A DNA stretch of 64,000 bases from a virus. The notes below the pieces were generated by a model that was not told where the DNA came from, did no database searches, and worked only from the letters and a program-made list of their open reading frames with translations. Shown here one piece after another: positions 1 through 64,000 of the stretch. The stretch lies in the UHGV virus genome UHGV-0042229. One strand, written 5' to 3'. Position 1 is the stretch's first letter; each line of letters begins with the position of its first letter. Made by a program: the position numbers and the translations under genes.

Positions 1-532
1 CAATTTCGGCTATACGTAACAGGGTGTTATAAGCAATCCCCAGAAATGCCAGATTACGTATATCCTGGCAGCGATCGCTATTTTCCATGAGTGAACGAAC
101 CTGGTCGAAATCAGTGCGTTCGAACGCTAGTGCCTGTTTTGCACGTTCACCGGCATCAACGTTTTCTTTTCGGATCCGCCGCATGACCAGTGAAACAGCA
201 TTGCTGTCACTTGGTCGTGGCAGCCCGGACCGACGATGAAGCATGTTTAGCTGGCCCAAATGTTGCTGGATAGTTTTTACTGCCAGACCGCGCGCCTGAA
301 GATATAGAAGATAATCGCGAACATCTTCAGGTTCTGCGGGAAACCATTTCCGGTTATTCAATTTGCACCATGCCGCCCATGACCGGCAAACGGACAGAAG
401 CATTTTCCAGGTATGCTCAGAAAACGCCTGGCGATCCCTGAACATATCCATCAGGTTCTTGCGAACCTCATCACTCGTTGCATCGACCGGCAATGCAGGC
501 AAATTTTGGTGTACGGTCAGTAAATTGGACAT
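1..532 (-). CDS. cre: Cre site-specific recombinase, N-terminal ~177 codons; gene continues past the window start
   Basis: Reverse translation from ATG at 532 reads MSNLLTVHQNLPALPVDATSDEVRKNLMDMFRDRQAFSEHTWKMLLSVCRSWAAWCKLNNRKWFPAEPEDVRDYLLYLQARGLAVKTIQQHLGQLNMLHRRSGLPRPSDSNAVSLVMRRIRKEN..., recognised as the Cre N-terminus; loxP lies about 420 bp upstream. Absent from ORF track because it is truncated. Confidence 0.95.
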   Translation of the reverse strand, partial: MSNLLTVHQNLPALPVDATSDEVRKNLMDMFRDRQAFSEHTWKMLLSVCRSWAAWCKLNNRKWFPAEPEDVRDYLLYLQARGLAVKTIQQHLGQLNMLHRRSGLPRPSDSNAVSLVMRRIRKENVDAGERAKQALAFERTDFDQVRSLMENSDRCQDIRNLAFLGIAYNTLLRIAEI

Positions 533-539
533 TTAACAC

Positions 540-761
540 TCAGATAATGGTTTTAAGTAAAGTGTACAGGATCGGCTCTGCCTTTACCTGTTTATGGTTC
601 TCGTCATAGAAACGCCAGCGACCGCGCGTGCGTTCTATCTTTTCTTCACCGCGCGATAATGACAGTTGGCAACTATCACGATCAAACCCTTTTGCCCGCC
701 AGTAACCACGATTTTTCTCAAGCTCAAGATGAGTGGACACTTTAGCAGCTGAATATCCCAT
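540..761 (-). CDS. Hypothetical small basic protein (73 aa) between loxP and cre
   Basis: ORF track; GAGGTG Shine-Dalgarno-like motif 4-5 nt upstream of the ATG at 761; ends 8 nt before cre start. No homolog recognised; could be non-coding cre promoter region. Confidence 0.25.
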   Translation of the reverse strand: MGYSAAKVSTHLELEKNRGYWRAKGFDRDSCQLSLSRGEEKIERTRGRWRFYDENHKQVKAEPILYTLLKTII

Positions 762-950
762 TTTTCACCTCTGATTGATTGGTGGTGCTAAGTGCGCTAC
801 GCGAAATCTGGAGCACTAACACTGCCAACATTTCGCAGATTTTACGTAGCGCAACCTTGATCAAATGATCAAGTGATCACTATTTGACCTGATAAGGTAT
901 TGAACTGTATGGATTTACAGGTAAATTGATCATGTTCAATAACCCTTAAG

Positions 951-984
951 ATAACTTCGTATAATGTATGCTATACGAAGTTAT
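951..984. other. loxP: loxP recombination site (34 bp)
   Basis: Exact match ATAACTTCGTATA-ATGTATGC-TATACGAAGTTAT: 13-bp inverted repeats flanking the 8-bp asymmetric spacer. Confidence 0.97.
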
Positions 985-1027
985 CAGGTCCGAAGAGGAG
1001 TTTACGTCCAGCTGTGCACAAAAATCA

Positions 1028-1044
1028 ATAATTATTAGAGCAAT
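1028..1044 (-). promoter_or_regulatory. C1 repressor operator-like site (Op99-type, immC)
   Basis: ataattattagagcaat matches the reverse complement of ATTGCTCTAATAAATTT at 15/17. Confidence 0.6.
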
Positions 1045-1110
1045 AAATTTAGAGAGAAAAATCCCACTCCACCAGCTAAAAACTGGATTGTTTTTCATAG
1101 TTGTTTGACA

Positions 1111-1127
1111 ATTGCTCTAATAAATTA
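1111..1127 (+). promoter_or_regulatory. C1 repressor operator-like site (Op99-type) overlapping a -35-like TTGACA
   Basis: attgctctaataaatta, 16/17 match to ATTGCTCTAATAAATTT; immediately preceded by ttgaca (1105-1110); upstream of coi-c1. Confidence 0.7.
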
Positions 1128-1365
1128 TAGTTTTGCCGTCGTTACGTAATACGACTTTGGATTCACTATTTAATGTGTCTTCAGCGTTGTAGAGCGGCTC
1201 AGAAGGAAATGAGCAAACAGGGAAACCTTATACAACGGCATTACAGCTATGCATTGCTCATCTTACACACAGCGCAATGTTGTTAGATTACCCCAGCATG
1301 GATCATGGGTGAAACAGTAGGTCAGAGCTTCAGGCTCTGTGTTGTCAATACAGTGAGGCATAATT

Positions 1366-1575
1366 ATGGCTTTCATTCAACCAACCATCGACGACGTTAG
1401 ACATTGCTCTAACGCTTTATCTGTAGACCCTGCCGAAACCGACGCTGCCCGCGCCATTGCTGAACACTACTCAAAGATATCCAATCAGGAGTACCGCATC
1501 ACCCAAGACGACCTGGATGACCTCACTGACACAATCGAATATCTCATGGCAACTAACCAGTTAGACTCACAATAA
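1366..1575 (+). CDS. coi: C1 inactivator Coi (69 aa)
   Basis: 69-aa ORF directly upstream of c1, same strand, size and position as P1 coi; operator-like sites upstream. Confidence 0.85.
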   Translation: MAFIQPTIDDVRHCSNALSVDPAETDAARAIAEHYSKISNQEYRITQDDLDDLTDTIEYLMATNQLDSQ

Positions 1576-1685
1576 ATGCACTAATAAATCTATTATTTTT
1601 GTTTGATCCCTCTATAATATAGGTCAGTAATGACCGGTTTTCTCAGCCGGGCGTTATTGACCATGTCAATTCTGGAGGAGGATCA

Positions 1686-2537
1686 ATGATAAATTATGTC
1701 TACGGCGAACAACTGTACCAGGAGTTCGTCAGCTTCAGGGATCTCTTTCTAAAAAAAGCTGTTGCACGCGCCCAACACGTTGATACAGCCAGCGACGGTC
1801 GTCCTGTACGCCCGGTTGTCGTTCTACCGTTCAAAGAAACTGACAGCATTCAGGCTGAAATTGATAAATGGACTTTAATGGCGCGGGAACTGGAACAGTA
1901 CCCAGACCTCAATATCCCAAAGACTATTTTATATCCAGTGCCTAACATCCTTCGCGGTGTGCGTAAGGTTACAACTTATCAGACAGAGGCTGTGAACAGC
2001 GTCAACATGACCGCTGGCCGCATTATTCATCTGATTGATAAGGACATTCGCATCCAAAAAAGCGCGGGGATCAATGAGCACAGTGCGAAATACATAGAGA
2101 ACCTGGAAGCAACAAAAGAGCTAATGAAGCAGTACCCGGAGGATGAAAAATTCCGTATGCGCGTACACGGCTTTAGCGAAACAATGCTGCGCGTCCACTA
2201 CATTTCCAGTAGCCCTAACTACAATGATGGTAAATCAGTTAGTTACCATGTGCCACTGTGTGGCGTGTTTATCTGCGATGAAACTCTCCGTGATGGAATT
2301 ATCATCAACGGTGAATTCGAAAAAGCAAAATTTAGCCTTTATGACTCTATAGATCCGATCATCTGCGACCGCTGGCCGCAGGCAAAAATATATCGCCTGG
2401 CAGATATTGAAAATGTAAAAAAACAAATTGCCATCACTCGCGAAGAGAAAAAGGTCAAATCAGCCGCATCAGTTACGCGCAGCCGTAAAACCAAGAAGGG
2501 GCAGCCAGTAAACGACAACCCCGAAAGCGCGCAATAA
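1686..2537 (+). CDS. c1: C1 repressor of lysis (283 aa)
   Basis: 283-aa ORF starting MINYVYGEQLYQEFVSFRDLFLKKAVARAQHV..., recognised as P1 C1; cognate 17-bp operators recur across the window. Confidence 0.92.
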   Translation: MINYVYGEQLYQEFVSFRDLFLKKAVARAQHVDTASDGRPVRPVVVLPFKETDSIQAEIDKWTLMARELEQYPDLNIPKTILYPVPNILRGVRKVTTYQTEAVNSVNMTAGRIIHLIDKDIRIQKSAGINEHSAKYIENLEATKELMKQYPEDEKFRMRVHGFSETMLRVHYISSSPNYNDGKSVSYHVPLCGVFICDETLRDGIIINGEFEKAKFSLYDSIDPIICDRWPQAKIYRLADIENVKKQIAITREEKKVKSAASVTRSRKTKKGQPVNDNPESAQ

Positions 2538-2569
2538 ATTATGCCCGGCATCAACCGGGCATTCTTCCA

Positions 2570-3685
2570 TTATTCAGCCGCCACCGGTTTTAACAAGCCA
2601 GCATCGAGCAGTTTACGCGTCAACCACTGCTGGCCTTTACCCGTTAATTGAGGCGTCAACCGTATCTGGTAGCCATCTTCATCATCCAGCACCACTTCTT
2701 TCACCGTGAAATACCCCGCGTTGATGTACTGCTGGAACGGCACATTTTTACGTCCACCGGACGCTATCAGGATGCCGTTCTCCCGTAACCAGACAAACAG
2801 CGCGTTTTGCTTAAGTCCAACAACCTTTGCAAAATTCCCAATCAGGATCCCTTTAGCTACTGATACCCGGTCGGCAAAATCGACTTTAGGAGCGGCGGCC
2901 ACCAGCTGCTGATTTAGCTGGTGGGCTTTCTGTTCCAGAAGCTGCTTTTGTTCAGCCAGTTCGGCAGCCAGGCGCAGAGCTTCTGGAAGCGTCTGGGGGA
3001 TTGCAACCGGTTGCTGTTCTTTTTGCCGGAAGTAGCTGTCTTCCAGTTTTTCAAAGAATGCCCATGCCTGATCGGTTTCGAGCATTTTAGCGTGGCGGGC
3101 TGCGCCGCGTTCCGTCCAGAGGATGAGTGAGCGGGCTTTAGGAGAGATAGGATTTTGTGAGTTACTTAAAGTCACCCGCAAATTGTTCAAATCATCTCCA
3201 ATAACTTTATAGAAATGCTTACCTTCACAAAAACGTTCAGCATTACGGGAAAAGTTCTTCTTGATGTTATCCGCATCTGTCCCATACCCCTTAGCAAGGA
3301 TCTTAGTTGTCACTACACGCACTCCCTGCCACTCTAGAACGGGAATTTCATCCGGCTGACTTTGAACAACCACCAGTTCTGATTCCTGAACTAAAGGTGT
3401 ATTAATTTTTTCAGATTTAACGTTAGTAGCTTTCATTCTGTGTGCCTCCTTGCGTGTTTCGGCTGCGACGGTTGCGTAATTCAGATGCCCCTGTTCGAGC
3501 AGGTATTCACGGATATCAGACAGCAGGATACGGTGAACAGCGTTCTTGTCCTTTCTCCGGTAAAGTTGTTTGGTGATCATGAAGTAGTTGGCAATAACGC
3601 CAGGTATATCCCTGGTACTGATACAGGCAGTGTGCTGTTCAATTGCCTCGATCATCTCTTCACGGGTAACTAACGATGTTCTCAT
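2570..3685 (-). CDS. Antirepressor-like protein (371 aa), second ant copy
   Basis: N-terminal ~90 aa and C-terminal ~130 aa (PQTLPEALRLAAELAEQK...GNFAKVVGLKQNALF...QIRLTPQLTGKGQQWLTRKLLDAGLLKPVA) closely resemble the immI Ant at 50874-51917; central domain differs. ATGA overlap with upstream icd-like ORF. Confidence 0.75.
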   Translation of the reverse strand: MRTSLVTREEMIEAIEQHTACISTRDIPGVIANYFMITKQLYRRKDKNAVHRILLSDIREYLLEQGHLNYATVAAETRKEAHRMKATNVKSEKINTPLVQESELVVVQSQPDEIPVLEWQGVRVVTTKILAKGYGTDADNIKKNFSRNAERFCEGKHFYKVIGDDLNNLRVTLSNSQNPISPKARSLILWTERGAARHAKMLETDQAWAFFEKLEDSYFRQKEQQPVAIPQTLPEALRLAAELAEQKQLLEQKAHQLNQQLVAAAPKVDFADRVSVAKGILIGNFAKVVGLKQNALFVWLRENGILIASGGRKNVPFQQYINAGYFTVKEVVLDDEDGYQIRLTPQLTGKGQQWLTRKLLDAGLLKPVAAE

Positions 3686-3903
3686 AGTCCCTCCTGAGCA
3701 GAAGCGTTAACAGGGAGGCACCAGTAACTGAGAGAATTGCGTGAATCAGTGGAAAAACGGGCAGAGAAAATACATGGGGCGTCAGGAAGCTGAGAGCGGG
3801 CCTCATCTTCTGTCGGTGCAATAACGAAGTGATAGTGACGTTTTTGGCAGGAGTAAAAGCGCCAGATAAATTCAGGATGAGTTGGGGTAGGGATAGTAGC
3901 CAT
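3682..3903 (-). CDS. Icd-like protein (73 aa), second copy
   Basis: From ATG at 3903 with AGGAGG RBS: MATIPTPTHPEFIWRFYSCQKRHYHFVIAPTEDEARSQLPDAPCIFSARFSTDSRNSLSYW..., highly similar to the 73-aa icd at 51914-52135. The track ORF 3682-4131 is an in-frame upstream extension. Confidence 0.6.
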   Translation of the reverse strand: MATIPTPTHPEFIWRFYSCQKRHYHFVIAPTEDEARSQLPDAPCIFSARFSTDSRNSLSYWCLPVNASAQEGL

Positions 3904-3959
3904 ATTGGCAGCCTCCTTAGACGTTGGTATGTAACCACCGCAGAAGAGACCAATCTTGC

Positions 3960-4050
3960 TGGCGGTGGACTGTACGGAGTTGGCCTTACTGGCGTCCAAG
4001 GTAACCAGCCTACCCGAAGGTAGCCCCATACAGCCCACCATTGTAGAGGT
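3960..4050 (-). ncRNA. Putative c4-like antisense RNA of the second immunity module (approximate bounds)
   Basis: Segment aaccagcctacccgaaggtagccccatacagcccaccattgta parallels the presumed c4 region aaccagcaggccgaagcctccccatcacgccccaccataattt upstream of icd at 52226-52270; flanking loop sequence differs. Confidence 0.3.
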
Positions 4051-4063
4051 GTGCGTGTACGCC

Positions 4064-4097
4064 GATACAAAAAAAAGACGCGAGCGGCGTCTGTATC
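4064..4097 (-). terminator. Rho-independent terminator downstream of pacB
   Basis: On the minus strand: stem gacgccgctcgcgtc followed by T8 (A-run 4069-4076 on plus), with outer gataca/tgtatc pairing. Confidence 0.6.
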
Positions 4098-4222
4098 GCC
4101 TTAGACTTAAGCGGGAGGCCAATCCCGGCACCCGTTTTAATGAGGTGCCTGATAAGCATAAACCGAAAATGCCTCAAGGCGCAAGAGGTCAGGTTCAATG
4201 TAACATCGGCAGTCAAAAAACA

Positions 4223-4239
4223 CAATTTATTAGAGCAAG
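4223..4239 (-). promoter_or_regulatory. C1 operator-like site just downstream of pacB stop
   Basis: caatttattagagcaag, 15/17 to reverse-complement consensus. Confidence 0.55.
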
Positions 4240-4242
4240 ATT

Positions 4243-5727
4243 TTACTCATTAAGCCATGCCAGAGCTTCATCAACCTGCGCTTCGTCTTCGACGCTAAGC
4301 ACTTCATCCTGGGGAACATAATCCGCCAGCATAGCGAAACAATATGTATCCCAATGGTCTGGTGAGTGCAGGTTGAGTTTTTTCTTCATATCCTCCTTAC
4401 TCATCACCTTCCATTGACCTGCGGAGTTAATCCCTACAGGGATTTTCGACGCTTCCTCAATAGTTTCATTACCCTTATCCAGTCTCATACGACCAGATTT
4501 TACGGCCTCTGCGGCTTGAACGTTGGCATAAGCACGTTTATCAAAGTACAGGCTCTTATCTTCACGGCTATGCATCTTTTTACCCCAGCGTATACGCTGT
4601 ACGGTAATACCATAATACTCGTACATCAGATCCGCCGTTGCTTTACCCAGGCCATCGCCGTCTATCGCTATGGTGATATTTGGGAATCGCTCAGGATTAC
4701 ATTCTGCGAAAATTTTGGCGGCAAGCTGCGTTTCTGTAACGTCTGTGTATTCCAGCATTCGATAGTTGATTACACGGCGTTTATTTCGCTGGCCGGACAC
4801 CATCATGATATTGATAACGGACTTATCCCGTCCCGTACCACCAGCAACGTCCACACATGCAAGCCAGCCCCATCCTTTTGCAATCTTGACTTTCCGCCGC
4901 GTTGCACGTTCAACCTCATCACGTCCAAGAAGGAAGCCATCCTGTGATTTAGGGAATAGGCCGCGTACCTTAATCATGTACATAGGGTTATCGCGCCCGC
5001 CGTACTCCGCCAGCTTCATTTTGATAAATGCTGGCGTTACCAGCGGTGATTCCTCACTGTTAAGCGTGATCGCCGTATAAACGCCATCAGGGTTACCAGG
5101 ACGCTTGGCCAGTTTATGGTGTGTATCGTAGAAATAGCCGCTTGGGCGTGTAGGCTGTGACAGCAATAAGATGCGGTTATCCTGTCCGGTAAGAGCACCG
5201 GTGATGATACCGAAAGCTCTATCACTGACACCGGAGGCTTCATCGATAATATACAGAAGATGATCTGCGTGTTCACCGGCGAGAGCTTCTTCACTTCCCA
5301 GACGAAAGCCCTTCGGTACTACAGTCCATACACCTTTACCAGTAACCTCATAGAAAGCGGTTTCTGTCAGAACAAAATAATCAGCAAGCCATGGAAAACG
5401 GCTGGTGGCAGTAGCCCAGTTTATCTTGATGTACTTGAATATACCGGTCATTACCTGCTGAATTTTGTTCGCAACGATAATGGCTCGGGCACCGGGATAC
5501 ATGATTATGAACAACATGATCATGATAGAAGTCATGTCTGATTTCCCGGTACCGTGGCCAGACGAAACAGATGTCTTGCTACCCTGTTCCTGCACAGACT
5601 CAATAATCAGATCCTGCTGCCAGGTAGGTGTTTTGCCGAACAAAACATCAGCGGCCGCAATCCAGTCATAACGATATAGCGCCACCAGCTCGCGCCAACG
5701 TGGATCCGTTACGCAACTTCTGGCCAT
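4243..5727 (-). CDS. pacB: Terminase large subunit PacB (494 aa)
   Basis: 494-aa ORF immediately downstream of and overlapping pacA; size and position as P1 pacB. Confidence 0.9.
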
Positions 5728-6920
5728 TAATCATCATCCCCGTATAGCTTGCGGGTAACTTCTTCGTCTTCCTCCTCGTCTTCGTCCAGGTCTTGTTCCA
5801 GCCATGGTTCGTTTGATACACCTTCAGTATCAACATCTCCATAACCGCCTGTATCAACGATATCGGCGATTTCTTCCCTACGCTGCTCAATCCACAATGC
5901 GGCATCGGCGCGGCGGTTGGCGGCCCGTTCTCGCGCAACTTTGTCCAGATCTTCAAGAGAAGGGCCACCGACGGCTGTTTGCCTTTCCTCATCATCGGTA
6001 TTGGTCTTCGGAGCACGCAGATCGGCTTTGATTTGCTCCAGCATCAGGGGCGGCACTTTCCCGCCATGCGCCTCGATGAATTCAGCTGCTTCCAGCACTG
6101 ACCAGTTATTTTCACGCTTTCGTTCGTATGCCAGCTTAACAATGCCAGCTTGCCCCATAGACAAAGCGTGCTTTTCCGCCTCCCGGCTTTCTTTTCGATA
6201 GTTATTCCGGATGCTGTAAATGGTGTTGATCAGGCTGCTTATCTGCGCGGAACAGCTGTTTAGCATGCTCGCGATACGATATTCAGGCGGAGTCCCTTCA
6301 TCATCGTCTTTTTGCTGATCGCGCATTTCCTGCACCAGACGAATACACGTATCCCTGGCATTCTCCAGCATAAGGAGATGAGAAAGAGACTTTTCCAGAA
6401 GAGTGGTTTCCAGAACATCGGCCCCGGACCGACGCAACATAGCGCGCGCGGCCTTCCGCGCTTCAACGTTATCTATCAGGTAATCGCCAGCTTCGAATTC
6501 AAAGCGTTCACCATCATCATCCAGGGTGTCGCGTTCCAGGCGATCACGTAAGGTCCGGTGGGCGCGGGTGATCACGTCATGATCATCAGAACGATCATTT
6601 ATGCGCTTATTTTGGCGCTTCGCATTCTCGACTGCGGCACTGACAACGGCATTAACCCTTTGTTTTTCCGCTATTTCAGCCGCAATGTGATCACCTGCAT
6701 GTTGATCATTAGAGTGATCAATGATCATGCTTTTTAGTGGCTTCCTGACTGGCTTATTTGGCTTGCGGCTGTCCGCTGTCCTGGTGTCTTCTTTGAAGGC
6801 ACGGAGATAACGACGTGCAGTATTAGGGTTAAGATTAAACTCGGCGGCATACTGTGCGATGGTGTAACCACCATCTCGCGCCAGGCGAGCAAAATTCTTC
6901 TTGTGATCGTCCCAGGTCAC
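5727..6920 (-). CDS. pacA: Terminase small subunit / pac-recognition protein PacA (397 aa, GTG start)
   Basis: 397-aa ORF with acidic C-terminus; contains the pac hexamer clusters near its 5' end; AAGGAAG RBS upstream of GTG. Confidence 0.9.
6569..6727. other. pac: pac packaging site (Dam-methylatable TGATCA/G hexamer clusters) inside pacA
   Basis: Four TGATCA at 6688-6693, 6703-6708, 6715-6720, 6722-6727; opposite cluster TGATCA 6569-6574, TGATCA 6580-6585, CGATCA 6592-6597. Matches the 4+3 hexamer architecture of P1 pac. Confidence 0.7.
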
Positions 6921-6955
6921 TTATGCTTCCTTTCGTAAAAACTCTTTTTGACGCG

Positions 6956-6978
6956 AGGGTAACGAAAGTCACATGTCA
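6956..6978 (-). promoter_or_regulatory. Late-promoter-like motif upstream of pacA
   Basis: Minus strand reads tgacatgtgac-tttcgt-TACCCT: same box...GTGAC, 6-nt spacer, TANNNT arrangement as the three plus-strand sites; about 30 nt upstream of pacA start. Confidence 0.45.
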
Positions 6979-7005
6979 AAAGGCCCGGAACGGGCAAGCA
7001 ATCAA

Positions 7006-7458
7006 TCAGATACGTGCGGATGTGGCATTACCGTAATGACGGTGCTGACGGGCCACCTTATTGAAAAGTTGACGCGCCATTACCCAAGGCTGGTGCTCCC
7101 GGCGTTCCTTTTCGTCCTGCGTCATATAGAGTTCGTTCTGGAGTTTTTCATCAAACCGGCGCGGAGCGCGGCTACGGCGAAAGAATTCAGGATTCAGAGA
7201 GTGGATCTGAAATCTACGTGGGCGTGTACTGTCATCAATCAAAACAGACGAATACTTAGACACAGCGATAGCCTTTAAGCGCAGATAAACATCGCGCTTA
7301 TCGACATCCAGATGCGGGTATTCCTTTTCAAGAATTGCTGCGAGTTCTTTCGCTGATAGAAGAGATTTAGTGCGGATCATGTAATCCGCAATCTCGTACG
7401 ATGTTATTCGTGAGTGATTTATTTCCATGAAGTGGCGTCCCTGCCAGTTAAGTAACAT
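7006..7458 (-). CDS. lpa: Late promoter activator Lpa-like protein (150 aa)
   Basis: 150-aa ORF immediately upstream of pacA in P1 gene order, preceded by a C1 operator-like site. Confidence 0.6.
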   Translation of the reverse strand: MLLNWQGRHFMEINHSRITSYEIADYMIRTKSLLSAKELAAILEKEYPHLDVDKRDVYLRLKAIAVSKYSSVLIDDSTRPRRFQIHSLNPEFFRRSRAPRRFDEKLQNELYMTQDEKERREHQPWVMARQLFNKVARQHRHYGNATSARI

Positions 7459-7528
7459 CCTGTCACCTACTGATTAGCCCATGTCAACTAATCAACGTGG
7501 AATATAATACCCTCGATTAAAGAAATAG

Positions 7529-7545
7529 CAATACATTAGAGCAAT
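7529..7545 (-). promoter_or_regulatory. C1 operator-like site upstream of lpa
   Basis: caatacattagagcaat, 14/17 to reverse-complement consensus. Confidence 0.45.
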
Positions 7546-7546
7546 T

Positions 7547-8590
7547 TTACCTAACACTCGACGAGTGACTTGTGATAGCGCCGACTCCAAGCGCGTAATC
7601 AAAGAACAATCGTTGATGCATCGCCAGCCTACCGTGCGTCTTCTCCCAATTATCGCGGTCACGCTCAATATCACGCTGGCATGACTGGCACAGAGGAATT
7701 GCGTAAATGTCATGCGCGCATAATCGACTATGACGAACGATATAAGGCGTAATGTGAGCGCCAGCTCCCGCCGCTCCACACCCACAGCATGGACGGGAAG
7801 CAACAAAGTCCATGTACTCAGGTAATTTTAGCGATTGCAGTTTTGGTATTTTGAAATGCGCCATGCCAGGGTCGGAGTCAACATCCACAGGGCATACTTT
7901 TGCACGCATCGGCGCGGCGCGTTCTTCCATCATCTGGACATATGCTGTAGCGCGATCGTCATACGGGCGAATATCCGCCTCTTTCAGAGGTCCGCTATCC
8001 TGCGTTGCGGCTTTCATCTTATTTATTGATATACGGTAAACTTCTTCCGGCATCAGGTGCATCATGTTGCGCATGAAAGCCCACCAGCACAGTTCCTGAA
8101 TACTTAAATCATGGCCATCTGAAAGCCCCATTTCCTGACGGGCGACATCCAGTATCCAGTTAACGCGATTATTATGCAGCGTTTCTTTCAGCTCATTAAA
8201 ACCACGCATCCGGTAATGGTTATCGTGATGCCAGCACAACAACACCGCGCTCTTGTCTCGTTCAGCGTGGACAATATGGTTGTCACACCAACTACGATCT
8301 GCGGCCTGGCATTGCCCCTCTTTCCTGCGCAACCACGCCACCAGCGCGTCAATTCCACCAATACGGCGAAACAGTTCATCGCTGTTAAAAAACGGCTGCA
8401 ACGCCTCATTTGTTGCCATAGTTTGCTCGGAAAAAACGAGGCCGTCGTCCATGTGCTCGATTAACTCACGCGGCACCGGCTCCATAATAAATTTACGGCC
8501 AGCCTCCACCAGCTTTCTGACTTCCTGATCCACTTTGAATGTGGCGACGCCAAGCTCTTTTTGTACAAAGGGAGTAATTACGGCTTTCAC
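7547..8590 (-). CDS. Hypothetical protein (347 aa), Cys-rich C-terminus; pdcB position
   Basis: ORF track; C-terminal CCGCG...H...C..CQSCQ cluster suggests zinc-binding, possibly HNH-like; sits downstream of doc as in P1. Confidence 0.55.
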
Positions 8591-8617
8591 ATCACACCTT
8601 TCATCACTGATTGGGCT

Positions 8618-8797
8618 TTATCTGCTGCCCGGCATTCTCTGTTTAAGCACAACCATTTCCTGACGGCATAACACAGCAATAGCGGTCCTGGCACCAATTT
8701 GCTTACCAACCAGGTATTGCTTTACCTCGCTGCGACTCACGCCATCAAGAAGCATCTTTAACGCTTCACGGGACAATTTGTTGTATTTGCGTGCCAT
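8618..8797 (-). CDS. Hypothetical small protein (59 aa from internal ATG)
   Basis: ORF track 8618-8818 trimmed to MARKYNKLSREALKMLLDGVSRSEVKQYLVGKQIGARTAIAVL...; possible small DNA-binding protein. Confidence 0.35.
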   Translation of the reverse strand: MARKYNKLSREALKMLLDGVSRSEVKQYLVGKQIGARTAIAVLCRQEMVVLKQRMPGSR

Positions 8798-8801
8798 TAA
8801 T

Positions 8802-9182
8802 CTACTCCGCAGAACCATACAATCTACGTAACGTGTCGGCGACAGAAGATACAGATATCTCTCCGGTCGCAGCCCCTACGGTAAGGTCTGCCAGTTCAGG
8901 TGAATCAAATACCTGCACCCCGTTACGGCGTAGAAATAACAGCGCACTGTTTAGCGCGGTACGCTTATTGGCATCATTGAATATATGCCCTCTCGCTGTA
9001 GCCACCAGGTAGGTGGCGGAGACTTCGAAAAGGTCGGTGATCTCTTCGTAGGCAACTCTGGCCTGAACTCTCCCGATAATGGCCTCTGCCCTACCCGGAT
9101 CTGACATTCCCGGCAGGCCGCCGTAGCGGTTTATATTCGCATCATGAAGCGCAATAAGTTCTTCCGGTGATATATGCCTCAT
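8802..9182 (-). CDS. doc: Doc toxin (Fic/Doc family, 126 aa)
   Basis: 126 aa, [39 protein letters not shown]...[11 protein letters not shown]..., overlapping phd stop. Confidence 0.93.
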
Positions 9183-9403
9183 TATCGGTTAACCAGTTCC
9201 TTGTTGGTGGAGTCCAGGGTGTCAAACAGGGATGCAAATTCAGCATCCAGCGCCGCTTTTTTGTAGGCTTCGAAAGTAGCCTTGCTGACAATTACTGCTG
9301 GCTCACGGCCTCTGCGGGTGATTTCAACCTCTTCCCCGGCTTCAACATTGTTGAGCACTTCAGAAAGGTTGCCGCGCGCGGTACGGAAGTTAATGGATTG
9401 CAT
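9182..9403 (-). CDS. phd: Phd antitoxin (73 aa)
   Basis: [73 protein letters not shown] from ATG at 9403; track ORF starts 2 codons earlier at GTG. Confidence 0.93.
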
Positions 9404-9412
9404 AAACACCTC

Positions 9413-9433
9413 GTGTACTCGTTATGTGTACAC
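9413..9433 (-). promoter_or_regulatory. Putative phd-doc operator (GTGTAC palindromes)
   Basis: gtgtac at 9413-9418 and gtgtacac at 9426-9433 directly upstream of phd. Confidence 0.4.
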
Positions 9434-9579
9434 AATTATAAACTTCACAGGCATAAAGCACCAGCACTTTGCGGCTTAACAAACCTCTAGGCAGATCATT
9501 CGTAGCCTAATGTCCGAACTGCTAAAGCATCCAAGTTGCTGTAGAATCACCGCCAATTACATAAGCCTGAAATAAGTGG

Positions 9580-11141
9580 ATGAAAATGACAAGTATTCAA
9601 CAACGTGCAGAGCTTCATCGTCAAATCTGGCAAATTGCTAACGATGTCAGGGGTTCGGTCGATGGATGGGATTTTAAGCAATACGTTCTGGGCGCACTTT
9701 TCTACCGTTTTATCAGCGAAAATTTTTCCAGCCATATGGAAGCCGGTGATGACAGTATCTGTTATGCGAAACTGGATGACAGCGTAATTACTGATGACAT
9801 TAAAGACGATGCCATCAAAACTAAAGGCTACTTCATCTACCCCAGTCAGCTTTTCTGCAACGTAGCTGCGAAAGCAAATACCAATGACAGACTGAATGCG
9901 GATTTAAACAGCATCTTCGTTGCTATCGAAAGTTCTGCTTACGGTTACCCTTCAGAAGCTGACATCAAAGGTTTGTTTGCTGATTTCGATACCACCAGTA
10001 ACCGCCTGGGTAACACCGTTAAGGATAAAAATGCCCGCCTGGCCGCGGTTCTGAAAGGGGTTGAAGGGTTAAAGCTTGGCGACTTTAACGAACATCAGAT
10101 TGACCTGTTCGGCGATGCCTATGAGTTCCTGATTTCTAACTATGCGGCAAATGCCGGTAAGTCAGGCGGTGAGTTCTTTACACCGCAGCACGTCTCCAAG
10201 CTGATTGCACAACTGGCTATGCACGGGCAGACCAGCGTTAACAAAATCTACGACCCGGCAGCGGGTTCCGGCTCACTGTTGTTGCAGGCGAAAAAACAGT
10301 TTGATAACCATATCATCGAAGAAGGTTTTTCGGTCAGGAAATCAACCATACGACCTATAACCTGGCGCGTATGAACATGTTTTTGCACAACATCAACTAC
10401 GACAAGTTTGATATCAAGCTGGGCAATACGCTGACTGAACCGCACTTCAGAGATGAAAAACCGTTTGATGCCATCGTTTCTAACCCGCCGTATTCGGTGA
10501 AATGGATTGGCAGCGATGACCCGACGCTGATTAACGATGAGCGTTTTGCCCCGGCTGGCGTTCTGGCCCCCAAATCCAAAGCTGACTTTGCGTTTGTATT
10601 ACATGCGCTGAACTATCTTTCGGCCAAAGGTCGTGCTGCGATTGTCTGCTTCCCGGGTATTTTTTACCGTGGCGGCGCAGAGCAGAAAATCCGTCAGTAT
10701 CTGGTCGATAATAACTATGTCGAAACCGTAATTTCACTGGCTCCGAACCTGTTCTTTGGCACCACCATTGCCGTAAACATTCTGGTTCTGTCCAAACATA
10801 AAACGGATACCAACGTTCAGTTTATTGATGCCAGCGAACTGTTCAAAAAAGAGACCAACAACAATATCCTGACCGATGCCCATATCGAACAGATTATGCA
10901 GGTATTTGCCAGCAAGGAAGATGTTGCTCATCTGGCGAAATCTGTTGCGTTTGAGACTGTTGTCGCGAATGACTATAACCTGTCGGTAAGCAGCTATGTG
11001 GAAGCCAAAGATACCCGCGAAGTTGTAGATATCACTGAACTGAATGCCGAACTGAAAACCACCGTCAGCAAAATCGACCAATTGCGCAAAGATATTGATG
11101 CGATTGTGGCTGAAATTGAAGGCTGCGAGGTGCAGAAATGA
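9580..11141 (+). pseudogene. hsdM: Type I R-M methyltransferase subunit HsdM (EcoR124-like), split by a -1 frameshift
   Basis: Track ORFs 9580-10374 (motif [11 protein letters not shown]) and 10371-11141 (motif IV NPPYS) are one HsdM. Frame breaks at GGTTTTTCGG (T5, 10326-10330): window reads [18 protein letters not shown], one extra T gives [25 protein letters not shown] joining the fragments. Confidence 0.8.
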
Positions 11142-12412
11142 GCGAGTTGAGTTATCTGGAAAAATTGCTGGATGGGGTTGAGGTTGAGTGGAAATCTTTG
11201 GGTGAAATTGCCACTAAAATTTACTCAGGGGGAACCCCGGATACAAAAAGAAAAGAGTATTGGGAGAATGGAACTATTCCCTGGATGAGTTCTGGCGAAG
11301 TGAACTTAAAAAATATTGAAAGGACAGAGAAATATATTACTGAGGCTGGATTAAATAACTCTAGTGCCAAATTAGTACCGAGAAACTCTGTAGTCATAGC
11401 CTTGGCTGGTCAGGGAAAAACTCGAGGTAAAGTAGCAAGAATCCGTATCGCATTAGCTACTAATCAATCACTTGCAGCACTTACATTTGATGAAAAGAAA
11501 TTCAGTTCCGATTACGTATTCCATTTTTTAGAGACTCAGTATGAGAGTTTGCGTCAAATATCATCTGGAAACAGCGGACGCGGCGGACTAAATCTGCAAA
11601 TGATTTCAGCATACAAAATCCCAATTCCCTGCCCGGATAATCCGGAAAAATCCCTTGCCATCCAGTCTGAAATCGTTCGGATTCTGGACAAATTCAGCGA
11701 GCTTACAGCAGAGCTTACAGCAGAGCTTAACATGCGTAAAAAACAGTACAACTACTATCGCGACCAGTTGTTGCGTTTTAAAGAGGGTGAGGTTGAGTGG
11801 AAGACTTTGGGGGAAATTGGAGATTTTACATATGGATATGCAGCCAAAGCCATGGATTCAGGAGATGCCCGTTTCGTGAGAATTACTGACATAAATAAAG
11901 ACGGGAAGCTATCGAAAGAAAACCCAATGTACGTTGAATTAAATGAGGAAAATGAGAAATATACCTTAGACAAAAATGATTTACTCATGGCAAGAACTGG
12001 GGCAACCTTTGGTAAAACAATGATTTTTGAAGAAGATTATCCAGCAGTATACGCTGGTTTTTTAATAAAGTTGAACCTAAATAAAACGATTATTAATGCC
12101 AAATATTACTGGCACTTTGCACAAAGTGATTTTTTTTGGGAACAGGCTAATAAATTAGTATCTGGTGGTGGGCAACCACAGTTTAATGCTAATGCACTGA
12201 AACAAGTCAGAGTACCTATTCCATACCCATCTCACCCTCAAAAATCTTTAGACGAACAGGGGCGTATTGTGGATATTCTGGATAAGTTTGATGCAATCGC
12301 AGCTTCCATCACCGAAGGTCTCCCGCGTGAAATCGAGTTGCGCCAGAAACAATACGAGTACTATCGTGATTTACTGTTCAGTTTCCCGAAACCTGAAACT
12401 GTCAGTAATTAA
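11138..12412 (+). CDS. hsdS: Type I R-M specificity subunit HsdS (424 aa), EcoR124 family
   Basis: ATGA overlap with hsdM; two target-recognition domains separated by a central region with tandem TAEL repeats. Confidence 0.88.
11705..11728 (+). repeat. Tandem 12-bp repeat (ACAGCAGAGCTT x2) encoding TAEL-TAEL in HsdS
   Basis: acagcagagctt at 11705-11716 and 11717-11728. In EcoR124I/II the TAEL copy number (2 vs 3) sets the spacer length of the recognition sequence. Confidence 0.8.
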
Positions 12413-12533
12413 TTGACCATTGCTACCGACCGGACCACCTTAACATCCGGTCTGTATATAGACTATTTTTTACGTGCCGGAAGTCACCCTTAACTCCCTT
12501 CCGGCCCTTGCCAGACGGCACAAAGGATGCGCT

Positions 12534-15500
12534 ATGACTCATCAGACACACACTATTGCTGAATCCAATAACTTTATCGTCCTTGATAAGTACATCAAAG
12601 CTGAGCCAACAGGCGACAGCTACCAGAGCGAATCGGACCTGGAACGTGAACTGATTCAGGACCTGCGGAATCAGGGCTATGAATTTATATCCGTAAAATC
12701 TCAGTCGGCTATGCTGTCCAATGTTCGGGAACAGCTTCAGAGCCTCAATGGTGTGGTGTTTAATGACAGCGAGTGGCGGCGTTTCACGGAGCAGTATCTG
12801 GACAACCCGAGCGATGGCATTCTGGATAAAACCCGTAAAATCCATATCGACTATATCTGCGACTTTATTTTTGACGACGGGCGACTTGAGAACATCTATT
12901 TGATAGATAAAAAGAATCTCATGCGCAATAAGGTGCAGATTATCCAGCAGTTTGAACAGACGGGTTCTCATGCTAACCGTTATGACGTCACGATCCTGGT
13001 TAATGGCTTACCACTGGTACAAATCGAACTGAAAAAGCGCGGCGTGGCGATTCGTGAGGCTTTCAACCAGATACATCGTTACAGTAAAGAGAGTTTTAAC
13101 AGCGAAAATTCCCTGTTTAAGTATCTGCAACTGTTTGTCATTTCTAACGGCACCGATACCCGTTACTTTGCCAACACCACAAAGCGCGATAAAAACAGTT
13201 TTGATTTCACCATGAACTGGGCGAAATCAGACAACACGCTGATTAAAGACCTCAAAGACTTTACCGCTACCTTTTTCCAGAAACATACTCTGCTGAATGT
13301 TCTGGTGAACTACAGCGTGTTTGACAGTAGTCAGACGTTACTGGTGATGCGACCGTACCAGATTGCCGCCACCGAGCGCATTCTGTGGAAAATTAAGAGC
13401 TCCTTTACAGCGAAGAACTGGTCAAAACCGGAAAGCGGTGGGTATATCTGGCACACTACCGGTTCTGGTAAAACCCTTACCAGCTTTAAAGCCGCGCGTC
13501 TGGCAACAGAGCTGGACTTTATTGATAAAGTCTTCTTTGTGGTCGACAGAAAAGACCTCGATTACCAGACCATGAAGGAATATCAGCGTTTTTCGCCAGA
13601 CAGCGTCAACGGCTCGGAAAATACCGCAGGCCTTAAACGAAATCTGGATAAGGACGATAACAAAATTATCGTCACTACTATTCAGAAACTCAATAACCTG
13701 ATGAAAGCAGAAAGCGACCTGCCTGTATATAATCAGCAAGTGGTGTTCATATTTGATGAATGCCACCGCAGCCAGTTTGGAGAAGCGCAGAAAAACCTGA
13801 AGAAGAAATTCAAACGCTATTATCAGTTTGGTTTTACCGGCACCCCTATTTTCCCGGAAAACGCCTTAGGCTCAGAAACAACCGCCAGCGTATTTGGTCG
13901 TGAATTGCATTCGTATGTAATTACCGATGCGATTCGTGACGAAAAAGTGCTCAAATTCAAGGTGGACTACAACGATGTGCGGCCACAGTTTAAGTCTTTA
14001 GAGACAGAAACTGACGAGAAAAAACTAAGTGCGGCTGAAAATCAGCAGGCGTTTCTTCATCCCATGCGTATTCAGGAAATCACGCAATATATTCTGAATA
14101 ATTTCCGCCAGAAAACTCACCGTACCTTCCCTGGCTCAAAAGGTTTTAATGCTATGTTGGCAGTGAGCAGCGTGGATGCCGCGAAAGCCTATTATGCGAC
14201 GTTTAAACGGTTACAAGAAGAAGCCGCTAATAAATCGGCTACCTATAAACCGCTGCGTATTGCGACAATCTTCTCCTTTGCCGCCAATGAAGAACAAAAT
14301 GCCATTGGTGAAATTTCCGATGAAACTTTTGATACCAGCGCAATGGACAGCAGTGCTAAAGAGTTTCTGGACGCTGCAATTCGTGAATATAACAGCCATT
14401 TTAAAACTAACTTTAGCACCGACAGTAACGGTTTTCAGAACTACTATCGTGATTTAGCCCAGCGGGTTAAAAATCAGGATATCGATCTGCTAATTGTCGT
14501 GGGGATGTTTTTAACCGGCTTCGATGCTCCAACATTGAACACGCTATTCGTCGATAAAAACTTGCGTTTTCACGGCCTGATGCAGGCATTTTCCCGCACC
14601 AACCGTATTTATGATGCAACTAAAACCTTCGGTAATATCGTCACTTTCCGGGATCTGGAACGCTCAACTATTGATGCCATAACGCTGTTTGGTGACAAAA
14701 ACACCAAAAATGTGGTGTTAGAAAAGAGTTATACAGAGTATATGGAAGGCTTTACTGATGCTACTACTGGTGAAGCTAAACGCGGCTTCATGACAGTAGT
14801 TTCAGAACTGGAACAACGGTTCCCTGACCCTACCAGTATTGAAAGTGAAAAAGAGAAGAAAGACTTCGTTAAACTGTTTGGCGAATACCTGCGTGCCGAG
14901 AACATCCTGCAAAACTATGATGAATTTGCCACGCTAAAAGCCCTGCAACAAATCGATCTTAGCGATCCTGTTGCGGTAGAAAAATTCAAAGCAGAACATT
15001 ATGTGGATGATGAAAAGTTCGCTGAATTGCAAACAATTCGTCTCCCTGCTGATCGCAAGATTCAGGATTATCGTTCTGCCTATAACGATATTCGCGACTG
15101 GCAGCGCCGTGAGAAAGAAGCTGAGAAAAAAGAGAAATCAACCACTGACTGGGATGACGTAGTTTTTGAGGTCGATTTGCTGAAGTCTCAGGAAATAAAC
15201 CTGGATTATATCCTTGGACTGATTTTCGAACACAACAGACAAAATAAAGGCAAGGGCGAAATGATCGAAGAGGTCAAACGCTTAATTCGTTCAAGCCTAG
15301 GGAACCGTGCTAAAGAGGGCCTGGTGGTCGATTTTATTCAGCAAACGAACCTGGATGATTTACCGGACAAAGCCAGCATCATTGACGCATTCTTTACGTT
15401 TGCTCAACGCGAACAGCAACGTGAAGCAGAAGCATTGATAAAAGAAGAAAATCTCAATGAAGATGCAGCAAAACGCTATATTCGCACGTCTTTAAAACGC

Positions 15501-15650
15501 GAATATGCCACCGAAAATGGCACAGAATTAAACGAAACATTACCAAAACTTAGTCCGTTGAATCCGCAATATAAAACGAAAAAACAGGCAGTTTTCCAGA
15601 AAATCGTCTCGTTTATTGAGAAGTTTAAAGGGGTAGGCGGAAAAATATAG
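12534..15650 (+). CDS. hsdR: Type I restriction enzyme R subunit HsdR (1038 aa), EcoR124-like
   Basis: From ATG at 12534 with AAGGA RBS: [33 protein letters not shown]...; helicase motifs (TTGSGKT, DECHRSQ). Track ORF starts 20 codons upstream at GTG. Confidence 0.9.
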
Positions 15651-15729
15651 CCCAATTCGTGTTTTTCTTGCGGGTTCTTTATTAAACCCGCAAGAGATCG
15701 TGGGGTTCCAAATGGCTAATATACTCCCC

Positions 15730-15816
15730 TTACCCATGCGCGACGATGCCGCCAAAAGTGATAGAGAACAGCCAGAAATAGATCGTGGCCATAATGATTT
15801 TGAATGCCGTGTTCAT
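15730..15816 (-). CDS. Hypothetical 28-aa hydrophobic peptide MNTAFKIIMATIYFWLFSITFGGIVAHG
   Basis: ATG at 15816 with GGAG RBS 8 nt upstream; single predicted TM helix; lies downstream (minus strand) of the C1 operator at 15899-15915. Confidence 0.3.
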   Translation of the reverse strand: MNTAFKIIMATIYFWLFSITFGGIVAHG

Positions 15817-15844
15817 ATTTTCAGCTCCAGTGATTGATTGGATA

Positions 15845-15875
15845 CATGCCGCGCCTTGCGGCATGTTTTTATTTT
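15845..15875 (+). terminator. Rho-independent terminator after the hsd operon
   Basis: Stem catgccgc/gcggcatg with 5-nt loop followed by tttttatttt. Confidence 0.6.
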
Positions 15876-15898
15876 CACTTTCTCTGTTTTAAAAATCA

Positions 15899-15915
15899 AG
15901 ATTTATTAGAGCAAT
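15899..15915 (-). promoter_or_regulatory. C1 operator-like site
   Basis: agatttattagagcaat, 16/17 to reverse-complement consensus; followed on the minus strand by TTGATT-N17-GAAAAT. Confidence 0.6.
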
Positions 15916-16421
15916 TATTGTTGATGGAGAAGCGCGTTTTCATACTCCCTGACCATTAACGTAAGTACGCCGTGACTCCTGAAAACACGCGCCACTTCAA
16001 TCTTATCTTCCAGCGCGAACGCGATTTTACTTAGACCAATTTTCTTAAGGAGATCAATCTTTGCTGGGCCGTCATTTCTGTCATCGGTGGCAGGACGCAT
16101 AGATAGCAAAGGCTCAGCCCCATTTGTTACGTGCTTACGCAACCAGGCTCGTGTTTTATCCCTGGCTATCTCACAGCGCCCGGTTACAAACCAGAGGGTG
16201 TAAATGCCGGACAACTGGCGCACCATATCAATAACTGGAGTGATGGGAGCATCAGTGTCACAGGCGAGATTAAACTCGTTCCAGTCCTTTGTTAATGCAC
16301 CTTTACCTGGTGGCGGAAGCAAATGCAGTCTGTCTTCAGTTGCCTCTGATATTGTTCCATCAATATCGACTATGACGATATACGGACGTTCCTGGTGTGC
16401 GTGTTTATTGAAAATACTCAA
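15915..16421 (-). CDS. HAD-superfamily phosphatase (168 aa); P1 pap-like position
   Basis: N-terminal VIVDIDGTIS (DxDGT motif I of HAD hydrolases). Confidence 0.65.
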   Translation of the reverse strand: MSIFNKHAHQERPYIVIVDIDGTISEATEDRLHLLPPPGKGALTKDWNEFNLACDTDAPITPVIDMVRQLSGIYTLWFVTGRCEIARDKTRAWLRKHVTNGAEPLLSMRPATDDRNDGPAKIDLLKKIGLSKIAFALEDKIEVARVFRSHGVLTLMVREYENALLHQQ

Positions 16422-16494
16422 ATGCCCTCCTCATTGGACGAAAAAAAATGCTGGTGGGCGCACTCCACCAGCATTAAAAGTGACACTGTAACTA

Positions 16495-17757
16495 TCAGCG
16501 GACGTAAATAGTGCCGCAGTTCTCTTTTTCCCATGCATCGCTACGTGCATAGCAAACATCGAGAAGTCTTCTTGCCGCTGTTTCCTCTAAACCCAATTCG
16601 ACAACCAACTGCTCATGACGGCGGGTAACCACATCAAACAGGGTATGCAACCCTTTAGTTGCCAGATCATCAATGAATTCCGGTTCGAACGGCAGCTCTG
16701 CATCTGCCAACATAACCTCTTGCGCCCACTCAACTCGACGGACCAATTCCGGGCGGCGGCTTTCCATCTCTTTACAGATCAATTCATGGAAGAACTCTAC
16801 CCAACCTTCCGGCTGGAACTCGCGGAAAATTGCCAACGGCTGGAAGTTTGGCATCAACCATTCGTTGATTCGGATATCAATGGCATAGCCCATGTCGCAG
16901 CAGAACTGATAAGCAAAGTCCAGCTTAGAAACGATATAAGGACGCTCGTTATTGAACTCTTTAGGCGATGAGATCCCATAAGCCAGGAGGCGCGGGAAGA
17001 AGGAGATTTGCCCTAACGTCGGATGAAGTTTGCTTGCAGGGAAACGGCGCTCAGTAATGCCATACATTTCCTTCTTGAGCGTCGCAAATTTGGCATTCTC
17101 ATTAACCAGCGCGGTAACCTCTGCTTTTTTATTAGCAAATGCCACGCGCGCTTCGCTTGCATCTTTAATAGTTTTTTTGAGCTGTTGGTTAAGGTCGGCG
17201 ACCTGCTTACGCAGTTCCTGTCGCTCGCTTTTAGCTTTGTTATAGCGTTTCTCAAGGTTAAAAGGATCAAGTTTCATGATCTCTTTATATTGAGATTTTA
17301 GCGTTGAAATCTGTGAGTTCCGCAGTTCAACCATCGCGGTCATTTCATTGAGTTTTGTTTCCAGCTCAATGCTTATACGTTCGGCATTATCAGCACGCTG
17401 GTTGGCGTCATGCGTCGCATCGTCGATCGCGTCCTGTTGCTGGCGTTTCAAATGTTCAATTTGCAGCTGAAGCTCTTCAATTTCTTTACCCTTCAGACCG
17501 AGATCCAACTGCATATTTTCAGCTGCATCTACCAGGGAGTTATGGCTATCAGCTTCTGCGTTATAAACATCAATAAGCTGTGCGTGAAGCATCTCCGCTG
17601 ACTGAACCGCATTATCAAAAAAACGCGCTGTGAGGTCATCACAACTAACGCGGCGTTGCGCGGCCCGGATGTTCTGGATAATGGCCGGGATACCGGCATT
17701 CAGGACGTCAGGGATAGATACATTTTCGATTGATTGGTTTTGTGCTGAAGTGATCAT
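16495..17757 (-). CDS. Hypothetical protein (420 aa), central coiled-coil
   Basis: ORF track; heptad-rich region ~residues 90-200; no family recognised. Confidence 0.55.
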   Translation of the reverse strand: MITSAQNQSIENVSIPDVLNAGIPAIIQNIRAAQRRVSCDDLTARFFDNAVQSAEMLHAQLIDVYNAEADSHNSLVDAAENMQLDLGLKGKEIEELQLQIEHLKRQQQDAIDDATHDANQRADNAERISIELETKLNEMTAMVELRNSQISTLKSQYKEIMKLDPFNLEKRYNKAKSERQELRKQVADLNQQLKKTIKDASEARVAFANKKAEVTALVNENAKFATLKKEMYGITERRFPASKLHPTLGQISFFPRLLAYGISSPKEFNNERPYIVSKLDFAYQFCCDMGYAIDIRINEWLMPNFQPLAIFREFQPEGWVEFFHELICKEMESRRPELVRRVEWAQEVMLADAELPFEPEFIDDLATKGLHTLFDVVTRRHEQLVVELGLEETAARRLLDVCYARSDAWEKENCGTIYVR

Positions 17758-17758
17758 T

Positions 17759-17977
17759 TCAAAGTTCCGTATTAGCTTGTGCTTCGGTCATTTTTCCTAA
17801 GTATGAAGGAGGAAGGACTACGCAATTTGTATCCAGTCCCTCACCTATGGCAGCCTGTAAAATTCTGGCTAAGGTGAGTCTCTTGTTGCGATACCTGGTG
17901 ATGACATGCCTGATACCGCCGGTCGGCGTAACAAAGGCGATCAGCCAGTAGTGATATTTCCGTCGGAATGGCCACAT
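17759..17977 (-). CDS. Hypothetical protein (72 aa)
   Basis: ORF track; first gene downstream of the operator pair at 17992-18057. Confidence 0.35.
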   Translation of the reverse strand: MWPFRRKYHYWLIAFVTPTGGIRHVITRYRNKRLTLARILQAAIGEGLDTNCVVLPPSYLGKMTEAQANTEL

Positions 17978-17991
17978 AGTGCACCTTGTAG

Positions 17992-18008
17992 ATTGCTCTA
18001 ATAAAAAA
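17992..18008 (+). promoter_or_regulatory. C1 operator-like site
   Basis: attgctctaataaaaaa, 14/17. Confidence 0.45.
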
Positions 18009-18032
18009 CGTGATGAGTGTACATCACGTTTT
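18008..18032. terminator. Bidirectional rho-independent terminator
   Basis: Stem acgtgatg/catcacgt, loop agtgta; A6 upstream and T4 downstream. Confidence 0.5.
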
Positions 18033-18040
18033 AAAAATAT

Positions 18041-18057
18041 GGAATTATTAGAGCAAT
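18041..18057 (-). promoter_or_regulatory. C1 operator-like site
   Basis: ggaattattagagcaat, 14/17 to reverse-complement consensus. Confidence 0.45.
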
Positions 18058-18058
18058 A

Positions 18059-18760
18059 TTATTCTGATTCTCGCTCAAAAAATGAGCTGATAAGGGGAAG
18101 CCAATCCTCTGACACTTCGCGAGGTCGCGGTTTGCCGTGGAAAAAGATTATTCGGCAGTCTTTTGGTAATGCCCCATTCCCCCTGGAGTAACGCGCGCTC
18201 GCATATTTTGAACCAGGTTCCACAACATCGGCCTTGTAACTTACAAACCATCCTGGATACAGATCCTGAAATGCTGGTGTATCATCGCCCATAACCTTTC
18301 GTAAGAACCCCTGGTCACCCCAGCACTCAGTAGTGACACAACGAGAAATCCAACCTTCCGGATCTTGCCAGAATGAACTCCAGATATGCGCTTTAACACT
18401 ATTTGGTATCCACAGGGCACCGCTGCCACGATATTGTGGATGGTAAAAATCCCTAAGCATGGTGAAGCTGGTTGGTGGATGCTCTAGGATTGGGCGTATA
18501 TCACCGGCAATAACCGTGTCCAAATCCAGATAGAACAGATCATCGGTTATATCCGGTCGGAACAACTCTATTTTCGCCCACCAGCCACGGCACTTTTGCC
18601 ACTGGTTGATCAATGGGACAACTTTGACGCCAGGTACATGTAAACGCTTCAGGTCTGTCAGGCAAATAATTTCATAGCCTTTTGGCAGTTGATTAACCAG
18701 CCACTGCACATCGGAAGCGTTATAGTCACCACCAGAGCGAAAAACTAAAGCAATCTTCAT
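18059..18760 (-). CDS. Hypothetical protein (233 aa) with DxD-type motif, possible nucleotide-sugar transferase
   Basis: ORF track; FYLDLDTVI motif; weak assignment. Confidence 0.45.
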
Positions 18761-19449
18761 GCTGCACCATCACCTTTCACTTTCATCAATGTCAGGTTTC
18801 CGCAAAATACGGCACCAGTGTCGATATACTGCTGATTCCAGAATGTCTTCGGGCTTTTCACCGGAGTGTGACCAAAGATAAAACGATCTGCGCCCGAAAT
18901 TTCGCCACCAATATCATCCATCGAATCACTGATACGCTCGCGCGCCCAGACAACGTTGAAAAGCGGCACCTCCTTACCGAATTGGTATTCATTATCCGGA
19001 TAGTCGGCATGGGCTATAACGATAGTTTCTTGCCCGGTGTTCAACTCAATGATATAGGGCAGACGCTTTACCAGCTCCACCAGCGCCCAGGCTAATATTT
19101 CCTGATCAGTGTCCAGCATGAAGAACCATTGTCCGCCATTCATTAGCCAGTTATTCACGTTGCCATCTGGACTTAACGCATCAATCATCAGCCGCTCATG
19201 GTTCCCCATCACTGCCCTGAACCAGGGCATCTGCAATAGTTCCAGACATTCGACATTTTCAGTACCGCGATCGATAAGGTCGCCGACCGATATCAGTAAA
19301 TCCTGCGCCGGGTCAAAATCCACACGATGGAGTTCGGACATCAGTCTGGTGTAGCAACCATGCAGATCACCAACAACCCAGACATTCCTGTATTTGGTAC
19401 CGTCGATACGGTGATAAATTGTGGGTGCCATCATGTATTCTTCAGCCAT
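18757..19449 (-). CDS. Ser/Thr protein phosphatase, lambda-PPase-like metallophosphatase (230 aa)
   Basis: Motifs [26 protein letters not shown]; position consistent with P1 ppp. Confidence 0.8.
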
Positions 19450-20057
19450 TCTTTAAGAGTCATCTGCGGAATACCTCCCATTTTCCCGCATGAAACAACG
19501 TCAATCCGTTCACGCGCAGACTGGAATAACAAAGGCAGGTGACTTAGATTTTTTGGCGTGCCGCCGGAGTGAACGCGTGGTTCTTGTGTAGCGTCAACGC
19601 CCACCAGGGCGACATGTTTGAATCCGATATGGAAAGCCAGGTTCAGAGCGCCATATGCACTATTGCCGCTGGCAATTTCATTCTCATCTTCGCAAAGTCC
19701 GAAATGTGCGGACCAGCGCCACGCCCACCACTCGGGAGAATTCGTATTTTTTGGCTCCATGCCACGTTCAGCCACACGACGGAAGCACAGAACGCCGTCT
19801 CTGACTTCACGTTCTTTAACATCGGGTAGTGCCATGCAATAACAAACACCACGGCGACGGCGGCCACGACCAACGCGCCGCATATTGTCTGGCGATGGAT
19901 CAAGTGTGAAAAAATAAGAAGCGCGGTTCAGCCAGTCGATGGCCCCATTGACCGCTATAATCGGCACTCCGCGCGGCGCAACAAAGTTTGCGGCGCTTGG
20001 GCCACTGCCGACGATAATAACGCGATCACTGCCTCTAAATTTATTCTTGGGAAACAT
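19431..20057 (-). CDS. Hypothetical protein (208 aa), paralog of upstream gene
   Basis: N-terminal [14 protein letters not shown]...[11 protein letters not shown] mirrors IFCVGSGPSLTRED...IIAVNNSWQMF of 19955-20617; Rossmann-like GSGPS motif. Confidence 0.5.
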
Positions 20058-20617
20058 TGAATTGCACTGCTCCTACTTGCATTCAAAATATGTAAATCTG
20101 CGTGTTTTTTGCGGGTATCCAGGAACTGCTGTTGCCATTTTGAAATAGACACCTGCGTTGGATTCCGTAGGGCTTGAGGGTGCGCGCCATGCCAATGAAG
20201 GCCGTTTTGCAGAGAACAGTCATAGCCGACTAATACAACTACTTCAGCCCCTGATTCAGCAGCCAGACTGATAGCCTGCGCGCCGCTATTTACCCCTTCC
20301 GCCGGTCCACAATATCGCCTGTACTCCAACGAAAATGATTTCGCCGCCGCCAGGTTGGCTGTCACTTTGCGGAATTTCCCTCCCGGTATGGTGGATCCGT
20401 ATTGCTTCCACCATGACAAATCACCGGCGTATAAGGCATAAATGTCATCGAACATCTGCCAGGAATTGTTAACCGCGATGATTGAACAGCCAGTTTTTTC
20501 TATAGCAGCACAGTCCTCACGAGTGAGTGACGGACCGCTACCGACACAAAAAATAGTCCTAGTCGCCCTGGGTGGTATGTTCATTCTCAGCTGCAAATTC
20601 AGCCTCCAGGCGAGCAT
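19955..20617 (-). CDS. Hypothetical protein (220 aa), paralog of downstream gene
   Basis: See 19431-20057; the two ORFs overlap by about 100 nt. Confidence 0.5.
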   Translation of the reverse strand: MLAWRLNLQLRMNIPPRATRTIFCVGSGPSLTREDCAAIEKTGCSIIAVNNSWQMFDDIYALYAGDLSWWKQYGSTIPGGKFRKVTANLAAAKSFSLEYRRYCGPAEGVNSGAQAISLAAESGAEVVVLVGYDCSLQNGLHWHGAHPQALRNPTQVSISKWQQQFLDTRKKHADLHILNASRSSAIQCFPRINLEAVIALLSSAVAQAPQTLLRRAECRL

Positions 20618-31542: not shown

Positions 31543-34500
31543 ATACCCAAAACGTCATGAGCTACACCTCGAGTGTCCCCCTTACAAGACACAGAACGTC
31601 TGGCAAAAAGAGGTTCCACTCTGAAGCCACTGTCATGATAAAGCTCTCTGATGTTTGGCGCGCCACTGTTAGTAATGAGAACCTTTGCACCTCGACGATG
31701 AGCATCCGTCAACAGAGACACCAGGCGTTTTTGCTCTTCAAACTTAAAGTCATGACCGGAATAGTTCGTGAATCCCTCTGTATTTGGAAGCGGTTCATAC
31801 GGCGGATCGCAAAAGATGACATCTCCTTCTCCGGCAGCTTCAATCACCGCTGCAAAATCACCGCATACAAACTCAGACCGCCCTTCCGCACCGAGGAAGG
31901 CTTCCATCTCCTGTAATGGGAAATACGGAGTTTTATACTTCCCATAACCGACATTGAACTCACCGGCCTGGTTGTAGCGCGTCAATCCGTTAAAACAATG
32001 TCGGTTCAGGAACAAAAACGCCGCTGCGCGATGTAAATCATCATAGACTTGTTTGTTAAACGCATTCCGTACTGCCAAGTATCCCTCCTGGGTGTTGTAG
32101 TCCAGGAAAAAACGATGTGCCAGAGTGATAAGTGAATGCTCCTCGCGTTGCAGAGTCTTGTAAAAGTTAATCAGGTCAGCATTCACATCATTTAGCAGAT
32201 TTTCCTGGTATCCGGCATTCATGAAGACAGCTCCGCCACCGACGAAAGGTTCAATCAGGCGCTTCCCTTCTGGCAAATAGCGAAAGATTTGTTCCAGAAC
32301 ACCAAATTTTCCACCGGCCCATTTGAATATGGACCGTTCGAATTCTGCCGCTGGTTTAACTTTTCGCTCTTTTGTTTCACTTCCTTCTTTCTGCCGACAT
32401 ACGGCCTTAGTAATCCGATCGCCAATCCAGCGCATTACTGGTATTGCCATACTATTGCCGATCGCTTTGTAACGCGGTCCGTCAGCTGCAAGCATTGCGG
32501 CCTCTTCTTCGCTTAAATCTGGATAGTGATTGTGCAGATATGCCAGTTCATCTGAATTAACTTTTTTACGCTTTTCCGTAGGGATCAACGTATGCCAATC
32601 AGGAAAACCTTGCAGCCTTTCACATTCGACAGGGGTAAGACGGCGCATTCTACCGTCGCCGAGCAATACAATTGGTGCTTCATGGTTACATGTCAAAGTT
32701 GGTGCCGAATTATCGGTTTTTATCTCAGCCCCTCCTTGCCCATGTGCCATGGCAATTATGTTTGTATCATCGCAAGTTCTGATAGCGATGTTTGAAGTAT
32801 ATCTGGTAGTTTCCTTCCCCTCGCCTCTGCTCGGCGCAATATTCCGGCGCACGCCTTCGAACTCAAAAAGTACCGTTGCGGGATCGAGGTCTGTTCGAGC
32901 ACTTGCGACAACAAACACGCGTCGGCGTCGTTGTGCCACTCCGAAGTATTGGGCATCAAGGATTCTCCAGGCCACTTTTCGCTGCGGTCCATAAATACAA
33001 CCACACTGCGGCCACTTTGGAGCATGGCAACCGGTTTTGACATCCCACCGCCAGAATGCGTTACTTTTTCCTGATTCAGGTCGATCACCTGGTTCGAATG
33101 GCGCATCTTCTCCAGCCAATCCGGCAAGGAAACATCCGAAGGCGTTATCTGCCGATGACAAGACTCCTGGGACATTTTCCCAGACGATAACGGCTGGTTT
33201 GAGAAATGACTCAGCCCGTTTGTCGTCAATTGCATTTGCAAGCTCCACATACTTTAAAGTTAGCGCGCCACGCTCATCATCAAGCCCACCACGTAATCCA
33301 GCGATACTGAATGCCTGACAGTTATGGACCACCGCACCATTGAGGATATAGGAATGATCACCTTCGACTTCTATGTTGTATACAGTATCTAGGCCTACCG
33401 ATTTAAACTCTTTGACTGTTCGTAAAAGCATTCCATGAGCCAATCTTGATTTACGTGACAATTTCTGCGGGCAGATTGTTACCTGATAATAATTCCGTTG
33501 ATTTACCACGCGATCCTCAATCACTTTTTTGGGCTTAACTTCAATAAAGCTGACCGAAGAAACATAACCACAAGTCTGTGACAACTCCGCAACGCCCCAA
33601 GCAAGCGCAGGACTAACACTATTAATTCTAAATCCCGCTTTACCACTTGGTGTCCCATCAGTATCAAGATAGCCTTGTAAAAACACATGACGCAATGGAT
33701 GCGACATAACCCATGCAGGGATACGCTTAGCATGGCTTAACTCGCCAAAATGTTCATTAAGCCAATTGGCATAACACGTATCATTCAAGGTTACTTTGAT
33801 GCTCCCTCGGATTTCGCTTGCCACGGAAAATATGTTTTCTGGTATGCGGCAATGAAACTTTCTCAATTTCTGGCAATTTATGCCAAAAACAACCGCCTTC
33901 TTAGATTTACCTCTCCATCTCCTAATATATCCATCGCCAACATAAGCGCCCGCAAGATACATAGCCTGTTCTTCAGACAAGAACCGAGAACAAATATCTG
34001 GAGATGCAATATTGAAATTAGTTAGAGCACACCATTGATATCCCGGCATATCACATGCTGCTCGCCATTCCGGTTCAGACAACAACTCTCTCTTAAAATA
34101 TGTGCCATTTTTCCGGGTGTTTTGGGCTTTCCACCGAACCGCCAGGAAGGGATGGTCATTGGTTGTTCTTATACCTAAAGGCTGCCCAACGGCATTAAGT
34201 AACCCCGTATTAGCTATTTTTGAACCAACTCTTTTTACTTGTTGTAACCGCCCGAGATGACTGACTACGTAATCGCCAGGGCAAACATCTTCTATTGGTT
34301 TATAACCATTTTTACAAAGAACCATATGCCCCGCGGTAAAACATGGTGTCCCTCCCACCAGCACATCAGGGGCTTCAATTTCTCCAGCCTGGACTTTTTG
34401 GGCGAGTTTTGTCATGTCGCCAAGGTTGGCGACATGGGGCCAGTGGTACGCAAGAACGGCAGATGGAAAAGGCTCGATTTCAGCAAACCACGCCGGACGC

Positions 34501-34574
34501 ATACCCAACGGTTCCCAGGCAATACTCGCGGCTTCAATTCCACTGCAAACAGATCCATAGCACAGCTCTTTCAC
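31533..34574 (-). CDS. dmt: Bifunctional DNA methyltransferase Dmt (C5-cytosine MTase N-domain + Dam-like N6-adenine MTase C-domain), interrupted by an in-frame intein; 1013 codons
   Basis: N-domain C5-MTase motifs (VLVGGTP|CQAFSIAG split, [16 protein letters not shown]); C-domain Dam-like ([26 protein letters not shown]). GTG start overlaps upstream gene stop. Confidence 0.85.
33321..34343 (-). mobile_element. Intein (341 codons) with LAGLIDADG homing-endonuclease domain, inserted in the PCQ motif of the Dmt C5-MTase domain
   Basis: Begins [13 protein letters not shown]... (block A Cys1), contains IRTTNDH (block B TxxH), LAGLIDADG-like [13 protein letters not shown] and [13 protein letters not shown], ends ...[11 protein letters not shown] followed by +1 Cys of CQAFSIAG. 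Residues 78-418 of the ORF; in frame, no stops. Confidence 0.8.
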
Positions 34575-35476
34575 TGCTTAGCCTCTCCGCCAAGGGCATT
34601 TACCAGAGCATCAACCAGGCACGAAATTTCACTGGTTAACAGGAAGAAATCTGCGTCCAGTCGCTGCGCAACATCTTCACTATCAATATCAGAGTTCTGC
34701 TCAAGCAATTCATCCGCAAATTTGACGCTGGTAAGGCTGAAGTTATGGTCCAGTGTAAATTTAATGCGGTTCTGCCAGTCGAGTGCCAACTTAGTGACGA
34801 GCTTGCCAGCTTCCAGGTGTGTGGAAATTTCATCGCTTCCCAAATCCTGCTTTTTCACTCGGGCAATACCGCCATCCTCAAGCACTGCCTTAAGTTCTGC
34901 CGCATCCCCCATTTGAAATCCCTGTGGAGCACTACCATCACGTACCCAGTCGGTCAGCGTTAATTCAATGGGATTTTCAACACTCAGGGGAACAACAGGA
35001 AGAGAACCAAGAGACTTACGCATAAGCGCGAGCATATCCTCTGCCTGCCGCGCGCTGGCATTGATATAGATACGTTTAGTTGAACCGTCGTAGATCGCCT
35101 GGATAACAGAAAACTTTGAAAAAGCCCGTGGCAGAAGAGAATGCAGAACTTCGTCTTTCAGGGAGTCCTTCTCTGTTTTCTTCAGTTTACGCGCTTGTTC
35201 TTGCTCAAGTTTTTCAATTTTTTCTTGAATAGCTCGCTGGATAACCGGCGGGGGAAGAATTTTTGTTTCGCGCTTTGCTTCAACAAGGATAAAACCATTT
35301 CCATGCATAGCGATAACTTCGGAATTATCACCAAATGGCGATACAAAACCGAACTTGGCCATATCCTGACTACCGCATGGCGTGAAAAGGATCATTTTCT
35401 TTTTATCTTCTAAGTCGGTCAGATCCGCCTCACGAGAAAGTTTATAAATAGTAATGTTTTTCCAGTGCTTAAACAT
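34571..35476 (-). CDS. RdgC-like recombination-associated protein (302 aa from ATG at 35476)
   Basis: [17 protein letters not shown]...[17 protein letters not shown]...[27 protein letters not shown]... resembles E. coli RdgC; position matches P1 hrdC upstream of dmt. Track ORF extends upstream to 35590. Confidence 0.8.
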
Positions 35477-35825
35477 GTTGTAACCCTTGAATATCAACCA
35501 CAGAAAGCTCGTCTTTGTAGAAAAAGGCCAGGTTGTGGCACCCCCTCGTTTGAGCGTATGAGCTGGGACCAATTTCGTTCTTCCAGACAAATGGCTTCAA
35601 ATCCGTACGGCGAAGCATAAAAACGCGATTTGTTCCGCTCTGATTCCCAATGAGGCAAAAGCCTTCTTTCACCTTGATAGCCTGCAAGTTGTCGAGTTCA
35701 CCGCTGGTTACACGGCTATCGAACTCCTTGCGGCTTATTAGCTCCATCTGCATCTGACGACTCCAAACAAATGCCCATTGAAGGGCGATGGCTGAATGGT
35801 ACCGAAAATACGACATAAAAAACAA
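35469..35825 (-). CDS. Hypothetical protein (up to 118 aa) between operator and rdgC-like gene
   Basis: ORF track; start uncertain (several in-frame Met). Confidence 0.4.
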
Positions 35826-35841
35826 TATTTATTAGAGCAAT
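35825..35841 (-). promoter_or_regulatory. C1 operator-like site upstream of the rdgC-dmt operon
   Basis: atatttattagagcaat, 16/17 to reverse-complement consensus. Confidence 0.6.
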
Positions 35842-35922
35842 TTTGCAATAGTTGAACTCCATGTAGACCACAAACAACCTGAGTTAAAATAACGAAAATC
35901 AGAGCAAATAATTGGTGATAAC

Positions 35923-36207
35923 GTGGCAAGTATTGCAACAAAAGACAGCATTTGTTCGGGGCACGGAGGATTCCCATCCAGGCCTCCTGTAGAGAGTGAA
36001 GCACTACTTAAAGTCAACGGAGTCGAAGTGTTAGTTGATGGTAAGCAATATGCACAGCATACCGATGGAAACAGTACGCACGGTGGGCAAGCTATATCAA
36101 CCAGGGCATGGTTTACCGTCAATGGTAAAGGGATCGTATGCGTTGGTGACCCTGTTTCATGCGGATCTACCGTAGCGTCCGGAGACGGCCTGGTTCAGGT
36201 AAGTTAG
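35923..36207 (+). CDS. PAAR-like protein (94 aa, GTG start)
   Basis: Repeated xHGG / GD motifs (CSGHGGF..., THGGQAIS..., VCVGDPVSCGS...) typical of PAAR spike-tip proteins. Confidence 0.45.
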   Translation: MASIATKDSICSGHGGFPSRPPVESEALLKVNGVEVLVDGKQYAQHTDGNSTHGGQAISTRAWFTVNGKGIVCVGDPVSCGSTVASGDGLVQVS

Positions 36208-36215
36208 GAGATATC

Positions 36216-37004
36216 ATGCTGGAAAAAGACTACCAGTTATCCGCATATAAAAAATTGGCCGCCGCCGGTGGGATGAAAACACCTGGTGCCATAACATCGG
36301 CACGAAACAGTGCTAACACAGCAAAACTGCTTGCAGAAGAATTGACCGGATTAATTCTGGATACAATTGTCTATCCCGACACTATTACCAGCTATGTTTC
36401 AACGATCAGAACAACCACAACCGGCTTAACGAACATTGGAGAACTGGCAACTAAGCACGCGGACCTGTTGGCTGGTTATGCAGATCTGTCAATGCTGCTT
36501 CAACTCGATATTGGTTGGGATGTTTACTGCCGTGCTAATGAGCGAGAAGTATCAGAACTGCCGATCTCTATTGCCATTGGTGACGCGACTACAACGAAAT
36601 CGCTTGAGGACGCTGTAAATGCGCTTAATGCGTCGAGTTTAGTCGCTGCTATGGGTGACGTTAACCAGACCCTTAACACAGGCTCAGGAAGCTCGTCAGG
36701 CTCTGATTCAGGTGGCGGCGCAGTCACTCCCCCACCAGCACTGACAGAACAACAAGTTGAAGCACTGAAGGAAGCTACTGAACAATTTGGTGCTTTTTTC
36801 GACCAGACAACAGTACCGGTAGCAGCATTGCAACAGCAGTATGAACGAGCGAAGGAAAGCGCCAGCGTAGCCATAACTGCTTATAACCATGCTATCGGAA
36901 CCGCGCTGGCGGAAGCATCAGCAAATAAGGCCAGCACCGCCAGCGCAGTCGCAGCTTTGGTTCCTGATTCTGTTCTTGATGAATTAAACAAGGCGACACT
37001 TTAA
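36216..37004 (+). CDS. Hypothetical protein (262 aa from ATG with AGGAG RBS)
   Basis: Track ORF 36159-37004 trimmed to MLEKDYQL...; Ser/Gly-rich linker, Ala-rich C-terminus. Confidence 0.5.
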   Translation: MLEKDYQLSAYKKLAAAGGMKTPGAITSARNSANTAKLLAEELTGLILDTIVYPDTITSYVSTIRTTTTGLTNIGELATKHADLLAGYADLSMLLQLDIGWDVYCRANEREVSELPISIAIGDATTTKSLEDAVNALNASSLVAAMGDVNQTLNTGSGSSSGSDSGGGAVTPPPALTEQQVEALKEATEQFGAFFDQTTVPVAALQQQYERAKESASVAITAYNHAIGTALAEASANKASTASAVAALVPDSVLDELNKATL

Positions 37005-37043
37005 CAAAGGACTTCACAGATAATTTTTCTTCAGGAGGAAGAA

Positions 37044-37466
37044 ATGTCGTTTTTTTCAACGTTAAAAACAGCTTTGTCTTTGAAGGAGAAACTTGCTGTT
37101 ACTGGTGTTCTTGTCCTGATTTGCGCACTTGTTGGTGCTGGGTTTGCATGGGAACGTTATCAGTTAAAGCAAGCCTTGGAAAAAATTGGCAGCCTTGATC
37201 AGGCTGTTAAGGAGCGCGATAAGTCAATCATTGATCTTAACCAGACCATTGAGACGATGAATAAAGCGGATCAACATTTTCACAGCCAGGAAGTGAAAAA
37301 TGAATCAGAACAAGCGAAGTATGCAGACAGACAAATGGAACGAAAAGCTGAAGTTCAGAAACAACTGGTTGCGTCGGGTAGTGTTCGCCAGCGCATTCCT
37401 GTTGACACTCAGCGGTTGCTCCGGGAGTCGATCAGCGAATTTAACGCCGACGCCGACAAAGGTTAA
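37044..37466 (+). CDS. i-spanin-like protein (140 aa): N-terminal TM helix plus coiled-coil
   Basis: TM LAVTGVLVLICALVGAGFAW followed by charged coiled-coil region; 3' end overlapped out of frame by a lipoprotein ORF. Confidence 0.45.
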   Translation: MSFFSTLKTALSLKEKLAVTGVLVLICALVGAGFAWERYQLKQALEKIGSLDQAVKERDKSIIDLNQTIETMNKADQHFHSQEVKNESEQAKYADRQMERKAEVQKQLVASGSVRQRIPVDTQRLLRESISEFNADADKG

Positions 37467-37632
37467 TCACCCTGCCCCCAAAAGTGCATTTATGTGCAGG
37501 ATGCCAGAGTTTAGCAGTGAATATTTTGATGATCTGCCAGCCTATATCCTTGATACAGAAACGATGCTGATGGGGATTAACAGGAAGAATCGCAACGTTA
37601 ATGATTACAACCGCGCTATCAGCGGTAACTAA
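37300..37632 (+). CDS. o-spanin-like lipoprotein, overlapping the i-spanin-like gene (start uncertain)
   Basis: Signal peptide with lipobox LLTLSGC, mature part Pro/Thr-rich; overlaps 37044-37466 in the +1 frame. Confidence 0.4.
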   Translation: MNQNKRSMQTDKWNEKLKFRNNWLRRVVFASAFLLTLSGCSGSRSANLTPTPTKVNHPAPKSAFMCRMPEFSSEYFDDLPAYILDTETMLMGINRKNRNVNDYNRAISGN

Positions 37633-37643
37633 AAGGGATTTTT

Positions 37644-38036
37644 ATGTCTGATAAAGTAACAGTAAAGCAAACTATCAACAAAGCGACTTCAATCTACAAA
37701 ATTGAGCAAATCACTGTTGGCAAGCCAGGATCTGAACAATACCGTCGTGCTTTCGAGCTTGCCGATCAGCTTGGTTTAAAACACCCGGATTGCATTGAGC
37801 ATGTATTTCCGACCTATGCTGATGAGCAATGTACTCATGTTCTTACCGAAGAGGATTTTTTCTGCACTGAAGAACGAGAAGGAGTTGATCGCTGCATTGG
37901 TGTGATTTGCTCTTCAGTGAGTTATGAGTTATTCCCTAATGTCCATGAAGATGGTGGTGTTGGATACCAATTCCTGTACGAAGGCGATGAGCTTAAATGT
38001 TATGAACATGGTCTTCTTATCGAAAGCGTAGAATAA
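37644..38036 (+). CDS. Hypothetical protein (130 aa)
   Basis: ORF track; followed by hairpin aaccggc/gccggtt at 38050-38070. Confidence 0.5.
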   Translation: MSDKVTVKQTINKATSIYKIEQITVGKPGSEQYRRAFELADQLGLKHPDCIEHVFPTYADEQCTHVLTEEDFFCTEEREGVDRCIGVICSSVSYELFPNVHEDGGVGYQFLYEGDELKCYEHGLLIESVE

Positions 38037-38078
38037 TACCCTTCCTTCCAACCGGCTATGTTGGCCGGTTTATTCAAC

Positions 38079-38186
38079 TTATCCACAGCATAGATCCAAT
38101 AAACAGATCCTAAAGAGAACCTAGGAAGATCCAAAGAAGATCCCGGATCGCTGTAAGCCGCGTCATTACTGGCCTGAAATGGGATC
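38079..38186. other. oriR: Plasmid origin oriR core: DnaA box plus GATC cluster
   Basis: Perfect DnaA box TTATCCACA at 38079-38087; six GATC at 38093, 38106, 38128, 38139, 38146, 38183 (four as AGATCC); directly upstream of iterons and repA. Confidence 0.65.
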
Positions 38187-38190
38187 AACA

Positions 38191-38294
38191 TTGACTATAC
38201 GCGATTTTATGTTGACTGTGCACGATTTATTGTTGACTGCACGCGATTTATTGTTGACTATACGCGACAGAAACATTGACTGTAAGCGATTTTA
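38191..38294 (+). repeat. Five direct iterons (origin-proximal array, incC-like)
   Basis: Starts 38191, 38212, 38233, 38254, 38276 (21-22 bp period): TTGACTATACGCGA, TTGACTGTGCACGA, TTGACTGCACGCGA, TTGACTATACGCGA, TTGACTGTAAGCGA. Confidence 0.8.
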
Positions 38295-38370
38295 GAGTCT
38301 GAATATTCACAGCTGTTGATAACAGCCATCCAAATTGACGTCAGGCCGCGCCACACATGGAGAAACCGTG

Positions 38371-39255
38371 ATGCCGGAAGAAAGTAAAGGCTTCCTTAGC
38401 GTTGAAGAAGTTGCAGGAAATACAGGAGAAATCCACAGCCTGAAGCCCAATAACAACAGCACTATACAACCCATCGCTTTGTTGCGCTTAGGTGTGTTTG
38501 TGCCAACCTTAAAATCTACCAATGTGGCGCTACGTCGCGGATCGTCAGTTACAACAAACACAACGAACGCAACTGAAGAACTATCAAGCCTCAAAATTGT
38601 TGAGCAGGAAGGCTATGAGGGAATTGAAATTCATGGTCCACGCCTGGATATGGATACTGATTTTAAGGTGTGGGTGGGCATAACCTCCGCGTTGTTTGAC
38701 TACGCACCTGATGATGACGGCATAATCACCCTGCCATTCTCCGAGTTTGCCGATCGATGCGGCTATCCACGTAAGCGCCTTTCAAAGGCGTTCCGTAAAA
38801 GTATTGATGACTCTCTGACACGCATTCAGCAGACAGTTGTCAAATTCCGCTTCCCGGCGGCAAAAGGTCATCTCAATAACATTAACGTCAACTTGTTGGC
38901 ATATAGCAGCCTGAATACCGAGCTTGATGTTATCGAGATCCAGCCGCAGAAACAGCTATCTGAACTTTACTATGTTGACTATAAGCGAATCCTGAAGCTG
39001 AAGATGCTGGATAAACTAGGGCGCAAAGAGACGGCCAAGGTACTGTATACATTCTTTGAGGCTCTACCCGCCAACCCGGCACCTGTCAGCATTGAGCGCC
39101 TTAGAGCGAGGCTTAATCTCAAATCATCCGTTAGCGTGCAAAATAGCGTTATCAGAAAAGCCATGAAAGATTTGGAAGCTATTGAATATCTTAAATTTTC
39201 AGAGATAAAAAACGGCAGGAAAATCGGCTTCCAGATCCATAAGCGCAATCCATAA
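38371..39255 (+). CDS. repA: Replication initiator RepA (iteron-binding)
   Basis: From ATG at 38371 with GGAG RBS; shares blocks with my recollection of P1 RepA (TIQPIALLRLGVFVP, GPRLDMDTDFKVWVG, VLYTFFEALPANPAPVSIERLRARL) but overall diverged; flanked by iteron arrays. Confidence 0.85.
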   Translation: MPEESKGFLSVEEVAGNTGEIHSLKPNNNSTIQPIALLRLGVFVPTLKSTNVALRRGSSVTTNTTNATEELSSLKIVEQEGYEGIEIHGPRLDMDTDFKVWVGITSALFDYAPDDDGIITLPFSEFADRCGYPRKRLSKAFRKSIDDSLTRIQQTVVKFRFPAAKGHLNNINVNLLAYSSLNTELDVIEIQPQKQLSELYYVDYKRILKLKMLDKLGRKETAKVLYTFFEALPANPAPVSIERLRARLNLKSSVSVQNSVIRKAMKDLEAIEYLKFSEIKNGRKIGFQIHKRNP

Positions 39256-39257
39256 TA

Positions 39258-39512
39258 TTGACTATATGCGATAGCGAGAAGTTGACTATAGGCGACATTC
39301 GTTGACGCTGGTGGATTTTTGCTGGCGTCAATATTCTGCAAGTCGCTATTGAGATGGCTTTTAGGGGCATTTCATCGCGTATAGTCAACGTTTCTCCCGA
39401 CAATATCTTACATAGTCGATCTTTGGTGGAGTTAAATCGACTACAGTCAACTTTTGACTGTAGTCACATCGCGCATAGTCAACTATTCACATTAACCTTC
39501 GCGCATAGTCAA
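39258..39512. repeat. Iteron array downstream of repA (incA-like), both orientations
   Basis: About nine copies of TTGACTAT(A/G)(T/G)GCGA / TCGCG(C/T)ATAGTCAA, e.g. 39258, 39282, 39376 (rev), 39437 (rev), 39454, 39471 (rev), 39501 (rev). Confidence 0.75.
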
Positions 39513-39547
39513 CATTTGCGCGGTTCTCATCAAGCAGTGGTATTGAT

Positions 39548-40357
39548 ATGCAAGAAGAGAAACAACACTACCTCTACGTTCTGGTGCCAGAGAACGGAGA
39601 TACTTTTAAAATCGGCATTTCATGTGGTCCATTGGCACGGTTTAAAGGGCTACAAGTGAGTCCCGATTTTGCGCTTTCACGGGTCTATCGTGGTACGCGT
39701 TTGGTAATGGTTAATCTTGAGCGGGCTTTACACGCAACCTTTTTCCCCTGGAATGCGCCGTGGGAGAAAAGCGTCGGTGGCGGGCATACTGAATGGTTTA
39801 CACGAGAGTGTCTTGATAAGGTTTTGGCTCATATCGAATATCTAAATGATATGTGGGGAGGGATTCTCGAGCGCATTAAGTCGAATGATTTACTTCAGCG
39901 TCCAGTAGATGCTGCTTGCTCTTTCGAAAAAGAGCTGGATGTTACTTCTATCGTGACTTTCAAAGATGACGCAGGAATGAGGGACGTGGCTTATGTCTCC
40001 ATATCTGGCTATGAACCGGACGCGATCCGCGCTCAATGTGAATTGCTGAAAGCAATGTTTATGCTTCGGACTAAATATCCCTGGGATACAGGGCGGGTGT
40101 GCTTCCCTATGGAAGAGTTAACCGCCACCATTGATTCCCAGCTTTACCACGATAATCCAGAGAAGTTTTTTAGCCTTTTAGCCGGTAATGGGCTTAACTG
40201 TGTGTCCGGGCTGGGGCGAAGTAGAATCCAACATGCCTCGCTCTTCGGTCCCTTCTTTTACGATCGACACGGGTACTTTGAGGCTGAACTTCCGGCGCTT
40301 ACGCGTGCTATAGATACTATCGATTTCGAACGATTATTCGCTGCTCTTAGCAAATAA
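39548..40357 (+). CDS. T5orf172 (GIY-YIG-like) domain protein (269 aa)
   Basis: N-terminal HYLYVLVPENGDTFKIGIS...RFKGLQV...GGGHTEWF pattern of the T5orf172 domain; about 170 aa C-terminal region of unknown function; own terminator. Confidence 0.6.
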   Translation: MQEEKQHYLYVLVPENGDTFKIGISCGPLARFKGLQVSPDFALSRVYRGTRLVMVNLERALHATFFPWNAPWEKSVGGGHTEWFTRECLDKVLAHIEYLNDMWGGILERIKSNDLLQRPVDAACSFEKELDVTSIVTFKDDAGMRDVAYVSISGYEPDAIRAQCELLKAMFMLRTKYPWDTGRVCFPMEELTATIDSQLYHDNPEKFFSLLAGNGLNCVSGLGRSRIQHASLFGPFFYDRHGYFEAELPALTRAIDTIDFERLFAALSK

Positions 40358-40364
40358 CACTGAT

Positions 40365-40385
40365 GCCCCTGAACGGGGCTTTTTT
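40365..40385 (+). terminator. Rho-independent terminator after the T5orf172 gene
   Basis: gcccc-tgaac-ggggc followed by T6. Confidence 0.75.
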
Positions 40386-40469
40386 GTGCCCTCCTTGTAA
40401 CTCTCAATCGTGCAAAATGAACCAAACATGCAGAGAATGCTATGTACAAGCATCTACGCATACATTATT

Positions 40470-40515
40470 ATTTTATGCAGCATTTTTAATTAAATTCAAA
40501 AATACAGCATAAAGG
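40470..40515 (+). promoter_or_regulatory. Putative par promoter/operator (imperfect inverted repeat)
   Basis: ttttatgcagcattttt-aattaaattc-aaaaatacagcataaa directly upstream of parA. Confidence 0.4.
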
Positions 40516-40525
40516 ATGACTTTCG

Positions 40526-41722
40526 ATGAGTGATTCCAGCCAGCTTCACAAGGTTGCTCAAAGAGCAAATAGAATGCTCAATGTTCTGACTGAACAAGTA
40601 CAGTTGCAAAAGGATGAGCTACACGCGAACGAGTTTTACCAGGTCTATGCGAAAGCGGCACTGGCAAAATTGCCTCTACTGACTCGTGCGAACGTTGACT
40701 ATGCCGTAAGTGAAATGGAAGAAAAGGGTTATGTTTTCGATAAACGCCCTGCTGGCTCTTCAATGAAATATGCGATGTCAATTCAGAACATCATTGACAT
40801 ATATGAACATCGCGGAGTGCCAAAATACCGGGATCGCTACAGCGAAGCGTATGTGATTTTCATCTCCAATCTTAAAGGCGGTGTGTCAAAAACTGTATCG
40901 ACGGTTTCTCTGGCGCATGCAATGCGTGCCCACCCTCATCTTCTGATGGAAGATTTAAGGATTCTGGTTATTGACCTTGATCCGCAATCTTCAGCAACGA
41001 TGTTTTTAAGCCATAAACACTCTATTGGTATCGTAAACGCAACATCTGCACAGGCTATGTTGCAGAATGTAAGCCGTGAAGAGCTGTTAGAGGAGTTTAT
41101 TGTTCCTTCTGTTGTACCTGGGGTTGACGTTATGCCTGCGTCGATTGACGATGCCTTTATTGCATCCGATTGGAGAGAGCTGTGCAATGAGCATCTACCG
41201 GGTCAGAACATCCATGCTGTCCTGAAAGAGAATGTGATTGATAAGCTGAAGAGCGATTATGACTTTATCCTCGTTGATAGTGGTCCTCACCTTGACGCCT
41301 TCCTGAAAAATGCTTTGGCCTCGGCCAATATACTGTTTACACCTCTGCCGCCTGCAACGGTTGATTTCCACTCATCGCTTAAATACGTTGCCCGCCTTCC
41401 TGAGTTGGTGAAACTCATTTCGGATGAAGGCTGCGAGTGTCAGCTTGCAACTAACATTGGTTTTATGTCCAAGTTGAGTAACAAGGCAGACCATAAGTAT
41501 TGCCATAGCCTGGCTAAAGAAGTGTTCGGTGGGGATATGCTTGATGTTGTCCTCCCTCGCCTTGACGGTTTTGAACGCTGCGGCGAGTCTTTTGACACTG
41601 TTATTTCAGCTAACCCGGCAACGTATGTTGGTAGTGCTGATGCATTGAAGAACGCGCGAATTGCTGCGGAAGATTTTGCTAAAGCAGTTTTTGACCGTAT
41701 TGAATTTATCAGATCTAACTGA
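40526..41722 (+). CDS. parA: Partition ATPase ParA (398 aa)
   Basis: Starts MSDSSQLHKVAQRANRMLNVLTEQVQLQKDELHANEFYQVYAKAAL...; Walker A ISNLKGGVSKT; recognised as P1 ParA. Confidence 0.95.
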   Translation: MSDSSQLHKVAQRANRMLNVLTEQVQLQKDELHANEFYQVYAKAALAKLPLLTRANVDYAVSEMEEKGYVFDKRPAGSSMKYAMSIQNIIDIYEHRGVPKYRDRYSEAYVIFISNLKGGVSKTVSTVSLAHAMRAHPHLLMEDLRILVIDLDPQSSATMFLSHKHSIGIVNATSAQAMLQNVSREELLEEFIVPSVVPGVDVMPASIDDAFIASDWRELCNEHLPGQNIHAVLKENVIDKLKSDYDFILVDSGPHLDAFLKNALASANILFTPLPPATVDFHSSLKYVARLPELVKLISDEGCECQLATNIGFMSKLSNKADHKYCHSLAKEVFGGDMLDVVLPRLDGFERCGESFDTVISANPATYVGSADALKNARIAAEDFAKAVFDRIEFIRSN

Positions 41723-41738
41723 GGAGTAAGAAACCCCC

Positions 41739-42740
41739 ATGTCAAAGAAAAACAGACCAACAATTGGGCGAACCCTTAATCCTTCAATATTAAGCGGATT
41801 TGATAGTTCTTCAGCCTCTGGCGATCGAGTCGAGCAGGTATTCAAGTTATCAACTGGTCGCCAGGCCACATTTATTGAAGAGGTAATACCTCCGAACCAG
41901 GTAGAAAGCGATACCTTTGTTGATCAGCATAACAACGGGCGTGACCAGGCATCTCTTACGCCAAAATCATTAAAAAGTATCCGAAGCACTATTAAGCATC
42001 AGCAATTTTACCCTGCAATAGGTGTCAGACGGGCTACAGGGAAAATTGAAATTTTGGATGGTTCCCGGCGTCGAGCTTCTGCCATCTTAGAGAACGTAGG
42101 GTTGCGGGTTTTAGTCACGGACCAGGAGATCAGCGTTCAGGAAGCGCAAAATTTAGCGAAAGACGTTCAGACAGCATTGCAGCACAGCATTCGAGAAATA
42201 GGTCTGCGTTTGATGCGAATGAAAAATGATGGGATGAGTCAGAAGGATATTGCAGCCAAAGAAGGGCTGTCTCAGGCGAAGGTCACGCGTGCTCTCCAGG
42301 CAGCGAGTGCTCCGGAAGAATTAGTCGCCCTTTTCCCTGTGCAGTCGGAATTAACCTTTTCGGACTACAAAACGCTTTGTGCTGTTGGCGACGAAATGGG
42401 GAACAAGAATTTAGAGTTTGATCAGCTTATTCAAAACATATCCCCGGAAATAAACGACATCTTATCCATTGAAGAAATGGCCGAAGATGAAGTTAAAAAT
42501 AAAATCCTGCGCTTGATAACAAAGGAAGCCTCACTACTCACGGATAAAGGTTCTAAAGATAAGTCCGTAGTTACTGAATTATGGAAATTTGAGGACAAGG
42601 ATCGCTTTGCAAGGAAGCGCGTGAAAGGCCGTGCATTTTCTTATGAGTTTAATCGACTTTCAAAAGAGCTACAGGAAGAACTCGACAGGATGATTGGGCA
42701 TATCCTTAGAAAGAGCCTCGATAAAAAGCCGAAGCCTTAA
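41739..42740 (+). CDS. parB: Centromere-binding protein ParB (333 aa)
   Basis: 333-aa ORF downstream of parA followed by parS boxes. Confidence 0.93.
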   Translation: MSKKNRPTIGRTLNPSILSGFDSSSASGDRVEQVFKLSTGRQATFIEEVIPPNQVESDTFVDQHNNGRDQASLTPKSLKSIRSTIKHQQFYPAIGVRRATGKIEILDGSRRRASAILENVGLRVLVTDQEISVQEAQNLAKDVQTALQHSIREIGLRLMRMKNDGMSQKDIAAKEGLSQAKVTRALQAASAPEELVALFPVQSELTFSDYKTLCAVGDEMGNKNLEFDQLIQNISPEINDILSIEEMAEDEVKNKILRLITKEASLLTDKGSKDKSVVTELWKFEDKDRFARKRVKGRAFSYEFNRLSKELQEELDRMIGHILRKSLDKKPKP

Positions 42741-42743
42741 ACT

Positions 42744-42830
42744 TTCGCCATTTAAATTTCACTATTAACCTACTGTTTTTAAAGTAAATCCCTCTAAAAT
42801 TTCAAGGTGAAATCGCCACGATTTCACCTT
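42744..42830. other. parS: parS centromere (boxA heptamers / boxB hexamers)
   Basis: TCGCCA at 42746 and 42813; ATTTCAC / ATTTCAA / inverted GTGAAAT at 42756, 42799, 42806, 42822 around an AT-rich IHF-like region. Confidence 0.7.
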
Positions 42831-42890
42831 GGATTTTACCTTCCTCCCCTACTCCCGAAAAAAATAAAAAAATTGCTTGTCACGAGAAAG

Positions 42891-42914
42891 TCAACAAGTG
42901 ACTTTCAATAAAAT
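42891..42914 (+). promoter_or_regulatory. Late-promoter-like motif upstream of the head/tail operon
   Basis: tcaacaagtgac-tttcaa-TAAAAT; box has internal inverted repeat aagtca/tgactt. Confidence 0.5.
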
Positions 42915-42965
42915 CTCTTCCGAAAAGGGATTCACACAAGTGCCTTGTGTTTAAGGAAGAGTAAA

Positions 42966-44672
42966 TTGAGTAACTTACGCGAATACCAGAATCGTATTGC
43001 AGATATCGCAAAACGCTCTAAAGCTGTGCTTGGCTGGGCAAGCACTGCGCAGTTCGGTACTGATAACCAATTCATTAAAGATGATGCCGCGCGTGCCGCA
43101 TCTATCCTTGAAGCTGCACGTAAAGACCCGGTTTTTGCGGGTATCTCTGATAATGCCACCGCTCAAATCGCTACAGCGTGGGCAAGTGCACTGGCTGACT
43201 ACGCCGCAGCACATAAATCTATGCCGCGTCCGGAAATTCTGGCCTCCTGCCACCAGACGCTGGAAAACTGCCTGATTGAGTCCACCCGCAATAGCATGGA
43301 TGCCACTAATAAAGCGATGCTGGAATCCGTCGCAGCAGAGATGATGAGCGTTTCTGACGGTGTTATGCGTCTGCCTTTATTCCTCGCGATGATCCTGCCT
43401 GTTCAGTTGGGGGCCGCTACCGCTGATGCGTGTACCTTCATTCCGGTTACGCGTGACCAGTCAGACATCTATGAAGTCTTTAACGTGGCAGGTTCCTCTT
43501 TTGGTTCTTATGCTGCTGGTGATGTTCTGGACATGCAATCCGTCGGGGTGTACAGCCAGTTACGCCGCCGCTATGTGCTGGTGGCAAGCTCCGATGGCAC
43601 CAGCAAAACCGCAACCTTCAAGATGGAAGACTTCGAAGGCCAGAATGTACCAATCCGAAAAGGTCGCACTAACATCTACGTTAACCGTATTAAGTCTGTT
43701 GTTGATAACGGTTCCGGCAGCCTACTTCACTCGTTTACTAATGCTGCTGGTGAGCAAATCACTGTTACCTGCTCTCTGAACTACAACATTGGTCAGATTG
43801 CCCTGTCGTTCTCCAAAGCGCCGGATAAAGGCACTGAGATCGCAATTGAGACGGAAATCAATATTGAAGCCGCTCCTGAGCTGATCCCGCTGATCAACCA
43901 CGAAATGAAGAAATACACCCTGTTCCCAAGTCAGTTCGTTATCGCGGCTGAGCACACGGTACAGGCGGCGTATGAAGCACAGCGTGAATTTGGTCTGGAC
44001 CTGGGGTCCCTACAGTTCCGCACCCTGAAGGAATACCTGTCTCATGAACAGGATATGCTGCGTCTTCGCATCATGATCTGGCGCACTCTTGCGACCGACA
44101 CCTTTGACATCGCTCTGCCGGTTAACCAGTCCTTTGATGTATGGGCAACCATCATTCGTGGCAAATTCCAGACTGTATATCGCGACATTATTGAGCGCGT
44201 TAAATCTTCTGGTGCGATGGGGATGTTTGCTGGTGCTGATGCAGCATCTTTCTTCAAACAGTTGCCGAAGGATTTCTTCCAGCCAGCCGAAGACTATATC
44301 CAGACTCCGTATGTTCACTACATCGGTACCCTGTTCGGTAACGTGAAAGTGTACGAAGTACCTGCTGGTATTTGTAAGAACTTAACGACAGAGAACATTC
44401 AGTTCAGCTCGATGGATGTGCTGTGCTACGTCCGTGATGAAAATCCGGGTAAAGCAGGCTTCGTGACTGGTGATGCTGTCCCGGCCATCCCGTTCCAGCA
44501 TCCGACCACTCCGGCGCTGGTCAACCGTACCACGCTGTGGGGTTCGGCTATCAACGATATGCACCCACGCAACGGCGCTGATTACTTCACTCGTGTAACG
44601 CTGACAATGGCCAAAAAAGGCGGGCTTAACTTCATAAGCGGCGACACGATTGATGCCGGTGACTCTGAGTAA
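42966..44672 (+). CDS. Putative major head protein, gene 23-like (569 aa from TTG; track ORF starts at 42945)
   Basis: Large late ORF adjacent to parS as P1 gene 23; AGGAAG RBS 5 nt before TTG at 42966. Confidence 0.55.
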   Translation: MSNLREYQNRIADIAKRSKAVLGWASTAQFGTDNQFIKDDAARAASILEAARKDPVFAGISDNATAQIATAWASALADYAAAHKSMPRPEILASCHQTLENCLIESTRNSMDATNKAMLESVAAEMMSVSDGVMRLPLFLAMILPVQLGAATADACTFIPVTRDQSDIYEVFNVAGSSFGSYAAGDVLDMQSVGVYSQLRRRYVLVASSDGTSKTATFKMEDFEGQNVPIRKGRTNIYVNRIKSVVDNGSGSLLHSFTNAAGEQITVTCSLNYNIGQIALSFSKAPDKGTEIAIETEINIEAAPELIPLINHEMKKYTLFPSQFVIAAEHTVQAAYEAQREFGLDLGSLQFRTLKEYLSHEQDMLRLRIMIWRTLATDTFDIALPVNQSFDVWATIIRGKFQTVYRDIIERVKSSGAMGMFAGADAASFFKQLPKDFFQPAEDYIQTPYVHYIGTLFGNVKVYEVPAGICKNLTTENIQFSSMDVLCYVRDENPGKAGFVTGDAVPAIPFQHPTTPALVNRTTLWGSAINDMHPRNGADYFTRVTLTMAKKGGLNFISGDTIDAGDSE

Positions 44673-44732
44673 TCAGGGGAAGTTCTCCGTTTAACATAGC
44701 GCCCCCGTGCGGGGCGCATAACAGGGAAAGTT

Positions 44733-46322
44733 ATGTCTCAATATTCAATTCAACAGTCATTAGGTAATGCATCCGGCGTCGCGGTTAGCCCGATCAATGC
44801 CGATGCGACGTTATCTACCGGTGTTGCATTAAATAGCAGCTTGTGGGCTGGTATTGGCGTATTTGCGCGTGGCAAGCCGTTTACTGTTCTGGCGGTTACT
44901 GAGTCCAATTACGAAGATGTTCTCGGCGAACCGCTGAAGCCGTCTTCCGGCTCACAGTTCGAACCAATTCGTCATGTGTACGAAGCTATTCAGCAAACGT
45001 CTGGTTATGTTGTTCGTGCTGTTCCGGATGATGCGAAGTTCCCGATTATTATGTTCGATGAATCAGGCGAACCGGCTTACAGTGCGTTGCCATACGGTTC
45101 TGAAATTGAACTTGATAGTGGCGAAGCCTTTGCTATCTACGTTGATGATGGTGATCCGTGTATTTCACCTACCCGTGAGTTAACCATCGAAACGGCAACA
45201 GCGGATAGCGCGGGTAATGAACGCTTCCTCTTAAAACTGACCCAGACGACTTCGCTCGGCGTGGTAACGACCCTGGAGACACACACTGTATCTTTGGCGG
45301 AAGAAGCGAAAGATGACATGGGCCGCTTGTGTTATCTGCCTACGGCTCTGGAAGCCCGTTCTAAATATCTGCGCGCGGTTGTTAATGAAGAGCTGATTTC
45401 GACGGCGAAAGTAACAAATAAAAAATCGCTGGCGTTCACTGGTGGTACCAACGGTGATCAGTCGAAAATCTCAACCGCTGCGTACCTACGTGCGGTTAAA
45501 GTGCTGAATAATGCGCCGTACATGTACACCGCTGTTCTTGGCCTGGGCTGCTATGACAATGCGGCTATCACCGCATTAGGTAAAATCTGTGCAGATCGCC
45601 TGATTGATGGCTTCTTTGATGTCAAACCGACATTGACGTACACGGAAGCGATCTCTGCTGTTGAAGATACCGGTTTACTTGGTACCGATTATGTAAGCTG
45701 TGCTGTCTATCACTTCCCGTTCTCCTGCAAAGACAAATGGACCCAATCCCGTGTGGTCTTCGGTCTGTCTGGCGCGGCGTATGCGGCGAAAGCTCGCGGC
45801 GTCAAGAAAAACTCTGATGTCGGCGGTTGGCATTACTCACCGGCTGGTGAAGAACGTGCCGTCATTGCTCGTGCGTCAATTCAACCGCTGTATCCGGAAG
45901 ATACCCCGGACGAAGAAGCAATGGTCAAGGGCCGTCTCAATAAAGTATCTGTTGGCACCTCTGGCCAGATGATCATCGACGATGCTTTAACTTGCTGCAC
46001 GCAGGATAACTATCTGCACTTCCAGCACGTCCCATCCCTGATGAATGCAATCAGCCGTTTCTTTGTCCAGTTAGCCCGACAGATGAAGCATAGCCCGGAC
46101 GGTATTACTGCGGCTGGCCTGACTAAAGGGATGACCAAACTTTTAGATCGCTTTGTCGCCTCCGGCGCTCTGGTGGCTCCTCGTGATCCTGATGCTGACG
46201 GTACAGAACCGTATGTGCTGAAAGTTACGCAGGCGGAATTCGATAAATGGGAAGTAGTCTGGGCCTGCTGCCCGACTGGCGTAGCCCGTCGTATCCAGGG
46301 CGTACCGCTGCTTATTAAGTAA
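44733..46322 (+). CDS. Putative tail sheath protein, gene 22-like (529 aa)
   Basis: Second large late ORF; size and position consistent with contractile-tail sheath; GC-rich hairpin 44699-44717 upstream. Confidence 0.5.
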   Translation: MSQYSIQQSLGNASGVAVSPINADATLSTGVALNSSLWAGIGVFARGKPFTVLAVTESNYEDVLGEPLKPSSGSQFEPIRHVYEAIQQTSGYVVRAVPDDAKFPIIMFDESGEPAYSALPYGSEIELDSGEAFAIYVDDGDPCISPTRELTIETATADSAGNERFLLKLTQTTSLGVVTTLETHTVSLAEEAKDDMGRLCYLPTALEARSKYLRAVVNEELISTAKVTNKKSLAFTGGTNGDQSKISTAAYLRAVKVLNNAPYMYTAVLGLGCYDNAAITALGKICADRLIDGFFDVKPTLTYTEAISAVEDTGLLGTDYVSCAVYHFPFSCKDKWTQSRVVFGLSGAAYAAKARGVKKNSDVGGWHYSPAGEERAVIARASIQPLYPEDTPDEEAMVKGRLNKVSVGTSGQMIIDDALTCCTQDNYLHFQHVPSLMNAISRFFVQLARQMKHSPDGITAAGLTKGMTKLLDRFVASGALVAPRDPDADGTEPYVLKVTQAEFDKWEVVWACCPTGVARRIQGVPLLIK

Positions 46323-46331
46323 GGGAATACA

Positions 46332-47147
46332 ATGAGCAAAAACTTTTTTCAATCCGGGGCATTTTTGGGGAATGGACTGTCCCGTTTCGCTTTGAACTCT
46401 GATCCTGTGCAGCTGATGGAGTCTGCCCGAGCAAGCGCCGAACCGCCAACAGATCCGGTTATTAATAATAATCCGGAACCGGCGGCACAGACTAACGATA
46501 ACGTTCCATCTGCCCCGGCTCCTGAGCAAATCCTGGAAGGGAAAGACGGTAAAGAATGGACCGTCGAACAGGCGCACCAGATGATTCTGGAAGCTGCAAA
46601 TCGAAGTGCTATGCAGAATGCGTTGAGTGATGCGGCCGACGCCGTTTTCGCCTGGGCTGATAGCGGTGATCTGACTTTCGACTCCCTTGATGGTTTCGTT
46701 CAGGCTATCGCTGGTATCTCTGATGACGACGACGCCGAAGTTACAGAAGAACAGGACGATGCCTATAACGAAGCATGGGCAAATGTTGCTGACTTCCTCG
46801 CAGCATGCGGTGTAGATGATGACCTGATCGAAGCACTGGCTGACGATGAAGACGACGACGCAGCCGCTGATGTTGGTGCCTCTATCGCTGGTTTAGATAG
46901 CGACGACCGTGACGAACTGGAAGCGGCGTTTGTTGTAGCTGGCACTTCTGATGAAATGCTGACTGAAGCATTTAAGAAGGTTGTTCGTAACGGTGAGATC
47001 AAACTCATCCGTAAACGCCTGCGTAAAAAACGTCTGACTGCGGCTCAAAAATCGGCGCTGAAAAAAGCGCGTCGAAAAGCCCAGACCGGCGCGGCAAAAC
47101 TTGCCCGCAAAAAGTCAATGAAACTGCGCCGTAAGCGCCTTGGCTAA
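46332..47147 (+). CDS. Hypothetical acidic protein with basic C-terminal tail (271 aa)
   Basis: Asp/Glu-rich core, K/R-rich C-terminus (RKRLRKKRLTAAQKSALKKARRKAQ...). Confidence 0.5.
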   Translation: MSKNFFQSGAFLGNGLSRFALNSDPVQLMESARASAEPPTDPVINNNPEPAAQTNDNVPSAPAPEQILEGKDGKEWTVEQAHQMILEAANRSAMQNALSDAADAVFAWADSGDLTFDSLDGFVQAIAGISDDDDAEVTEEQDDAYNEAWANVADFLAACGVDDDLIEALADDEDDDAAADVGASIAGLDSDDRDELEAAFVVAGTSDEMLTEAFKKVVRNGEIKLIRKRLRKKRLTAAQKSALKKARRKAQTGAAKLARKKSMKLRRKRLG

Positions 47148-47182
47148 AGGAGGAGGCCGGAGAACTCCGGCCTTTAACTTGA

Positions 47183-47764
47183 ATGGCACCTATACCTTAT
47201 GGGGTTTACAGCCAGGCTGACGGTGTATCGCCATTTCTGAAAGTTACTTTAACGAACTCTCAGTACCAGGTTACCGGATATATCAGCCAGGGGGCAGCAA
47301 TGAATATGGCCCAGAATTGGGAAGCGCCGTTTACCGGTATGTCCATGGGGTCTGTTGCTGGTGCTTTCAGTGGTTTTGCGCAGGTTGGTACTGAAACAAC
47401 GTCGGTGGCCCGTTGGAACAGCTTAATGGTTTGGGAGGGGGGAACACCGCCGACTTTCACGCTGCCAGTAACTTTCATCGCTTTGTTTGACCCATTCACG
47501 GAGGTTTCAGGAGCTATCGCCGCATTGTCAGCGATGATTAGCCCGGAACTTAAAGATGCCAGTATTGGTGGTCGAATCCCGGAGCGTGTGACGCTAAACA
47601 TTGGTCGCCGGATCAACATCATTGATGTCGCTATCCAGGACATAAGTTTCGATCTCGATGCGCCCAGGGACAGCAATGGGCATTTCCTGAAAAACACCGT
47701 CAACCTCCAGTTGACCGGTTCTTCGATATATAACAGCTCCGATATTGTTCGGGCGTTCCAGTAA
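47183..47764 (+). CDS. Hypothetical structural protein (193 aa)
   Basis: ORF track; late operon context. Confidence 0.5.
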   Translation: MAPIPYGVYSQADGVSPFLKVTLTNSQYQVTGYISQGAAMNMAQNWEAPFTGMSMGSVAGAFSGFAQVGTETTSVARWNSLMVWEGGTPPTFTLPVTFIALFDPFTEVSGAIAALSAMISPELKDASIGGRIPERVTLNIGRRINIIDVAIQDISFDLDAPRDSNGHFLKNTVNLQLTGSSIYNSSDIVRAFQ

Positions 47765-47775
47765 AAGGATTTTAT

Positions 47776-48285
47776 ATGGGGCACAATAACACTAAGGGAA
47801 ACCGTAAATTTATTAAGGGCCGCTATACTGCCAACGCGGCCAAAGGCGAACGACTGGTATCTTCTGAATTCCAGCTCACTTTTGCAGGCCATGAAGATAT
47901 CAGCGTACTGGTTCGCACGTCGCAAATTCCTGAAATGACCCGCGAGGATGTGGAGGACTATGGTCCGAATGGTGTGAAGTTCAACCAGCACGGACCAATT
48001 CGAAACTCTGGGGAAATCCAGGTCCAGTGCGTGGAGACTATCGAAGGCGATATTCTTCAGTTCATCAAGGATCGCATTGCGGCGAAGGACTATGTTGATA
48101 TCACGATGGCTGCTACCCCTGAATCCAAATCTTCCGGGGTTAACGCTGTAACAAAAGCTGCTACAACAATTGAAATGTTGGACTGCAAAATCTACAGTGA
48201 TGCAATCGACTTTAGTACCGAAGATGTGACTGCCGCTGTGCGCCCGTCACTTCGTATCGTCTACAACTGGATTGAGTGGGATTAA
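47776..48285 (+). CDS. Putative tail tube or baseplate protein (169 aa)
   Basis: ORF track; last gene before strong terminator; assignment weak. Confidence 0.4.
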   Translation: MGHNNTKGNRKFIKGRYTANAAKGERLVSSEFQLTFAGHEDISVLVRTSQIPEMTREDVEDYGPNGVKFNQHGPIRNSGEIQVQCVETIEGDILQFIKDRIAAKDYVDITMAATPESKSSGVNAVTKAATTIEMLDCKIYSDAIDFSTEDVTAAVRPSLRIVYNWIEWD

Positions 48286-48304
48286 GAGTCATCCCTTGTA
48301 TTTT

Positions 48305-48328
48305 AAAGCTCCTTCGGGAGCTTTTTTA
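48305..48328 (+). terminator. Rho-independent terminator ending the head/tail operon
   Basis: aaagctcc-ttcg-ggagcttt followed by tttttatt. Confidence 0.8.
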
Positions 48329-48401
48329 TTTGGAGATGAAAGGGTGCATTGAGGATACCTGACACACTAAGAGTGGCGGAGATCTCTCCCCGCCAGGTCT
48401 C

Positions 48402-48557
48402 TTACCTTTCAGATTCGTAGGCTGTGAAGACAGTGACCTCCGTCTGGCCGGTTCGGATTCGTACCTCGCAGAGGTCTTTCCTCGTTACCAGTGCCGTCAC
48501 AATGACGGTTAAACAGATGACGATCAGAGCGATTAACATCGCTTTTTGCTGCTTCAT
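48402..48557 (-). CDS. Hok/Gef-family type I toxin (51 aa)
   Basis: MKQQKAMLIALIVICLTVIVTALVTRKDLCEVRIRTGQTEVTVFTAYESER, near-identical in pattern to E. coli Gef (MKQHKAMIVALIVICITAVVAALVTRKDLCEVHIRTGQTEVAVFTAYESE). Confidence 0.75.
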   Translation of the reverse strand: MKQQKAMLIALIVICLTVIVTALVTRKDLCEVRIRTGQTEVTVFTAYESER

Positions 48558-48615
48558 AGCCTGCTTCTCCTTGACCTTTTGGTCGGTAAGAGGCTAATCT
48601 ACGTATGCTAAGCAT
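48409..48615 (-). CDS. mok-like overlapping reading frame (68 aa)
   Basis: Track ORF in a different frame covering almost all of the hok-like gene, as mok does in hok/sok loci. Confidence 0.4.
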   Translation of the reverse strand: MLSIRRLASYRPKGQGEAGYEAAKSDVNRSDRHLFNRHCDGTGNEERPLRGTNPNRPDGGHCLHSLRI

Positions 48616-48738
48616 AGATATGGCCTCAGATTAATGTTAAGCGTCTTGCAGGACGCGTAATGTTATCTGGGGCTTTCTTCTATCTGCTTTTCGGGTAATG
48701 CCTGAAGCAGATAGCCTCAAGCACCCGCAACGATTGTA

Positions 48739-48984
48739 TCAATGTCTGGCTTTTTTTCTATAGAAATCACCTGGAAGGGTGAATATCCACATCAGAAGAA
48801 ATGTTGCAGCAAACATGATCCCTAATGGCCAGACCGCGCCAAAGAAAATCCATACTAAGATCTCCTCTGCTCGTTCTTTGCGGTCGATATCGACAAGCAT
48901 TTTTCGGCTGATCATGTATACACAGAAGCCAATACAAACATATCCTGCAAAAGCGATCGCTAACTGTAAAAAATTAGATTGCAT
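48739..48984 (-). CDS. Small membrane protein (81 aa from internal ATG) downstream of repL
   Basis: Track ORF 48739-49065 trimmed to avoid overlap with repL; two predicted TM helices. Confidence 0.35.
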   Translation of the reverse strand: MQSNFLQLAIAFAGYVCIGFCVYMISRKMLVDIDRKERAEEILVWIFFGAVWPLGIMFAATFLLMWIFTLPGDFYRKKARH

Positions 48985-49034
48985 CTCCGACCTCAAACTG
49001 AAAACGCCAGGTGACTCCAGATTAGAGCAATCTA

Positions 49035-49880
49035 TCACCCTCTGAATCCTGCCGGTATACCCCATTGTTCGTTATCTTTATTTTTGGCTAAAACCGCATT
49101 AAGAGCTTCGTTTACCGTCATGCAATGCGGCAGATTATCGAAGTTTGATATCCCGCCAATATCAGGAGAACGCTTGTCCTTCAGGTAAGCATATTTCCGC
49201 GCTGCCGCCTCTACTTTCTGCTTGAACTCATGTTTTTGAGCGCGTTTTTTGGATAACCGCAGATTGTCAGCCTTTGCTTTTGCCTCAGCGATCCATGAAG
49301 TCAATTTTTTGAGTCTGGTCGTTCCGGCACCGCCGGAAACTGATCTTTTTGTTTTTTTAACTTGTGACTTCTTATTCTTTATTGCCACGTCATCCTGACA
49401 GGGGGAGGGGGTATCATTTTGACATGGGGGTGTGGATAAAAAATTAAATAAAGCCAATGTCTTAGCGAGAACAGCTTTAACCTTGGTTGCCGCTGAAGAG
49501 ATCTTTAATTTGCTTTCAATCAGCGCATTTTTGGCTTGTTGTGCGAAGGCCAAAAAGGATGGTGTAAACCGGTACAGGTTAGCGCGACGTTCACGGTGAT
49601 CGCCGATAACAATCTCTACAGACAGAATTCCTTTGTTTACAGCTTCACGGAATGCACGAACGACGGTTGATTGGCTATAACCAGTTTCTGCCGCGATCAG
49701 GCGGTGAGGCTTGTGAATGAAGTATTCACTGGTTGTTGCCGCTAGATTTGCACATTGCGACAGGATATGCCCGGCGCTACGGGATAGACCGGAGTGTGTT
49801 ACAAAGCAGGCCAATTCATAGCCAGAAAAAGTAAAATCGCTCATCGTTATACAGCTCAGGAAAGTGACTTTAGCCAGCAT
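49035..49880 (-). CDS. repL: Lytic replication initiator RepL (281 aa)
   Basis: 281-aa ORF downstream of kilA in an operon with an upstream C1 operator; size and order as P1 kilA-repL. Confidence 0.88.
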   Translation of the reverse strand: MLAKVTFLSCITMSDFTFSGYELACFVTHSGLSRSAGHILSQCANLAATTSEYFIHKPHRLIAAETGYSQSTVVRAFREAVNKGILSVEIVIGDHRERRANLYRFTPSFLAFAQQAKNALIESKLKISSAATKVKAVLAKTLALFNFLSTPPCQNDTPSPCQDDVAIKNKKSQVKKTKRSVSGGAGTTRLKKLTSWIAEAKAKADNLRLSKKRAQKHEFKQKVEAAARKYAYLKDKRSPDIGGISNFDNLPHCMTVNEALNAVLAKNKDNEQWGIPAGFRG

Positions 49881-49909
49881 TACAATGCTGGTGGTTCTTA
49901 CTACGTCTG

Positions 49910-50710
49910 TTAGCGCGTTGCCGCGACAGGTACCAGCACACCAGTATCAAGCAATCGCTTCATCAGCCACTGCTGACCTTTGCCGGTTATACGAGTCGTG
50001 AAAGAAATCCTGCTTCCATTGCTTGTATCGATCACGGTTTCTTTAAGGGTGAAATACCCACGGGATATGTATTCTTGTTTGGGGACGTTCCTGCGTTCAC
50101 CGGTTGCGATCAGAATTCCGTTATCACGCAACCAGGTGAAGAGATAGTTTTGGCCCAGACCGAGCACTTTGGCATAGTTGCCGATTAGAACCCCGCTGGC
50201 GGTAGCAACGCGTTCGGCGAATTCGACTTTAGGTGCATCCATAAGCATTTTTTGTTCCAGCCGTTGCTTTTGCTCTGCCAGGTCGGCAGCCAAACGGAGA
50301 GCTTCAGGGAGACTCTGCGGAATAGCAGGTTGTAATCTTCCGGCTCGATAGTCGATAAATGTCTGGTTTACCTTCAGCCGAAACGCGGGAGAAATCCAAC
50401 CAGCGTACTCCACTGCGAGCAATTCATGGGCAAAAGTGCCGCCGCCACGGCCTTCGAACGAAACTATGCAATTCTGCATAGTTTCTTTTTCAAGCTCTTC
50501 GATGAGCTGTTTAGCTGACAGCGTTCTTAGCCATTGAGCTGGCGCTTTATGGGCACCGAGTCCGCTCGCTCTGTGTAGAGCATTAAGGTTGTAACGGCCA
50601 GCGCGGTCGGTCGTAATTTCAACACCACAAATAACGGGCAGAGTGGTTGAAGGATCGACATTTTGATGAAGGTTTGATATATTCATATCCGCATTGAATG
50701 TTTGTTGCAT
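49910..50710 (-). CDS. kilA: KilA (266 aa): KilA-N domain plus Ant-like C-terminal domain
   Basis: N-terminal KilA-N pattern; C-terminal PQSLPEALRLAADLAEQKQRLE...GNYAKVLGLGQNYLFTWLRDNGIL... related to the Ant C-termini. Confidence 0.85.
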   Translation of the reverse strand: MQQTFNADMNISNLHQNVDPSTTLPVICGVEITTDRAGRYNLNALHRASGLGAHKAPAQWLRTLSAKQLIEELEKETMQNCIVSFEGRGGGTFAHELLAVEYAGWISPAFRLKVNQTFIDYRAGRLQPAIPQSLPEALRLAADLAEQKQRLEQKMLMDAPKVEFAERVATASGVLIGNYAKVLGLGQNYLFTWLRDNGILIATGERRNVPKQEYISRGYFTLKETVIDTSNGSRISFTTRITGKGQQWLMKRLLDTGVLVPVAATR

Positions 50711-50779
50711 TTTTTCTCCAAATTTGCATCAACCTTCAATCACCAGCTCGAAATGGTGATTCTTTGCACTTAGAAAACG

Positions 50780-50796
50780 AAATTTATTAGAGCAAA
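50780..50796 (-). promoter_or_regulatory. C1 operator-like site (Op53-like) upstream of kilA-repL
   Basis: aaatttattagagcaaa, 16/17 to reverse-complement consensus. Confidence 0.65.
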
Positions 50797-50873
50797 TTTT
50801 TCTGACTCGATCCAGATCGGGTTGGTCGATCTGCTCAGAAACCTGCCAGTTTGCTGGCAGGTTTTTTCTTTTG

Positions 50874-51917
50874 TTAACCTATTGCTACTGGTTTTAACAA
50901 ACCAGCATCAAGTAGCTTGCGAGTTAACCACTGCTGGCCTTTACCCGTTAATTGGGGCGTCAGCCGTATCTGGTAGCCATTTTCATCATCCAGCACCACT
51001 TCTTTCACCGTGAAATACCCGGCGTTAATGTACTGCTGGCGCGGTACGTTTTTGCGCGCACCAAAAGCCATGAGAATGCCGTTCTGGCGCAACCATGAGA
51101 AAAGGGCGTTTTGCTTAAGTCCAACGACCTTTGCAAAGTTCCCGATCAGGATTCCATTAGCCGCTGATACCCGGTCGGCAAAATCGACTTTAGGGGCTGC
51201 GGCCACCAGCTGTTGTTCCAACTGCATTTTCTGTTCTGCCAACTCGGCAGCCAGGCGTAGAGCGTCTGGTAATGTTTGGGGGATCGATGGGGCAGGGGAG
51301 TTTGCCTGCTGCAATTCTTCCAGTTTGTCGATCAGCGAACGGCGGACTGCTTTTGACTCGCGCGCGGCGACTCGCAGGGCTTGTTTGTAGGTCATGGTTA
51401 TGACAACCATAGGCGTACCGCCACCTGGCGGCACGGTTGCACTTTTTGTGTAACCGTCCTCACCTTCTAATTCGTCGAGTATTTTTTTGATGAATTTGTT
51501 GTTCCGAACCTCTGGTTCCCCACATAACTTACGCGCTTCATTGACCATCTTTAACAGCGTCTGGCTGTCGATTGTGTCTCCAGTGTTGGAGATAACATTC
51601 ACAGCTGGTGATGGCGTAGCTGAAGCAACAGATGCTGGTTTTTTAACATTCAAATTATTACTGGTCATTCTATGTGCCTCCTTTCTCATTTCTGCTGCCA
51701 CCGTTGCGTAACGTAGACGTCCTTGTTCAATCAAATAATCCCTGATCTCGGCTATCAGTAGCCTGTTGATCACAGCCTTATCTGTTCGGGTATAAAAACG
51801 TCTGGTTATCATGAAATAGTTGGCAATTGCGCCGGGGATCTCCCGTGTCGGCATACAGGCAGTATGCAGTGCGATCGCTTCGGCTATGTCATTACGGGTG
51901 ACGAGAGGTTTTTTCAT
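50874..51917 (-). CDS. ant: Antirepressor Ant (347 aa) of immI
   Basis: ATGA overlap with icd; C-terminal Ant domain; order c4-icd-ant-kilA-repL as in P1. Confidence 0.8.
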   Translation of the reverse strand: MKKPLVTRNDIAEAIALHTACMPTREIPGAIANYFMITRRFYTRTDKAVINRLLIAEIRDYLIEQGRLRYATVAAEMRKEAHRMTSNNLNVKKPASVASATPSPAVNVISNTGDTIDSQTLLKMVNEARKLCGEPEVRNNKFIKKILDELEGEDGYTKSATVPPGGGTPMVVITMTYKQALRVAARESKAVRRSLIDKLEELQQANSPAPSIPQTLPDALRLAAELAEQKMQLEQQLVAAAPKVDFADRVSAANGILIGNFAKVVGLKQNALFSWLRQNGILMAFGARKNVPRQQYINAGYFTVKEVVLDDENGYQIRLTPQLTGKGQQWLTRKLLDAGLLKPVAIG

Positions 51918-52135
51918 AAAACCCCCTGAACGTCGGAAGAGAAGGGGAGGTTCCAGTAACTAAGTGAATTGCGCGAGTTAGTTGAAAAACGGGCAGTAAA
52001 AATGCAGGGGCCATCAGGCAATTGAGAGCGTGCTTCGTCTTCTGTTGCTGCGATGACGAAGTGATAGTGGTGTTTTTTGCAGGAATAGAAACGCCAGATG
52101 AATTCTTGGCGTGCGCAAGGATTGGCATTAACCAT
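51914..52135 (-). CDS. icd: Icd (73 aa)
   Basis: MVNANPCARQEFIWRFYSCKKHHYHFVIAATEDEARSQLPDGPCIFTARFSTNSRNSLSYWNLPFSSDVQGVL; 73 codons, coupled to ant. Confidence 0.8.
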   Translation of the reverse strand: MVNANPCARQEFIWRFYSCKKHHYHFVIAATEDEARSQLPDGPCIFTARFSTNSRNSLSYWNLPFSSDVQGVL

Positions 52136-52194
52136 AGTTACGGCCTCACAATCAGGTTTAACAACCTGCTACCCGCTGCTAAACAGGTGGCAGG

Positions 52195-52300
52195 ACGTGA
52201 CGGGGTTAGCAGACTGGCGATTGTGAAACCAGCAGGCCGAAGCCTCCCCATCACGCCCCACCATAATTTGGGCGTAACGCAGTTTTACGGACACAAAAAT
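52195..52300 (-). ncRNA. c4: Putative c4 antisense RNA region (approximate bounds)
   Basis: Between operator and icd; direct repeats gctgctaaac at 52175-52184 and 52344-52353 (candidate targets) flank a segment whose transcript carries the complementary ctgctaac (plus strand gttagcag, 52205-52212). Exact ends not determined. Confidence 0.4.
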
Positions 52301-52449
52301 ACCGCAATATCGGATATCTGCGGCTGTCCGCACAATCATTCAGGCTGCTAAACCCGGTCGCAGAATTTGCTACGACGGCGAAACTATAAGCCTGAACGAT
52401 TAAAAGGTCAATATGATGCAAAAAGATAGCATTCGCGACTTAAAAATAC

Positions 52450-52466
52450 AAATTTATTAGAGCAGA
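52450..52466 (-). promoter_or_regulatory. C1 operator-like site (Op51-like) upstream of immI
   Basis: aaatttattagagcaga, 15/17 to reverse-complement consensus. Confidence 0.6.
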
Positions 52467-52747
52467 TTAGTGTCGTGCAATAGATATATTATTTGTGATG
52501 AAAAATAATGCAGAGGGATATTGTAACTTTAAGATGGATATCAATAGTCGATACATAAATTAAGTTAGCAATAAACTATTAACTTAAGAAATAATGCAGA
52601 TGGTGAACTTGTCTCTGACTTTTCAGCTATACACAATAAGTTAGGGATAGCTTATAAAAAGTTGATTAATTGATATAAGTCAATGGGAGTATTCTTGTTT
52701 ACTTTCCGTTCTCGTGGTAACTTCTCGCCGGTTTTTGTTTTTCTGGG

Positions 52748-53269
52748 ATGATTCTTATGTCTAAAAAGTATACTTTATGCGCTCTTGTTGTATCTGCAAT
52801 TCTTCTTTCTGGGTGTCAATCTAGCGGTGCTGATTATGCTGCCGATGTTTATGATACCGCTCAATTGAATTCGAAGCAGGAAACAAAGACAGTCAATATT
52901 ATCTCTGTGCTTCCAGCTAAAGTGAAAGTTGATAATAAAGCTAATAAAGAAGCGGCACAGACATTTGGTGCGGTACTGGGAGCTGTTGCTGGGGGCGTTG
53001 CCGGTTATAATGTTAAAGGCACATCGACACTGGGTGCTGTAGCTGGCGGTACTGGTGGTGCGGCTCTTGGTGCAGCGGCTGGTTCTTTGGTTAGTGATAA
53101 AACAATTGTTGAAGGTGTTTCACTGACTTATAAAGAAGGAACTAAGGTGTTCACTTCAACTCAAGTTGGTAAAGCATGCCAGTTTACAACGGGGCTTGCT
53201 GTGCTTATTTCAACTAAAGATAATGAAACTCGAATTCAGCCAAATGCTACTTGTCCAGAAAAGAAATAA
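52748..53269 (+). CDS. Outer-membrane lipoprotein with glycine-zipper (173 aa)
   Basis: Signal peptide with lipobox LLSGC; Gly-zipper GAVLGAVAGGVAGY...LGAVAGGTGGAALGAAAGSL; AT-rich codon usage. Confidence 0.65.
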   Translation: MILMSKKYTLCALVVSAILLSGCQSSGADYAADVYDTAQLNSKQETKTVNIISVLPAKVKVDNKANKEAAQTFGAVLGAVAGGVAGYNVKGTSTLGAVAGGTGGAALGAAAGSLVSDKTIVEGVSLTYKEGTKVFTSTQVGKACQFTTGLAVLISTKDNETRIQPNATCPEKK

Positions 53270-53272
53270 TTT

Positions 53273-53812
53273 ATGAATAAAATTATTTTATTTCTAATCT
53301 TTTCTACGTTTAGTGTAGGCACTGCCTTGGCTAACTCGTTGCAAAGTCAAATTGCTGCTATTGCTCAAGCGGAAAATGAAGGGCGAGCTAAAGAGCAGCA
53401 AGCTGAGGATGCCAGAAAAGAACTTATTCGCCAACAAGCACAAGCTGAACGTATTAGAAGAGAAAAAGCAGCATCTGCCGCTGCTGCACGCGAAAAACAG
53501 CGTGTTGCTGCAGAAAATGAACGTAGAGCGAAACGAGAAGCCGAGCTAGCAAATGACAAGAAGCGAGATCAAGCTTATGAGGATGAGCTTCGCAAGCTGC
53601 AACTCGAAAGCATGAAACTCGAACTGCAAGCAAAAGCGGCTCGTGTCCAGCGAGAAAACGATTTTATAGAGCAGGAGTTGAAGGAGAGAGCAGCTAAGAC
53701 AGATGTAATTCAGTCTGAGGCTGATGCAAATAGAAATATTTCTACAGGAAGTAAAGATTTACTGCAAAGCGAAGGAAAAGCTAGAGAGAAGAAAGCTAGC
53801 AGTTGGTGGTAG
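53273..53812 (+). CDS. Secreted charged coiled-coil protein (179 aa)
   Basis: N-terminal signal peptide MNKIILFLIFSTFSVGTALA; remainder K/R/E/A-rich coiled coil. Confidence 0.6.
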   Translation: MNKIILFLIFSTFSVGTALANSLQSQIAAIAQAENEGRAKEQQAEDARKELIRQQAQAERIRREKAASAAAAREKQRVAAENERRAKREAELANDKKRDQAYEDELRKLQLESMKLELQAKAARVQRENDFIEQELKERAAKTDVIQSEADANRNISTGSKDLLQSEGKAREKKASSWW

Positions 53813-53838
53813 TAATCGCTACGATTGCGAGCATACTG

Positions 53839-53861
53839 TCACAAATGACAACTCGTAGAAT
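53839..53861 (+). promoter_or_regulatory. Late-promoter-like motif upstream of the tail/baseplate operon
   Basis: tcacaaatgac-aactcg-TAGAAT; -10 is 32 nt upstream of the ATG at 53893 and overlaps one arm of a 12-bp inverted repeat. Confidence 0.5.
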
Positions 53862-53868
53862 CTGTTAA

Positions 53869-54459
<591 letters not shown>

Positions 54460-54469
54460 GGGGGCTGAT

Positions 54470-55081
54470 ATGGGGCTTAATGTTGCTTCAGTAAAGTCTT
54501 ATGTATCTTCGGCATTAACGACGACATTATTTGGCTCCGGCGTTGGTGAGCGGGAAGTTGGTAAGCTGACGTCAATCATCATGAACAAAATGCTGTTCGC
54601 GCAAGGATGGCAGTTCTCTGTCGAAGTTGATGGTCTGGAAGGGGCAGACTTCTTTGCTAAAGACATTACCTACCACGATTACAGCATCGAATATGAAACG
54701 ATTAAAATCGGCGGAGGGAATATCCTTCAGCCAACGGAGCGTTCGCCTGGGCAGATAACAATGATGGTCAGGGATACCGTTGATGGCCTCGTTTTGGACT
54801 GGTTTAAGACGGCAAAAGGTCGGGTGATCAATCCGGACGGTACCGGGAATATACCGTCTAAATATTTGCTCAATGTGCGTATTTATCGGTTGCTGTCCTC
54901 CGGTTTAACCAAACTGGAAAATGAGATGACGGTATTCCCGGTCACTACCGGCGATGTCACCTATGCGCGGGATCAGGTTACGGAATTTAAGTCATTCCCA
55001 ATGACCTTCGCATTGCACAGCACGTTTAACCAATCCTCAAGTTCTTTAGCTTCCCTTCTGGGCTTTAGTTTTTCTCTTTGA
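54470..55081 (+). CDS. Putative tail tube-like protein (203 aa)
   Basis: ORF track; position between late promoter and sit; assignment weak. Confidence 0.4.
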   Translation: MGLNVASVKSYVSSALTTTLFGSGVGEREVGKLTSIIMNKMLFAQGWQFSVEVDGLEGADFFAKDITYHDYSIEYETIKIGGGNILQPTERSPGQITMMVRDTVDGLVLDWFKTAKGRVINPDGTGNIPSKYLLNVRIYRLLSSGLTKLENEMTVFPVTTGDVTYARDQVTEFKSFPMTFALHSTFNQSSSSLASLLGFSFSL

Positions 55082-55095
55082 ATTAAGGAGCAAGG

Positions 55096-55977
55096 ATGCT
55101 TTTACCTCTTTTCCCGCTACCATCGCGGCCAACTGAATTGATCCAGTTCCGTCAGCCAAATATTGCTGATGCGATGCGTTTCAACTCGATAACACCGGAG
55201 GAACAAGAACAACAGACAACGGCGTATTTAAAAGTCTTGCTGGCTGAACCCGCGAAATATGATCCCCTGACATGGACGGCGCAGGACCGGATTACCGCGT
55301 TATGGTGGATATTTACTGGCTCCCGTGAAACACCGGTCGAGACATTCACCTACACCTGTAAACATTGCGGTAAAGAGCATTATTACGATTGCGATATGAA
55401 TGCTCTGGCTGAAGATATCCAGGTCCTGGAAGTGGAACCGTTCATTGACGATATTGAGGTGTCTGTAGAGGGCGTGCCTTATCAATGGCGTATCGTGCCG
55501 CTTGATGGTTGGGCAATGGAAATGCTGGAGATGCGCCGTGCAGCATTGCCACCTGAAGACGACGCGGAATTCAAAGAAGCGATCGTTGATTTGCGTTTTT
55601 GGGAATTCGCTTATCAGTGTGAACTTTATAACGATGTTAGCGGTACTCGTGAAGAGCAGGCTGAGCGTCGTTATGAAACGATCAAACGGATGGCCATTGA
55701 TACTGAATTTATGAAGCTGGCGGCACACATCCGGCTGGCTCATGAAAAGCTCGAACATGGTTTACCGTGCTACATCGATAAAGGCGAAATGCGTCTTCGT
55801 CTCCCGCCGCACAAATGCCCAAACCAGGATACAAAGGAGTCCACAGAGGGTGCGTATACCCGTCTGTGGGTGCCCTTTCGGGCTACCGACTTCATTCCAC
55901 AGGTGGGGATTGAAAAGCTATCAGACCTTAGTGTCCAACCTGGTTTTGTATGGGGGTATACCGATTCAGGACGCTGA
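55096..55977 (+). CDS. Hypothetical late protein (293 aa)
   Basis: ORF track; CxxC...C pattern (CKHCGKEHYYDC). Confidence 0.5.
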   Translation: MLLPLFPLPSRPTELIQFRQPNIADAMRFNSITPEEQEQQTTAYLKVLLAEPAKYDPLTWTAQDRITALWWIFTGSRETPVETFTYTCKHCGKEHYYDCDMNALAEDIQVLEVEPFIDDIEVSVEGVPYQWRIVPLDGWAMEMLEMRRAALPPEDDAEFKEAIVDLRFWEFAYQCELYNDVSGTREEQAERRYETIKRMAIDTEFMKLAAHIRLAHEKLEHGLPCYIDKGEMRLRLPPHKCPNQDTKESTEGAYTRLWVPFRATDFIPQVGIEKLSDLSVQPGFVWGYTDSGR

Positions 55978-56058
55978 AAGGCTCACTGAATCCTATGCGT
56001 TTTTCCTGTTGGAGAAACTGGAAGAAAAACTTAAACCGAAGCGGTAGGCGATAAGATC

Positions 56059-59000
56059 ATGGAAAGAAAAAACGCCAACATTGACGATGTGATAAGGACG
56101 GTTGAAACCGCCAGCGCAAAAGAGCTGGAAGAGCTTGCAGGTATTCGGGAAGCCGTTGAAGATTTGAAAGGGGGGCGAGTTGCTACAGTTGATCCTGTCT
56201 CTCGCAGTGTGTCGGCATTAAATCGCACAATCGAAAATTCCCGGCCAGACTTTGTGGCCAATGCGCCATCAGTGGACCCTATTGTTGAGGCAATGAAACG
56301 GCTTAATTTAGGGGACGTTTCTCGTGTAGTTCAGGAGGATGTTGCTCTACAGGAACCGCAGGCCAAATCAACTACGCGAAAGGGTAAAAAACGACGCAAG
56401 AAGGCTATAACAGAAGATGTAAAGGCGCAACGGACCGAAGCAGCCGAACACGCTCGCGAAATGTTCGGTCAAAAAGGCGGTGCGCAAAAAAGCCAAAACC
56501 AACGCGATGCGCGTGGTCGTTTTATTGGAAAGTCAGGGAGTAAGGCCGCAGCGGAAGATGCCCGTGCTGAACGTGCTGAAAAGGCTAGGCGCAAAGAGGA
56601 TGATGAGCGTCTAAATGCTGAATCAGGTTTATTAAAAAAACTGTCAAAAGTAGCTGAAGGCATAGGTAACCCTTCAGAGACTCGTGCCGTCGATGCGTTA
56701 GGTTATGCCGTTGCTGGTCCATTGTGGGCAGCAGGGAAGGAGCTTGGCGGGATATCAAAAGAAGTTGGTGGATCGCTTAATGGTGCCAGAAAGTCTATTG
56801 CCGATGTGATTCGTGGCAATGACGATAACAGCCGTAGAAAAGGTTTTTTTAGGCGTAAATCGCAAAATAGTGCCGATGTCGTTCAGGTTAACACCCAAAA
56901 ACGGACGGTTCAGGAACTTCAGGAGCAGACCAGCGAAATTAAAGAGGGCAATGACAAGATTCTCCGCGCCCTTGATCAGATAGCCAAAAACACCGGGAAA
57001 AAGAAGGGCGGCTTGCTGTCCAAACTATTTAGCCTGTTAGGGAAGGGGGCCGGTGGCGTCGCGTCGTTGTTAATGGGGCGTGGCATGCTGAAAAAAGCTG
57101 GAGCACTCGCTTTTGGCGCTCTGGGGGCAAAGAAACTTGTAGGAATGCTACGCGGTGGTGGCAAGAAGACTCTCGCCCATGAAGGCGGAGATTTGGCTGC
57201 CCGGGCAGCAGGTAAACTTGGATTAAAGGCAGTTGGTAAAGGGGCGTTACGCGCAATTCCCCTAGTCGGCACAGTGGCTGGAGGTATTTATGATGCGGTA
57301 ACCGGTTGGAATGATACAGAAGCGCAACGTCGAGCGTTTGGGCTTAAATCAGGACAAGATCCATCATTCCAGCAAAAAGCCGCTTATACGTTAGCTAATG
57401 TTCTTGATATGGGGGGACTGGTATCTGGTATTAGCAGCGCCATTGGTGAGGTTCTCAAATCACTTGGATTTGAGGATATCGGCAATATGTTGCAATCATT
57501 TTCGACGGAAAGTATTGCCCAGGCCATTGATAGTGGGATTACCAACTTAGAAACATATATTTCTAACCTTGGCGACACCATTTCTACCAAGTTCGATGAT
57601 TACACAGCAAAGATTGGTGATGCTGTTTCAGCATGGTTTAGCGATACATCTAATAAGCTGCTTGAAAAGCTGGATGCCATCAAAGACTTCTTTACTGTCG
57701 ATAACCTGAAACAGGTTTTCAGTGATGCAATTGATAGTGCAATTGATTTCATTAAGAACCCAGGGAAACATATTAAAGAGGCGGCTGGTAATATTTGGGA
57801 TGGGGTTAAAAATTTCCCCGGTAAAGCATTAGATGCAGCGGTTGATGCCGTTAAAAATACCCCTGCGGCAATGATTGTATCAAAAATACCCAATCCGATC
57901 GGCGAGGCTAATGCGAAAGAAATCACTCCAGAGTTAAAAGCTCCGGTTAATAGCCACCAGGAGACATCTGATTCTAAAACTGAATCCGATGCCAAACAGA
58001 CTAATATTGTTACCCGCGTGATAAATGCGGCACTGGACACGGCGAAAGATAGCAATAAAACAGTTAAAGAAACTGCTAATCAGATTATCAATGCAAATGC
58101 CGTAGAAACGGGCAATAGCGCGTTGCAGAAAATTGATAAAGCTATTGGTCAAAATAGCTCGTCATCATCGTCGCTTAATACCACTGGCACCAGGAATGAC
58201 ATTCAGAAAGCTGCGGATACCTACAACAATGGCAACTTGGATGTAAAAGTCGGAAGTCTTGGCGCTGAAGGTAAGGCAAATCTCGATAAGTTGGCTCCGT
58301 ATTTTGCCGAACTAGAGAATAAATACGGTCTTCCAGAAGGCACTCTTTACGCGATTGCTGCAACTGAATCTGGTGGTAATCCGTATGCAAAATCCCAAAC
58401 CGGTGCTCTGGGGATGTTTCAGTTCACGGGGATTGCTCGTGAAGAGACTGGCTTAGCTGAAGGTGAATCGTTTGATCCTGTGAAATCGGCAGAAGCTGCG
58501 GCTCTTCTCATGAGCAAATATCTGAAGCAAGCCAATGGAGACTTAAACGAGGCCATCACTGCATATAATGCTGGGTTTGGCACTATCAATAAGTGGAAAA
58601 AAGGCACAGGTGACTTATCGAAAGAAAACCGTGAGTACGCGATCAAGGTCAATACTCATCGTGCTCGCTATTTAGGTGGTGAAATCTATACACCTGGAGC
58701 AGGAGCACAGGGTGGGGCGCAATATGGAGTGAGGGGACCACTGCCTGATAACGCTGTTATCGATCAGTCTACTGGCCTGGCGTTTACCCCTGGTGATAGC
58801 CCGTTTGAGAAAGGCGGTCTGGTAGACAAAATTGGCAATGCTGTTGGCGTTAACGATCTGGTCAACAAATTCATGAATGGCCGGGGTATGCGTCGGGAAG
58901 TCGTTCAGGGAACGCTCGAAGAACGTGCACGAGGGAAGGGGACCGCAACAGCAGCTGGCAATGTGTATGTTGATACTCCGATGCCAGTTGAAGAGGCGCG

Positions 59001-59451
59001 TCCGGTGGCCAGCAACTCAAGTTACTTTGACCAACTCGGCGCACAAATGGGGATTGATGGACTATTTGATAAACTCCGCAACTCGCCGGGGATGCGGAAA
59101 AATAATGCGCCTGAACCAGCCTCCACGTCCCAGGTGACGACTGCCGCCAACGATTTGCAGCAACCAACCGGTCGTATGCAGATAGACGGACAGGTTATTA
59201 GTGACCTTGGCGGCTCCGGTGCCAAGCCGACAATGCAGTTGGCTGATAATACCGTTTCACTTGATGGTGAAACGAAGCGGCTGTTTGCGCAGATGACCTC
59301 ATTGCTTGCCAGGATTGAAGAGCACACTAAAGACTCGGCGAAAGGCCAGGGAACTGTCGTAAAGGTCAGCACGCCTCAACCGGGCGTTATGCGCACGGTG
59401 CCACTGTCAATTGATGATCCGTTGATGAATGACTACGCGAGAGTTGATTGA
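56059..59451 (+). CDS. sit: Tail tape-measure-like protein with lytic transglycosylase domain (1130 aa), Sit-like
   Basis: SLT-like motif ...LYAIAATESGGNPYAKSQTGALGMFQF...; long Gly/Ala/Lys-rich repeats; position upstream of baseplate and fibre genes. Confidence 0.75.
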   Translation: MERKNANIDDVIRTVETASAKELEELAGIREAVEDLKGGRVATVDPVSRSVSALNRTIENSRPDFVANAPSVDPIVEAMKRLNLGDVSRVVQEDVALQEPQAKSTTRKGKKRRKKAITEDVKAQRTEAAEHAREMFGQKGGAQKSQNQRDARGRFIGKSGSKAAAEDARAERAEKARRKEDDERLNAESGLLKKLSKVAEGIGNPSETRAVDALGYAVAGPLWAAGKELGGISKEVGGSLNGARKSIADVIRGNDDNSRRKGFFRRKSQNSADVVQVNTQKRTVQELQEQTSEIKEGNDKILRALDQIAKNTGKKKGGLLSKLFSLLGKGAGGVASLLMGRGMLKKAGALAFGALGAKKLVGMLRGGGKKTLAHEGGDLAARAAGKLGLKAVGKGALRAIPLVGTVAGGIYDAVTGWNDTEAQRRAFGLKSGQDPSFQQKAAYTLANVLDMGGLVSGISSAIGEVLKSLGFEDIGNMLQSFSTESIAQAIDSGITNLETYISNLGDTISTKFDDYTAKIGDAVSAWFSDTSNKLLEKLDAIKDFFTVDNLKQVFSDAIDSAIDFIKNPGKHIKEAAGNIWDGVKNFPGKALDAAVDAVKNTPAAMIVSKIPNPIGEANAKEITPELKAPVNSHQETSDSKTESDAKQTNIVTRVINAALDTAKDSNKTVKETANQIINANAVETGNSALQKIDKAIGQNSSSSSSLNTTGTRNDIQKAADTYNNGNLDVKVGSLGAEGKANLDKLAPYFAELENKYGLPEGTLYAIAATESGGNPYAKSQTGALGMFQFTGIAREETGLAEGESFDPVKSAEAAALLMSKYLKQANGDLNEAITAYNAGFGTINKWKKGTGDLSKENREYAIKVNTHRARYLGGEIYTPGAGAQGGAQYGVRGPLPDNAVIDQSTGLAFTPGDSPFEKGGLVDKIGNAVGVNDLVNKFMNGRGMRREVVQGTLEERARGKGTATAAGNVYVDTPMPVEEARPVASNSSYFDQLGAQMGIDGLFDKLRNSPGMRKNNAPEPASTSQVTTAANDLQQPTGRMQIDGQVISDLGGSGAKPTMQLADNTVSLDGETKRLFAQMTSLLARIEEHTKDSAKGQGTVVKVSTPQPGVMRTVPLSIDDPLMNDYARVD

Positions 59452-59807
59452 TGGCCAACAATAACGAAATTGATCCTTTGCTGACGCTGGAGTTATCCGG
59501 CGTAAAAACGTATGAGTCCCAGGAGGAGGCCTGGGGCGCTCGTTTATATGAGTGGCTAAACACTTATCAGGGTGAGGTATACGGAGATCCGTCATGGGGC
59601 AATGTTTTACCGCAGTTTAAACACGAACCGACCAACTTGTCGCATGTTCAAATTGCGGTTGAGGCAATGCTTTTGCAAAAACTGACGGTAGATTTACCCG
59701 ACATACCGATTTCTGGCTTGTCAGTAGCCGAGGGAGATGCTTTTGATAAGTTGAAAATATCCATTCGTATCAGGGATATAACTATCACACAGGACGTGGT
59801 GCTATGA
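59448..59807 (+). CDS. Hypothetical morphogenetic protein (119 aa)
   Basis: ORF track; start overlaps sit stop (ATGA). Confidence 0.5.
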   Translation: MMANNNEIDPLLTLELSGVKTYESQEEAWGARLYEWLNTYQGEVYGDPSWGNVLPQFKHEPTNLSHVQIAVEAMLLQKLTVDLPDIPISGLSVAEGDAFDKLKISIRIRDITITQDVVL

Positions 59808-61237
59808 GTAAAACAACACCTACTAAAGACAGTATTCGTGCAGAGTTTGAAGAGCTTGTCGAGAAAGATTCATTCTGGTCGAAGTTTGTCGGCTCTCAAT
59901 TTGTCTCGATGCTGACATTGTTTATTACCCAGATTGTCTACAGGTGCTTTCAGTATGCCGATGCGGCGCTGGCTGAAGGCTTTATATCGACCGCGACGCG
60001 GCGTTCTTCTATCCTGGCAGCGGCAGAAACGAATAGTTACGTTGGTACCAAGCCAACACCGTCATCGGGGATGATTGAGATCACCGCCACAAGTGAAGAT
60101 GCCCCAGCGGTAATCCCCAAAAACATGCCTTTAATATCTGACGACCAGTATCCTTACATGACTATGGATGTATGCAGGTTGGTTGACGGCACCGGTACGG
60201 TAGAAGTGGCACAGTTGGAAATCCAGGAGGTGACATATACCGTTACGGCAGCCAAAGAATTTCTGGAAGTCGTGTTATCAAAGGCTCTCACTGCTGTCTG
60301 CTATAAGCTGGAAGTATTCGTGACGACCGATGGTAAGACCACGCAGTGGTCTTCCAGCACTATGTTCCGGTTAGCCGGTAGTAAAAGCCAGGTCTACGTT
60401 GAGTTTTATAAACCATCCGAGCAGTTGGGGGTTCGATTCGGTGATGGGCTAATTGGGCAAATACCGCCAGAAGGCTCGACCATTACGCTTAAGGTATGGT
60501 GCACCAACGGCGATATAACCCTGGTTGCTGGCCAAAACCTGACGCCTGTCGATTCTGCGGCTAATTTAGCTAATTTGATTTCAGTTAAGACAACGACACC
60601 TATAACCGCAGGTACCGATGCCGAAACAACGGAGATCACACGTAACCGTGCACAATATTACCTTGCCTATGATGATCAGGTCGTATGGGGCGGGGACTAT
60701 ACGTATTTTCTGGTGCGTAACATCCCGGGACTGTCCTGGGTAAAGGCATGGGGCGAAGGCCAGCAAGAGAAATTAGATGGTGCTTATAATGTTCGGAATA
60801 TCAATAAGATATTTATTTCAGGATGGCATCCAAACAAAAGCCAGTCAGAGCTTGAAGAAATGATCCTGGCTGCCTTTAAGAAGGTGCCGAATGAGTTGAA
60901 CAAGAAATTCTCGTATAAAGAGGTCAGAAAACTCCCCTTTAAGATCACCATCACTGGGCGGATATCGGCAAGCCTGACCATTGAGAACGTGACTGATGAG
61001 CTGAAGTCGGCACTGGAAACAAAATTTGGGCGTGACTCAACTTTCTTTGATCCGAACCGTGTCGGCAAGTACATCCTAATCAAGAAAAAAGACGTTTGGG
61101 CATTTATCGAAACGCTGGGTTATTTCCGCGACTTTTATCTGGAATTTGTCGAGTGGAATGAGTCCAACGGCTTTTACGATTTCGTTTATCTGGATACAGA
61201 AAACTCCACCTTTAATATTTCGTATGAGGAGGAGTGA
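59804..61237 (+). CDS. Putative baseplate protein (477 aa), BplA-like
   Basis: ORF track; overlapping start/stop with neighbours. Confidence 0.55.
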   Translation: MSKTTPTKDSIRAEFEELVEKDSFWSKFVGSQFVSMLTLFITQIVYRCFQYADAALAEGFISTATRRSSILAAAETNSYVGTKPTPSSGMIEITATSEDAPAVIPKNMPLISDDQYPYMTMDVCRLVDGTGTVEVAQLEIQEVTYTVTAAKEFLEVVLSKALTAVCYKLEVFVTTDGKTTQWSSSTMFRLAGSKSQVYVEFYKPSEQLGVRFGDGLIGQIPPEGSTITLKVWCTNGDITLVAGQNLTPVDSAANLANLISVKTTTPITAGTDAETTEITRNRAQYYLAYDDQVVWGGDYTYFLVRNIPGLSWVKAWGEGQQEKLDGAYNVRNINKIFISGWHPNKSQSELEEMILAAFKKVPNELNKKFSYKEVRKLPFKITITGRISASLTIENVTDELKSALETKFGRDSTFFDPNRVGKYILIKKKDVWAFIETLGYFRDFYLEFVEWNESNGFYDFVYLDTENSTFNISYEEE

Positions 61238-62073
61238 TGCAGCGTTCCTGGTTTAATAACCGGCTTACATCAGCTAAGCAAAAGTCATTGCTCTATAAAT
61301 CATTGGCTGATTTGGTTCAGTCAATGATGGATACCTTTGTTGACCCATGGTTGGAGCGAATTACCAACCGGAAGTCTATTTTTTCCATGAGCAAGGAGGA
61401 TCTGGAGACTAGGACAAATGAACTTGGCCAGTTTTTTACTATCAGAACGTCGAATTCATCTTCCGTTCCGATGTTGTTACAACAGCGGTTTGATGAGATC
61501 CATTTTAAGGGTACTGAACGCCCTATAAACCAGACAATTTATCGCGAATTTAACGGTATATCGGTTTTATGGGATCCCATATATGCTCCGGTGGACTTTG
61601 AACGTCATCCCTATGGCACGGTCCTGATTCCAGAAAGCACACTGGAAACCACCGGCGGCACATTCGGCGAGATGTTTCTGACTTCCAGAGGAATGATCAG
61701 TATTCCCATAAACGACCTGGCCCGGACAATGGGTATTACTGGAACGATAGATCAGTCCGCAATTACAGAAGAAATTCTCAGAAAGTTTAATCAGTTCGTA
61801 AAGCCTCTACTGCCACTGCATATAGTGTTTGATGGGCTTACGCTCTATTTGTCGGTTGTTGTAAATGAACAGGCCGACATGATCACTTTGAATGAGATTT
61901 CTGATACCGAAAAAGCATTCTGCTGGTTTGAAACTTCGGATACAACTTCGCTTACTGAAGTTACGTCGATTAACGCCCCGATCACTGCAACGCCGGGCGG
62001 CACTATTGTGAAAGCAACGCCTACGTTTGATCGCACCCGCGCAGATGATTTGCTGTTGGATAGCGATGCGTGA
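61234..62073 (+). CDS. Putative baseplate / fibre-attachment protein (279 aa), gene 16-like
   Basis: ORF track; ATGA overlap with upstream gene; GC-rich hairpin 62077-62101 downstream. Confidence 0.5.
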   Translation: MMQRSWFNNRLTSAKQKSLLYKSLADLVQSMMDTFVDPWLERITNRKSIFSMSKEDLETRTNELGQFFTIRTSNSSSVPMLLQQRFDEIHFKGTERPINQTIYREFNGISVLWDPIYAPVDFERHPYGTVLIPESTLETTGGTFGEMFLTSRGMISIPINDLARTMGITGTIDQSAITEEILRKFNQFVKPLLPLHIVFDGLTLYLSVVVNEQADMITLNEISDTEKAFCWFETSDTTSLTEVTSINAPITATPGGTIVKATPTFDRTRADDLLLDSDA

Positions 62074-62151
62074 CAATCACCCCGTCCGCAGGGCGGGGTG
62101 ACAAGTTACTTATCTTACAATGAGGCTTCACAACATTGATTAGGGAAAATC

Positions 62152-62586
62152 ATGTCTGACGTCTCAACAAACCTCTATAAGAGTCAGTTGTTGGACTATT
62201 ACTATCAGCGGCGCGCTGAATCGTCCATTAACAAAGGCTCTCGATTTTTAATCAGCAAGGCCGTTTTCGGTACCAGTTCACTGGTTACTAAGAAAGGAGA
62301 TGGCACTTATGAGATTGGAGAACTGCCAAAGGCTTTCGATCTGGCAGAACTGACCAGTCAATTTTGCACCATCAACCTCGTCCCAACCTACTCAGGCGGG
62401 ATAATTACTGTCCGAATGGACCTTGATCAAAGTCAGTTGCAGGAAGGGAAAAACTACCCATTCAACACTCTGGTTGTTCTGGATAACGAGAATAAGCCAA
62501 TCGCCATTATTTGTGTCCAAGAAGACTCGCTGTATGTGGGCAAAACATATACCGCAGTTATGGCCATAAACTCGACTACAGCATAA
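62152..62586 (+). CDS. Tail fibre-associated protein R-like (144 aa)
   Basis: 144-aa ORF immediately upstream of the fibre gene, as P1 gene R. Confidence 0.55.
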   Translation: MSDVSTNLYKSQLLDYYYQRRAESSINKGSRFLISKAVFGTSSLVTKKGDGTYEIGELPKAFDLAELTSQFCTINLVPTYSGGIITVRMDLDQSQLQEGKNYPFNTLVVLDNENKPIAIICVQEDSLYVGKTYTAVMAINSTTA

Positions 62587-62597
62587 GGATATGCTTG

Positions 62598-64000
62598 ATG
62601 AATGACGTTACAGTTGTTACATCGGTTACTTACCCATCACCCGAGTCGTTGGCTCTGGTGGCTGATGTGCAATACCACGAACCATATCTGTCAGCCGCTC
62701 TAAACCGAAAATTCAGGGGAATTGTTGACCCGGGATTTTATGCTGGTTTCTTGCCTAAGCCTGGCGGTGGAATGAACCTGTTAATCACCTCAGTGGATGG
62801 AGATAAAACCGCTGGCGCGGCGTCAGTGGATATTGGTGAATTCTACCAGGTAACTATTCAGCATCGTAAGGATATCTCTCTTGCACTTAACGCAGGCAAG
62901 AAATATGCAATTGTGCTGAAGGGAAGATACCTTCTTGGAGAAGATACCTATCAGGTGAATACCGCGTCACATATTCATGCAGCTGAATTTGTTGCCAGAA
63001 CCTATACCGATTCATATCAGTTAGGTGATGGGGAACTGCTGGTTTGTACGGTGAATATCCCTGCTGGCGTATCTACCATTACTCAAGAGATGATTGATAC
63101 ATCCGAGCGTATCAACCGCACGATCGGCATTGATATTTCAGACTCTGTAACCAGTACCAGAAGTGATGTTGCTGCGAGTTCGCTGGCAGTTAAAAAAGCC
63201 TACGATCTGGCGAAAAGCAAGTATACGGCGCAGGATGCAAGCACAACGCAAAAGGGATTAGTTCAGCTCAGTAGTGCCACTAACAGTACGTCCGAAGTGC
63301 TGGCCGCCACACCGAAAGCTGTCAAGGCTGCATATGACCTGGCTAACGGGAAGTATACAGCCCAGGATGCAACCACGACACAAAAAGGGATAGTTCAGCT
63401 CAGTAGCGACACCAACAGCACTTCTGAAACATTAGCTGCAACTCCAAAAGCGGTTAAAGCTGCATACGATCTAGCAGCCGGAAAGGCACCATCCAGTCAT
63501 ACACATCCCTGGAATCAGATCACTGGTGTGCCAACAGCTTCATTGACAGCGAAAGGCATCACTCAGCTCAGTAGTGCCACTAACAGCACGTCCGAAGTGC
63601 TGGCCGCCACACCGAAAGCTGTCAAGGCTGCATATGACCTGGCTAACGGGAAGTATACAGCCCAGGATGCAACCACGGCTCAAAAAGGGATAGTCCAACT
63701 CAGCAGTGCTACCAATAGCACGTCCGAAGTGCTGGCCGCCACACCGAAAGCTGTCAAGGCTGCATATGATTTGGCTAATGGAAAGCAAGCGGCAGACGCT
63801 ACGCTCACTGCTCTAGCGGCACTAGCTACAGCAGCAGATAAACTCCCTTATTTCACAGGTGTTGATCGTGCCGCGTTAACTGCATTGACAAGTGTTGGAC
63901 GCGCCATTCTTGGTAAGACCAGTATTCAGAGCGTTCTTGATTACCTTGGTTTAGGGGAAGGCTCGGCGCTGCCCGTTGGTGTACCTGTTCCATGGCCCTC
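62598..64000 (+). CDS. Tail fibre protein S, N-terminal ~467 codons (continues past window end)
   Basis: ATG at 62598 with AAGGA RBS; open to window end; four copies of a ~40-aa fibre repeat (T(A/T)QKGxVQLSSxTNSTSExLAATPKAVKAAYDLAxGK). Not in ORF track because truncated. Confidence 0.8.
   Translation, partial: MNDVTVVTSVTYPSPESLALVADVQYHEPYLSAALNRKFRGIVDPGFYAGFLPKPGGGMNLLITSVDGDKTAGAASVDIGEFYQVTIQHRKDISLALNAGKKYAIVLKGRYLLGEDTYQVNTASHIHAAEFVARTYTDSYQLGDGELLVCTVNIPAGVSTITQEMIDTSERINRTIGIDISDSVTSTRSDVAASSLAVKKAYDLAKSKYTAQDASTTQKGLVQLSSATNSTSEVLAATPKAVKAAYDLANGKYTAQDATTTQKGIVQLSSDTNSTSETLAATPKAVKAAYDLAAGKAPSSHTHPWNQITGVPTASLTAKGITQLSSATNSTSEVLAATPKAVKAAYDLANGKYTAQDATTAQKGIVQLSSATNSTSEVLAATPKAVKAAYDLANGKQAADATLTALAALATAADKLPYFTGVDRAALTALTSVGRAILGKTSIQSVLDYLGLGEGSALPVGVPVPWP
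63264..63677 (+). repeat. Near-identical 114-bp direct repeats inside the fibre gene (63264-63377 and 63564-63677), plus a 49-bp third copy at 63721-63769
   Basis: The two 114-bp copies differ at one position and lie exactly 300 bp apart. Confidence 0.8.

Follow-up and report, generated by a model that had tools for sequence, protein, structure and literature searches.

The viral genome UHGV-0042229, that of a P7-type, P1-like phage-plasmid, carries an intact two-gene cassette, an operon acquired by horizontal transfer whose bacterial homologue is yfgH-yfgI. The cassette corresponds to genes upf50.5 and upf50.0 of phage P7, which are already annotated (GenBank AF503408) and unstudied; a literature search found no paper naming upf50.5, upf50.0 or DUF5384. 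All positions refer to the window, that is, the whole stretch of 64,000 nucleotides that was analysed (Table 1).

Location and upstream region of the cassette

Comparison with the P1 and P7 annotations places the insert (52467-53838) where P1 has simA-simB-simC, flanked by the c4/immI promoter's C1 operator on the left and by LPsit, a late promoter, on the right, and the region is 99.4% identical to P7 at the nucleotide level. In the alignment, homology to P1 stops after 52465/52466, in the last two nucleotides of the Oc4/Op51 operator, which itself has two mismatches to the consensus in an operator scan; the slot has its left junction here. At the right junction (53838/53839), just 5' of LPsit, all slot alleles rejoin, as seen in the five alleles compared. 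The two genes lie 3 nt apart on the plus strand, and c4, icd and ant1/2 are all on the minus strand. An earlier note on this DNA had described a two-gene cassette, divergent from immI and in the position of sim, and on each point it was right: the co-directional ORFs 52748/52757-53269 and 53273-53812 replace simABC between fixed junctions. The Oc4-LPsit slot has at least four alternative inserts, of which the cassette is one. Together with the swap for simABC and a G+C content below that of the surroundings, this marks the pair as cargo and not backbone.

Table 1. Positions of the cassette, its upstream elements and the flanking features
Feature	Position	Strand	Basis
ant1/2 (immI)	50874-51917	-	
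icd (immI)	51914-52135	-	
c4 antisense RNA of immI	52183-52268	-	Rfam RF01695, 69.6 bits vs gathering score 45; P7 annotation
C1 repressor operator Oc4/Op51 (AAATTTATTAGAGCAGA)	52450-52466	-	P7 protein_bind feature, L001 3151-3167
AT-rich region 5' of cassette, presumed promoter and leader	52467-52756	+	31% G+C, composition
Candidate sigma-70-like promoter TAGATA-17-AATAAT	52481-52509	+	Consensus scan, 9/12 matches
AAATAATGCAGA, copy 1	52503-52514	+	
AAATAATGCAGA, copy 2, 86 bp 3' of copy 1	52589-52600	+	
Upstream element AATTGATATAAGTCAATGGGAGTATTCTTGTTT, holding near-palindrome TTGATATAAGTCAA	52668-52700	+	Alignment A5
Gene 1, YfgH-like/SlyB-like glycine-zipper outer membrane lipoprotein (P7 Upf50.5)	52757-53269	+	Homology
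Gene 2, YfgI-like DUF5384 protein (P7 Upf50.0)	53273-53812	+	PF17358
LPsit, late promoter of the backbone operon pmgC/tubA-tub-pmgB-sit	53842-53861	+	P7 and P1 annotation

The AT-rich region of ~280 bp and the two repeat copies that had been pointed out upstream of the genes were both recovered. The 290 bp in question contain 31% G+C versus 47.3% for the window, and the only part of the 64 kb with 290-bp windows at or below 32% G+C lies here; AT-rich upstream sequence is also present at all homologous loci examined. There are two copies of the motif AAATAATGCAGA in the window, and no more. An exact repeat of at least 12 bases arises in ~1% of Markov-1 simulations of the upstream region, and this repeat is absent from the 84% sister allele. 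The candidate promoter TAGATA-17-AATAAT is the only sigma-70-like match on the plus strand of the upstream region, with its -10 falling within the first repeat copy; the number of sigma-70-like sites is not above shuffled expectation. The element at 52668-52700 is common to the 84% allele, though the genes themselves are saturated at synonymous sites. Located at -78/-80 from the start codon, and in two P1-slot alleles only, it is a possible promoter or operator. A family-wide upstream operator was rejected, since TTGATATAAGTCAA is found only in these two alleles and the other loci examined lack the palindrome, as was a sigma-E-type promoter around the same positions, which is not conserved in the sister allele on inspection by hand. 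One chance-like match to TTGATATAAGTCAA was seen in a Vibrio plasmid.

The two products and their relatives

The product of gene 1, for which the P7 annotation chose the alternative start at 52748, shares 100% amino acid identity with P7 Upf50.5. Read directly off the sequence, it possesses a lipobox (LLSG/C, in the sequence MSKKYTLCALVVSAILLSG/CQ) whose Cys is invariant in the family, and Gln rather than Asp at the +2 position, the residue relevant to outer membrane sorting. A glycine-zipper segment (GAVLGAVAGGVAG...GAVAGGTGGAALGAAAG) is also present, with 18 small-xxx-small motifs in residues 66-112, and the protein may thus be called a glycine-zipper lipoprotein, as the earlier note had it, with PF05433 (18.3 bits) falling below the gathering score of 24.2. 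AlphaFold2 predicts, at low confidence (pLDDT 55), strand at residues 42-59, helices at 61-85 and 92-111, and strand at 115-160. Across 38 YfgH family members, this product included, 31 columns are invariant; two Cys, at positions 141 and 166, are invariant. The protein shows 67% identity to E. coli YfgH over 170 amino acids (L003), and 68% (98% query coverage, E=1.2e-63) to an E. coli chromosomal cluster of 3349 members (P0094).

Its sole significant relative of solved structure is SlyB (7ojf), detected by phmmer (E=6.4e-5), by profile (E=1.4e-9) and as the top Foldseek match (7ojf_A; E=8.6e-6, TM 0.53/0.63, 138 columns on a 138-residue target). SlyB (7ojf/7ojg) is a PhoPQ-regulated glycine-zipper outer membrane lipoprotein forming rings of ~11-13 subunits around outer membrane proteins (OMPs) and lipid. 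It aligns end to end with the gene 1 product and has the same beta-helix-helix-beta topology, but identity is ~25% and SlyB has no DUF5384 partner gene. Suppressors also differ, those of the slyB phenotype leading to the Mla pathway and those of the yfgH phenotype to clsA (bioRxiv 10.64898/2025.12.22.696046).

The gene 2 product, 100% identical in amino acid sequence to P7 Upf50.0, matches Pfam PF17358 at 147.8 bits (cut-off 25; E=3e-43) over profile positions 4-145 of 145, and a profile search against PDB sequences found no solved DUF5384 relatives. It has a Sec signal peptide ending ALA/NS. The mature protein of ~159 amino acids consists of 41% D/E/K/R and 19% Ala, and may therefore be a single charged helix; AlphaFold2 models one continuous helix over residues 4-178 (pLDDT 87.5). 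The C-terminal half is conserved (alignment A4). The protein had been described as a secreted coiled coil. Secretion is borne out by the signal peptide; the coiled coil is not, as the 3.5-residue hydrophobic periodicity lacks significance (404 of 2000 shuffles reach the same level). With a lipobox bearing Gln at +2 in the one and a Sec signal peptide in the other, both products appear to be envelope-targeted, in agreement with the earlier proposal.

That the proteins might be P1 Sim homologs had been envisaged as well. BLASTP of SimC against both gave best E-values of 0.044 and 5.0, over at most 30 residues, so that neither resembles SimC and a Sim relationship was rejected; neither SimA nor SimB belongs to a Pfam family. 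The pair shares with simA/simB/simC its slot, orientation and junctions, both are AT-rich accessory cargo, and SimC is Sec-exported. Sim, in contrast, comprises three genes rather than two, none for a lipoprotein, and its exclusion phenotype has been shown by experiment, whereas the cassette is known here from sequence. Membership of the TraT family (PF05818) was likewise dismissed (23.1 bits against a cut-off of 31; Foldseek against 9fs5_A, E=0.19, TM 0.23). TraT, the surface exclusion and serum resistance protein of F-like plasmids (9fs5), is comparable as an oligomeric outer membrane lipoprotein with a helical membrane anchor from a chromosomal family co-opted by mobile elements, and weak Pfam similarity extends over residues 56-142; it is, however, larger (~225 amino acids), forms an extracellular ring and has no partner gene. 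Nor is the gene 1 product a Cor-type lipoprotein, the similarity (phrog_1119, E=0.021, residues 7-51) being to the signal peptide only. Cor (phi80/N15/HK022) and Llp (T5) are also small phage or prophage lipoproteins acting at outer membrane receptors, but have neither glycine zipper nor partner protein. No family in PADLOC-DB v2 matches either cassette protein at E ≤0.1.

Ancestry, selection and distribution of the pair

The cassette is ~69% identical in nucleotide sequence to E. coli yfgH-yfgI, and the gene 2 product has 48% amino acid identity to YfgI. Both genes occur in identical order in E. coli, between yfgG and guaA, with full-length homology, and the likeness extends to the lipobox, glycine zipper, conserved Cys pair, C-terminal motif of DUF5384 and AT-rich upstream region. 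The differences lie in a diverged hairpin-turn region (YNVKGTSTLG) and N-terminal half of the helix protein, and in the carriage of the cassette by a phage-plasmid, in the sim slot. Of 5426 complete E. coli genomes, 5420 have the chromosomal pair, in the order ppk-ppx-yfgF-yfgG-yfgH-yfgI-guaA. Among 80 sampled genomes, which span Enterobacterales, Pasteurellaceae, Pseudomonas and Vibrio, 78 have a yfgH-like lipoprotein gene followed directly by a DUF5384 ORF. The S. Typhi orthologues srgI-srgL are SdiA/AHL-induced, whereas in E. coli a reporter fusion to yfgHI showed no sdiA regulation (PMC11619404); the work on SdiA control of srgI-srgL specifies no binding motif.

The ratio dN/dS was 0.06 for gene 1 and 0.04 for gene 2 in the comparison with the 84% P1-slot allele; with an island copy the values were 0.075 and 0.096, respectively. 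dS exceeded 1, and from these sequence comparisons both genes are under purifying selection. GC3 is 0.28 in the cassette versus 0.46 in E. coli yfgHI, far lower, and the cassette was therefore not captured recently from E. coli.

The lipoprotein is encoded at ≥99% amino acid identity by 167 PLSDB plasmids and the 84% allele is found on 20, and about a third of the P1-type PLSDB plasmids (about 168 of about 505) carry the cassette. Two anciently diverged alleles of the pair occupy the same Oc4-LPsit slot, and in many P1-like records both ORFs are found intact, with 100% conservation. Outside this group, an unrelated myovirus-type prophage carries the pair at two different chromosomal sites, next to tail-fibre genes, and is an independent recipient; the pair is also found on a Vibrio conjugative-type plasmid. 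A truncated copy was noticed on a 7.5-kb plasmid. Phage TL-2011b was discounted as an independent carrier, the host order yfgF'-yfgG-yfgH-yfgI being found at the border of the phage record, and so were IMG/VR contigs with 68-69% identity (L121, L124-L182), in which the matches lie at contig ends and were read as host. In databases the pair is labelled 'hypothetical', 'DNA methyltransferase' (phrog_1277, RefSeq) or 'tail protein' (phi456); the latter two labels are incompatible with a lipoprotein and represent mis-annotations.

Possible functions of the pair

What is known of YfgH comes from one non-peer-reviewed preprint, in which YfgI was left out (bioRxiv 10.64898/2025.12.22.696046). There, YfgH was outer membrane-localised and induced by outer membrane stress; its deletion led to SDS/EDTA sensitivity, and mild overexpression rescued depletion of BamA and LptD. 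It co-purified with BamA, LptD, OmpF/C/A, LamB and TonB-dependent receptors, limited blebbing and outer membrane shedding, and kept OMPs under stress. Deletion of yfgI makes cells sensitive to nalidixic acid (PMC3536626). By analogy, we lean towards the view that the phage-borne pair is an accessory moron acting in the lysogen, where it would fortify the outer membrane or sequester OMPs. The earlier note had left the choice between envelope remodelling and superinfection exclusion, and the former is the better grounded half, because the pair copies yfgH-yfgI and the outer membrane-stabilising role of YfgH has experimental support.

On this fortification model, the gene 1 product would be a prolipoprotein, lipidated at Cys20 and, from its Gln at +2, Lol-sorted to the outer membrane. 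It may insert a glycine-zipper helical hairpin there, like YfgH and SlyB, and form rings around lipid patches and beta-barrel proteins, such rings being extrapolated from those of SlyB and the AlphaFold3 models of the preprint. The gene 2 product, after Sec export, is modelled as a charged periplasmic helix of ~24 nm; the lipoprotein is the most likely docking partner of its conserved C-terminal half, as the near-obligate gene pairing and tight translational coupling suggest. Transcription is probably independent of the late operon and driven by an AT-rich promoter region belonging to the pair, which would allow expression in the plasmid-prophage state. The result would be lysogenic conversion of the envelope, with extra or constitutive nanodomains of the YfgHI type, an outer membrane more resistant to detergent, bile and chelator stress, and sequestered OMPs; any exclusion of phages or of conjugation would be a consequence of the same activity. 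Since chromosomal yfgHI is present in nearly all E. coli hosts, simple redundancy does not explain the keeping of a second, 67% identical copy. Sim, the best-studied occupant of the slot, has an exclusion function, and this favours a phage-directed role.

Such a role is the substance of a second reading, in which the pair functionally replaces Sim as a dedicated exclusion system whose rings in the outer membrane, periplasmic helix or both would stop P1-like or other superinfecting phages at adsorption or DNA transit, or would stop conjugative entry like TraT, with OMP or LPS receptors masked or walled off, or the periplasmic path obstructed. Superinfection exclusion is plausible from the position of the pair, and we hold the dedicated system to be possible, short of probable. 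The cassette fills the exact simABC slot, and Sec signal peptides on SimC and on the products of slot allele L019 suggest that this slot repeatedly holds envelope-acting cargo. An unrelated prophage took up the pair independently, beside tail-fibre genes, and a second copy is kept despite host yfgHI. P1 itself uses the LPS core, not an OMP, as receptor, which tells against exclusion, as does the occurrence of the cassette alongside three or more c4 variants of differing specificity, so that it is not bound to a single immunity type. The negative comparisons above weigh on the same side: no homology to Sim as far as SimC was compared, no match to TraT or a PADLOC model, and a Cor match confined to the signal peptide. 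YfgH does bind classical phage receptors, namely OmpA/C/F, LamB and TonB-dependent receptors (bioRxiv 10.64898/2025.12.22.696046), and TraT offers a precedent, being a chromosomal outer membrane lipoprotein family that plasmids have recruited for surface exclusion on several occasions (PMC11733297). TraT has been reported to block phage adsorption. A broader version, which we regard as doubtful, would have the YfgH-YfgI nanodomain module co-opted as a novel exclusion device by P1-like phage-plasmids and at least one unrelated prophage, and Oc4-LPsit serving as an exchangeable slot dedicated to envelope defence. Lipoprotein rings would then wall off patches of OMP or LPS receptors, the ~24-nm helix would obstruct the passage of tail tube or DNA, and the slot occupants (Sim, YfgHI-like pairs and other secreted proteins) would be functional analogues.

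A part in the lytic cycle, through a stabilised outer membrane that delays premature lysis, resists lysis from without or limits the loss of progeny on vesicles, seems improbable. YfgH does restrain blebbing and shedding and preserves OMPs under stress (bioRxiv 10.64898/2025.12.22.696046), and the late tail operon lies directly 3' of the cassette with no terminator predicted between them; but the cassette is upstream, not downstream, of LPsit and has its own AT-rich upstream region, P1 does without the pair and has sim instead, and simA-C, the P1 occupants of the slot, were classed as non-essential for lytic growth by CRISPRi knockdown (PMC10695390). Least credible of all, and already disfavoured, is a neutral hitch-hiker, chromosomal DNA captured by chance and without any selected role on the phage-plasmid. 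The slot, in an AT-rich region, is known as a hot spot of recombination (PMC9603915, PMC6906374), and a truncated copy of the pair exists, as might suit such an origin. Intact ORFs conserved at 100% in many P1-like records, dN/dS values of 0.04-0.10 with dS saturated between slot alleles, two anciently diverged alleles in one slot and presence in about a third of the P1-type plasmids all argue otherwise.

Many P1-type plasmids serve as carriers of antibiotic resistance in E. coli and Salmonella, and about a third of the P1-type plasmids in PLSDB have the pair. Its identity as YfgH-YfgI gives these genes a concrete, testable function, outer membrane hardening and OMP sequestration, and ties lysogenic conversion to an envelope-stress system described only lately. 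With its near-obligate linkage to yfgH-like genes, DUF5384 (YfgI) stands out as an unstudied partner, left out of the only functional study of YfgH. Should the pair also exclude phages or plasmids, the few known envelope-level exclusion systems would gain a new mechanism.

A two-gene cassette in the sim slot

Judged from its sequence, the window is a P1-like phage-plasmid of the P7 type. Over the 1.6 kb surrounding the cassette, identity is 99.8% to phage phi456 and 99.4% to P7, and the comparison with P1 gives 94% identity over the first 165 nt only. The two products are 100% identical to Upf50.5 and Upf50.0 of P7, recorded there as "outer membrane lipoprotein of unknown function" and "membrane protein of unknown function", respectively. 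P1 carries simA, simB and simC in the equivalent interval, the position that the earlier note had assigned to the cassette. A comparison with P1 Sim was run for SimC using BLASTP, and matched the two proteins over short stretches only (best E-values 0.044 and 5.0); neither is a clear Sim homolog. This slot, which lies between the C1 operator Oc4/Op51 and the late promoter LPsit, has a right junction common to P1, the P7 type and three more plasmid-derived alleles. With both junctions precisely placed, the cassette is cargo, and two regulatory sites delimit its slot. Published comparisons already count the sim region among the variable, AT-rich hot spots of P1-like elements (PMC9603915; PMC6906374); no mention of upf50.5, upf50.0 or DUF5384 was found in the literature searched.

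Features of the cassette, its slot and the neighbouring immI operon
Feature	Position	Strand	Remarks
kilA	49910-50710	opposite	of immI operon
ant1/2 of immI operon	50874-51917	opposite	
icd of immI operon	51914-52135	opposite	
c4 RNA of immI	52183-52268	opposite	Rfam RF01695, 69.6 bits; with a1/b1 targets
Left junction of slot	52465/52466		within last 2 bases of 17-bp C1 operator Oc4/Op51; pairwise alignment
Candidate promoter	52481-52509	+	only sigma-70-like match; C1 operator ends 15 nt upstream
ORF 1, lipoprotein	52748/52757-53269	+	two possible starts
ORF 2, DUF5384 protein	53273-53812	+	3 nt after ORF 1
Right junction of slot	53838/53839		directly 5' of ACAAATGAC box of LPsit; pairwise alignment

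The layout agrees with the earlier description of an AT-rich two-gene cassette that diverges from immI and is preceded by two copies of AAATAATGCAGA. The 290 bp 5' of the cassette (52467-52756) have a G+C content of 31%, versus 47.3% for the window, and the only stretch within the 64 kb to fall to 32% or less in 290-bp windows lies inside this region. AAATAATGCAGA is found at 52503 and 52589 and nowhere else in the window. Markov-1 simulations of this region gave an exact repeat of at least 12 bases about 1% of the time, so that we consider the repeat real and mildly unusual; it was not found in the sister allele, a second YfgHI-type occupant of the same slot. A 33-nt element (52668-52700) with the near-palindrome TTGATATAAGTCAA is kept between these two alleles despite saturated synonymous sites; its conservation does not extend to chromosomal homologues. 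The 64-kb window holds fourteen scattered matches to the C1 operator consensus (up to 3 mismatches), among them a perfect one at 31526 that adjoins a 2-mismatch site at 31515. This is what a P1-type genome would be expected to show.

Relationship to YfgH-YfgI and SlyB

The lipoprotein (170 amino acids from 52757) begins with MSKKYTLCALVVSAILLSG|CQ, a lipobox with Gln at +2, and is therefore predicted to reside in the outer membrane. Residues 66-112 form a glycine/alanine zipper, and the C-terminal beta region contains two invariant cysteines. Pfam matches remained below threshold for TraT (23.1 versus 31 bits) and the glycine-zipper 2TM domain (18.3 versus 24.2). Against PDB sequences, SlyB was matched end to end both by the single sequence (E-value=6.4e-5) and by a 38-sequence profile (E-value=1.4e-9). 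AlphaFold2 modelled the monomer poorly (pLDDT 55), yet with SlyB topology; SlyB (7ojf_A) was the sole significant Foldseek match (E-value=8.6e-6, TM 0.53/0.63), that to TraT being non-significant (E-value=0.19). Two sets of database labels were rejected (records NC_050152, NC_031129, NC_042128 and OR339795): "DNA methyltransferase" for the lipoprotein (RefSeq, PHROG phrog_1277) and, in the phi456 record, "minor tail protein" and "tail tip protein" for the pair. Both are incompatible with a SlyB-like glycine-zipper protein bearing a lipobox.

The 179 amino acid product of ORF 2 is a confident member of Pfam DUF5384 (E-value=3e-43) with a Sec-type signal peptide ending ALA|NS. The mature protein (159 residues, 41% charged, 19% Ala) is predicted as a single continuous helix (pLDDT 87.5), which would measure about 24 nm if wholly helical. 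Its N-terminal half is variable, and its conserved C-terminal half carries the motif DKKRDQxYEDELR...TDVIQSEADANRN...GKA...WW/WF. The earlier note had proposed a glycine-zipper lipoprotein and a secreted coiled-coil protein, both envelope-targeted. The zipper, with SlyB as the matched relative, and the export signals of both products bear this out; the 3.5-residue hydrophobic periodicity of the DUF5384 protein is not significant, so that a coiled coil is possible but unproven.

The pair is almost certainly a diverged copy, placed in the sim slot, of the E. coli core operon yfgH-yfgI, whose chromosomal order is ppk-ppx-yfgF-yfgG-yfgH-yfgI-guaA-guaB. Among complete E. coli genomes, blastn located the P7-type cassette at 99% identity or more in 165 records and a locus of about 69% identity, annotated yfgH/yfgI, in 5420 of 5426. 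At the protein level, identities to YfgH and YfgI are 67% and 48%. The closest relatives (83-88%) include a genomic-island copy (L009) and the sister allele (84%), and chromosomal copies in Kluyvera, Pantoea, Citrobacter and Xenorhabdus show 71-80% identity over the best aligned segment. With these closer relatives elsewhere, and a GC3 of 0.28 versus 0.46 for E. coli yfgHI, the donor was not E. coli itself. We sampled 80 genomes of Enterobacterales, Pasteurellaceae, Pseudomonas, Vibrio, Aeromonadales and a few others, and in 78 a DUF5384 ORF lies directly 3' of the yfgH-like gene. This pairing is retained although the chromosomal site differs by lineage: yfgF-guaA in Escherichia and Citrobacter, plsY-tsaD in Xenorhabdus and other positions in most of the rest. 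The orthologous pair of S. Typhi, srgIL, is induced by SdiA with AHL and is absent from S. Typhimurium (PMC11619404).

Slot alleles and other mobile carriers

In PLSDB, approximately 505 plasmids have a gene for PmgC with 95% or higher identity to that of the window. Counted over the same database, the lipoprotein is encoded by 167 plasmids at 99% or more, the sister allele by 20 and SimC by about 140. The sister allele occupies the same slot in IncY P1-like plasmids (L015, L018). Inside the slot it is followed by a gene for a 419 amino acid DUF559/REase_MTES_1575-like protein (L015 4880-6139, L018 2111-3370), which is possibly a nuclease-type defence gene. Another allele, in p886Rt_IncY (L019 2257-3442), specifies two unrelated proteins of 215 and 158 amino acids, both with Sec signal peptides and neither with a confident family match; one more is a Sim variant. 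The two YfgHI-type alleles are far older than their near-identical flanks, and so came into the slot separately or by exchange with an outside pool. The c4 RNA of the window was compared with those of L001 (P7), L002, L015, L019, L020 and L103-L123. The identical cassette occurs with at least three antisense-RNA loop variants, namely CACAATCG with GCTAACCCC (as in P7), CACAATCG with GTCAACCCT, and CGTAAGTG with GCTAACCCC; thus, immI specificity and the cargo slot reassort.

A myovirus-type prophage with lambda-like head and P2-like tail genes has a 71%-identical yfgH/DUF5384 pair at its end, adjoining a tail-fibre assembly gene (L005-L008 8001-9071; L102 20005-21075, NZ_CM147848). Since the same pair and tail genes recur at two chromosomal sites, next to yecD in some strains and within ompW in another, the pair is cargo travelling with that prophage, which acquired it independently of the P1-like elements. 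The 96-kb Vibrio parahaemolyticus plasmid pVPSD2016-3 (L017 5995-7055) has a 50%-identical pair, flanked by an outer-membrane transport protein gene and by higBA and ICE-type transfer genes. The 7.5-kb mobilizable ColE1-type plasmid pNT1W25-7k (L016 755-3700) carries a YfgH-like gene (75% identity) and a truncated DUF5384 gene, adjoining a 421 amino acid phosphoethanolamine-transferase fragment that reaches no MCR model; an Acinetobacter contig (L025) was grouped with it. Phage TL-2011b (L014, JQ011317, 1-3425) was rejected as a carrier, its record border comprising a host yfgF fragment, yfgG, yfgH and yfgI, as were IMG/VR loci L121 and L124-L182 (68-69% identity), where matches at contig ends were interpreted likewise. 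Such records look like prophages integrated at guaA whose borders were drawn too far out, rather than like phage cargo.

Proposed role of the pair

A preprint of December 2025 (10.64898/2025.12.22.696046) locates E. coli YfgH in the outer-membrane fraction and reports its induction when the outer membrane is under stress. Deletion of yfgH causes SDS/EDTA sensitivity, increased permeability and lower OMP levels, a phenotype suppressed by clsA mutations, and cells depleted of BamA or LptD are rescued by leaky YfgH overexpression. Proteins co-purifying with YfgH include BamA, LptD, OmpF/C/A, LamB and TonB-dependent receptors, and AlphaFold3 models suggest SlyB-like rings. A yfgI deletion mutant is hypersensitive to nalidixic acid, which was read as "DNA repair" (PMC3536626); we infer that a barrier defect fits an exported helical protein better. 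For the phage pair, what is shown is its homology to YfgH/YfgI and SlyB, its export signals, its operon structure, the selection on it and its place in the slot. Beyond this, the phage lipoprotein may form YfgH/SlyB-type rings in the outer membrane of the lysogen with the helical protein as periplasmic partner, the pair being expressed in the prophage state from its own upstream region, where the C1 operator ends 15 nt before the sigma-70-like match; the late promoter lies on the other side of the cassette, downstream of it. The net effect would be a tougher outer membrane with sequestered OMPs. As a whole, we think this reading slightly more probable than improbable.

The main rival, a candidate role that we rate as possible but doubtful, is exclusion, with the pair as a functional replacement of Sim. 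The sim slot itself and the recurrence of secreted cargo in it speak for exclusion; the receptor of P1, LPS rather than an OMP, speaks against it. Although the OMP interactome of YfgH, the second copy kept in hosts already possessing yfgHI and the independent capture by another prophage also argue for exclusion, neither protein has homology to known exclusion proteins or matches a PADLOC model, and one cassette is linked to several c4 specificities. A precedent in favour of exclusion is TraT, which comes from a family of chromosomal lipoproteins that was co-opted for surface exclusion (PMC11733297). Exclusion and envelope fortification are not mutually exclusive. LPsit lies downstream of the cassette, and a lytic-cycle role is unlikely. 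Both genes are under purifying selection (dN/dS 0.06 and 0.04 between the two YfgHI-type alleles, dS >1), and neutral hitch-hiking is more improbable still.

The feature in itself is not new: the genes are in GenBank as P7 upf50.5/upf50.0, where a similarity to E. coli proteins is noted, and the slot has been described in print as a hot spot. The additions are the explicit recognition of the pair as a YfgH-YfgI module of SlyB-like fold, the nearly invariable pairing of both genes across Gammaproteobacteria and the purifying selection on both, the constancy of the slot junctions, how often the cassette occurs among P1-type plasmids, the independent prophage acquisition and the correction of misleading database labels. 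By homology, the cassette is a mobile member of the YfgH-YfgI family, for which a phage-related role is a candidate only.

Follow-up and report, generated by a model that had tools for sequence, protein, structure and literature searches.

The bacteria that a phage or a phage-plasmid can enter are determined by its tail fibres, and the P1-like phage-plasmids move antibiotic-resistance genes between Enterobacteriaceae. The constant part (Sc) of the tail-fibre gene S of P1 and p15B was reportedly described by Sandmeier, Iida and Arber, in the Journal of Bacteriology in 1992, as a mosaic of partially related repeats made by amplification, and homology to the fibre genes of Mu, P2, lambda and T4 is said to have been noted in the same work. 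In the GenBank records of P1 (M81956 and AF234172), repeated elements named a0, a1, b1 and b2 are annotated in Sc. For the fibre genes of the T-even phages, PMC3157838, with reference to Tetart et al. (1996, 1998), describes recombination at conserved motifs, as well as duplications in T4 gp37 that expand the host range. Similarly, for the tailocins of Pseudomonas, a preprint (bioRxiv 10.1101/2023.04.17.536465) describes discrete length haplotypes of the fibre, which coexist and correlate with the killing spectrum.

The DNA analysed in this work (referred to as the window) is a stretch of 64,000 nucleotides of the virus genome UHGV-0042229, in the last part of which the S reading frame extends from an ATG at 62598 to the window end, through 467 codons without a stop. 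In nucleotides 1-688, S has an identity of 95.3-96.2% with its counterparts in P1 and P7, and over this length the N-terminal, baseplate-proximal domain is homologous to that of P1 gpS. The 1403-nt stretch of S in the window is 99.4% identical to the annotated tail-fibre gene of the plasmid NZ_CP123256.1. The gene order sit, pmgA (pmgA/bplB), bplA, 16, R, S is retained, and the order and sizes of the reading frames are as in P1 and P7. The features of this region are as follows.

56059-59451, 59448-59807, 59804-61237, 61234-62073 and 62152-62586: reading frames upstream of S, matched to the P1/P7 order
62103-62121, plus strand: late promoter LPs (-22 box AAGTTACTT, -10 TACAAT), identical to the annotated LPs of P1 (L011, 3505-3523)
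62152-62586, plus strand: gene R, for a tail-fibre structure or assembly protein of 144 aa, directly upstream of S and with the position and size of gpR in P1 and P7
62598-63946, plus strand: Sc, the constant part of the tail-fibre gene S, recognised by homology to S of P1 and P7 and ending at the crossover point

The surroundings of LPs form a 101-nt region with 3 differences from P1, and this promoter, which in P1 is Lpa-dependent, would drive R and S, as the P1 annotation implies. By its homology, the gene is assigned as the P1 gene S homologue, in its constant part, of a P1/p15B-type tail fibre.

The relationship to the known Sc sequences was examined in a comparison set consisting of S from about 25 annotated plasmid or phage records and of 80 IMG/VR loci found via the N-terminal domain. 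In the plasmid collections, about 520 PLSDB records and about 1000 RefSeq E. coli records gave hits to the region. The window and P1 have in common the gene and its position, the N-terminal 229 codons (95-96% identity in nucleotides), a 132-bp periodicity of 'a' elements, and a0 together with the first 'a' unit. However, in P1 and P7 one full 'a' unit is followed by two 222-bp 'b' elements (APIESPSLTGTPTAPTAAQGTN…), whereas these elements are absent from the window's S and A-B-A-T units stand in their place. Two classes of Sc are seen among the compared loci, of which the majority is of the P1 type, with the elements exactly as the P1 records give them (a0, a single 'a' unit and the pair of 222-bp 'b' elements). 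The window's Sc belongs to the second class and leaves the P1 sequence at about nt 688 of S, which is the point where the P1 record ends the homology to p15B; it is from this GenBank annotation of P1 that a link to p15B is proposed.

The profile PF03406 (Phage_fiber_2, the family of Mu S, P2 H and lambda Stf) matches the window's S in five significant stretches (292.5 bits, E = 3.7e-89, with a gathering threshold of 22 bits). The order of the units in the array is a0-A-B-A-T.

63129-63245, plus strand: a0, a degenerate first fibre repeat (…IDISDSVTSTRSDVAASSLAVKKAYDLAKSKYTAQDAST), the first of the five PF03406 stretches, 64% identical to the next unit at an offset of 132 and overlapping the element annotated 'a0' in P1
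63246-63377, plus strand: A1, a unit of 132 nt (44 aa) with copy 1 of the near-identical repeat, 63264-63377, as its core
63378-63545, plus strand: B, 56 aa, 168 nt, made up of a diverged core and the linker APSSHTHPWNQITGVPTASL
63546-63677, plus strand: A2, a unit of 132 nt (44 aa) with copy 2 of the near-identical repeat, 63564-63677, as its core
63678-63785, plus strand: T, the terminal repeat, 36 aa, with a head and tail of its own and a middle part of 53 nt as in A2, leading into …KQAADATLTALAALATAADKLPYFTG

The preliminary description of this DNA had counted four copies of a motif of about 40 aa, which is right for the well-preserved A, B, A and T; the profile adds the degenerate fifth copy, a0. 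Copies 1 and 2 of the near-identical repeat thus make up the cores of the two A units, one on each side of B, and A and B together therefore form a higher-order unit of 300 bp (100 aa). The sizes of these units (132, 168 and 300 nt) are all multiples of 3. By their sequence, the repeats are read as structural modules of the fibre shaft of a P1/p15B-type gene S. A search of PDB sequences with the repeats led only to entries for the tail-fibre S of phage Mu (5yvq, 9ki1 and 8ju3), via a single repeat, and in the Mu cryo-EM paper this protein is modelled at the N-terminus only. For the repeat region (window 63132-63998), the monomer model from AlphaFold2 was uninformative, with a mean pLDDT of 39 and a pTM of 0.19. 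The nearest relatives of the B unit are the B-type units of the Yersinia phage vB_YpM_39 and of phage PhiKM, and the matches found here to a Yersinia phage and a Mu-like phage fit the mosaic account of 1992.

Between the tracts 63264-63377 and 63564-63677 (both on the plus strand), whose starts are 300 nt apart, 113 of the 114 bases match, exactly as had been described earlier. The sole mismatch, viz. T at 63287 and C at 63587, is synonymous (AGT and AGC, both coding for Ser). When the 64-kb window was searched for the 114-nt tract with at most 3 mismatches, two sites only were found, and in 100 dinucleotide-preserving shuffles there were no chance matches to this tract. The identical run reaches one base further left, to 63263. 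At an offset of 300 nt, 13/40 positions agree in the left flank (33%), 114/115 in the core 63263-63377 (99%), 78/108 over the next 108 nt (72%) and then 20/75 (27%); a stepped profile such as this is typical of a conversion or crossover tract inside an older duplication. In the terminal repeat, a central stretch of 53 nt (63717-63769) is the same, base for base, as 63585-63637 in A2, as seen both in the exact-run analysis and in the unit alignment, and this mosaic pattern of T indicates a tract of conversion or crossover.

In the relatives of the second class, the same units are present in different numbers and combinations, and the arrays observed are of the following kinds.

Series with the window-type T head: AT, ABAT (the window and at least 8 other records), ABABAT, ABABABAT and ABAABAT
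Series with a B-to-T junction: ABT, and (AB)2T through (AB)5T
Other arrays: BT, and hybrids running into b-type units (ABp and ABABAp), the hybrids being present in the relatives L007, L015 and L023

A comparison of the repeat number with P1 S and its relatives, as suggested in the preliminary description, gives PF03406 counts of 2 (P1), 3 (AT), 5 (window type), 8 for (AB)3T and 12 for (AB)5T, and across the series the length of S ranges from 493 to 974 aa. The in-frame expansion and contraction of the shaft, which had been proposed earlier from the repeats, is borne out by this series, as the units are multiples of 3 and the forms AT, ABABAT, ABABABAT, ABT and (AB)2-5T all occur in relatives. 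One example of a contracted array is provided by L006 (AT), in which the upstream junction of A1 and the downstream one of A2 are joined in a hybrid unit with the head of A1 and the tail of A2, and from which 300 bp are deleted; this is the exact product that a crossover between A1 and A2 would be predicted to leave. In ABT, the unit alignment shows a fused unit that begins with the head of A2 and ends with the tail of T, and such an array is interpreted as the product of a crossover between A2 and T in their common tract, with 132 bp deleted. Where these short forms, chiefly ABT and AT, come from draft or short-read assemblies, they could be artefacts of repeat collapse; for the AT form, however, there are 6 or more PLSDB records, deposited by different laboratories, and 2 records of RefSeq E. 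coli, of which one duplicates a plasmid of the PLSDB set.

At the other end of the series, the arrays (AB)3T and (AB)4T were checked copy by copy (L009 and L010), and their A and B copies are 100% identical. In ABABAT (L104) and ABABABAT (L102), the window's own T head is retained with 0-1 differences. A further trace of exchange is a B unit recognisable by a G-to-E change, which stands third among the B units of L094 and fourth among those of L093, although the arrays of both are (AB)5T. As a B-to-T junction is also present in PhiKM, ABT was considered as the ancestral form, but it was rejected as the simpler path. It is likelier that ABAT, or a longer member of the series, was the parent of ABT, because the unique window-type T head can be deleted but cannot be created by expansion.

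The background on which these changes occurred was compared over a flank of 3.6 kb, from the 3' end of sit through nt 600 of S. Four backbone clusters, inside each of which there are 0-2 nt differences over the 3.6 kb, hold several architectures each.

First cluster: ABT, (AB)3T and (AB)4T, with ABAT one difference away
Second cluster: ABT and (AB)4T
Third cluster: ABT, (AB)2T, (AB)5T and ABABAp
Fourth cluster: AT and ABAT

Since near-identical backbones carry different architectures, the change in copy number is fast in comparison to point substitution and has occurred repeatedly. However, its rate is not extreme, as the same ABAT form is met again, without change, in 8 or more other records. 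The window's arrangement is reproduced in four complete plasmids and four independent IMG/VR contigs, with identities of 98.7-99.4%.

The best explanation for these observations, in which we have high confidence, is that whole modules of the shaft are gained or lost in frame through homology-dependent exchange between the A-type cores. According to this explanation, the A units that flank B would act as a 114-bp recombination substrate, and they would be kept near-identical by homologous exchange, i.e. by unequal crossing-over or gene conversion, or possibly by replication slippage. An exchange of A with A would remove or add the 300-bp A-B unit (100 aa) in frame, while an exchange of A with T would remove 132 bp (44 aa). 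In the population, the expected outcome would be fibres that have the same baseplate-attachment domain and switchable tips, on shafts of 3 to 12 repeat units. The exchange could be RecA-dependent or could proceed by slippage, and unequal crossing-over, gene conversion and slippage would all be compatible with these sequence data. The series extends a known phenomenon, as the repeat mosaic has been known in kind since 1992; in a search of the literature on P1-like phage-plasmids, no description of this copy-number polymorphism was found.

If A2 had been copied once from A1 in a single recent duplication, with the locus otherwise inert, then the difference of one base between the two cores would be accounted for by that one event, and the stability of ABAT across several records would also be as expected. 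However, the head of B (after A1) and the head of T (after A2) are homologous and only 72% identical, and the duplication that created this pair must therefore predate the identity of the A tracts. Further, the 53-nt tract common to T and A2 is a separate stretch of identity, and the A alleles are mosaic, as some of those in the relatives carry the TT of the T unit at positions 75-76. When the many independent changes in copy number on near-identical backbones are also considered, an account by one duplication is improbable.

Another possibility to be considered is that the duplicated 114-bp tract of the window, or the arrays of its relatives, were mis-assembled. About 40% of the IMG/VR contigs end at 690-1550 nt into S, with many of the breaks falling in the array, and in two records (L002 and L096) there are 1-nt frameshifts inside the array, so that errors of assembly do have to be reckoned with at this locus. 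In the window, however, the S frame stays open, and its arrangement is the same as that of the four complete plasmids and four independent contigs noted above. The A1 and A2 copies also differ at a site (63287/63587) that is polymorphic among the relatives, with the T state also present in the first A unit of several of them. Collapse, the usual error, would shorten an array and not expand it, and the expanded forms, AT and ABAT are each backed by several independent records. Mis-assembly as the source of the repeat pair or of the series is thus very unlikely.

It could also be suggested that the array is an ancient fixed structure, with a stable copy number, in which selection on either the DNA or the protein keeps the A copies identical. 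The PF03406 family and the A-B arrangement are indeed old, as A-B is seen in vB_YpM_39 and B-B-T in PhiKM, at about 78% nucleotide identity, and the recurrence of ABAT in several records is also in accordance with such a structure. However, between A and B, 28 of 93 nt differ and 18 of the 27 codons for the same amino acid have been changed synonymously, so that the synonymous sites appear close to saturated, whereas between A1 and A2 they are almost untouched and only 1 of 38 codons differs. As A and B specify nearly the same protein and yet 18 of these 27 codons have changed, constraint on the protein does not explain the identity of the A copies. In the unrelated PF03406 phages (vB_YpM_39, PhiKM and vB_EcoM-613R2), the cores within the same gene differ at 13-36 of 87 nt; in comparison to these well-diverged copies, the window has two that are near-identical, in an array whose copy number is polymorphic, and the near-identity of A1 and A2 is unusual for this repeat family. 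The preliminary description had regarded four copies of equal DNA identity in all related fibres as the mark of an ancient fixed structure; the PF03406 counts found here run from 2 in P1 to 12, the copy number ranges widely among near-identical backbones, and the differences from A to A within one genome are 0, 1 or 2. An array that has stayed fixed since ancient times is, based on these results, hardly to be believed. The near-identity of A1 and A2 instead points to homogenisation by gene conversion or unequal crossing-over, and not to one untouched duplication, and the earlier suggestion of a recent duplication or gene conversion is supported by the same contrast between the A-A and the A-B comparisons.

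Downstream of the array, the constant part of S ends at an inversion site, and the following features are present in the window.

63934-63959, plus strand: crossover site of a Din-family invertase (TTCTTGATTACC to the left and TTGGTTTAGGGGAA to the right of the crossover) at the boundary of Sc and Sv, with the crossover at 63946/63947, aligning with cixR of P1
63947-64000, plus strand: Sv, the variable cassette that is at present in the expressed position, represented by its first 54 nt and cut by the window end

The preliminary description had placed the variable part and the cin segment beyond the window. This is correct for the remainder of the cassette, but the crossover site and the beginning of the cassette lie inside it. 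The site agrees with P1 cixR (L011, 5348-5373, with the crossover at 5360/5361) at 20 of 26 positions, the common core being ACCTTGGTTTA. In a relative that is 99.4% identical (L003), the cassette sequence continues into a short tip with a Phage Tail Collar domain (PF07484), and the six alternative cassettes that were checked directly in this relative each begin with …AACG/TTGGTTT(A/G)GGGGAAGG, the inverted homology starting exactly there. The full cixR-like site occurs only once in the relatives, which raised a doubt whether it is functional; this doubt was set aside, as the alternative cassettes share the right half only, from TTGGTTT. In the closest relatives, 7 or more alternative cassettes for the tip and a gene for a serine recombinase are present; these and the crossover site are the features in common with the invertible fibre segments Min of p15B, Cin of P1 and Gin of Mu. 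The multi-cassette inversion region of these relatives resembles Min of p15B, and not the two-state Cin. Although S adjoins this site-specific inversion system that diversifies the tip of the fibre, it is scarcely conceivable that the variation in the repeats is itself made by the invertase (Min/Cin) or by a diversity-generating retroelement, because only one crossover-type site was found in 55000-64000, 150 nt downstream of the array and none within it, so that the invertase is not implicated in the changes in copy number, because all of the variant junctions lie in long homology and none at a crossover-like core, and because the differences between units consist of whole-unit copies and of T/C, C/T and CC/TT changes that are not specific to adenine. 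In the Min, Cin and Gin systems the tip is switched by site-specific recombination, whereas the repeats of the window would change the shaft by homology-dependent exchange, and this exchange of repeats is a separate, unprogrammed layer of variation beside inversion.

As judged from these arrays, the shaft of S appears to vary in steps of 44 to 100 aa between elements that are otherwise identical, in addition to the switching of tips by the invertase. Such changes in copy number would be expected to alter the physical length of the fibre, and the length of the fibre may in turn affect adsorption or host range. If shaft length does affect adsorption, then the array would provide a cheap natural dial of host range, and the relatives a ready allelic series of 3 to 12 repeats. 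In the T-even fibres, according to PMC3157838, short conserved or repeated motifs likewise serve as crossover points at which segments are duplicated or swapped in frame; however, the duplications in T4, which were obtained by experimental selection on host range, fall in the adhesin domain that binds the receptor, whereas the repeats of the window would lie in the shaft, upstream of a switchable tip. The fibres of the tailocins belong to another protein family and another host, and the haplotypes described in the preprint (bioRxiv 10.1101/2023.04.17.536465) persist for more than a century, whereas in the class to which the window belongs the copy number differs between near-identical backbones.

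A further possibility, to which we attach limited weight, is that the A-B array might act as a contingency locus for fibre length, at which shaft modules of 44, 56 and 100 aa would be gained and lost by homology so frequently that a single lysogen or lysate would hold a mixture of lengths. The variation between records on near-identical backbones, which is seen in consensus assemblies, would be compatible with a locus of this kind but does not constitute proof of it. If this suggestion is true, there would be a second axis of host range, viz. the reach through O-antigen or capsule, beyond that provided by the tips that the invertase switches. For the study of these elements, it is also of importance that the array and the adjoining invertible cassettes break or collapse short-read assemblies, and due to this the fibre genes of P1-like plasmids are often mis-assembled or annotated in fragments.

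Two further observations concern the length and sequence of the fibre. The S protein with the (AB)5T array is 974 aa in length, in comparison to 987 and 975 aa for S of P1 and P7, and the tips of the (AB)5T forms are much shorter; a return to the length of P1/P7 S in spite of a shorter tip is suggestive and would fit with selection on the total length of the fibre. Lastly, the stretch SSHTHPW in the B unit may recall the 'His boxes' of the T-even phages.

In the preliminary description of this DNA, the inversion region associated with the tail-fibre gene S was placed wholly beyond the window; however, the invertase crossover site falls inside it. The positions of this site, and of the corresponding stretches in the close plasmid relative L003 (99.4% identical), are as follows.

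63934-63959, invertase crossover site, within the window
L003 5337-5362, 5834-7340 and 8780-9350, corresponding stretches with the crossover site and tip cassettes

The closest relatives possess at least seven alternative tail-fibre tip cassettes, which are found in both orientations, and in all six cassettes that were directly inspected the cassette start is the conserved TTGGTTT(A/G)GGGGAAGG. This multi-cassette arrangement resembles the Min multiple-inversion system of p15B, whereas the Cin system of P1 is two-state. About 40% of the IMG/VR contigs with the S N-terminus (viz. L014, L016-L022, L026-L033 and others) stop 690-1550 nt into S, with their ends falling within, or just past, the repeat array and crossover site. 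Because so many contigs end there, short-read assemblies are systematically broken at this location, and the fibre genes of P1-like plasmids in public records are often fragments or pseudogenes. In the relative L093 (NZ_CP102949.1, locus ~5600-9142), which has an (AB)5T array, the S frame continues right past the crossover site (YLGLG) into a second copy of the bplA sequence (…FVSMLTLFITQIVYRCFQ…), which is followed by a second R gene (8708-9142). Either the locus was duplicated or rearranged at the crossover site, or the record is misassembled.

The A, B, T and b-type shaft modules are also present, at ~78% nucleotide identity, in two phages whose fibre N-termini are unrelated and whose baseplate genes are P2- or Mu-like.

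L099 1927-4281, Yersinia phage vB_YpM_39
L101 1950-2909, phage PhiKM

PhiKM also shares the junction …YLGLGEGSALPVGVPVPWP…, and the two loci are an example of fibre modules being exchanged between phage families.

Other features of the window are listed below.

63540-63788, minus strand, 82-aa ORF, antisense and wholly inside the repeat array
59804-61237, plus strand, bplA homologue
3958-4148, minus strand, C4 antisense RNA gene (Rfam)
52183-52389, minus strand, C4 antisense RNA gene (Rfam)
2580-3001, 49923-50323 and 50884-51284, direct repeats
3713-3873 and 51945-52105, direct repeats
48552-48726, minus strand, full-length sok antitoxin RNA (114.9 bits)
29200-29275, 30707-30782 and 30785-30860, all minus strand, tRNA genes

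The sequence of the antisense ORF is itself internally repeated; rather than being a gene, this ORF most likely exists only as a side effect of the repeat. The bplA homologue, with counterparts in L003-L010, is named "bleomycin hydrolase" in RefSeq in most relatives, but its Pfam matches are to baseplate wedge gp6-like and Baseplate_J domains and in P1 it is annotated as baseplate protein BplA; the former label is probably a propagated misannotation.

One C4 gene is adjoined by an isrK-like RNA and the other is accompanied by the a1/b1 target element, and the two regions are connected by the diverged direct repeats (62-86% identity). It looks as though the window carries a second immI-like (c4/ant) immunity module, whereas P1 is known to have one. 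The presence of the full-length sok RNA implies that this P1-like element has an addiction module of the hok/sok type. The tRNAs are of Met-type (CAT anticodon), Thr (TGT) and Asn (GTT) types, a trio which corresponds to the three tRNAs of P1, where the one with the CAT anticodon is believed to decode Ile once modified.
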